The notes under the pieces: model-generated
What the model was told of the DNA's origin: nothing
Databases searched by the model: none
Seen by the model: the letters and a program-made list of their open reading frames with translations, nothing else
DNA from: Synechocystis sp. PCC 6803 substr. PCC-P
GTDB taxonomy: Bacteria > Cyanobacteriota > Cyanobacteriia > Cyanobacteriales > Microcystaceae
Reading direction: 5' to 3'
DNA: 32,000 nt
Assembly (NCBI RefSeq): GCF_000284455.1
Contig: NC_017039.1
Location: forward strand, 630,001 to 662,000
In this document: positions 1-32,000 of the stretch, piece after piece
Numbering within the stretch: the stretch's first letter is position 1
Layout: each line of letters starts with the position of its first letter
Made by a program: the position numbers and the translations under genes

Positions 1-24
1 TTCATTCCCCCAGTTCCGGATGAT

Positions 25-606
25 ATGCATCAGTTTGATAATATTGAACTGCCGCCTCAATTTGAGAAAATTTTGACTGATGTGATCAACTTTTGTGACC
101 TCAATTATAGTCTGGATAATTTGACCTACGACAAATGGCAGGCTTTAGTCCATGCCCTAGATGAGACCGGGGTTAGCCTCAATTTAGTTAATAAACACCA
201 GGAGTATCCTTTCCGGGAGATGTTTACCTTTGACTACGGAGAAATTGGCTACCGTAAAGTGTTAGCTAAATTATTACTAAAGGAAAAAGTGGAAAAACGA
301 ACAGTGGTAATTCCCCTATTTGTGATTATGTTAGCTTTCTTTTGTTCGGAACCCAATGCCAGAGTTAGTTTTCCCTACCATTTTCTCTTTACTGCCACGG
401 GGGATGCTAAGAAGCGTTCCATGGAAAAAGGTAAAATATCCTTCTTTAAGCTCTTTAATCAATTGTTGGATGAATCCTTAACCCAGGATCAACTAAGCAA
501 GTGTTTAGCTGTAATTCACAATGAAGTTTTCCAAATTCACCAAATGGAAATTGATGATTTGCTCCTCGGTTACCGGCAAAAGCACAATGCCATGAGCGGA
601 GTTTAA
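25..606 (+). CDS. Hypothetical protein, possibly 5'-truncated by the window edge
   Basis: 193-codon ORF from ATG 25. The same frame is open back to base 1 (FIPPVPDD precedes the Met), so the true start may lie upstream of the window. The region is AT-rich relative to its neighbours. I recognise no family motif. Confidence 0.45.
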   Translation: MHQFDNIELPPQFEKILTDVINFCDLNYSLDNLTYDKWQALVHALDETGVSLNLVNKHQEYPFREMFTFDYGEIGYRKVLAKLLLKEKVEKRTVVIPLFVIMLAFFCSEPNARVSFPYHFLFTATGDAKKRSMEKGKISFFKLFNQLLDESLTQDQLSKCLAVIHNEVFQIHQMEIDDLLLGYRQKHNAMSGV

Positions 607-656
607 GTTGTTTTCCGATTAAACTTGAATGTCCAACTTGTCTTAAATTGGTCTGT

Positions 657-1694
657 TTAAGTAACCGAGTCGATTTCAATGCTCCCTTTGCCGTCCTTGC
701 CATCCCCTTGGCGATCGCCGTTATTGGAGCTGTAGGGATTAGCGAATAACCTTTCCGGGTCGAGGGCATCGGGATGGGTAGAAAATTGGGGCAATACTTC
801 CCGAATGAAAGCGGCGGAAGCCTTAGAACGGTAACGGTTAGGGTTAATGATGACGGAAAGAACCCGGCGAATTTCCACATTTTTAATCGGAGCGATATGG
901 AGCACATTCATCTCCAATTCCTTTTCGATTGCCGTGGTGGAGACAAAGGCCGCCCCCAAACCAGACTGCACCGCATTTTTAATCGCCTCAATGGAGTTAA
1001 GTTCCATTTCAATTTTGAGACGCTTGGTATCAATTTCCCCCTGGCTCAACACCTTATCAATCACTTTGCGGATGGTGGACTGGGAATCGAGGCTAATAAA
1101 CTTGAGCTTGTATAAATCTTCTTTTTGGATAGTCTCTGCCTGGGCTAGGGGATGGAGCACCGGCAAAATCAAGGCCAATTCGTCTTCAGCGTAGGGCAAC
1201 ACGGTCAGAGTTTCCTGCAACTCCGCCGGTACTTCGCCGCCGATAATGGCCAAATCCACCTGGCCATTGGCCACGCCCCAAGCTGTCCTACGGGTGGAAT
1301 GGACCTGTAATTGCACCGTTACGTCAGGATATTGCTGCCGGAACATGCCGATCATCCGAGGTAGGAGGTAGGTGCCCGTAGTTTGGGAAGCCCCCACAAT
1401 CAGGGTGCCTCCTTGTAAATTCTGTAAATCTTCGATCGCCCGACAGGTTTCTTGGCAGAGGGTAATAATCTTTTCGCCGTAATTGAGGAGCAAATGCCCT
1501 GCCTCCGTCAACTGGGCCTTGCGTCCTCCCCGGTCGAATAGGGGCACACTCAACTGTTTTTCCAGGTTTTGCACCTGCAAACTAACCGCCGGTTGGGAAA
1601 CGTACAATGTGTCTGCCGCCCGTTTAAAACTGCCTTCCGAGGCGATCGCCTTGAGGATGCGAAGTTGATCCAGCGTGAACGGGATATCCGACAT
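657..1694 (-). CDS. rbcR: LysR-type transcriptional regulator, RbcR/Ycf30-like
   Basis: N-terminal LysR helix-turn-helix ([41 protein letters not shown]) followed by a LysR substrate-binding domain. The ORF-track start at 1706 is a TTG; the in-frame ATG at 1694 (MSDIPFT...) gives 345 aa. From memory this matches sll0998 (rbcR) of Synechocystis 6803. Confidence 0.85.
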
Positions 1695-1861
1695 AGATCC
1701 AGCCAAACGATGAACAAGACAGGGACAGCCCTATTGCACTGACAGTACCACAATTAGAGCCTTTGCAACGGTATCGCCCAGGGTCTAATTCGTTAATGGG
1801 AACCTAGTTAATATCAGGACTGATCCCGCTTAAAAAAAAGTTAATCTACTATGGTCGACGC

Positions 1862-1890
1862 AAAAAAGAGGGCAGTTGATTCACTCCCTC
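1862..1890 (-). terminator. Candidate rho-independent terminator of gifA
   Basis: On the minus strand the sequence reads GAGGGAGT-gaatca-ACTgCCCTC followed by TTTTTT. That is an 8-bp stem with one bulged G, a 6-nt loop and a U-tract. It lies about 107 nt downstream of the gifA stop codon. Confidence 0.45.
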
Positions 1891-1997
1891 CCTTTGCAAA
1901 ATCCACCAAATGGTGGTTATTAGCTTATTTTTGCTACTCCGCCGACCCCAGCTGGGCGCTAAAGCCTTCAGCATTAAACACCCTGGTCAAAGTGAAA

Positions 1998-2195
1998 CTA
2001 GCTCAGGGAAGCATTACTGCGGTCATAGGTTGTGCGGAAACTGGATTGAGGTTTGCCCTGCACAGTGGTCCAAAAATCCTTTTCTGCTTCCACGCCAATC
2101 TCAGCGGCAGCGCGGGACAACATGGATTGTTGACGGTTTTTGATGAATTGGTGGTGGCGCATCATGAGAGCGCGAGCCTGTTGTTGAGTAGACAT
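1998..2195 (-). CDS. gifA: Glutamine synthetase inactivating factor IF7
   Basis: The 65-aa product MSTQQQARALMMRHHQFIKNRQQSMLSRAAAEIGVEAEKDFWTTVQGKPQSSFRTTYDRSNASLS matches my recollection of Synechocystis IF7 (ssl1911): 65 aa, basic and disordered. A perfect NtcA box upstream and a terminator downstream support a real small gene. Confidence 0.8.
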   Translation of the reverse strand: MSTQQQARALMMRHHQFIKNRQQSMLSRAAAEIGVEAEKDFWTTVQGKPQSSFRTTYDRSNASLS

Positions 2196-2252
2196 AGTTA
2201 ATACCTCTTGACGATTGCTGAAAAAAGTTTTGGTTAATTACCCTCTTTAATA

Positions 2253-2283
2253 TTTATAGCACAAATTCTGTAACATTTTATAC
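2253..2283 (-). promoter_or_regulatory. gifA promoter with NtcA operator
   Basis: A perfect palindromic NtcA consensus GTA-N8-TAC (GTAACATTTTATAC) lies at 2270..2283. On the minus strand a TATAAA hexamer (2253..2258) follows 11 nt downstream. The box therefore occupies the -35 position rather than the -41.5 activator position, which fits the published NtcA repression of gifA. Confidence 0.6.
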
Positions 2284-2338
2284 AGAAACAAAAATTTACA
2301 TCCCCTTCTTCCCTGTGTTCAATTCCCCAGTTAGACCT

Positions 2339-3259
2339 ATGCGCTATGGCTTCTATACCCTTGACGTGTTCACTGACCAACTTTTTGGCGGTAATCCCCT
2401 GGCGGTTTTTCCCGATGCTGAGGGTTTGACCGATGGACAAATGCAAAAAATTGCAGCGGAAATCAATTATTCCGAAACGGTGTTTGTTTTGCCCCCAGTG
2501 ACGGAAACGGGGAATTTTCGCCTAAGAATTTTTACCCCCAAAAGGGAATTGGATTTTGCAGGGCATCCCACCATTGGGACCACCTATCTGTTGGGTTTGC
2601 TCCAGCCCCCCAGCCCTTTAGTTACCACCACTTGGCAGTTGGAAGAGCCGGTGGGCCTAGTGCCCGTTACCCTCCACTACAAGCAAGGACAACTGGTGCA
2701 AACAGAATTAACCGTGGCCCAGCTTCCCCAAACCAAGGATTCTGCCCCATCTTGTGAAGATTTGGCCTTGCTTTTGGGATTATCCATTGATCAGCTACAG
2801 CAAGGAGAATATGAACCCCAAGCCTATTCCTGTGGATTGCCCTTTTTATTTATTCCACTGATAAATGAGGAGGCGTTAAATCGGATTAGTTTTAATCCAT
2901 CGGTTTGGCAAAATCTCTTGGCGGGTCAATGGGCCGATTGCGTTTACTGCCTGGCCCCAGGAGATCCTTCACTGGGTTTGTCCGATAACAAGTTGATCCA
3001 TGGGCGGATGTTTGCCCCTGGTTTGGGCATTGCGGAAGATCCGGCCACTGGCTCCGGGGTAGCGGCATTGGGAGGTTATTTAGACGATCGCCTAGACACT
3101 CCAGGCTCACACCATTGGCAAATTGAACAGGGCAAAGCCTTGGGAAGGCCCAGCCAATTACAGTTAACTGTGGTAAAAGACGGTCAGGGGATTAGGGCAG
3201 TGAAAGTGGCCGGGCGATCCGTTTTAGTCTCGGAGGGCTTCATGAACCTGGGGAATTAG
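2339..3259 (+). CDS. PhzF-family (phenazine biosynthesis-like) isomerase/epimerase-fold protein
   Basis: The N-terminus [50 protein letters not shown] is the typical PhzF signature. The C-terminal half carries EDPATGSG. The ORF-track start 2315 is a GTG; I prefer the ATG at 2339. Confidence 0.85.
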
Positions 3260-3405
3260 AAACAAATTGCAGAATTATCACCCCCTGGGGGCAGAAATTT
3301 TTCTTCTTCCCCGACCCCAAACTGCGGTGAAAATGGGATTTGACCATTGCTTGTGTACACAACGAGGAAAAATTGAGGGGATTGTGATAGGATGGTTGGT
3401 CGGAC

Positions 3406-3486
3406 GCGGACGTGGCGGAATTGGTAGACGCGCTAGATTTAGGTTCTAGTGTCTTTGGCGTGGGAGTTCGAGTCTCCCCGTCCGCA
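3406..3486 (+). tRNA. tRNA-Leu (anticodon UAG), class II with long variable arm, no encoded CCA
   Basis: Manual fold: acceptor GCGGACG/CGTCCGC; D-arm GCG-GAATTGGTAGA-CGC; anticodon stem CTAGA/TCTAG with loop TTTAGGT (anticodon TAG); 12-nt variable arm; T-arm GGGAG-TTCGAGT-CTCCC; discriminator A. Confidence 0.9.
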
Positions 3487-3890
3487 TTAAGGGAACAAAA
3501 CTTCTATTGTTCTTAGCCAAGACGGCTTTCTTTAAGATCTCTAGTACGGGCGAAGCGGTTTGTGCTGAAGCTAATGATTCGTGACTTGATCCTTAGAATC
3601 TCGGGGAAATATAAATAGTCGTCCATCCTGAAACAGGCTTTAAAAACTAAGTGACGTTCAGTGCAATCTTAACAACATGAGGTTAATAATTCAGCCGTTA
3701 TGCTACTTCAATTTACCAAAGCCCTGAATGGCGGTAATTTATACCCCCCAGTTATTAAGAAGCTTTCATTGTTTATTTAACAAATTTAAGAAGGTATTAA
3801 TGTCTTTAGAAGACCTTATTTTTGTCCCAATTATTTTACCCTGCAACCTACAATGATAAAAGAGCAATACTTCTGTGAAAATTACGATAA

Positions 3891-4910
3891 TTAAAGAGTG
3901 TTATTTTCAGCCTCAAATTTCGCCTCGATATAGCCAGCTTCTACCAAAAAAGCCCTCAGAGCATCGGGATAGGAGTCGTATTTAACCTCGTTTAAACAGT
4001 TACTTTGGTCATCATATTCCAAACAATTAGTTAGCCCCCAATCAGACTCCCGGTCGTAATATTTGAGCATGGTCTGCCAGCCCTCATCCAATTCACCAAT
4101 TAGGGCTTTATTAGCGACATAGGCGGCGAGAAAACCGTTCTTTTCCGAATCCTGGGCTACAATTTCTGGCAGATCTTTTTCCATAGATTGAGCATTTTCT
4201 CGATGGATAAATTGGAAGCTAGGCTCAAAGGACACATCCACTACTTGACCATTTTGCAGAGCCCAAATCTGGGCTGGGGCCGCACTACCGGCATAGGAGG
4301 AAAAGAGATAAAGGAAACGATTATCTACCTCTACATACTCATCCCAACCATCATTATTTAGATCTTCCGCCGGATGGGGGCCACCATTAAAAAAGCCGAA
4401 GTCCCGTACAGACCAATCACTCCCATTTTGATTACTGGTAAAGACTTTGACCTCGTTGCAACAATGGGCACCGCCGGTATAGGTAGCAAAAAGCACTGCT
4501 GGATAAGGATTATCCCGATCCATATCAGTAATCTGCAGCAAAGCGATGGGCATGGGGGACTCTGACCCTTCTAGAGTGGCTACAATTTTGTTTTTAAATT
4601 TAACGGTGACGGTGGGAAACCAACTTTCATAGCCATCATGTTTTTCTTGGCGATAGCTGATGCTGGCACTCACATCGCCTTTTTCTACTTTTCCGTTTAA
4701 TTTTGGTTCGTCGCTATTAGGATCAAAGGTCTCAAAAGTATATGTGTCTGAGTTTTGAGCCAGTTGCACTTCTTGGCGATCGCCATTCACCTGTTGATTC
4801 TGCTCTACTGCTGGAGGGAAGGAGGGAGTAATGGCACAAGCAGATAGGGGCCAAACCGAGGCTAGGGCCAACCCCAGCAGACCAATGTGAAAACTCTGAT
4901 ATGGAGCCAT
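3891..4910 (-). CDS. Hypothetical lipoprotein / secreted protein
   Basis: I prefer the start at ATG 4910, which has a GGAG 9 nt upstream. It gives MAPYQSFHIGLLGLALASVWPLSAC, a signal peptide with lipobox LSAC. The protein contains a DLNNDGWDE loop resembling a DxNxDGxxD calcium-binding (FG-GAP-like) motif. No confident family assignment. Confidence 0.6.
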   Translation of the reverse strand: MAPYQSFHIGLLGLALASVWPLSACAITPSFPPAVEQNQQVNGDRQEVQLAQNSDTYTFETFDPNSDEPKLNGKVEKGDVSASISYRQEKHDGYESWFPTVTVKFKNKIVATLEGSESPMPIALLQITDMDRDNPYPAVLFATYTGGAHCCNEVKVFTSNQNGSDWSVRDFGFFNGGPHPAEDLNNDGWDEYVEVDNRFLYLFSSYAGSAAPAQIWALQNGQVVDVSFEPSFQFIHRENAQSMEKDLPEIVAQDSEKNGFLAAYVANKALIGELDEGWQTMLKYYDRESDWGLTNCLEYDDQSNCLNEVKYDSYPDALRAFLVEAGYIEAKFEAENNTL

Positions 4911-4993
4911 GACTATCATCTCCCCCAAATTAGACCGTTGATTTTTCCAATCTCCATTGTGGCAGGAATTTTTCGGGGCCATAACTTTTTTGC

Positions 4994-6349
4994 CTAGGCA
5001 GTAACTAAACTTAAAGCTTCCCCGGTGAGGCTAAAGGCCCGGGCTTCGGTAATTTTTACCGGCACTGTTTTACCCAATAGTTCGCTAATCTCTCCTTGGA
5101 AAAAAGTTAAGCGGTTGCCCCTGGTGCGTCCCATCACCTGCCCTGGGCTCTTAAGGTTTTCCCCTTCCACCAGCACTTCTTCCACCCGACCGAGGTAACG
5201 TTGGGAGCGTTCCATGGCCTGGGTGGAAACTAGATGATTTAATCTTTGCAGGCGATCGCCTTTGACTTCTTCGGAAAGTTGATTGTCCCAGAAGGCCGCG
5301 GGGGTGCCGGGACGGGGAGAATAGGCAGCGGTGTTGAGTAGGTCAAAACCAACCTCTTCAATTAGGTTGAGGGTATTTTCAAACTGGGCTTCCGTTTCCC
5401 CTGGGAAACCAACAATCACATCGGCACTGATGGCCGCATCGGGCATATAGCGACGGATTTTTTCAATGATCTGTAAATATTTTTCCCTGGTGTAGCCCCG
5501 TTTCATTGCTTTAAGAATGTCGTTATCCCCCGATTGGAAAGGAATATGGAAATGTTCACAAACCTTGGGCAATTCTTGGCAGGCTTGAATTAACCGTTCG
5601 GTGAAATAACGGGGATGGCTAGTGGCAAACCGCAGGCGATCAATCCCCTCAATATCATGGACGTGGTAGAGCAAATCCGTCAGGGTATGGAGATGGCGAC
5701 CCGATGGAGTGGTGCCTGGTAGATCCCGGCCGTAGGCATCAATGTTTTGCCCCAGTAGTGTGACCTCTTTAAATCCTTGTTGGGCCAGGACTTCCATTTC
5801 TCCATAAATGGCTTCTGGAGTACGGGATTGTTCTACCCCCCGCACATTGGGCACCACACAATAACTACAACGTTCATTACAACCGTAGATAATATTCACC
5901 CAGGCACTGACGGTGCTTTCCCGCCGGGGTTTGGTGATGTCTTCCATAATGTGCAGACTCTCCGTCGCCACCACCTGACTACCAGCCCACACCTGTTCTA
6001 GTAACTGATCTAGCCGATTCGCATGTTGAGGCCCCATCACCAGGTCCAACTCTGGCACCCGGCGCAATAATTGCTCCCCTTCCTGTTGGGCCACACAGCC
6101 CGCCACCACCAGAGTTAATTCCGGTTCTACTTGTTTCCTTTTGGCTTGACGACCAAGGTATGAGTAGACTTTTTGCTCAGCGTTGTCCCGAATAGAACAG
6201 GTATTGTAGAGGACTAAATCCGCCTGGTTGGGGTCATCGGTGTAGGTCATGCCCAAATTTTCCAGAATGCCGGCCATCCTTTCCGAGTCCGCCTTATTCA
6301 TCTGGCAGCCAAAGGTAATAATGTGGTAGCGACGGTGGGAAACATTCAT
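4994..6349 (-). CDS. miaB: tRNA-2-methylthio-N6-dimethylallyladenosine synthase (radical SAM methylthiotransferase MiaB)
   Basis: UPF0004 N-terminal domain ([16 protein letters not shown]), radical SAM CX3CX2C motif (GCNERCSYC) and a C-terminal TRAM domain. I prefer the start at ATG 6349 ([10 protein letters not shown]...) over the extended ORF-track start at 6424. Confidence 0.9.
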
Positions 6350-6371
6350 GGGAAATAGGGCGAAGCAATGA

Positions 6372-7625
<1,254 letters not shown>

Positions 7626-7641
7626 GTTCTGATGAAGGTTA

Positions 7642-7672
7642 CCCTCACTAGTTTGGTGGGGGTTTTCTTTTT
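7642..7672 (+). terminator. Candidate rho-independent terminator after sqdB
   Basis: CCCTCAC-tagtttg-GTGGGGG forms a 7-bp stem including one G-U pair. It is followed immediately by TTTTCTTTTT and begins 17 nt after the sqdB stop. Confidence 0.5.
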
Positions 7673-7767
7673 CCAATTCTGGTGGGGAAGAGTTTTTCTT
7701 AACCCACATTGCTCTAGACGGAATTCTGGTTAATTTTTAGATTTTTTATTTTTCATTGGCAAAAATT

Positions 7768-8058
7768 ATGGCTGATCCCCTCACCCCTGCTATCAGTGAC
7801 CGCATTTGTAAACACATGAACGAAGACCATGCCTCGGCGATCGCCCTTTATGCCCAGGTTTTTGGTCAACAAACCGATGTAACCATGGCCCAGATGCAGG
7901 CCATCGATCCCACGGGTATGGATTTAGTGGTGGAAAGTGAGGGTGGCTCAAAAACTATCCGCATTGAATTCGAGCAACCCCTGAAGGATTCTGAAGATGC
8001 CCACCAAGTATTGATTGCCATGGCTAAGCAGGCCCGGAGTGTTGGTAAAAATAGCTAA
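7768..8058 (+). CDS. DUF2470-domain protein (heme-utilisation / GluTR-binding-protein-like small protein)
   Basis: The product MADPLTPAISDRICKHMNEDHASAIALYAQVFG resembles the DUF2470 signature (xxIxxHMNxDHxxxxxxY). The ORF-track start 7756 is a TTG; I prefer the ATG at 7768. Confidence 0.6.
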   Translation: MADPLTPAISDRICKHMNEDHASAIALYAQVFGQQTDVTMAQMQAIDPTGMDLVVESEGGSKTIRIEFEQPLKDSEDAHQVLIAMAKQARSVGKNS

Positions 8059-8094
8059 TTTGCTCCATGGATTCTGCCGCTACCTGGACAACCG

Positions 8095-8790
8095 TTAAAC
8101 GTCAATGCCGGCCTCCGCTAACAATGCCTTGAGGCGATCGTTTTCTGCTTCCGCTAATTCGGCCCGGAGTTTTTCCCGCTCAGCCCGTTGAGCCTCTTCG
8201 TTGGCCCGTTGGGATGCTTGTTCAGCCTGGGTTGCTAATGCCACGGTGGAGAGAAAAGGTCGCCCGTCAGGATAATAAACCCGCAAAGTCTCAGCGCTCA
8301 GCTCAAATTTTATGCCCAACAAAGGACTAACCCAATGGGCCATCTCCTCGATGATGGTCAACTCTCCGCCAATTCGTTGCAACCCAGTTAGCTCATTGTC
8401 ATCTGGATCATAAACATAGTACTCTTCTACGCCGTGATGGTCATAGAACTTCAACTTTTTGGTCATTTCCTTGAGGGTGTTGCCAGGGGATAAAATTTCA
8501 AACACCACTTGGGGCGCTTGGTTATTTTCCTGCCACTGGCGGTAGGAACCCCGTTTTCCCTTGGGTCTGCCCAAAGCCACCATTACGTCCGGTGCCACGC
8601 GAATTTCTGGATGCCCTTCCACGGGATACCACAACAGGTCTCCCCCGACAAATACGTCTGGGTTGTGGGCGAAGAGGCATTCCAAATTTTCTTTCAGGAG
8701 GACAATCCATTCAAATTGTTCTGTGTTGTCGGCCATGGGCTGTCCATCGCTGTCGGGGTAAATGATTTCTCGGTCGAGGGCTACGGTCAT
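8095..8790 (-). CDS. Uma2-family (DUF820) restriction-endonuclease-like protein with C-terminal coiled coil
   Basis: Typical Uma2 features are present: YPDSDGQPMADNTEQ, PDVMVALG and FEILSPGN (PD-(D/E)xK-like fold). The C-terminus is a charged heptad-like tail, EQASQRANEEAQRAEREKLRAELAEAENDRLKALLAEAG. Confidence 0.75.
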   Translation of the reverse strand: MTVALDREIIYPDSDGQPMADNTEQFEWIVLLKENLECLFAHNPDVFVGGDLLWYPVEGHPEIRVAPDVMVALGRPKGKRGSYRQWQENNQAPQVVFEILSPGNTLKEMTKKLKFYDHHGVEEYYVYDPDDNELTGLQRIGGELTIIEEMAHWVSPLLGIKFELSAETLRVYYPDGRPFLSTVALATQAEQASQRANEEAQRAEREKLRAELAEAENDRLKALLAEAGIDV

Positions 8791-8875
8791 GGGGTTAATC
8801 CTCGCAATTTTTTCTCCAGTCTAGACAATGCCTCGCATGGGTGGGACTTTGACCAACACTGAAAAGTTTGGGTCT

Positions 8876-9598
8876 TTAAGACTTTAACCATTTATCCTCG
8901 TCGGAACTGTCCTTGGCGATCGCCAGGTAGCCATAACCCTTGGGGGACTGGTCAATGATCAAAATTTCCTGATTATGGTGGGGAATGACGGTGGCCCAAT
9001 CCGGTAGGCTAACGCTGATGGTGATTAGATTTCCCGCATTGTCATAAACATGGGCTTGGCCGATGGTGCCATTGGCTAGGTAGGGCAACTTTTTCGAGGT
9101 GACAGTGCCCGTGCAACCAATGACCCGTTCTGTGCTGACATCCTGGCTAAAGGTCTTAAATAAATGGGCGATCGGACGGGAAGCAAGGCGACCAAGCCAA
9201 AGACTGATGGCCAGGGAAACCAGGAAAATTATCCCAGCCCAACCCATTAGTTCCCTAGGCATAGTCCCCGTCACCGTAGCTACAGTCACATTCAATATCC
9301 AGCCGATTACTCCCCAGAGACTAAAATCTATACCGAGGAGAATCATCAACGGAACTTTACCCAAACCGAAAAAGGAGAGTACTTGCAGGGCCATGGGCAC
9401 GGCTTCCCCCTCTTCCATGTCTCCCCCCTGGTCAAGCTCCACGTCTAAATGGGTGATGTCCACATCGGAGCTCGCTTCTAGGGACATTTCCACATCCAAA
9501 TCTTCATCCCCATCCCCAGAAATTATCATCAATCCTAGGCAGAGTATTCCCAACCCCAGCAGTAACCAGTAGGTCAAATTAGCTAAGTGGAAAAGCAT
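8876..9598 (-). CDS. YqiJ/DUF1449-like inner-membrane protein with NfeD-like C-terminal OB domain
   Basis: With the start at ATG 9598 the order is: an N-terminal TM helix (MLFHLANLTYWLLLGLGILCLGLMII), an acidic loop (DGDEDLDVE...), several further TM helices, then a soluble C-terminal beta-rich domain (VIGCTGTVTS...GQAHVYDNAGNLITISVSL...ILIID). This parallels E. coli YqiJ as I recall it. The start lies 19 nt after the stop of the upstream channel gene. Confidence 0.6.
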   Translation of the reverse strand: MLFHLANLTYWLLLGLGILCLGLMIISGDGDEDLDVEMSLEASSDVDITHLDVELDQGGDMEEGEAVPMALQVLSFFGLGKVPLMILLGIDFSLWGVIGWILNVTVATVTGTMPRELMGWAGIIFLVSLAISLWLGRLASRPIAHLFKTFSQDVSTERVIGCTGTVTSKKLPYLANGTIGQAHVYDNAGNLITISVSLPDWATVIPHHNQEILIIDQSPKGYGYLAIAKDSSDEDKWLKS

Positions 9599-9617
9599 AA
9601 TGACGGTATTCCTTATA

Positions 9618-10715
9618 CTAACGATGGTTTTTTGGCAGACGTACCCGTGCTGGATTGAGGGGACAAAGAAGTTGGTTGAGGGCACGAAGTTGTTCTACTG
9701 TGCCTAGGCAAATGAGAGAATCAGCGTCTAGTAAATGGGTGTCCCCCATGGGGCCCACAATTAATTTACGATCTTGGCGACGAATGGCCAGAATTAATGC
9801 TCCTGATTGGGCCCGGAGTTGGGCCTCCCGCAAGGTTTGGCCAATGTAGGGACAGTCTTCGGCCCCAATGCGAAATTCTTCCATATAGAAGGAACGGTCC
9901 GCTCCGGTGAGAATACCATCAACAAAACTCACCACCTGGGGTCGCAATGCCGCCGCCGCTAGCCGTTTACCCCCGGTAATGTAAGGAGAAACCACTTCAT
10001 CAGCCCCGGCCCGTTTCAGTTTTTGCACCGCTTCTTCGGAACTGGCCCTGGCGATCGCCCGAATTTTCGGATTGAGGGTTTTAGCAGAAAGCACCGTATA
10101 TAAATTTTCTGCGTCGGAGGAAAGGGCAGAAACAATACAAATAGCCCGTTCAATGTGGGCTGCCAGGAGGATTTCGTCCAGGGTGGCATCTCCCTGGAGG
10201 ACAGCATAGTCCCTCAGCTTTGCCTGGATAATAACCTCTGGGGAAGCGTCAATCACCACAAAGGGAATATTTTCTACGGCAAACTCAAAGGCAATTTGTT
10301 GCCCTGTGCGTCCATAGCCACAAAGAATATAATGGTCCGCTAATCGCTCAATCACCTTTTGCTCCTGCCGCCGGCGTAAACTATCTTGAAAGTATCCTTG
10401 GATAAAGGCTTCGGTGAAACGATTTACCATGTAGCCGATGGTCAACAAGCCCATCAAAATCAGCAAAATGGTAAATAAACGGGATGCCGGACTGAGGGGA
10501 TGGGTTTCCCCAAAGCCAACGGTGGCTAGGGTAATGGTGGTCATGTAGAAGGCATCTAACCAAGTCCAGTCTTCCACGTATCTGTACCAGGCCGTACCGA
10601 CCACAAATAGGCCCGCTAGGGTAATGGCCCCAGCCATTAATTCCTGTCTTAACCTGCGCCCCTGGCGATCGATGAGATTTAACAGGTTTTCCTGACTTGA
10701 TGATCCCAATCCCAT
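9618..10715 (-). CDS. Two-TM potassium channel with tandem RCK (TrkA-N/TrkA-C) domain, MthK-like
   Basis: Pore helix and filter TLATVGFGE lie between two TM helices. They are followed by a Rossmann-type RCK domain (ILCGYGRTGQQIA) and a TrkA-C-like end. From memory this matches sll0993, described as the Ca-dependent K channel SynCaK. Confidence 0.85.
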   Translation of the reverse strand: MGLGSSSQENLLNLIDRQGRRLRQELMAGAITLAGLFVVGTAWYRYVEDWTWLDAFYMTTITLATVGFGETHPLSPASRLFTILLILMGLLTIGYMVNRFTEAFIQGYFQDSLRRRQEQKVIERLADHYILCGYGRTGQQIAFEFAVENIPFVVIDASPEVIIQAKLRDYAVLQGDATLDEILLAAHIERAICIVSALSSDAENLYTVLSAKTLNPKIRAIARASSEEAVQKLKRAGADEVVSPYITGGKRLAAAALRPQVVSFVDGILTGADRSFYMEEFRIGAEDCPYIGQTLREAQLRAQSGALILAIRRQDRKLIVGPMGDTHLLDADSLICLGTVEQLRALNQLLCPLNPARVRLPKNHR

Positions 10716-10838
10716 CCTAAAACCTCACTTAAAACAGGTCAGTCGATTTAAGATCAGGAGACAATTATTTCAGAGGGGTGACCCTACCCCTGCAGACCAT
10801 ATCCAAATTTGGCCAGTCTAACGCGTTAGGAGCCCCCC

Positions 10839-12128
10839 GTGACCTATTCCCCTGTTGTTGAATCCGTCGAAGCCCAAGCTTTTGCCGTAACCGACCTATC
10901 CCCTGCCGCCGAGTTTAAAACCGCAGATTTTGATACCTATGTGATGAACACCTATGGGCGATTTCCCATTGCGATCGCCAGGGGTCAGGGCAGTACTTTA
11001 TGGGATACCGAGGGCAAGAGTTATCTTGATTTTGTCGCTGGCATTGCCACCTGTACCCTTGGCCACGCCCATCCGGCCTTGGTTAGGGCGGTTTCTGACC
11101 AAATTCAAAAGCTCCACCACGTCTCAAACTTGTACTATATTCCCGAACAAGGGGAGTTGGCTAAATGGATTGTGGAGCATTCCTGTGCGGACCGGGTTTT
11201 CTTTTGCAACTCTGGGGCAGAGGCCAATGAAGCGGCGATTAAATTAGTGCGAAAATATGCCCACACTGTCCTGGATTTCCTCGAACAGCCCGTTATTCTC
11301 ACCGCCAAAGCTAGTTTCCACGGCCGTACCCTAGCCACCATCACCGCCACGGGCCAGCCTAAATATCAGCAATATTTTGACCCTCTGGTGCCCGGCTTTG
11401 ACTACGTACCCTATAACGATATTCGCTCTTTGGAAAATAAAGTGGCTGATTTAGATGAAGGTAATAGTCGAGTGGCAGCCATTTTCCTCGAACCTCTCCA
11501 AGGGGAGGGGGGAGTCCGCCCTGGGGATTTGGCCTATTTCAAACGGGTGCGGGAGATCTGTGACCAAAACGATATTTTGTTGGTCTTTGACGAAGTGCAA
11601 GTGGGGGTAGGACGCACTGGCAAGTTGTGGGGCTACGAACATCTAGGGGTGGAGCCAGACATTTTCACCAGTGCCAAGGGTCTGGCCGGGGGCGTTCCCA
11701 TTGGGGCGATGATGTGCAAAAAATTCTGTGACGTATTTGAGCCGGGCAACCATGCCAGTACCTTTGGTGGTAATCCCCTGGCCTGTGCCGCTGGGCTAGC
11801 GGTCTTAAAAACCATTGAAGGCGATCGCCTGTTGGACAATGTCCAGGCCCGGGGGGAACAGCTACGGAGTGGTTTGGCGGAAATTAAAAATCAATATCCC
11901 ACACTCTTTACCGAAGTCCGGGGTTGGGGCTTAATCAACGGTCTGGAAATTAGCGCCGAAAGTTCCCTCACCTCCGTTGAAATTGTCAAAGCCGCCATGG
12001 AACAGGGTTTACTCCTGGCCCCCGCTGGTCCCAAAGTGTTACGGTTTGTGCCCCCCCTAGTGGTGACGGAAGCAGAAATTGCCCAGGCAGTGGAAATTCT
12101 CCGTCAGGCGATCGCCACTTTGGTTTGA
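10839..12128 (+). CDS. argD: Acetylornithine aminotransferase (class III PLP aminotransferase)
   Basis: Class III aminotransferase signatures: FCNSGAEANEAAIKL, LVFDEVQVGVGRTG, and the PLP-lysine context FTSAKGLAGG. GTG start with GGAG 7 nt upstream. Matches slr1022 from memory. Confidence 0.9.
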   Translation: MTYSPVVESVEAQAFAVTDLSPAAEFKTADFDTYVMNTYGRFPIAIARGQGSTLWDTEGKSYLDFVAGIATCTLGHAHPALVRAVSDQIQKLHHVSNLYYIPEQGELAKWIVEHSCADRVFFCNSGAEANEAAIKLVRKYAHTVLDFLEQPVILTAKASFHGRTLATITATGQPKYQQYFDPLVPGFDYVPYNDIRSLENKVADLDEGNSRVAAIFLEPLQGEGGVRPGDLAYFKRVREICDQNDILLVFDEVQVGVGRTGKLWGYEHLGVEPDIFTSAKGLAGGVPIGAMMCKKFCDVFEPGNHASTFGGNPLACAAGLAVLKTIEGDRLLDNVQARGEQLRSGLAEIKNQYPTLFTEVRGWGLINGLEISAESSLTSVEIVKAAMEQGLLLAPAGPKVLRFVPPLVVTEAEIAQAVEILRQAIATLV

Positions 12129-12254
12129 TCAGTTAATTATTGAATAAATATCACACCGTCCTAGTTTTTAAATCGCAGTCTGGGGCGGTTTGTTACTGGG
12201 AAATCAAACCATTGGCCTAGTTGACTTGCTGAAATTTTTTCTCCTTGCCACGCC

Positions 12255-12569
12255 ATGAAAAACCTTTGGCAATTGCCCGATCGCCTACCGGATCAAGAGC
12301 AATTTGACCTGCTGCTGGAAAATAAAAATATTACTTTAGAACGAATTATTTCCACTGGGCAGATAACTCCGCCAGGGGAATGGTATGACCAAGACCGTCC
12401 AGAATGGGTAGTATTGTTGCAGGGAAAAGCAGAAATAACCTACGATACCGGTGCAGTGATTAGCCTTGGTCAAGGGGATTATCTGCTCATTCCGGCTCGG
12501 CAAAAACATCGGGTAACATTTACCACTCATGAACCCCCTTGCATTTGGCTAGCTTTACATTTTAGTTAA
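12255..12569 (+). CDS. Cupin-domain protein
   Basis: A 104-aa single cupin barrel pattern: PEWVVLLQGKAEITYDTGAVISLGQGDYLLIPARQKHRV. The stop lies 6 nt before the next gene start. Confidence 0.65.
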   Translation: MKNLWQLPDRLPDQEQFDLLLENKNITLERIISTGQITPPGEWYDQDRPEWVVLLQGKAEITYDTGAVISLGQGDYLLIPARQKHRVTFTTHEPPCIWLALHFS

Positions 12570-12575
12570 ATCCCT

Positions 12576-13217
12576 ATGTCCCTAGAGCGTCAAACTTTAA
12601 AGCAAAAACTATCAACCTTAATTCAACCGCTACAAACAGCAAAGCGGGGCGCTCCCCTCACCAATCGTACTTTATCTGCCACCACCTGCCAACAAATTGA
12701 ATCCCTAGTGACGGCGATCGAAGCCTTAAATCCTAACCTATCCCCACTGTTATACTCACCCCAATTATTAGATGGCAATTGGTGGTTAAATTACTCCACT
12801 GCCAGGGAAATTAGATCCCTAGATAAGTTGCCCCTGGGGCTGAAAGTTGGCCGTATTTATCAAATCATTAACGTCCCCAATCAATCGTTTCTAAATCAAG
12901 CTTTTGTTTACCATCCCCTGGGGCTAGCAAAAGGTTATGTCAAAGTAACAGCAAAGTTTGAAATTGCCAAACCGGCTGGGACAGTGCTACCGGATAAGCG
13001 CATCAATGTGGAATTTTTAGAAAGAATGATTTCCATTCAAAAATTAATGGGTGTCCCCACCCCCAAGTTAGACCCAGCCAAAGTTGTACCTGCCCGATCG
13101 CCAGAGGGAAGAATTCCTTTCTTAGAAATCACCTACCTTGATGATGATTTGAGAATCGGTAGAGGTGGCGAAGGTAGTCTATTTGTGTTGTCAAAAGTGT
13201 CTGAAGTTACCCCATAG
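12576..13217 (+). CDS. PAP/fibrillin-family (plastid lipid-associated protein-like) protein
   Basis: The pattern LLDGNWWLNYSTAREI...GRIYQIIN...LEITYLDDDLRIGRGGEGSLFVL resembles the fibrillin lipocalin-like signature. From memory slr1024 is one of two Synechocystis fibrillins. Confidence 0.7.
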   Translation: MSLERQTLKQKLSTLIQPLQTAKRGAPLTNRTLSATTCQQIESLVTAIEALNPNLSPLLYSPQLLDGNWWLNYSTAREIRSLDKLPLGLKVGRIYQIINVPNQSFLNQAFVYHPLGLAKGYVKVTAKFEIAKPAGTVLPDKRINVEFLERMISIQKLMGVPTPKLDPAKVVPARSPEGRIPFLEITYLDDDLRIGRGGEGSLFVLSKVSEVTP

Positions 13218-13245
13218 AATTAACTATGATTGAGAGCAGAAGCTC

Positions 13246-13584
13246 ATGAAAAATAAGTTGGGAATAATATTAGTTTGTAACTGTTTGTTTTCCCTCTTTA
13301 TTAATCGTGGTGTGGGAGCGGAAGAAACCATTAACATTGGCGATTGTAGCTTCAATGGCCATCCCCTCTACGGCAAAATTCAATTAGTTGGCTCTTTCCC
13401 CGATCTCACAGTGCAGGTGGTCAGTTCTTTTCCCGATCTTAAGGTGCAACTAGTGGAAAGTTTTCCCAATCAATGTGGGCAATGGCAAATTGTCACCTCC
13501 TTTCCCGATACCAAAGTTCAAATTGTCGAATCCTTTCCCGACGTTAAAATTCAGTACGTGGATAGTTTTCCTGGCCTGCCGTAA
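13246..13584 (+). CDS. Small secreted protein composed of SFPDxKVQxV tandem repeats
   Basis: N-terminal signal peptide (MKNKLGIILVCNCLFSLFINRGVGA|EE) followed by six SFP-containing units with an 11-aa period. I cannot name a family. Confidence 0.6.
   Translation: MKNKLGIILVCNCLFSLFINRGVGAEETINIGDCSFNGHPLYGKIQLVGSFPDLTVQVVSSFPDLKVQLVESFPNQCGQWQIVTSFPDTKVQIVESFPDVKIQYVDSFPGLP
13390..13581 (+). repeat. In-frame 33-nt (11-aa) tandem repeat, about 6 units
   Basis: The units read GSFPDLTVQVV / SSFPDLKVQLV / ESFPNQCGQWQIV (with a 2-aa insertion) / TSFPDTKVQIV / ESFPDVKIQYV / DSFPGLP. The TTTCCCGA core recurs at the DNA level. Confidence 0.75.
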
Positions 13585-13623
13585 CCTTAATCTTTGCCAA
13601 TATTTTTCGGCATATTTTTGGGT

Positions 13624-13651
13624 GTTTCCCCAGGAAAAATTAGGGGGAAAC
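13624..13651. terminator. Hairpin between convergent genes (possible weak bidirectional terminator)
   Basis: GTTTCCCC-aggaaaaattag-GGGGAAAC forms a perfect 8-bp stem with a 12-nt loop. It lies between the stop codons of the repeat protein (+) and frmB (-). There is no strong U-tract on either side. Confidence 0.3.
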
Positions 13652-14481
13652 TAGTTTAGCAGCGCCGCTCCATGCCAATCCATGTGATCACCGATGAAAC
13701 TAGCAATAAAGTAATAGCTATGGTCATAGCCCGGTTGCATACGGAGGGTGAGGGGATGGTTAGCCGCCGTGCAGGCCGCTTGGAGTAACTCTGGCCGCAA
13801 TTGGGTAGGGAGGAATGGATCAGCGTCGCCATAGTCCACGAAAAATGGTAGCCGCTCTGGAGCCGATTTAATCAGAGCACAGGTATCCCAAGCTTGCCAG
13901 CTTAACTGGTTATCCCCTAAATAAGCTTGGAAGGCCTTTTGTCCCCAGGGAACTTGAGTGGGGGCAACAATGGGAGAGAAGGTGGAAACACTGCGATAAC
14001 GACCGGGATTACGCAGGGCAATGACTAGGGCCCCATGGCCCCCCATGGAATGGCCAAAAATACTCCGGGCATCGGTGGCGGCAAAATTAGCCTCAATCCA
14101 CGTAGGCAGCTCTTGCACAATGTAATCATGCATTTGATAGTGGGCTGCCCAGGGAGGTTGGGTGGCGTTGAGATAGAAACCGGCTCCCATACCGAGGTCA
14201 TAATCTTCAGAATCAGTTACGCCTTCACCCCGGGGGCTAGTGTCTGGCGTCACCATAATTAGTCCATGCTTTGCTGCGTGCTGCTGTAGACCCGATTTAG
14301 TGATGGCATTTTGTTCAGTACAGGTGAGGCCAGACAGCCAGTACAAAACTGGGCAATGTTGGTTAGTAGCCTGGGGAGGCAGGTAAACGCCAACGTTCAT
14401 GGTGCAATTAAGCACAGCGCTGTGATGGCTATAAACGCTTTGCCAACCCCCAAAGCTGGCGTGGTGTTCTAATCGTTCCAT
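13651..14481 (-). CDS. frmB: S-formylglutathione hydrolase (esterase D family)
   Basis: Serine-hydrolase nucleophile elbow GHSMGGHGA, conserved LSGLTCTEQN and DHSYYFI motifs, and about 276 aa, typical of FrmB/FghA. It sits 8 nt downstream of frmA. Confidence 0.9.
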   Translation of the reverse strand: MERLEHHASFGGWQSVYSHHSAVLNCTMNVGVYLPPQATNQHCPVLYWLSGLTCTEQNAITKSGLQQHAAKHGLIMVTPDTSPRGEGVTDSEDYDLGMGAGFYLNATQPPWAAHYQMHDYIVQELPTWIEANFAATDARSIFGHSMGGHGALVIALRNPGRYRSVSTFSPIVAPTQVPWGQKAFQAYLGDNQLSWQAWDTCALIKSAPERLPFFVDYGDADPFLPTQLRPELLQAACTAANHPLTLRMQPGYDHSYYFIASFIGDHMDWHGAALLN

Positions 14482-14489
14482 GGGTTGTA

Positions 14490-15608
<1,119 letters not shown>

Positions 15609-15627
15609 TTAACGTTGAAGGGAATAA

Positions 15628-15700
15628 CGGGTGCGGCAGGATTCGAACCTGCGACCGTCCGCTTAGAAGGCGGATGCTCTATCCACTGAGCTACGCACCC
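15628..15700 (-). tRNA. tRNA-Arg (anticodon UCU), no encoded CCA
   Basis: Manual fold of the reverse complement: acceptor GGGTGCG/CGCACCC; D-arm GCTC-AGTGGATA-GAGC; anticodon stem TCCGC/GCGGA with loop CTTCTAA (anticodon TCT); T-arm GCAGG-TTCGAAT-CCTGC; 73 nt. Confidence 0.9.
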
Positions 15701-16006
15701 AGGCTTGCTACTCAATTCCATTCTCCCATATTTTTTGGGGCTAGGATTTCGGTGTTAATGGAATATTTCCGGGGGACAGGGAAAGGATAGTTGACAGCTA
15801 CGGCTGTTGACAGTGCACATCGGGACTGGGCAAAAGAGCAACAGATGGGGGCTTGCTGACATCATTACCCCGTTCCTTTTTGGCAACGGTCATTTGGGTG
15901 TGAATTTTTGTATCTTTCGCCTTTGCGTAGCGCATTTTTCAATAAAGGTCAATATACCATTAGTAGATTGTTTGGTTCATACCACGAAAAAATTGAGTCC
16001 CTGTTG

Positions 16007-16046
16007 AGACCGTCACCGTGGTTTTAAATCTTACCGACGGTCTTTT
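16007..16046 (+). terminator. Terminator-like hairpin in the orphan region upstream of the giant gene
   Basis: AGACCGTC (16007..16014) pairs with GACGGTCT (16036..16043) across a 21-nt loop and runs into TTTT. The long loop makes this weak. Confidence 0.25.
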
Positions 16047-16230
16047 CGCCATTATTGCAAGACTGCCCTGGTGGGCCGGGAGCCCAGGGAGATAAGTTTT
16101 AGCACGCTGTCTATGACCCGAATTCTGCTAGTTAGAGCAACGCTCAGGCGATCACCAATATTGCTGGCCAGTCCATCAAAAGCCTGAATTTGACCGTCGA
16201 CCCTCATTTTATTTGTGGAGCCTAGCCTTA

Positions 16231-19200
16231 ATGAGTATAACTTTATCTGATCGCCTTTCTGCCGTTGTTCAAGACAGTGCCGGAACGAGTCATATTGTTT
16301 GGCTAGAAGGAACCAATATTTGGCACGCTGTTTATGACCCAGTTTCTCAGACATGGAAAAATGCCCAGGCCATTGTCAATACCGCTGGTCAGAACATCCG
16401 AAGTCTTAATTTGGTTGCCGATTCAGGGTTAATTGTCGAATCTGGAACAAGCAATAATACGCTGATTCCAGGCGTGGCAGTTATTTATCAAGAAGGTCTG
16501 GAAAACGACAGTAACTTTTTCTATACCGCGGCGCGCTATGACAATGTTGGCAAACTGCAATGGCTCGAAGCCCCCCAGGCCCTGACAGCGGATCAAGTGG
16601 GGGATTTAGAACCTCGGGCGGTGGTAGACAACGGGGTTATTACAGTAGTCGGGCAAAAAGTTGATCTCGTCAAAGCCCAAAACCAGGCCATCCGGGAAGA
16701 TGCGGATCCATACTATCAAACCTTTCAAATTTACAGCAATCAGTTTTCCACAATCCCATCAACCCCAGTTACGCCCATCGCCGCTTATGCTCCCCAGATT
16801 ACTAAAGATGGTGTCGTTCAAGGCAACTACATTCAGCGGGACCAAAATACTGTGGCCGCATTACCCAGTGCTACTTACCAACCCTTGACCCTTGCAGAAA
16901 CACAATCCAGTAGCTTTCAGGGATGGGGGGCAAATTGGACAGTCTCCCAGACATTTGACACTAACCTAAGCAACTTAAAACTTTTTAAGGGAATGGCGGG
17001 TGTTCCTGAGGCTCTGCTTACGCCCATTTTTAAGAAATTCAATATTACTGGAACATTACTGGGATCTTCAGGTAACAATCCTAATCTTTCATTTTTTGGT
17101 GGCGGAATCAGTACAGAGGGAATATTACTCAATGCCTCGATGGCGGTTCAATTCAATGAAGATGACCAGGACACCAACAATACCTCATCTGGAACTGCAG
17201 GAAGCAGTCTCAATCCGGCAGAAAATACAACACAACTCTCCCGTAAGCCAGAAATTTCCCTCTCTGCCATTGCCGCGACCCTTTATACCTTTGATAAAAG
17301 CTTAGGTGAAGACAATCTTTCCTATCCTTTAACAGTAGAAACGGGCAGTCTTGGCCTAACAGTTGGCTTTACATTTCCGATTCCGATTGAAGGAACACCC
17401 ATTCTCTTTAACTTTTTAGGTAGTGCTGGCCTGGGAATGCAGTGGCAATTATCTCCGAAAGACCCTCAAACCTATGTGTCTCCTGTTGGGGCAGTTTTAT
17501 CTCCTACGGGTGGTGATTCTGATGCGGTACTGGCAGTCCTGTTTAATGTTCCTCCCTTGGGTGCTATCACGGCGATCGGACTGGCGGTAATCTCTGATAT
17601 TACTGAAGTAGTTGAGTTGATTTTCACCGACGTTGATCCTGACGGCAATGAAGCCATAGAACTCGAATCCTTGTTATTTTCGATACCGATTGCGACTGGT
17701 ATTGATGGCGGGATTAAAATCCCCTATGTTTTTGAAGCCTTAGCTGGGATTCAGGCGAGCTTAGTCGGAACCGTTGGCGGCACTCGGTCGGCGGATAATG
17801 GTGCATTTCAATATGACCGAGATCTAAGCCTGGGATTTCCGATGAATATCACCATTAAATTCTTGGGTTTTCTTGGCGGAACAGTGGGTATCTATCCCTA
17901 TTGGACTTGGGGTGATGATCCCAGTAGTAGTGCCAGTAATAGTGATTTCGCCACCCTTAATCAAGCCAGTGCCGATTCTCCCACGGCAATTGTGAGAGGG
18001 CCGCTATTAGAAATCCAAGGGTTACAAACTAACGGCACCCCCCAGGCCACAGATTTCCAAGTTAACGTCAAAGACCCCCTAGGCCAGACCACAACAGTTC
18101 CAGTTTTTGGGGTGATCACTCAGGGCAATACGACCATTCTCCGGCTTGAATCAGCAATTCCGCAAACCAACTTAAACGATCAGCCTTTTTCAAATATTAA
18201 GGTTACTTATCAAAATAATGCTCCGATTCCTGTTGTTAATCAATCGGCCAATACCTTTACCTATAATTACAATCCGATTAGTGGTACTAACAGTAATTAT
18301 CAAGTCACAGGTCAGCAGGTTGTAATTGCCTTTAATGCCACTCTAAATCCCAACATCATACCCGATTCATCTCTATTTCAAGTTACGGATACCAATGGCA
18401 ATTCAATCTCAATTTCCTCTGTTATTGTAACGTCTCGCAGTGTGATCTTAACTCTATCCGGATCGAGCAGCACCTATAGCGTTAGTTATTCGGGTAGTAG
18501 CAGTTCTGGAAATGTATTAACCACAGAAGATAATGTTGCAATTAGTGATTTTAAGATTGCCAGTAATACGCCACCAAGCACCGCTGGACAAGTGAATCGT
18601 ACCTATAGCAACGTGCCAGCAGGAACCACAAGTGCAATTACAACTAACCCCCTGCTCGGTAGTACAGTGGCCCAAGATTATGCTGAGGATAGCCCACCTG
18701 CTTTAGCTGTCACTGATTCTGGTGTGTTGCTGGCCTGGAGTAGTGATACCCCGCCGATTACACCCATTTCTGCCTTGCTATCGGGAACTACGATTATCCT
18801 CACTTTTGCTGACACCCTCGTAAATCTAATTAATACCAACAAGGCCACTAGTAATCCGTTTACAGTTCTAATTAATAATCAAAGTGTTGAAATTCAGGAT
18901 TCATCTAGCACAGGAAATTATGTTGCAATTTCGTTGAATTCAAGTACTGTTATTGATGCTGACGATACGATCTCGGTTAGCTACAGCATTGATTCCACAC
19001 TAGAAAATAGCCTCTTTAATCTTTACCTTTCTGATGCCACAGATTTCGCCTTGTGGGTGCCTGACTTTACCACGCCTGTGACGCAAGCAGCTAGTTCAAC
19101 CAATGCCCCAACGCTATTAGAAGCAGTGGCAATTTCCAATGTCATTACGCTCACCTTTGACCAAATCCTTTCATCTAGCAATCTTCCTCCTGGAAGTCAA

Positions 19201-22200
19201 TTTAAGGTTACAGTCAACAATTCCGATAATTTTATTACTGTGATCAATGAGGTAACAATTGAGAATAATTCTGTTACTTTGCCCTTATCAGAACCCATTG
19301 GACAAGGCGATATTGTTACCGTTAGCTATAGTTCTGGTGCTGGCACATTAGTTAATAGTAATAATATTCCCGTTGCTCCCTTTACAACAAGCGATATTCT
19401 GACCACATTTGCGAATCCTGGGACGGTGATTAAAACACTTTTAGCCACTCCCAGCACCTCAAGCGTTAGTATTGCCTATCCAAGCTCAATTATTGGGACA
19501 AGTGGCTTAAATTACGATCCAGCCGTGTATTTTAACCAGGCCACAAATCAGGTATTTGCTGCTTGGGTGAATGTTGATAGTAGCCAAATTCAGAATCAAC
19601 TCATCCCAGGCCAATATTATAGCAACTTAGAGATTATTACCCAGGCCCTGCAAAGCTCAACTATTTACTTTTCTGTTGCCTCTTTAAAGGATCTTGGTGA
19701 TCTTGGCCCCAACGGTCAAATCATTCCCTGGTCAGTGGCCGCCCCCATTCCCCACCAGCAAACAGGACAGAATACCAATGTCACGCTTGGCCTGGGGCCT
19801 GATGGTTCGATTATGGCGGCCTGGTTAAATACCACACTGGATAATAATGGTACGCCCACAACCACGATTTACTATTCCACACTCAATCAAAATGATAGCT
19901 CCCCGGTCTGGTCTGCCCCTGTTCCCATACTTCCCGACATTAATCCCGATGCCTTTACGCCCCTAACCATTAGTACGATCAATCAACAACCAGCAATTTT
20001 CTGGACTGAATCTTCCCCAGCATCCTATCGTCAGTTAGTTCTTAATGCCGCCCCATCGGTTTATTTACGTCTTGGGGAAAGGACTGGTGATGTAGCCCGC
20101 AATAGTGGTCAGTTTCAAGCCGCCGCCAATGGCACCTATAGCGGTACTTTTACTCTGGGGGAAATGGGAGCCTTAGAAACCACAAGTAACACTGGTGATC
20201 CCAATCCTGCCGTGCTGTTTCAAGGTGGGGGTGTAACGCTTGATCAACCTGTACCTCTGACAAACCAGGCTTTTGCGATTGAGTTTTGGTTTAAGTTGCC
20301 CAATTTACCTCGGGAATCTATCAATCTAGTTTCCGCACTGGGATTATTTGGCCTGGGCCTGGAGGTTGATCCCAATGATCCTAATGCGCCACCGAAACTT
20401 ACCTTTGGCCTGGGTAATGATGATCAGAGCCAAATCCAAGCTAGTGAAACCTTTGCCACTGATGTTTGGTATTACGTTGTTGGTACCTATGATGGCTCAA
20501 GTCAAAACCTGAGTTTGTATCTCAATGGTGTCTTAGCTGGAACCCTGGATGATGTGGAATTTGATCCGTTTCCCACCGCAGCGGCCTTAGCTTTAGCAGG
20601 GGCTTCTACAGCGAATAATCCGGTTTATTTAGATGAAGTGGCATTCTATCCCAAGGCATTAACAGCTTCTAATGTCAATGCGGCAGATTTAACCAATGCA
20701 AATTTCCAAAACCTAACAGGTAGCCAAATTCTTGAGATCATTGCGGGGACAAATCAAATTGGCAACCACTACGCCGCCCAATACAACCAGCCGGTTCCCC
20801 CAGGCCCTAATACTTATTATTCCGTTTCGGATGGTTCAAGTTGGCAACTCCCTAGTCAAATTAACCCCACACCCGCAATCGTTCCCACCCAGTTAGCCGG
20901 GGCCAATATCCCTGTTTTCGATTTAGTCTCTGCCACTCCCGCCCAGGCCAGCACCGCGATTGCGCCCAATGGAATTGCTGATGCCGTTTATCAGATTTCG
21001 CTTTCTAATCCAAACTTAACTATCAGCGGAATTAAAGTTACTAGTGGCAACCAGGCCTGGGCGATTGGCACCGACGACAATGGCACAGCACTCACGGGTA
21101 ATCAGCTTGGCCTACTTTTAGGAGATACCCTACTCAACAGTCTTAATCCCGATACTCAATCCTTTAGCTATCCAATTCAGGGATATACCGAAAATCTCTT
21201 TTTATTCATTGATCCCGGCAGTTCCAATACTACTCTTGGGCCAGTTGAAGTTACGGTTTATTTCGAAAACAACGATAATACCCCTACACCGTTTTCTGTT
21301 GCTCCCTATCAGATAAATATGGCAACAATGGGGCCAGATCAAACAGTTACAGGAACAGCAACGGTTACTGAAGCCAATGATTCCTCCCTCGCCCTAATTG
21401 ATAGTGGGTTTATTATTAATTCCGATAATCCGGCGATCGGGTATGTTTTGGCCAGTGCGTTTAATTCCGATGGTACTTTAGCCTATGTGGCAGTGGGGAA
21501 TCGTGGCTATAGCGACAGTCAGGGCAATGTTCTTAACAACGGGACTGTCCAGATCTTGTTTAGTTGCAGTGATATTCTCTCTGGCAGTGGCTCATTAAGT
21601 ACAACAATTCTCAATGGCAATCCTGATGGGGTTTTAATTACCAATATTCAAGATGCGGGGGATAATCAGCGGAACCTTTCGCTTTCCTTAGCTACGGGAG
21701 ATATTGACGGGGATAGCATTCCTGATTTAGTGATTGGTGCGCCCAATGTGGGTAACTTTGCTGGAGCGGTTTACGTCATCTATGGCAGTTATCTCAGCAA
21801 TCAAAAAGGACAAATAATTGATGTCACAAATCTCAGCACGAAACCTAACACTATGGGTTTTGTGGTTAATGGCAATGAAGCGGAAGACTTAGCGGGCTTT
21901 TCAGTAGTGGTGGGGAACTTTGATGGGGATAGCTATGGTGACATTGTTTACGGTGCGCCCTACGCCAAAGATAGTAACGGGAATCGGGTTGGCCAGGTTT
22001 ATCTAGTTGCTGGTTTTGCCCAAGGAAGTGCTCCAGACTCAATTAGCCCTACAGTCATTTATTCTGGCAAAAGTTTTGATATTCCCAATCCCCAACCGAA
22101 TCCACCAAGTCAAACCCTAACAGTGGGTGAAGGGGCAGGGTTTGCACTGGGAGTTTCACGGCGACTGAGTAATGGACCATCTACATTTACAGGTAGCACA

Positions 22201-25200
22201 ACGACAGATGATCTCTTTATTGGCGCGCCCAACTATCAAATTCAAGTCGTAAATCAATGGACAAATCAAAGTAATCTCCCAGGCCAAAACTCACAAAACC
22301 AACAAAATCAACAAATCACATCAGACCTTTTTCCTAGTTCCAGTTTTGTTTCAGCCGGGGCCGTTTATGTCTATAACTCTAATCAAGGCTTAAGTCTTAA
22401 AACAAATCCTTGGGCCATCTATACCGGGCCAACGATTCCCAATGCTCAAGGCACTGCCACTAGTTATTTTGCTGGAACTGTGATTGGCTCGGGTTTGAAT
22501 ACGGATTTCACAGATTATGACGGAGATGGCCGCCAAGATTTAGTGATTGCCGGGCCTGGGGCCAATACCAACACGGGGCAAGCCTTTGTGATTGGTGGGT
22601 CTACTGCAACTCCATCTGTAACAACTACACAATCTGGAATAACTACAACAACTACACAAGCCTTAAATACAGTCAGTAACCTCGTGATCAATGGTGGATT
22701 AAGTGGGGGCAAAGCGGGAACAGTCATTACTTCAGTGGGAGACTTAAACCATGATGGCTATCAAGACCTTTTAATTACTGCGCCCCAAGGAGCCAATGCT
22801 ACGGGTCAAAGTTATGTCTTATTTGGGACATTGAATTTAAGTGAATTCGGGACTGTTTTTGATCTCAATGTCACCGCTAACGACAACAAAACCACATTTT
22901 TACTCAATGGCGATCAACCCTTCCAGGCTACGGGAACAGCAGCAGTTGGTGTGGGTGATATTAACAATGACGGCGTAGATGACCTAATGCTCACGGCTCC
23001 AGTGGGTCAACAACTTTATGCGGTTTATGGGCATCCCTGGTTAGCGGACGATGGCAGTATCAAACTTGCGGATGTTTCTTCTAATAATGGCTTTGTCATT
23101 GATGGCTACGAATATTCCCTCCCATCTAGCCCCTTTGGTTATGTCCTCAGTTTTGATCTTGTTTATGGCAATGATTTTGAACTGGTTTCTGCTTGGTTGC
23201 AGTTAATTTCGCCCACTGGTCAAGTCATCTGGCGCTCGAATCCAGGAGAAGGAGTAACGGTTACGCCCGAAGCCTATGCCATTATGCAAAGTGACGGCAA
23301 CTTTGTGATTTACGGCCAACCAGGGGGGAATTCAGGGGATGTCATTTGGAGTTCCAATACAGCAGGGAATAGCGGGGCTGTTCTGAAATTAGCCTCGGAT
23401 GGCGGTCTTTATATTGTTGATTCCGAGGGCAATATTGTCCCCAATGGTACTCTAAATCCTGGGAATACTAGCCTGATTACTAATGCTGTTACCCTCGACG
23501 AAAATCAAGAAATTAATATCAGTCTCGATACCTTTCTGTCCAATGGGGAGAATGGCGGCAGTCTCTTTGGTAATGGCCTCAACATTGTAATGGTTGGGGA
23601 TGTTAATGGCGATGGCTTTGCTGATGTGATTTCTGGGGGAAGTCCGGCTGGGGGAGTGCTTATTTTTGGCAACAGCACTAAAGATTTACTCGATGCAGCC
23701 CTAGGCACTGACGATTTAATTATTTCGGTGGAAAACGCTCAAGTTAAAGAGTTTGTTGCCCTTGGAGATTTTGATGGGGATGGCTTAGCTGATTTTGGCG
23801 TTATTGATGATCAAGGCAACTTCTTTCTGGTTTTAGGCAGTCCGGAATTAGGTAGCCAAGGTAGCCTTGTTATTGACTCTACTTTGCCAAATTTATCTAA
23901 CTTTAACCAGGCCTGGGGAGTCGGAGATTTTAATGGCAACGGTTACGATGATTTTGTCTTACAAGGCCCTAATTCTACGATCGCCGTTTACGGTAACGCT
24001 AATGGAACATTAACCGACTCATCTCCTTTAACGTTTGGTAACAATTTCCCCCTACCCAGTTCTTTCACAGGTATTGATTTAAATGGCAATGGCATCAAGG
24101 AAATTGTCGCCGGTCAGCCCAACTTAAACCCAGTCCCTAATATCGGTGGCTTTGGTGGTGGTTTACAGTATTTTACCTATGAGGCTGGAAATGCGGTTTT
24201 ACAACCAACGGTTAATCCTCCCAATGCCTCAGTTACGGAGGCTTCTGGTCTGTCTTCATGGGGACAAATTTCGTTTCCTAATCAATATGCCCAAGCTGGT
24301 GTGCCGTCATTTGCAACGTTAGATGGCTGGCTGTATCAAGCATTTTACGGAATCAACGAGCGTATTTCCACTAAAGATTCATACATTTATATCCAACGAA
24401 GCCGAGATGGAGTCAGCTGGGAAAACCTCACTCAAGTCGTCCCGCTCGATAGCAATGGTACGCCGATTGATCTTAAGAATTTGCCCCCCTCAATTACGGC
24501 TTACAATGGCACACTTTATTTAGGCTTTACTGCTGACAATGGCCAGGTGTGGGTTGCAGAAGGAGTCAATACTAATGCCAACTCCGGGATACTCATCAAT
24601 GCCGTCCCAATCAATCAAGCCTCCAATAATGGCCCAACATTAGTGGCCTTTAATGATGAACTCTATGTATTCTTTGTTAAAGATGCTTCCGATAATGACA
24701 TTCTCTATTCCAGTTCCAGCAATCCAGGGAGTAGTAGTGGCTGGGATGGTACCAGTACCGTTCTCACGTTTAGCGATGTTAACCAGGCGACTAATTTCCC
24801 CCTCAGTGCTACCGTTGTCCCTGGATTAGATGGGGATACTCTTGCCGTAGCATTTCGTTCTAATAACTCCCCCGCAACTTGGGTCGGCCTTCTCAACTCC
24901 AGCGATGTAACAAATTGGCAGGGTTCGGCAGAATTAACCCAGGTTGACGCCAACTCCCAAGTATCCCTAACTGTGGTAGATGGGACTTATTATTTATTTT
25001 TCACTTCAAGCACTGAGGCTAGTGCTTCATATGCTACCTCTACAGATGGCTTGAATTGGGGAGATATCACATTAATTCCCTGGGATGATGGCAACCTTGG
25101 TGGTGTTGCATCAATCTTATTTAATCAAAGCTTTATTTTATCATTGAATCAAAGTAATAATGAATCTCTTCTTTTTGCTTTTTCAAATTCATTATTCGAG

Positions 25201-28149
25201 CCGAATCAAGCAAGTCGTTGGGGTGAGCAAGTCCGGGACATTGGTGATTTTAATGGAGATGGTATTGCTGATTTAGCCGTGTTGGCCCCTGGCTACCGAA
25301 ATCTACTGCAATTTCCAATTTTAGACTACCCAGCTATCAACAATTTAGGGGGTGTGTTCATTTACTACGGAGAGGAGAGTGGGATTTCGGTTAATGATCC
25401 TCCTGATGTTGTTTTAGCTGCGCCTGATCTTCCCCAGGAAACCATTTTTGAATTACTGGAAATTACTCCTACTGGTGATGTAAATGGAGATGGCTTTGAT
25501 GATTTGTTAATTAGTGCACCTCTCACCCCTGTTATTGCTGGTCAATTTCCTGATGTCAATGGTGATCAAGGGGTAAGCTGGGTCGTTTTTGGCGGAACCC
25601 ATTGGGGAACTGAGTACACCGCAAATTCGCCTTTCGGTTTAGGGAACCTTGCCAACAATCAAACCAATAATAGTCAAAACTTTAATCCCTATGGTTTTGT
25701 GACGACTGGATTACCGAGATCCCAAGCTGGTATTTCCATCAGTGGCGGGGCAGATGTAAATGGTGATGGTTTTAGTGATTTTGCCCTAGGTGCGCCGGGT
25801 AACTTTGACAATCTCAGTTATGTGCTGTTTGGCAGTGACTTTACCAACCAAGTCAATCAACTGGGAACCATTGGCGATGATGTCATGTTGGGCAGTCCCA
25901 CAGGGGAAATATTTGTTGCTGGCCAAGGAGATGATCAAATTTATACCAATGGCGGGGTGGATACGGTTTATGCCGGCCCTGGGAATGATTTCGTGACGGT
26001 CACTGATACGAATTTCCGACGGTTGGATGGCGGCAGTGGCAATAATATTCTCAAGTTTACGGGCTACACAAATCAAGATTGGGATTTAACCACTCTTTCC
26101 CCAGGCCTGCGACTGAAAAATTTTAATATTCTCGATGTCCGGGATTACGGGGCTAATATCCTTACCCTCAATGCTCTGACGATTACACAACTTTCAGCTA
26201 ATAACGAAGTTCGGGTTCTTTTAGACGCCAATGACAAGATCAATCTAGATTCAAGTTTTAGCTTTAGTGAAAAAGTCTATCTCGATAACCAAAACTATTA
26301 TCTTTATACCTCTAACGCTTCAGCCGCCACTGTGTTGGTCAATGTCCCCTCCAATCAGGTTACGTTTACTGCTACGACGAGCAATTCCCCCAGTCTCAAC
26401 CTAATTCCCACGGCTCAACCCAATGCTCCTACTACCACCGATGTAACCATCCTCGCCGCCACTAATTCTGACCCAAATCAACCCACCCGTTTATTTGTCT
26501 CTAACCCGAAAGTTTCCGAAGCTGCTGGAGAGGCCCAGTTTGTCATTGAGCGCACGGGAGACTTAAACAAATATGTGTTGGTCAGCTACATCACCCAGGA
26601 TATGAGTGGCAAAGCTGGCGATCGCTATTTACCCATAGCAGGACAGTTAATATTTAATCCTGGAGAGAACCAAAAAAACATCACAGTTAAAATTCCTACT
26701 GACTCTGTTTATACCGCCGATCGCCAATTTAGCCTATTGGTTTCTTTGCTGAATGATGGTTTGGAAGCAGGAGATTGGGGCGATGCTTTTGCTTTAGCCG
26801 GTGATGCCAATGGTGCCCAGATCCGTCGTTGGAACTACCTGGCCGGGAATTGGGATAACAGTGTCATGGGTGGCTTGATTGATTTCTCCACCACGGTTAA
26901 TTCCGACCAAGCTGAGATTCATTTGAGTGTTGAAGGCTTAGGGGAATTTAACGACTTTTTTGGTTACGATCCCCTCAGCCAAACCTATCAATCCATAATG
27001 TTTAATGGTGCCACAGGGGCCCGGCTCACCAATTCAGATAGCCCAAACGCTATTGGCGGAGTAGAACTTAAACTTTTGGACGGCGATCGAGGTGATGCCG
27101 ATGGCATAGTTAATGGTTTGGTGGCAACTAATGGTTATGCGGGCCGCACCATCCCAGGCTTAATTAGCAATAATAACCGAGTTTTTTGGGCTCCCACCAA
27201 CGCCGATGGCCAAGTGCAACTCAGGTTAATCAATAGCCCCTCACAAAACTATGAAATTGGTTGGGTTATGGTGGATAGTGCCGATGGTGCCATTGATGGT
27301 TTACTTCCTGATGATCCGGGCTATGAGGAGGCCGCTTTGGCCCGCAAACAAGCTGTTTTTAGTGATCAAGCCAATGCCTCAGCCCAGGCTTTAACCCGTA
27401 GTTTAGCCCGACAAAGTTTTACTGATATTGAAGCTTTTGCCAGGACAGAATCACAATTTTTTGGTAGCTTTAGTAACTCTAATTTAGAAGCTAATCGTTA
27501 CTATATGCTCTATAGTCAACAGGGAGAAGAAATTGCTTTTTCCATTGATGCTCCACTAATGGTTGAAACAGATAGTCGAGGTTATCATCAGTTAGATTTT
27601 AATGGCATTACTACAGAAATCGCTTCCAAAACTTTGGTTGTGCCGGGAATTTTAAACCAGACTGTGACGACAAATGTTTCCATTAGTCGTGCGGGGGCTT
27701 ACGAAAATCTTATTGTTCTCTACAAAGTGGATAGTCTGACCGGGGGCATTGATACCGATGGCGATCGCCAGATTAATTTAAACCCAGGGGATGTGGGCTA
27801 TGTACAGGCGGCATTAACCAGGGCCCAGAATCCAGCAACGGGGCTAAGCTTAAACGCCCCTGACGAGTTTTTTAGCACTACTCAAAAGACCATCAGTTTG
27901 TCGGGCAATAATATTTATGGCATGGCGATTATTCCCAACTCATCCATCGAAGAAGTGTTAAGCAAAAATCCCACTAACGACCCGAACCTTGGCCCTGTGG
28001 CCCTTTTTTCTTTTGAGCAAGCCAATCCTGGGGGAGTGAGCCAAATGAGTCGTCTGGGTAGTAACCTGTTTGGTTTTGAAGATATGGTGGGCGGCGGCGA
28101 TCTTGACTACAATGACATAATTTTACAATTCAGCTTTCTAACTTCATAA
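16231..28149 (+). CDS. Giant (about 3970 aa) multidomain cell-surface / adhesin-like protein with FG-GAP, Calx-beta, lectin, LamG and DUF4114 modules
   Basis: A single uninterrupted frame. The ORF-track start 16213 is a TTG; I prefer ATG 16231, which has GGAG 10 nt upstream. Domains are identified by motif and listed as separate features. From memory this corresponds to slr1028, one of the Synechocystis 'integrin alpha / beta4 domain homologue' proteins. Confidence 0.9.
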   Translation: MSITLSDRLSAVVQDSAGTSHIVWLEGTNIWHAVYDPVSQTWKNAQAIVNTAGQNIRSLNLVADSGLIVESGTSNNTLIPGVAVIYQEGLENDSNFFYTAARYDNVGKLQWLEAPQALTADQVGDLEPRAVVDNGVITVVGQKVDLVKAQNQAIREDADPYYQTFQIYSNQFSTIPSTPVTPIAAYAPQITKDGVVQGNYIQRDQNTVAALPSATYQPLTLAETQSSSFQGWGANWTVSQTFDTNLSNLKLFKGMAGVPEALLTPIFKKFNITGTLLGSSGNNPNLSFFGGGISTEGILLNASMAVQFNEDDQDTNNTSSGTAGSSLNPAENTTQLSRKPEISLSAIAATLYTFDKSLGEDNLSYPLTVETGSLGLTVGFTFPIPIEGTPILFNFLGSAGLGMQWQLSPKDPQTYVSPVGAVLSPTGGDSDAVLAVLFNVPPLGAITAIGLAVISDITEVVELIFTDVDPDGNEAIELESLLFSIPIATGIDGGIKIPYVFEALAGIQASLVGTVGGTRSADNGAFQYDRDLSLGFPMNITIKFLGFLGGTVGIYPYWTWGDDPSSSASNSDFATLNQASADSPTAIVRGPLLEIQGLQTNGTPQATDFQVNVKDPLGQTTTVPVFGVITQGNTTILRLESAIPQTNLNDQPFSNIKVTYQNNAPIPVVNQSANTFTYNYNPISGTNSNYQVTGQQVVIAFNATLNPNIIPDSSLFQVTDTNGNSISISSVIVTSRSVILTLSGSSSTYSVSYSGSSSSGNVLTTEDNVAISDFKIASNTPPSTAGQVNRTYSNVPAGTTSAITTNPLLGSTVAQDYAEDSPPALAVTDSGVLLAWSSDTPPITPISALLSGTTIILTFADTLVNLINTNKATSNPFTVLINNQSVEIQDSSSTGNYVAISLNSSTVIDADDTISVSYSIDSTLENSLFNLYLSDATDFALWVPDFTTPVTQAASSTNAPTLLEAVAISNVITLTFDQILSSSNLPPGSQFKVTVNNSDNFITVINEVTIENNSVTLPLSEPIGQGDIVTVSYSSGAGTLVNSNNIPVAPFTTSDILTTFANPGTVIKTLLATPSTSSVSIAYPSSIIGTSGLNYDPAVYFNQATNQVFAAWVNVDSSQIQNQLIPGQYYSNLEIITQALQSSTIYFSVASLKDLGDLGPNGQIIPWSVAAPIPHQQTGQNTNVTLGLGPDGSIMAAWLNTTLDNNGTPTTTIYYSTLNQNDSSPVWSAPVPILPDINPDAFTPLTISTINQQPAIFWTESSPASYRQLVLNAAPSVYLRLGERTGDVARNSGQFQAAANGTYSGTFTLGEMGALETTSNTGDPNPAVLFQGGGVTLDQPVPLTNQAFAIEFWFKLPNLPRESINLVSALGLFGLGLEVDPNDPNAPPKLTFGLGNDDQSQIQASETFATDVWYYVVGTYDGSSQNLSLYLNGVLAGTLDDVEFDPFPTAAALALAGASTANNPVYLDEVAFYPKALTASNVNAADLTNANFQNLTGSQILEIIAGTNQIGNHYAAQYNQPVPPGPNTYYSVSDGSSWQLPSQINPTPAIVPTQLAGANIPVFDLVSATPAQASTAIAPNGIADAVYQISLSNPNLTISGIKVTSGNQAWAIGTDDNGTALTGNQLGLLLGDTLLNSLNPDTQSFSYPIQGYTENLFLFIDPGSSNTTLGPVEVTVYFENNDNTPTPFSVAPYQINMATMGPDQTVTGTATVTEANDSSLALIDSGFIINSDNPAIGYVLASAFNSDGTLAYVAVGNRGYSDSQGNVLNNGTVQILFSCSDILSGSGSLSTTILNGNPDGVLITNIQDAGDNQRNLSLSLATGDIDGDSIPDLVIGAPNVGNFAGAVYVIYGSYLSNQKGQIIDVTNLSTKPNTMGFVVNGNEAEDLAGFSVVVGNFDGDSYGDIVYGAPYAKDSNGNRVGQVYLVAGFAQGSAPDSISPTVIYSGKSFDIPNPQPNPPSQTLTVGEGAGFALGVSRRLSNGPSTFTGSTTTDDLFIGAPNYQIQVVNQWTNQSNLPGQNSQNQQNQQITSDLFPSSSFVSAGAVYVYNSNQGLSLKTNPWAIYTGPTIPNAQGTATSYFAGTVIGSGLNTDFTDYDGDGRQDLVIAGPGANTNTGQAFVIGGSTATPSVTTTQSGITTTTTQALNTVSNLVINGGLSGGKAGTVITSVGDLNHDGYQDLLITAPQGANATGQSYVLFGTLNLSEFGTVFDLNVTANDNKTTFLLNGDQPFQATGTAAVGVGDINNDGVDDLMLTAPVGQQLYAVYGHPWLADDGSIKLADVSSNNGFVIDGYEYSLPSSPFGYVLSFDLVYGNDFELVSAWLQLISPTGQVIWRSNPGEGVTVTPEAYAIMQSDGNFVIYGQPGGNSGDVIWSSNTAGNSGAVLKLASDGGLYIVDSEGNIVPNGTLNPGNTSLITNAVTLDENQEINISLDTFLSNGENGGSLFGNGLNIVMVGDVNGDGFADVISGGSPAGGVLIFGNSTKDLLDAALGTDDLIISVENAQVKEFVALGDFDGDGLADFGVIDDQGNFFLVLGSPELGSQGSLVIDSTLPNLSNFNQAWGVGDFNGNGYDDFVLQGPNSTIAVYGNANGTLTDSSPLTFGNNFPLPSSFTGIDLNGNGIKEIVAGQPNLNPVPNIGGFGGGLQYFTYEAGNAVLQPTVNPPNASVTEASGLSSWGQISFPNQYAQAGVPSFATLDGWLYQAFYGINERISTKDSYIYIQRSRDGVSWENLTQVVPLDSNGTPIDLKNLPPSITAYNGTLYLGFTADNGQVWVAEGVNTNANSGILINAVPINQASNNGPTLVAFNDELYVFFVKDASDNDILYSSSSNPGSSSGWDGTSTVLTFSDVNQATNFPLSATVVPGLDGDTLAVAFRSNNSPATWVGLLNSSDVTNWQGSAELTQVDANSQVSLTVVDGTYYLFFTSSTEASASYATSTDGLNWGDITLIPWDDGNLGGVASILFNQSFILSLNQSNNESLLFAFSNSLFEPNQASRWGEQVRDIGDFNGDGIADLAVLAPGYRNLLQFPILDYPAINNLGGVFIYYGEESGISVNDPPDVVLAAPDLPQETIFELLEITPTGDVNGDGFDDLLISAPLTPVIAGQFPDVNGDQGVSWVVFGGTHWGTEYTANSPFGLGNLANNQTNNSQNFNPYGFVTTGLPRSQAGISISGGADVNGDGFSDFALGAPGNFDNLSYVLFGSDFTNQVNQLGTIGDDVMLGSPTGEIFVAGQGDDQIYTNGGVDTVYAGPGNDFVTVTDTNFRRLDGGSGNNILKFTGYTNQDWDLTTLSPGLRLKNFNILDVRDYGANILTLNALTITQLSANNEVRVLLDANDKINLDSSFSFSEKVYLDNQNYYLYTSNASAATVLVNVPSNQVTFTATTSNSPSLNLIPTAQPNAPTTTDVTILAATNSDPNQPTRLFVSNPKVSEAAGEAQFVIERTGDLNKYVLVSYITQDMSGKAGDRYLPIAGQLIFNPGENQKNITVKIPTDSVYTADRQFSLLVSLLNDGLEAGDWGDAFALAGDANGAQIRRWNYLAGNWDNSVMGGLIDFSTTVNSDQAEIHLSVEGLGEFNDFFGYDPLSQTYQSIMFNGATGARLTNSDSPNAIGGVELKLLDGDRGDADGIVNGLVATNGYAGRTIPGLISNNNRVFWAPTNADGQVQLRLINSPSQNYEIGWVMVDSADGAIDGLLPDDPGYEEAALARKQAVFSDQANASAQALTRSLARQSFTDIEAFARTESQFFGSFSNSNLEANRYYMLYSQQGEEIAFSIDAPLMVETDSRGYHQLDFNGITTEIASKTLVVPGILNQTVTTNVSISRAGAYENLIVLYKVDSLTGGIDTDGDRQINLNPGDVGYVQAALTRAQNPATGLSLNAPDEFFSTTQKTISLSGNNIYGMAIIPNSSIEEVLSKNPTNDPNLGPVALFSFEQANPGGVSQMSRLGSNLFGFEDMVGGGDLDYNDIILQFSFLTS
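17980..19390 (+). other. Four or more SwmB-like / Ig-like beta-sandwich repeats within the giant protein
   Basis: Recurrent pattern 'xx(I/V)xLTFxxxL...xxFxVxxNxxxxxIxxVxxxxxxVxLxLxxxxxxxDxVxVSYS'. Example 1: NVITLTFDQILSSSNLPPGSQFKVTVNN...NSVTLPLSEPIGQGDIVTVSYSS. Example 2: TTIILTFADTL...NPFTVLINNQSVEI...DDTISVSYS. Example 3: QQVVIAFNATLNP...SLFQVTDTNGNSISISSVIVTSRSVILTLS...YSVSYSG. Confidence 0.55.
20050..20680 (+). other. LamG / concanavalin-A-like lectin domain (Laminin_G_3-like)
   Basis: The order of motifs is typical of bacterial LamG_3 modules: VYLRLGERTGDVARNSGQ...NGTYSG...AFAIEFWFKL...DVWYYVVGTYDGSSQNLSLYLNGVLAGT...VYLDEVAFYPKALTASNV. Confidence 0.65.
21440..23060 (+). other. FG-GAP (integrin-alpha beta-propeller) repeat block 1
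   Basis: Repeated Ca-binding loops DxDxDGxxD followed by xxGAP...G.xYVxxG. The loops are GDIDGDSIPDLVIGAPN..GAVYVIYG, GNFDGDSYGDIVYGAPYA..GQVYLVAG, DYDGDGRQDLVIAGPGA..GQAFVIGG, GDLNHDGYQDLLITAPQG..GQSYVLFG and GDINNDGVDDLMLTAP..QLYAVYG. Confidence 0.8.
23190..23460 (+). other. Bulb-type (GNA-like, B_lectin) mannose-binding lectin domain
   Basis: AIMQSDGNFVIYGQPGGNSGDVIWSSNTAGNSGAVLKLASDGGLYIVDSEGNIV contains one exact QxDxNxVxY site (QSDGNFVIY, nt 23287..23313), the WxSNT motif, and a degenerate second site (ASDGGLYIV). Confidence 0.7.
23560..24125 (+). other. FG-GAP repeat block 2
   Basis: The loops are GDVNGDGFADVISGG, GDFDGDGLADFGVIDDQGNFFLVLG, GDFNGNGYDDFVLQG and IDLNGNGIKEIVAG. Confidence 0.75.
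24290..25200 (+). other. Asp-box (BNR)-containing beta-propeller-like region
   Basis: There are two exact SxDGxxW Asp-boxes: SRDGVSW at nt 24400..24420 and STDGLNW at nt 25039..25059. They sit among recurring blade-like strands: LDGWLYQAFYG, YNGTLYLGFTADNGQVWVA, FNDELYVFFV, VDGTYYLFFTS. Confidence 0.5.
25230..25850 (+). other. FG-GAP repeat block 3
   Basis: The loops are GDFNGDGIADLAVLAPG, GDVNGDGFDDLLISAP and ADVNGDGFSDFALGAPGNFDNLSYVLFG. Confidence 0.75.
25860..26060 (+). other. RTX-like glycine/aspartate-rich calcium-binding repeat segment
   Basis: GTIGDDVMLGSPTGEIFVAGQGDDQIYTNGGVDTVYAGPGNDFVTV...LDGGSGNNILKF resembles degenerate GGxGxD nonapeptide (hemolysin-type) repeats. Confidence 0.5.
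26490..26760 (+). other. Calx-beta domain
   Basis: LFVSNPKVSEAAGEAQFVIERTGDLNKYVLVSYITQDMSGKAGDRYLPIAGQLIFNPGENQKNITVKIPTDSVYTADRQFSLLVSL follows the Calx-beta pattern: V.E..G...v.V.R.G......v.y.T.dgtA.ag.DY....g.l.F.pGe..k.i.v.i.dD...E..E.F.v.L. Confidence 0.75.
27930..28146 (+). other. C-terminal DUF4114-like domain
   Basis: The terminal sequence PVALFSFEQANPGGVSQMSRLGSNLFGFEDMVGGGDLDYNDIILQFSF carries the characteristic FEDxxGGGDxDYND motif. Confidence 0.7.
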
Positions 28150-28363
28150 ATTAAGTACAAAAGTGACATAGAGGAATAGGCTGATCTATCCCCTTGAGTC
28201 TGATCTGGTCCCGCAACCGAAATTAGTCCGCTCCACTCCTGTCCCGAGGGTGTGTCAGAATGGTTAACGGCCGGATTTTAGCGCCTTGTCACTAAACTGC
28301 CAGATTTGCCCAGTCAAATCCCTATTTGAATTCGAAACTTTTACTATTATTGTCTCTTTGCCC

Positions 28364-29437
28364 ATGACTGCCACCCTTGCCGCCCCCAGCAAAACCCGCC
28401 GTGTTGTTTTTCCTTTTACGGCGATCGTCGGTCAAGATGAAATGAAGTTGGCCCTGTTGCTCAATGTCATTGATCCCAAGATTGGCGGCGTCATGATCAT
28501 GGGCGATCGGGGAACCGGGAAATCCACTACCATTAGAGCTTTGGCGGATTTGTTGCCGGAAATTGAGGTGGTGGCCAATGATCCTTTTAACTCTTCCCCC
28601 AGCGATCCCGAGATGATGAGTGAGGAAGTACGGATCCGGGTAGATAGCCAAGAACCTTTATCTATTGTCAAAAAGAAAGTCACCATGGTGGATTTGCCCC
28701 TGGGGGCAACGGAAGACCGGGTGTGCGGCACCATCGACATCGAAAAGGCATTATCAGAAGGAGTTAAAGCCTTTGAACCGGGTTTATTGGCCAAAGCCAA
28801 CCGGGGCATTCTCTATGTGGACGAAGTTAACCTGTTGGACGATCACTTAGTGGACGTGTTGTTGGACTCCGCTGCTGGGGGTTGGAACACGGTGGAGCGG
28901 GAAGGTATTTCCATTCGCCATCCGGCCCGGTTTGTTTTAGTGGGTTCCGGTAACCCAGAAGAAGGGGAATTGCGGCCTCAATTGTTGGATCGATTCGGCA
29001 TGCATGCTGAAATTCGCACTGTGCGGGAACCGGAATTGCGGGTAAAAATTGTCGAACAACGGACGGAGTTTGACCAAAATCCCCATCCTTTCTGTGACCA
29101 ATATCAAACGGAACAGGAAGCGTTACAAGCAAAAATTGTTAATGCCCAGAATTTACTGCCCCAAGTGACCATTGACTACGACTATCGGGTGAAAGTATCG
29201 GAAGTCTGTGCAGAACTTGATGTGGACGGGTTACGGGGAGATATTGTTACCAATCGGGCCGCCAAAGCCCTGGCCGCTTTTGAAGGTCGCACTGAGGTAA
29301 CAGTGGATGATATTAGCCGAGTAATTGTGCTTTGTTTACGCCATCGTTTACGGAAAGATCCTCTAGAGTCCATTGATTCCGGCAGTAAGGTGGAAAAGGT
29401 ATTTAAACGGGTTTTTGGCGTTGTCGATGAAGCTTAA
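28364..29437 (+). CDS. chlI: Magnesium chelatase ATPase subunit I
   Basis: [40 protein letters not shown] (AAA+ Walker A), Walker [17 protein letters not shown], and the arginine-finger region. I prefer the start at ATG 28364 ([10 protein letters not shown]...), giving 357 aa, over the track's alternative start at 28286. Confidence 0.95.
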
Positions 29438-29471
29438 CGCGGCAATCTCTGTTGTTTTTATTGTGTGATTT

Positions 29472-30686
29472 ATGGTTGTAAATTCTGATCCCGATTGGCT
29501 TTGGCGGGGAACGGCGGAAATTTTTCCCCACAATGCTGACTCAAACAATCCCCAGGAACATTTAGGGATTTTAACCCAACAGGACAGACCTCTACGGGTA
29601 AAGCTGGGCATTGATCCCACGGGCACGGACATTCATTTAGGCCATAGCATTCCCTTCCGTAAATTGCGGGCGTTTCAGGATGCGGGCCACACAGCGGTGG
29701 TAATTATTGGTGATTTCACTGCCCAAATTGGCGATCCCACTGGGAAATCGGAAGTACGGAAACAGTTAACTGCGGATCAGGTGAAACGCAATGCAGAAAG
29801 TTACCTAGCTCAGTTAAAACCAATTCTAGATTTTGATACTCCAGGAAGATTGGAAATCCGTTACAACTCCGAATGGTTAAGCAATTTAGATTTGAATAAA
29901 ATTCTGGAATTGCTAGCAACGATGACAGTGGGACAGATGTTAGCCAAGGAAGGGTTTGCGGAGCGTTTCCAAAAGGAAAATCCGATCTTTTTGCACGAAT
30001 TTCTTTACCCTTTAATGCAGGGGTATGATTCTGTCGCTGTAAATGCAGATGTGGAATTGGGGGGCACTGATCAAAAGTTTAATATTGCGGTGGGCCGGGA
30101 TTTACAACGGCATTTTGGCAAAACTCCTCAATTTGGTTTACTGTTGCCGATTTTGCTGGGGACAGATGGACAACAAAAAATGTCCAAGTCTCTGAACAAT
30201 TATGTGGGTTTACAGGAAGATGCTTTATCCATGTACTCCAAGCTGGAGAAGACGCCTGATCGCCTGTTGGGGGAATATTTCGAGTTACTAACTAACTTGG
30301 ACTTGGCCGAGTTACCGGAGAATCCCAGGGAGTGCCAAAAGTTGCTCGCCAAGGAAGTTACAGCCCAGTTCCATGGAGTTGCAGGGGCGATCGCCGCCCA
30401 AAAAACAGCGGAGGATATTGTCACCCAAGGTAAGGCGGGTAATACGGACAGTGTGCCGGAATTTTCCCTAGCTGAAATTACTTTTCCGGTGAAATTGGCC
30501 TATCTCCTCAGTGCCAGTGGCCTGTGCCCCAGTAGTAGTGAAGGGAGAAGGCAAATCAAGGGGGGGGCTGTGCGCTTAGATGGCGATCGCCTAGAGGATG
30601 TTAATCAGGAATATGCCGATCCCAAAATGTTAATTAATAAGGTGTTGCAAATGGGCAAGAAAAAATTTATTCGTCTGATTTCTTAA
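29472..30686 (+). CDS. tyrS: Tyrosine--tRNA ligase
   Basis: Class I signatures HLGH (DIHLGHSIP) and KMSKS ([10 protein letters not shown]), plus a C-terminal S4-like domain ([18 protein letters not shown]). It starts 34 nt after chlI. Confidence 0.9.
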
Positions 30687-30873
30687 TCTCCAAGGCGATC
30701 AGCTTCTTAACTTTCACAAAAAGCGATCATTCTATTCGTAACAAGCTCACACTCGAAAAAAGAGGTTTAACGCTTTCCCAAAAATCGCACTGCGATATTG
30801 TAGATCACACCAGCATAGATAGTATGCTGATGAGCAGGTTTTTTAGTTATGAGTATAATCAAACGAATTTGAT

Positions 30874-31227
30874 ATGCCCACCCCACAAGCACTGTATCGC
30901 GGGGCTGTACAAGCTCAAGGTGACGACATTACACAAAATGGGGGCTATACTCGCTCTTGGGCGCGGGGTACTCCTGTGACGGCTCAAGAGGGATTAGACT
31001 TTCTTGCTAAGATTGAGGAACAATGCAATGAGTCTCAGAAAGAACAACGAAATTCAGCTTTTGTCAAAGCTGAACGTTTTATCAAGAATGCTAGTAAAAA
31101 TGGAGGTGTTGATCAAAATTCTCAACCTCATCCTTTTCAAAATCCTAGACGTACTGTTCCAAACGCTCGTGTTGATATTGAAATTCGCAAAGGTTTGACT
31201 TTTATTCCTGCTAAAAATTTGGAATGA
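30874..31227 (+). CDS. Hypothetical protein (117 aa), first gene of an AT-rich two-gene cassette
   Basis: ATG-initiated ORF. Its TGA stop overlaps the ATG of the next ORF (ATGA at 31224..31227). I recognise no family motif. Composition shifts from GC-rich at the 5' end to AT-rich. Confidence 0.5.
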   Translation: MPTPQALYRGAVQAQGDDITQNGGYTRSWARGTPVTAQEGLDFLAKIEEQCNESQKEQRNSAFVKAERFIKNASKNGGVDQNSQPHPFQNPRRTVPNARVDIEIRKGLTFIPAKNLE

Positions 31228-32000
31228 CAATACTTTTTACCAAAATTCAAGCAATGTCAGACTCTACCGATTTGGATAGAGCAATAGATAAGCTTGACAA
31301 AATTTCTATTAATTTTGGTGCCGTAGATGAACAGATAAGGTGTTTTGCATTTTTATTAGCAATTGCCGAAGAAAATATTGCTGAGATTGTCTTAGGTATA
31401 TTAGTTAGAGGAATCATGAAATATGAACCAAATAGGGTTAATAATGAAGTTCTTTGGCTATTTTTGGCAGCCGTTTTGTCTCGTTCAAATATTACGCCTG
31501 CCAGTGCTTTAAGAATTAGTCTTTTAGGAATAGTATCTCGTATTGAAGATTGGGCATCACCCATTTTTGCATTACTAGTTACCGCATTAGATAGTTTTTT
31601 ACGTAATAGCCTGGAATATGGAGACCCTTTAATTGCAGAGCAAACTTTAGATTTTCTTGCCACTTGGGGCGAGAATTATGCTCAAGCACCTCGTACTTTA
31701 GAGCAAGTTGCAAAGATTAACTCTTTAGCTCGTTTAGTTTTACAAAAAGTTGATGAACCTATTCTTCAGGAGGAATGGTCAGAAGGGTTAGATTTATTTT
31801 TAAATATTGCTCATATTGCTTGTAAAATAAAATATTCAGATCAACGTATTTGGTCGTCTTCAGTAGAACTACTTAAGGATCTCTATCCTGTAAATATTTT
31901 AAATAATAATAATGAATATTCAGACAAGCACCGTCAAGTTCAAAAAAATATTCTAAAATTAATTGATTCTTCTCTGGCTGTAATCGGAACTATTTTTGTT
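31224..32000 (+). CDS. Hypothetical all-helical protein, 3'-truncated by the window end (not in the supplied ORF track)
   Basis: My own translation of the frame starting at ATG 31224 gives MTILFTKIQAMSDSTDLDRAIDKLDKISINFGAVDEQIRCFAFLLAIAEENIAEIVLGILVRG...KLIDSSLAVIGTIFV. It is open for all 259 codons to base 32000. The frame is closed upstream by TAA at 31212. The listed minus-strand ORF 31247..31663 is its antisense shadow. Confidence 0.6.
   Translation, partial: MTILFTKIQAMSDSTDLDRAIDKLDKISINFGAVDEQIRCFAFLLAIAEENIAEIVLGILVRGIMKYEPNRVNNEVLWLFLAAVLSRSNITPASALRISLLGIVSRIEDWASPIFALLVTALDSFLRNSLEYGDPLIAEQTLDFLATWGENYAQAPRTLEQVAKINSLARLVLQKVDEPILQEEWSEGLDLFLNIAHIACKIKYSDQRIWSSSVELLKDLYPVNILNNNNEYSDKHRQVQKNILKLIDSSLAVIGTIFV

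Follow-up and report, generated by a model that had tools for sequence, protein, structure and literature searches.

Slr1028 of Synechocystis sp. PCC 6803: domain architecture of a giant integrin-like mosaic protein and candidate glycan-binding adhesin

What kind of protein is encoded by a single open reading frame of 11.9 kb, and what is it likely to do for the cell? The frame lies in a 32-kb stretch of DNA (the window, i.e. the whole stretch that was analyzed and to which all nucleotide coordinates refer) and is the gene slr1028 of Synechocystis sp. PCC 6803; its product is exactly Slr1028 (BAA17165.1), which ranks among the largest proteins of this principal cyanobacterial model. The frame listed on the plus strand (16213..28149) measures 3978 aa when counted from an upstream TTG. 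From the ATG at 16231 (MSITLSDRLSAVVQDSAGTSH...), the coding sequence (16231..28149, +) comprises 3972 codons plus the stop, with no internal stop on translation. By our own arithmetic, the probability that a frame of about 3970 codons stays open by chance is around (61/64)^3970, i.e. about e^-190. The identical 3972-aa product is present on 212 contigs; hence, the ORF is not a one-off assembly artefact, and the single unbroken giant frame proposed by an earlier, sequence-only reading of this DNA is confirmed. The same holds for its description of the product. Slr1028 contains one cysteine (aa 1779), 370 acidic residues (D+E) versus 114 basic ones (K+R), and about 37% G, S, N and T. Its N-terminus, where one of the first 40 residues is basic and no 19-mer window beginning in the first 29 residues exceeds a hydropathy of 0.52, has neither Sec nor lipoprotein character. 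Calcium-binding loops of the D-x-[DN]-x-[DN]-G-x-x-D type occur 11 times; ten lie within FG-GAP blocks, the remaining one at aa 467. Upstream of the gene, a scan for promoters and terminators revealed nothing beyond chance; the intergenic region there is flanked by tRNA-Arg(TCT) (15627..15701, -).

The gene has been on record, together with its integrin-like homology, since the years 1996 to 1999. The homology to integrin alpha and integrin beta4 is indeed in the literature, namely in the study of May & Ponting (1999) on the integrin-like giants of Synechocystis, as it is cited in PMC3192720. In the literature searched, we found no experiments on slr1028 itself, and mentions in main texts are non-functional, in agreement with the earlier statement that no function is assigned.

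The N-terminal 620 residues match no family in Pfam or NCBIfam. A word-indexed search of 5.8 billion proteins returned just three proteins, one from each of three other cyanobacterial genomes, and it recovered no paralogue of this part in 6803. In this respect Slr1028 differs from Slr0408 and Slr1403 of the same organism, which it otherwise resembles as a giant, acidic, signal-peptide-less protein with FG-GAP and Calx-beta domains; Slr0408 carries DUF4114 as well. An AF2 model of aa 1–620, computed with the three relatives as input, has an overall pLDDT of 41. Its usable part is confined to aa 1–175 (16231..16755, +), for which an all-beta domain without family match or signal peptide is predicted (pLDDT mostly about 70–85, with low confidence at aa 119–128 and 142–159). 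The adjoining lineage-restricted region, aa 176–620 (16756..18090, +), is conserved in S. salina and is modeled with a pLDDT of 20–40. According to a hydropathy ranking, it harbors the most hydrophobic part of the protein (aa 374–555, with a peak at aa 436–454, VLFNVPPLGAITAIGLAVI), which makes it a candidate membrane or envelope anchor. Because AF2 is unreliable beyond aa 175 and a Foldseek search with the N-terminal model gave no match at E <= 0.001, we claim no fold for this anchor.

The region that follows, at about aa 621–1090 (18091..19500, +), consists of SwmB-type Ig-like repeats. Pfam SWM_repeat (PF13753) matches three stretches (7e-27; 93.9 bits, cut-off 27), and TIGR02059 scores 51.6 against a cut-off of 40.1. 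A concanavalin-A-like LamG domain at aa 1332–1482 (20224..20676, +) passes the Pfam cut-off as Laminin_G_3 with 81 bits, so that both domain assignments of the sequence-only reading stand. The regions before and after LamG (aa 1091–1331, 19501..20223, +; aa 1483–1739, 20677..21447, +) have no family match in Pfam or NCBIfam, and a self-BLAST for hidden repeats joining the N-terminus, aa 1090–1330 and the insert described below gave marginal matches only. With SwmB of marine Synechococcus, Slr1028 shares the repeat (PF13753/TIGR02059) and the NCBI name 'SwmB domain-containing protein'. However, the repeats account for little of Slr1028; the remaining architecture is unrelated, and the host is non-swimming.

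What is more intricate is the arrangement of the FG-GAP blades, previously described as three separate propeller blocks. Pfam FG-GAP is readily recovered (181.5 bits, cut-off 22.1, nine stretches), and sequence matches in the PDB include integrin alpha-V, alpha-4 and alpha-IIb. Motif and jackhmmer mapping assigns seven, four and three blades to the blocks, numbers that are better read as two propellers than as three. Propeller 1 lies at about aa 1740–2290 (21448..23100, +); blade mapping gave six blades, and the seventh was read by eye. Blades 1–4 of propeller 2 (aa 2440–2689, 23548..24297, +) and its blades 5–7 (aa 3006–3219, 25246..25887, +) flank a region of about 315 aa. These counts suggest that the second propeller is split by an inserted six-bladed, Asp-box-like propeller, in which case the four and three blades would close into one. 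The arrangement of blades and insert is kept in three relatives (P0131, P0133 and P0135), which align collinearly at 38–60% identity. An AF2 model of aa 2430–3230 reaches a pTM of 0.54, and its Foldseek superpositions on integrins are poor (about 600 columns, rmsd >20 A), so that they do not prove a single closed FG-GAP propeller. In contiguous FG-GAP proteins, 105 HSP pairs bridge the insert; as FG-GAP arrays align in any register, this test does not discriminate.

The insert itself (aa 2690–3005, 24298..25245, +) had been taken for an Asp-box propeller-like region, the one among the eight named modules that profile searches did not recover directly. Directly, aa 2690–3015 match nothing in Pfam or NCBIfam, and the canonical S-x-D-x-G-x-T-W motif does not occur. 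Six blade-like sequence repeats are visible, though, together with shortened S-x-D-G-x-x-W motifs (SRDGVSW at aa 2724 and STDGLNW at aa 2937), and the 185 relatives found by exhaustive search matched the BNR_2, DUF6242, BT_1020 and GH43 propeller families. AF2 predicts an all-beta structure (block-mean pLDDT mostly 70–85, with few low blocks). The best structural matches of this model, with E around 1e-10, are Photorhabdus PLL/PHL lectins and GH33 propellers, with which it appears to share a series of beta-sheet blades, part of them carrying Asp-box-like turns. At 12–17% identity, the similarity is one of fold: the lectins superimpose with a TM-score of about 0.6 on target length and an rmsd of 11–20 A, and PLL has seven blades in place of the six predicted here. 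Hence, the assignment lacks an HMM match of its own, but it gains from the BNR-type families of the relatives and from the resemblance to propeller lectins and sialidases.

One could suppose that this propeller is an active sialidase or other glycoside hydrolase, and Slr1028 an extracellular enzyme whose remaining modules are carbohydrate-binding modules that direct it to a polysaccharide. GH33 sialidases are indeed superimposed with an rmsd of 5.6 A over about 380 columns, and GH43 and BNR_2 are among the families of the relatives. Yet the insert itself has no glycosidase family match, its model is matched best by propeller lectins that are not enzymes, and in an eight-sequence alignment none of the sialidase catalytic residues (Arg triad, Tyr/Glu, Asp) is invariant – only Q, G, P and L residues are. 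The insert contains six Arg and no His. Because the catalytic residues are not conserved, we reject the enzyme and consider it highly improbable.

The head of integrin alpha subunits is a seven-bladed FG-GAP propeller, in some alpha chains with an inserted I-domain. Slr1028 shares with it FG-GAP blades with D-x-D-x-D-G-x-x-D calcium loops and a domain of the ligand-binding type inserted between blades. However, where those integrins insert a vWA domain after blade 2 and before blade 3, Slr1028 has a predicted beta-propeller that separates blades 4 and 5; furthermore, thigh and calf legs, a transmembrane segment with cytoplasmic tail, and a beta-subunit partner are absent, so that the homology is confined to the level of domains.

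Between the two propellers lies a bulb-type (monocot mannose-binding) lectin at aa 2291–2420 (23101..23490, +). The Pfam B-lectin score (PF01453, 20 bits) is below the gathering cut-off of 32.4. The lectin proposed from motifs is nevertheless supported by a match to the NCBIfam putidacin L1 family with 1e-10, which is far under the cut-off of 275 of that full-length model, by PDB matches to putidacin (3m7h, 7.5e-5) and garlic lectin, and by a perfect mannose motif QxDxNxVxY, QSDGNFVIY, at aa 2353–2361 (23287..23313). On direct reading of the sequence, one of three sites is intact, and those of the two remaining subdomains are degenerate.

A short run of RTX nonapeptides follows the second propeller at about aa 3220–3275 (25888..26055, +). 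HemolysinCabind matches one stretch (aa 3221–3255; 27–31 bits, cut-off 23), and weak matches to the RTX regions of serralysin and hemolysin were found. The RTX-like repeats of the sequence-only reading thus exceed the Pfam cut-off, but they form a single short run. According to phmmer searches against the collected relatives, the segment behind it (aa 3256–3390, 25996..26400, +) comes within 1–29 residues of the C-terminal end in 10 out of 13 simpler FG-GAP/RTX proteins, whereas in Slr1028 it lies about 580 residues before the end and is not an extreme C-terminal RTX signal. Its terminal position in simpler relatives points to an internalized tail of the T1SS type. A Calx-beta domain, also claimed earlier, follows at aa 3414–3526 (26470..26808, +); it scores 97–99 bits in Pfam (96.7 bits against a cut-off of 27 in the comparison with the gathering score), and its PDB matches are the calcium-binding domain (CBD) of the Na/Ca exchanger NCX1 and integrin beta4.

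The last part of the protein is a module at aa 3527–3972 (26809..28146, +) with a DUF4114 core at aa 3804–3969. Pfam DUF4114 (PF13448) matches aa 3894–3968 with 42–48 bits (cut-off 27), as the sequence-only reading had anticipated, and the acidic cluster F-E-D...D-x-D-Y-N-D at aa 3949–3962 does not vary among 21 sequences. Searched as a profile, the module matched none of the PDB sequences. The module is terminal in 23 of 27 carrier proteins (21 of 24 search hits); it ends two residues from the end in P0134, whereas P0135, P0300 and P0282, the last a fragment, depart from the terminal position. A Sec-like N-terminus is missing from all 24 search hits. The label "unknown function" no longer fully fits DUF4114, for the literature ties it to the binding of mannose or EPS: it is the mannose-binding domain of the Acanthamoeba MBP adhesin and binds mannose-agarose (PMC11934332), and in PilY1.1 of Myxococcus, its calcium site is required for EPS-dependent twitching (PMC9109919). 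What Slr1028 has in common with them is the DUF4114 domain, above threshold and with the invariant acidic calcium-type motif; the domain is N-terminal there, whereas in Slr1028 it forms the extreme C-terminus of a larger conserved module of about 330–445 aa. In view of these activities elsewhere, the three putative carbohydrate-binding modules counted so far (LamG, B-lectin and Asp-box) may become four.

How could such a protein leave the cell? Slr1028 resembles the RTX/LapA-type T1SS adhesins (LapA, MpIBP, FrhA), which are likewise huge, acidic, cysteine-poor and Sec-less, which depend on calcium as Slr1028 presumably does, and which combine a repetitive Ig-like stalk with ligand-binding modules towards the C-terminal part and RTX repeats. 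Unlike them, it has a single, short and non-terminal RTX run, and its N-terminus yields no recognized retention module or LapG-type motif in family searches. Genes for a T1SS (ABC transporter, MFP, TolC) are also absent beside slr1028 in the 32-kb window, where its neighbors encode ChlI, TyrS, ADH, an esterase and similar proteins. With the short single run and the internal T1SS-type tail, dependence on TolC and a T1SS is less straightforward than previously implied.

Peptides of Slr1028 were quantified in four exoproteome samples of Synechocystis (supplementary data of PMC11424642), where the check proposed earlier thus finds the protein, consistent with an extracellular location. This detection does not exclude cell lysis. 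In the same dataset, Slr1028 is labeled "cytoplasmic membrane" (PSORTb) and "secreted: No", and the putative T1SS substrates named there in the exoproteome include its paralogues Slr0408 and Slr1403 (PMC11424642). We did not find slr1028 in the supplement of a spatial-proteomics study (PMC12341915). In a kpsM mutant defective in EPS export, slr1028 shows a fold change of 2.0 (PMC7885315, Table S1).

We presume, with a probability of roughly 0.55, that slr1028 encodes a giant, calcium-stabilized, exported surface or extracellular adhesin that binds glycans multivalently. According to this model, the lineage-specific N-terminal region with its hydrophobic segments would be cell-proximal and might anchor the protein in the envelope, and the SwmB-type repeats would form the stalk. 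The head would begin with LamG, the seven-bladed FG-GAP propeller and the bulb-type lectin with its one intact mannose site; the second FG-GAP propeller would bear the non-catalytic six-bladed propeller in a manner topologically similar to the I-domain insertion of integrin alpha. A short RTX roll and the Calx-beta domain would follow, and a lectin-type DUF4114 module with an acidic putative calcium site would terminate the protein. Slr1028 would probably be exported by a route with a C-terminal signal (type I-like) and fold outside the cell in dependence on calcium. By binding mannose-containing glycans or those of EPS, S-layer or LPS, it could then mediate adhesion between cells, to the matrix and to surfaces. 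This glycan-directed role is our inference from the modules; LamG and Calx-beta need not bind sugars. If true, such a lectin adhesin would offer a handle on how Synechocystis cells attach to one another, to surfaces and to the EPS or S-layer that they produce, with relevance to flocculation, biofilm formation and biotechnological harvesting. The nested propeller, the intact mannose site, the internalized RTX tail and the nearly always terminal DUF4114 would sharpen the vague label "integrin-like".

A bolder version of this adhesin combines three elements: a ligand-binding propeller-within-propeller head shared with its few cyanobacterial relatives, a new class of C-terminal DUF4114 modules that serve export as well as lectin binding, and the hydrophobic N-terminal envelope anchor. 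The insert between blades 4 and 5 would be a fast-evolving, non-catalytic lectin propeller, an independently evolved counterpart of the I-domain, and the DUF4114 module would replace the classical RTX tail in secreting signal-less cyanobacterial surface proteins. That all of this holds jointly is a tentative proposal, possible but unlikely.

Other roles have been weighed against the adhesin. The SWM_repeat and TIGR02059 matches would also suit a SwmB-like, motility-associated surface protein that modulates type IV pilus-dependent twitching or phototaxis via EPS binding; DUF4114 is implicated in the EPS-dependent pilus motility of Myxococcus, and the DUF4114 protein sll0723 of Synechocystis is discussed in a motility context. 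We regard this as rather improbable: the SWM repeats span only about 470 of the 3972 residues and resemble Ig-type spacers, Synechocystis does not swim, slr1028 was not found as a motility-screen hit in the literature searched, and conservation of the gene is reportedly lacking in the close relative Synechocystis PCC 6714. The fast divergence of the insert could instead speak for an effector of competition or recognition, whose putidacin-like B-lectin and insert would target surface glycans on other cells in the manner of lectin-like bacteriocins, or for a kin-recognition protein or a grazer- or phage-related surface decoy. In comparison with the intact orthologue of S. salina LEGE 00031, divergence is greatest in the insert and the blades next to it (52–58% versus 85–99% elsewhere); S. 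salina has a duplicated lectin, and the locus lacks synteny and varies between strains; putidacin L1, the best match of the B-lectin, is itself a lectin-like bacteriocin. However, neither Pfam nor NCBIfam detects a toxin, nuclease, peptidase or pore-forming domain anywhere in Slr1028, its B-lectin is single where LlpA bacteriocins have two in tandem, and no small immunity-like ORF is conspicuous downstream. Thus, there is only a small chance for such an effector in either form.

Since modules are swapped or duplicated among relatives, the term "mosaic" used in the sequence-only reading is apt for Slr1028. A search for related loci with a single insert sequence returned S. salina LEGE 00031 and, apart from a distant match in Pseudomonas, nothing else. 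Another reading is that slr1028 is a decaying or dispensable accessory gene with little present function. The reported lack of conservation in PCC 6714 would agree with decay, as would the Geminocystis orthologue, which is split into several ORFs across three frames, and Synechocystis sp. B12, where the gene is annotated as fragments only. Against it are the intact frames of 3972 codons in 6803 and 4158 in S. salina LEGE 00031, as well as the detection of Slr1028 by mass spectrometry, for which reasons a pseudogene was rejected; the gene is also transcriptionally responsive, and decay retains a very slight probability. Also against decay, the fragmentation of the gene in S. salina LEGE 06155 coincides at least partly with an assembly gap (X residues).

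The reading frame at 16231..28149 (+) translates from its ATG at 16231 into 3972 residues free of internal stops, with the N-terminus quoted in the sequence-only reading; counted from an upstream TTG, it appears in the ORF list of the window as 16213..28149 (+) with 3978 aa. The product is a 100% match to Slr1028 of Synechocystis sp. PCC 6803 (BAA17165.1; UniProt P73139), a sequence on record for 212 contigs and named "SwmB domain-containing protein" by NCBI. The claim of a single uninterrupted giant ORF is thus borne out; by our own arithmetic, chance alone would keep a frame of this length open with p of about e^-190. The residue counts agree with the composition proposed earlier, i.e. rich in N, S, T and G (G+S+N+T about 37%), acidic (D+E 370 vs K+R 114) and almost free of cysteine (one, at aa 1779). 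As had also been noted, the N-terminus carries neither a Sec nor a lipoprotein signal in a hydropathy and charge scan, because the first 40 residues include a single basic one and the top 19-mer hydropathy is 0.52 (windows starting in the first 29 residues). A 100-aa antisense ORF across the gene start (window 16052-16354, -) is probably spurious; several antisense RNAs for slr1028 are found in published RNA-seq.

Pfam curated cut-offs were applied to the whole protein and to ten overlapping segments. Six of the domain types named from motifs score above them: SWM_repeat (about aa 621-1090, 94 bits; TIGR02059 as well), Laminin_G_3 (aa 1332-1482, 77-81 bits), FG-GAP (several blocks, 181 bits), the RTX-like HemolysinCabind (aa 3221-3255, 27-31 bits), Calx-beta (aa 3414-3526, 97-99 bits) and DUF4114 (aa 3894-3968, 42-48 bits). 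Sequence matches in the PDB comprise the Na/Ca-exchanger CBD and the integrin beta4 Calx domain, and for the propellers integrin alpha-V, alpha-4 and alpha-IIb. The finding as such is already known, since the gene has been annotated since the 1996 genome and the FG-GAP/Calx homology was published in 1999; new are descriptive refinements of the anatomy and testable hypotheses. The literature on the integrin homology mentioned in the sequence-only reading does exist (May & Ponting 1999, as cited in PMC3192720).

FG-GAP blades were located by motif and jackhmmer mapping. Block 1 has six blades (aa 1808-2283) and one more, recognized by eye, just upstream, which makes seven; block 2 has four (aa 2440-2639) and block 3 three (aa 2991-3219). 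The three separate blocks reported earlier are therefore present, but the simplest reading is one of two seven-bladed propellers, the second being broken between blades 4 and 5 by an Asp-box-like propeller (about aa 2690-3005), with four blades on one side of this insert and three on the other. Blades 4+3 would then close into a single ring; a bridging-HSP test of such closure is non-discriminating for repeats. The region aa 2430-3230 is collinear with three metagenomic or genomic relatives (38-60% identity), and the domain order is conserved. Topologically, the arrangement resembles the I-domain insertion of integrins; integrin superpositions on the AF2 model of aa 2430-3230 are poor.

For the insert, no Pfam or NCBIfam model matches aa 2690-3015 directly, so that the earlier Asp-box assignment stands on other grounds: two shortened S-x-D-G-x-x-W motifs (aa 2724 and 2937), six blade-like sequence repeats, and relatives (185, recovered by exhaustively searching 1.84 billion representatives with HMMER), sampled members of which match BNR_2, DUF6242, a BT_1020 propeller and GH43. 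The AF2 model is all-beta (mean pLDDT 66.5; block means of the insert mostly 70-85), with Photorhabdus PLL/PHL propeller lectins as best PDB matches (E about 1e-10). An enzyme, which we rate lower than an adhesin, could be considered from the superposition on GH33 sialidases, for which the rmsd is 5.6 A across about 380 columns; neither the insert nor its alignment contains conserved sialidase-type catalytic residues. Taken with the relatives' families and the all-beta model with its matches, this leads us to read aa 2690-3015 as a non-catalytic propeller.

The bulb-type mannose lectin remains below the Pfam cut-off (20 bits vs 32.4), but its region matches the putidacin L1 family (1e-10), and putidacin and garlic lectin in the PDB. 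The QxDxNxVxY mannose motif is exact (QSDGNFVIY, aa 2353-2361); read directly from the sequence, the sites of the remaining two subdomains are degenerate.

A segment of about 135 residues (aa 3256-3390; window 25996-26400) directly follows the RTX run. Among 13 simpler FG-GAP/RTX proteins, 10 have it within 1-29 residues of their C-terminus, as is normal for a type I secretion tail; it is internal in Slr1028 and close relatives, and in Slr1028 Calx-beta and a 446-aa module (DUF4114 core: aa 3804-3969) come after it. This suggests that a Calx-beta + DUF4114 cassette was added onto an ancestral T1SS-type protein. The module is exactly terminal in 23 of 27 carriers (21 of the 24 search hits), stops two residues before the end in the relative P0134, and is joined to diverse passengers of extracellular type; its acidic cluster F-E-D...D-x-D-Y-N-D is invariant, and none of the 24 hits has a Sec-like N-terminus. 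Exceptions are P0282 (a fragment), P0300 (34 more residues) and the metagenomic P0135 (2893 aa), in which, unlike Slr1028, 311 residues with a long canonical RTX block follow the module; hence the family includes members with a classical RTX end.

The reading we favour most is that of a Ca2+-stabilised exported adhesin (confidence about 0.55). Its stalk of Ig-like repeats would carry a head in which as many as four modules are putative glycan binders: B-lectin, DUF4114, the inserted propeller and perhaps LamG. Export would probably follow a C-terminal-signal (type I-like) route, and the hydrophobic stretch at the N-terminus may hold Slr1028 in the envelope. Export route, anchoring, ligands and physiological role are what we infer. 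Slr1028 has been quantified in the Synechocystis exoproteome, and similar giant acidic proteins, including the FG-GAP + Calx-beta paralogues Slr0408 and Slr1403, are putative T1SS substrates according to the same authors (PMC11424642, supplementary data for the former).

DUF4114 is the mannose-binding domain of the Acanthamoeba MBP (PMC11934332), and in Myxococcus PilY1.1 the domain is linked to twitching that depends on Ca2+ and on EPS (PMC9109919); a motility accessory, which the latter brings to mind, is less probable in our view than the adhesin. The same holds for an effector of competition or recognition, to be set beside the kinship with putidacin L1, and for a decaying gene, to be set beside the stop-free frame.

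A word-indexed search of 5.8 billion proteins with the N-terminal 620 residues gave no more than three relatives, from Synechocystis sp. B12, S. salina and Geminocystis. Of the eight 19-mers with the highest hydropathy in Slr1028, four lie in this part, at aa 374-555, and they are kept in S. salina; the AF2 model of the part is confident for aa 1-175 alone, and Foldseek gave no structural match to it at E <= 0.001. Modules are shuffled among relatives: S. salina possesses two tandem B-lectins, P0134 has its B-lectin after the RTX run, and in P0007 the B-lectin is replaced by a BNR-like domain. The S. salina LEGE 00031 orthologue (L003:1382-13858) is intact (4158 aa), lies in a different gene neighbourhood and shows mosaic identity to Slr1028 (99% at aa 3701-3800, but 52-58% across propeller 2 and the insert, aa 2501-3000). 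A gene for a PMT-type protein O-mannosyltransferase (L003:17950-19386, -) follows about 4 kb downstream, a suggestive proximity to a mannose-lectin-bearing protein that may be coincidence. In the finished chromosome of Geminocystis herdmanii, the orthologous gene (L001:10001-21278) is divided among four or more successive ORFs that occupy three frames, as would fit a split gene, a pseudogene or errors that shift the frame; next to it lie an FG-GAP/Calx giant of 3803 aa and a pair of hybrid histidine kinase and response regulator.

The neighbours of slr1028 are housekeeping genes (upstream aminotransferase, cupin, fibrillin, esterase and ADH; downstream ChlI and TyrS), with no secretion genes among them. 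A tRNA-Arg(TCT) gene (15627-15701, -) lies 530 nt upstream of the start (intergenic 15702-16230), and both slr1028 and the preceding sRNA Ncr0280 (TU643) are reported as not conserved in PCC 6714 (PMC5386190), which together hints at a locus beside a tRNA gene that varies between strains. Published data further include an NtcA peak inside the gene during nitrogen starvation (PMC5714215) and, for a mutant in EPS export, a listed fold change of 2.0 (PMC7885315 Table S1). At the end of the window (31001-32000), GC falls to 0.335 vs 0.43-0.53 elsewhere, and two small ORFs there have no Pfam matches. The class III-type zinc alcohol dehydrogenase and adjoining 'putative esterase' at 13651-15599 (-) look like a formaldehyde-detoxification pair (FrmA/FrmB-like) unrelated to slr1028.

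Follow-up and report, generated by a model that had tools for sequence, protein, structure and literature searches.

The 3' end of tyrS in Synechocystis sp. PCC 6803 is followed, within the 32,000-nt window that was analysed, by two plus-strand genes of deviating composition, the first encoding a protein of 117 aa and the second showing no stop in 259 codons up to the end of the window at 32000 (Table 1). GC content is 0.362 over 30687-32000 and 0.329 over 31224-32000, as compared to 0.472 in the remaining window, and the fall to 33-36% starts at about 30819. The stretch 30819-32000 (GC 0.357) lies below all other windows of equal size (minimum 0.408, mean 0.473, sd 0.028), and GC3 values of 0.254 for the 117-aa ORF and 0.194 for the second ORF stand against 0.503 for chlI and 0.474 for tyrS. 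The AT-richness and unusual codon usage that a preliminary description had seen behind tyrS are thus borne out by calculation. The translational coupling proposed there is likewise backed by an ATGA overlap between the two frames (31224-31227), which is found again in at least 14 related loci; the tight coupling is kept across the family. In the full chromosome the second frame, correctly supposed to run past the window, reaches its stop after 565 codons (L002 10351-12048), and the extended frame is conserved at the protein level in 47 clusters. Because the 138-aa minus-strand ORF of the ORF track is antisense to this conserved frame, it was rejected as a gene and is, as suggested earlier, a shadow. 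Both proteins are annotated merely as hypothetical, and a literature search under the locus tags that we take to be those of the pair (slr1032/slr1033), and for the phage homologue gp104, found no paper.

Table 1 Features at the tyrS 3' end and in the adjoining AT-rich segment of the PCC 6803 window.
Feature	Position	Strand	Remarks
tyrS 3' segment, copy 1 of 2 in the chromosome	30386..30613	+	begins at HIP1
Foreign-type tyrS 3' tail, last ~24 codons	30614..30686	+	start possibly as early as 30595
Spacer, 132 bp	30687..30818	.	between tyrS stop and conserved cassette DNA
Conserved cassette leader	30819..30873	+	DNA homology to metagenomic copies begins at 30819 (= L002 9946)
Small gene	30874..31227	+	117 aa, basic, pI 9.25, cyanobacteria-only family
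Large gene, first 259 codons	31224..32000	+	N-terminal alpha-solenoid; window stops before alpha/beta and DUF7226 domains
138-aa antisense ORF in ORF track	31247..31663	-	wholly within the conserved large-gene frame

Upstream of the small gene, the 132-bp spacer has no counterpart in the cassette copies L032 and L033 or in any other locus compared. A promoter and terminator scan and an Rfam search gave nothing above chance, the spacer included, where neither an Rfam match nor a promoter signal above chance was seen. A palindrome, AGCATA-N5-TATGCT, lies at 30812-30828 and a TATAAT at 30854-30859, and a TTAGYYA..RTTTGA leader motif is common to the upstream regions of about 35 loci. Judged from its sequence, the conserved leader is probably the promoter/operator region of the cassette itself. 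What the insert brings is a two-gene operon specific to cyanobacteria and complete in itself, with a leader of its own and with start and stop codons that overlap in ATGA.

The two ORFs alone make up the content of a 2.37-kb insert at tyrS-ssb, which extends from 30614 of the window to the equivalent of 32986. The cassette is missing in the close relatives Synechocystis PCC 7338 and two S. salina strains (L034-L036), which carry the empty site (chlI, a tyrS of 405 aa, ssb), and homology to these genomes ends at L002 9740, that is, at window position 30613. PCC 6803 has the 3' end of tyrS twice, the duplication covering about 228-300 bp and starting exactly at a HIP1 site. Copy 1 opens with the HIP1 GGCGATCGCC at 30386-30395, and a further HIP1, GCGATCGC, lies within it at 30583-30590; copy 2 is outside the window (L002 12114-12341, starting at what would be position 32987), and the single-copy counterpart of the segment is found in PCC 7338 (L034 6915-7142). 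The copies share 93.5% identity over 231 bp, and all of the first 12 differences between them are synonymous and in third position. At its 3' tail the functional tyrS agrees with the 404-aa TyrS clade (P0221-P0226, L037) and differs from the closest relatives, whose 405-aa type of tail survives in the displaced copy 2. In PCC 6714, tyrS (404 aa) and the small and large genes are consecutive, and the left mosaic boundary differs from that in PCC 6803. Metagenomic copies adjoining an Uma2 gene share 78.6% identity with the 2.1-kb cassette DNA. Empty sites, the scar in tyrS and cassette DNA beside an unrelated gene all bear out the earlier suspicion of horizontal acquisition, and it is very likely that the region is a horizontally acquired insert between tyrS and ssb of the Synechocystis PCC 6803/6714 lineage.

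Entry very likely occurred by recombination anchored in the 3' end of tyrS, through which the functional gene gained its foreign C-terminal tail and the native 3' end, from the HIP1 site onward, was left as a displaced fragment behind the insert. Target direct repeats flanking the insert and an empty site in relatives are also features of integrase-type islands; domain searches found no recombinase domain in either insert protein. The locus is a clean natural case of a naturally transformable, polyploid cyanobacterium adding foreign DNA beside an essential gene and leaving that gene unbroken.

The description of the AT-rich segment as HIP1-free becomes meaningful for the family rather than for the single fragment. 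Given 15 HIP1 sites in the whole 32 kb, a 1.3-kb piece has none with a probability of 0.54 (the stretch 12108-26618 is likewise without HIP1), which makes the absence from one fragment uninformative, whereas the cassettes of 27 loci, some of them close relatives, contain 3 HIP1 sites as opposed to about 56 expected from their flanks. HIP1 is also found at junctions. In the metagenomic relative L039 a lone Uma2 gene behind tyrS shows the same HIP1-bounded tyrS duplication; the duplications of L039 and PCC 6803 begin at exactly one and the same HIP1 site, and in both the sequence mosaic shifts within about 25 nt past the next HIP1. The cassette locus L022 has a flanking 27-bp repeat with HIP1 at its end. 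A general bracketing of cassettes by HIP1 was not found, the distance to the nearest HIP1 being unremarkable in most loci. That HIP1 palindromes are preferred joints for illegitimate recombination during the uptake of foreign cassettes by cyanobacteria is doubtful. The recurrent HIP1-bounded junctions offer a concrete, testable lead on the role of HIP1, and if the idea were true in general, this long-unexplained element would gain a role in genome plasticity.

The cassette is found exclusively in cyanobacteria, where more than 50 loci with unrelated surroundings have it. Of 18 genome loci, 17 have the small gene immediately before the large one, and so does every metagenome locus with an intact small gene; the coupled, bicistronic pair moves as a unit, as do type II toxin-antitoxin modules. 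In several host loci (L022, L025, L073-L076) the large gene is kept and the small gene destroyed; a small gene without the large N-domain was not found in any host locus examined. Truncated or deleted cassette variants occur in several genomes. Neighbouring genes are mostly housekeeping genes that are unrelated between loci, with Uma2 making up 8 of the 118 ORFs in these neighbourhoods; in several Nostocales, alaS lies downstream. A defence-island context is not supported by these surroundings.

The view that neither protein belongs to a recognised family was upheld by database searches, which gave nothing significant beyond a sub-threshold DUF7226 in the large protein. The small protein has 21 homologous clusters at 58-82% identity with 34 invariant positions and is better conserved than the large protein (43-52% outside Synechocystis). 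Its AlphaFold2 model is confident (pLDDT 88.8, pTM 0.81) and found no match at E<0.03 in Foldseek searches of PDB and BFVD; no Pfam, PADLOC, NCBIfam or PHROGs family was matched, and a search of PDB sequences with the small-family profile found nothing. The large protein (47 homologous clusters, 43-91% identity) is acidic with a pI of 5.2, as compared to 9.25 for the small protein, and its C-terminal domain is basic (pI 8.5). Its AlphaFold2 model (pLDDT 82.6) has three domains, in the order alpha-solenoid, alpha/beta domain and C-terminal helical DUF7226 domain. An all-helical protein, possibly HEAT/ARM-like, had been proposed, and this fits the first ~250 residues, where 13 helices are predicted within residues 1-250 and beta-catenin, importins and designed repeat proteins are weakly matched in Foldseek (E 0.008-0.1, TM at most 0.3), but not the remainder with its alpha/beta domain. 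No Pfam ARM or HEAT repeat family matched the large protein, and no catalytic motif was seen in the helical-repeat N-domain. The basic helical C-terminal domain shows helix-wing patterns that resemble those of winged helices.

Against DUF7226 (PF23871) the PCC 6803 protein scores 17.1 bits (E 0.005) at a gathering threshold of 27 bits, and homologues score 25.3-28.8 bits, with P0034 alone passing the threshold. A profile of the large family recovers 307 proteins at E<=1e-10, of which 77 of 105 sampled match DUF7226, and on this ground the homology of the domain is secure in spite of a score below the curated cut-off. Residues ~270-553 are homologous to proteins of ~430 aa with a DUF6575-DUF7226 architecture, which also have a small upstream ORF overlapping them, and the C-terminal half of the large protein is common to a wider family of overlapping two-gene loci. 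DUF6575 itself was not found by Pfam in the 565-aa protein or in four homologues, DUF7226 being their sole Pfam match. Beyond DUF7226, nothing significant was found for the large protein and its homologues in Pfam, PADLOC and NCBIfam, and PDB sequences searched with profiles of the whole large family and of a 30-sequence DUF7226 alignment gave nothing. No known superfamily of toxins or antitoxins was matched in Pfam, NCBIfam or PADLOC or in PDB sequence and fold searches.

Members of the large family are also carried by phages. A full-length large gene lies alone beside a tail protein gene in a 90-kb IMG/VR contig (L078), and the only PHROGs match of the large protein is that of its N-domain to phrog_38246 (hypothetical protein). 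Like this family, gp104 of phage Ma-LMM01 (266 aa) is homologous to the PCC 6803 large protein over residues 1-257 (43% identity) but differs from it in consisting of the N-domain only and in having no small partner. It is 88.7% identical to a short form of the host Microcystis aeruginosa, lies in opposite orientation among late and middle genes of Ma-LMM01, and is weakly transcribed during infection, outside the early class. The small gene was not found in the phage collections searched. Microcystis phages would appear to have taken the large gene, or its N-domain only, without the small one, which is what keeping a host toxin neutralised would call for. The phage evidence points to a role of the pair in phage-host conflict, and defence or toxin-immunity, which the preliminary description named as examples without claiming a function, stays plausible.

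Perhaps, then, the pair is a toxin-antitoxin-like module of phage-host conflict in which the small protein acts as effector and the large protein as neutraliser, a reading to which we give a probability of roughly 0.4. The small, basic and highly conserved 117-aa protein would be the effector, and the acidic 565-aa protein would restrain it via its N-terminal alpha-solenoid. The basic DUF7226 domain, to judge by its secondary structure and its charge, probably lets the large protein bind DNA as well, its own promoter being a possible target. Points that can be cited for the small protein as effector are the asymmetry by which the large gene occurs alone and the small gene never does, the charge pattern, and the higher conservation of the small protein. 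Against this assignment stand the toxin-first order and an antitoxin of 565 aa, which are atypical, and the opposite polarity of PD-T4-10, the sole characterised system that can be linked to the pair. An accessory-subunit role of the small protein would give the same large-alone asymmetry, the neighbourhoods are not defence islands, gp104 is weakly transcribed and not early, and family, PDB and fold searches were negative or sub-threshold.

PD-T4-10 is a two-gene abortive-infection system of toxin-antitoxin type with overlapping ORFs, small then large, in which B is the toxin and is neutralised by A (Vassallo et al. 2022, PMC9519451); this was the only literature found on DUF6575. The cyanobacterial pair resembles it in overlapping ORFs, the small-before-large order and the lack of a predicted function. 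A corresponding polarity, in which the small protein would be the antitoxin and the large protein a toxic abortive-infection effector with the variable N-domain as toxic part, is improbable, although it draws on this order and on a chain of homology: residues ~270-553 of the large protein lead to the DUF6575-DUF7226 proteins with their overlapping small upstream ORF, and the DUF6575 of those proteins matches PD-T4-10_B models, in enterobacterial relatives solely in the N-terminal 120 residues. This link consists of two domain hops, the PCC 6803 protein itself having neither DUF6575 nor a PD-T4-10 match; the PADLOC HMMs for PD-T4-10_A/B matched neither the small protein, the large protein nor three homologues at E<=1. 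The small partners are likewise unrelated (hhalign probability of 0.1% between the small family and the small partner of a Pantoea DUF6575 locus), the cyanobacterial family is restricted to its phylum, and the N-domain is an alpha-solenoid without enzymatic signature. An intact large gene without the small one, as in phages and some hosts, would be unexpected for an unneutralised toxin and argues for a reversed toxin/antitoxin polarity with respect to PD-T4-10.

Alternatively, the pair could be no conflict system at all, with the large protein as a DNA-binding regulator or scaffold, the small protein as its dedicated cofactor in an accessory cellular function, and phages borrowing the large gene as a means of manipulating their host. 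The winged-helix-like patterns of the basic C-terminal domain, the absence of a toxin-like fold from the search results, the position among housekeeping genes outside defence islands and the lack of lone small genes, as expected of an accessory subunit, are in line with such a role, which we nonetheless hold to be rather unlikely: the cassette occurs patchily and varies from strain to strain, in every host it has kept its foreign composition and its depletion in HIP1, and frequent decay to short forms together with repeated phage capture is typical of selfish or conflict modules and not of a regulator that has become part of host physiology. It is very improbable that the cassette mobilises itself, with one of its proteins acting as a novel recombinase or transposase by which the cassette is inserted and the flanking duplications are made. 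The genomic position of the cassette varies and flanking direct repeats exist in PCC 6803 (228-300 bp) and L022 (27 bp), but 18 of 20 loci lack a flanking direct repeat of at least 11 bp, no recombinase, transposase or nuclease domain or motif was found, and the unrelated Uma2 cargo in L039 made the same HIP1-bounded duplication, so that the duplication is to be ascribed to the site or to host recombination and not to the cassette. A transposon-like element was rejected on the repeats and the cargo. Scarcely any likelihood attaches to decaying foreign DNA with two ORFs that are functionless in PCC 6803; truncated and deleted variants do occur in several genomes, but both ORFs are intact in PCC 6803, PCC 6714 and most of the more than 50 loci, and protein identities of 43-82%, many invariant residues, confident predicted folds and the conserved ATGA speak against decay.

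If the small protein is indeed a toxin and the large protein its neutraliser, the pair would represent a new, cyanobacteria-restricted toxin-antitoxin/abortive-infection family with new folds. The neutraliser would then have been captured by phages of bloom-forming Microcystis, which would bear on phage-bloom dynamics. PCC 6803 is the main model organism among cyanobacteria, so that a toxin-antitoxin role of the pair is directly testable there by expression and deletion.

With regard to its mode of entry, the PCC 6803 insert can be compared to genomic islands of the tRNA/tmRNA type, which insert at the 3' terminus of a gene and substitute for it a terminus that they carry themselves. In both cases the target gene keeps its function because its 3' end comes with the incoming DNA, the native 3' end is shifted to the other side of the insert and persists there as a direct repeat, and the empty site is seen in relatives. 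Unlike these islands, the PCC 6803 insert has no integrase or any recombinase, shows 228-300 bp of diverged homology instead of a short identical core, and has its right junction at a HIP1 palindrome. The left boundaries in PCC 6803 and PCC 6714 also differ, which homologous recombination predicts and which is again unlike the islands. A comparison can likewise be drawn with insertion-duplication or homology-facilitated illegitimate recombination, which occur in naturally transformable bacteria.

As a gene pair, the cassette can be set beside the toxin-first type II toxin-antitoxin operons HigBA, HicAB and MqsRA. It has no sequence or fold similarity to these systems, and a putative antitoxin of 565 aa and three domains far exceeds the usual antitoxin size. 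Toxin-first operons and the cyanobacterial pair are nevertheless alike in being bicistronic with a start/stop overlap and in encoding a small basic product first, followed by an acidic one with a putative DNA-binding domain. Phage-borne antitoxins or antitoxin mimics serve as counter-defence, and the cyanobacterial pair resembles them in that its second gene occurs alone in phages.

Beyond the tyrS stop codon (30686) of this Synechocystis sp. PCC 6803-type sequence, the composition changes as the preliminary description had claimed. GC falls to 0.362 (30687-32000), and to 0.329 within 31224-32000, compared with 0.472 in the rest of the window, while third-position GC is 0.254 and 0.194 in the small and large open reading frames (ORFs) versus 0.503 in chlI and 0.474 in tyrS. 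No equally long stretch elsewhere in the window is as poor in GC as 30819-32000 (0.357; others: minimum 0.408, mean 0.473, sd 0.028). The palindromic element HIP1, said to be missing from the fragment, is indeed absent, but this alone carries no weight, as the chance of finding none in 1.3 kb is 0.54. Both coupled genes are real: the 117-aa ORF, encoded identically on AP012277.1 and CP129343.1, overlaps the next ORF in an ATGA, and the second frame, open up to the window end, is completed to 565 aa on the chromosome (locus L002, coordinates equal to window coordinates minus 20873), making the minus-strand 138-aa ORF its shadow. Because homologues of the large protein align from the first Met, the ATG within the overlap is, judged by this alignment, the conserved start, not the Met-11 of some annotations.

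Features at and around the two-gene cassette.
Feature	Window	L002	Strand	Remark
HIP1-free 14.5-kb stretch	12108-26618			contains most of the 3978-aa ORF
Alcohol dehydrogenase gene	14490-15599		-	
3978-aa ORF	16213-28149		+	SWM-repeat/FG-GAP/Calx-beta domains
chlI, mechanical ORF	28286-29437			TTG start, 383 aa
Palindrome AGCATA-N5-TATGCT	30812-30828			left edge of conserved cassette DNA
TATAAT box	30854-30859			14 nt before small-gene ATG
Small gene	30874-31227		+	
Large gene	from 31224	10351-12048	+	
Second tyrS 3' copy	32987-33290 (outside window)	12114-12417		just past large ORF; homology with window 30386-30686
IS1-type DDE transposase fragment		13623-14009	-	128-aa ORF, downstream of the 175-aa gene after ssb

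Horizontal acquisition, proposed earlier from composition and coupling, was borne out by an empty tyrS site in relatives and a visible scar at the tyrS 3' end in PCC 6803. Synechocystis sp. PCC 7338 and two S. salina LEGE strains carry chlI, tyrS (405 aa), ssb and a 175-aa gene with nothing between them. Since homology to these genomes breaks at L002 9740 (window 30613) and resumes at 12114, 2,373 bp are new in PCC 6803 and tyrS is doubled over 228 bp. The second tyrS copy, which some gene callers report as a 78-aa ORF with a GTG start and SYY_C-terminal/S4 domains, shares homology with the first beginning exactly at the HIP1 decamer GGCGATCGCC. This displaced fragment ends in QKPQDLDGKVLQVGKKKFIRFTAN, the tail found in the 405-aa TyrS of the closest relatives (PCC 7338, S. 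salina, CACIAM 05, FACHB-383); the functional TyrS of PCC 6803 (404 aa) has, over its last ~24 residues, the tail of another TyrS clade (proteins P0221-P0226). Because the first 12 differences between the copies, over the first ~200 nt, are all synonymous and at third positions (a chance of ~0.25^12 if a dead copy had been decaying neutrally), both copies descend from functional tyrS alleles. In PCC 6714 and CS-94, TyrS (404 aa), small and large genes are consecutive (AIE73449-AIE73451) and the foreign-type part of TyrS is confined to its last three codons, so the left boundary varies between strains with the same cargo, as expected for homologous crossover. Recombination with its anchor in the 3' end of tyrS probably brought in the insert and, by retaining the displaced native end, preserved both essential neighbours; this would have been either a Campbell-type single crossover with a circular intermediate or, between chromosome copies, homology-facilitated illegitimate recombination of the one-sided kind.

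Other differences lie nearby. No IS1-type gene is called in PCC 7338 at the place corresponding to the transposase fragment. The 3978-aa ORF between the alcohol dehydrogenase gene and chlI looks like a second strain-specific insertion of 12 kb in the window, because its flanking genes are only ~335 bp apart in PCC 7338 and S. salina. For chlI itself gene callers give 357 aa, which makes an internal Met the probable true start.

The tyrS site has also received other cargo. In L039, a metagenomic locus of the 404-aa TyrS clade, chlI and tyrS are followed by a lone Uma2-family gene on the minus strand and a displaced tyrS fragment (L039 3722-5113); this gene is related neither to the cassette nor to the Uma2 gene that adjoins the cassette elsewhere. 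The tyrS 3' duplication (297 bp, 90% identity) begins there at the same HIP1 as in PCC 6803. In both loci the copies are ~95% identical from the first HIP1 to a second one 196 nt further and diverge strongly ~10-30 nt past it. On either side of a rearranged cassette in a metagenome-assembled genome (L022, 9595-11650) stands a 27-bp direct repeat, GTGAATCTCTCTCGTAGTG[C/A]GATCGC, ending in HIP1. HIP1 as a recombination joint is nevertheless a lead and not a result, because most other cassette loci have no flanking repeat and no special closeness to HIP1. As read from the translated L022 sequence, a truncated RelE/HigB-like ORF and a HigA-like fragment seem to replace the small gene, the latter apparently fused in frame to the large gene.

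The conserved DNA unit reaches from window 30819 to 14 nt beyond the large ORF. Two metagenomic contigs, in which a Uma2 gene adjoins it, match this unit with 78.6% identity along 2,136 bp. Homologues form 47 clusters for the large protein (550-570 aa, 43-52% identity outside Synechocystis) and 21 for the small one (58-82%); most metagenomic matches are nameless, and all named sources are cyanobacteria (Nostocales, Oscillatoriales, Spirulina, Snowella, Microcystis, Pseudanabaenales). In 17 of 18 genome loci the large gene is immediately preceded by the small one, as it is at all metagenome loci where the small gene is intact, and the tight coupling first seen in PCC 6803 recurs as the same ATGA overlap in at least 14 loci, counts that overstate independent observations since several metagenome loci are near-duplicates. 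Neighbours vary by genome and are mostly housekeeping genes; the 118 neighbouring ORFs include eight Uma2 genes and no defence island. In several Nostocales (L012, L014, L017, L024, L025) alaS, another aminoacyl-tRNA synthetase gene, lies immediately downstream, which may reflect coincidence or vertical inheritance within this clade. Cassette GC is usually below that of its flanks, and the cassettes of 27 loci (L002, L012-L061), some of them close relatives, hold three HIP1 elements versus ~56 expected from flank density. Nearly lacking HIP1 in every host, the cassette does not acquire this hallmark of resident cyanobacterial DNA. Because a leader motif (TTAGYYA..RTTTGA) occurs just upstream of the small gene in many of ~35 related loci and the Microcystis cassette has a good sigma-70-type promoter upstream, it seems that the promoter comes with the module; the palindrome and TATAAT box of PCC 6803 (window 30812-30873) and this motif could together form an operator or leader.

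The small protein is basic (pI 9.25) with 34 invariant positions, including VQAQGxDI..GGY..WA and ARVDI. Its AlphaFold2 model (pLDDT 88.8, pTM 0.81; beta2-alpha3-beta3) has no analogue in the PDB (best E 2), and its sole match among viral models is borderline, an uncharacterised Klebsiella phage protein (E 0.036, TM 0.5). The large protein is acidic (pI 5.2; model pLDDT 82.6). Its earlier portrayal as all-helical and possibly HEAT/ARM-like fits at best the helical repeat of residues 1-250, and an alpha/beta domain follows at 253-370, before a helical C-terminal domain (410-553); Foldseek gave weak ARM/HEAT and designed-repeat matches (E 0.008-0.1). The C-terminal domain is basic (pI 8.5), scores below or near threshold against Pfam DUF7226 (17-29 bits) and shows a helix-turn-helix-wing-like pattern (RQxxYYxxAxxLGL...LTxxG; LSxxTxxRRAxTLxxW), which makes DNA binding plausible. 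An exhaustive profile search found 484 relatives, which outside the cyanobacterial family share residues ~270-553 only; among 105 sampled, 77 match DUF7226 and 47 carry an N-terminal DUF6575. One DUF6575 relative on a Pantoea plasmid also has an overlapping small ORF upstream, unrelated to the cyanobacterial small protein.

Microcystis phage Ma-LMM01 and its relatives encode homologues of the N-terminal domain, residues 1-257, at 43-44% identity (gp104 in Ma-LMM01; phrog_38246). In one Microcystis aeruginosa genome, a short-form large gene with the small gene upstream of it shares 88.7% identity with gp104, which indicates a recent exchange between host and phage. Transcription of gp104 during infection is low and not of the early class, with log2 FPKM of 3.6, 3.8, 6.5 and 7.3 at 0, 1, 3 and 6 h (PMC5780444, Table S3); the 0 h signal may be cross-mapping from a host copy. 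In IMG/VR, a contig of 90 kb has the large gene at full length (555 aa) immediately behind a gene for a tail protein (phrog_4271, E 1.6e-90). The contig lacks the small gene, which was not found among 50,697 phage records or in IMG/VR. Among host variants, short forms pair the small gene with just the N-domain (271-286 aa), and intermediate forms measure 407-411 aa. In several host loci (L022, L025, L073-L076) the small gene is deleted or replaced and the large N-domain kept; no locus examined has the small gene without it.

From the observed coupling and co-inheritance, asymmetric occurrence, phage carriage of the large gene only, charge and conservation pattern and domain architecture, we infer a function for the cassette, tentatively that of a toxin-antitoxin-like phage-conflict module (probability about 0.4). 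The small protein would be the effector, bound and neutralised by the N-terminal alpha-solenoid of the large protein, whose C-terminal domain would bind DNA, possibly for autoregulation; phages would carry the large gene as a neutraliser to defuse the host system. A regulator-cofactor pair with no part in conflict is a rather doubtful alternative. Less probable still is the opposite polarity, which would follow by analogy with PD-T4-10, a validated two-gene abortive-infection toxin-antitoxin system whose second protein, PD-T4-10B, is toxic (PMC9519451). Non-functional DNA is unlikely, and so is a self-mobilising element, given the missing flanking repeats at most loci and the unrelated cargo at the L039 tyrS site.

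Both families are entered only as hypothetical proteins in public records, and a literature search found no paper on either. The cassette falls within none of the named toxin-antitoxin or defence families; by type it is an accessory module of two translationally coupled genes gained horizontally, and an insertion that restores its target gene, both of known kinds. The locus is of value for its tractable model organism, its tie to Microcystis phages and the concrete HIP1 lead. The PCC 6803 large protein gave no match to PD-T4-10 models and is linked to that system via two domain hops, DUF6575 being a domain of PD-T4-10B.
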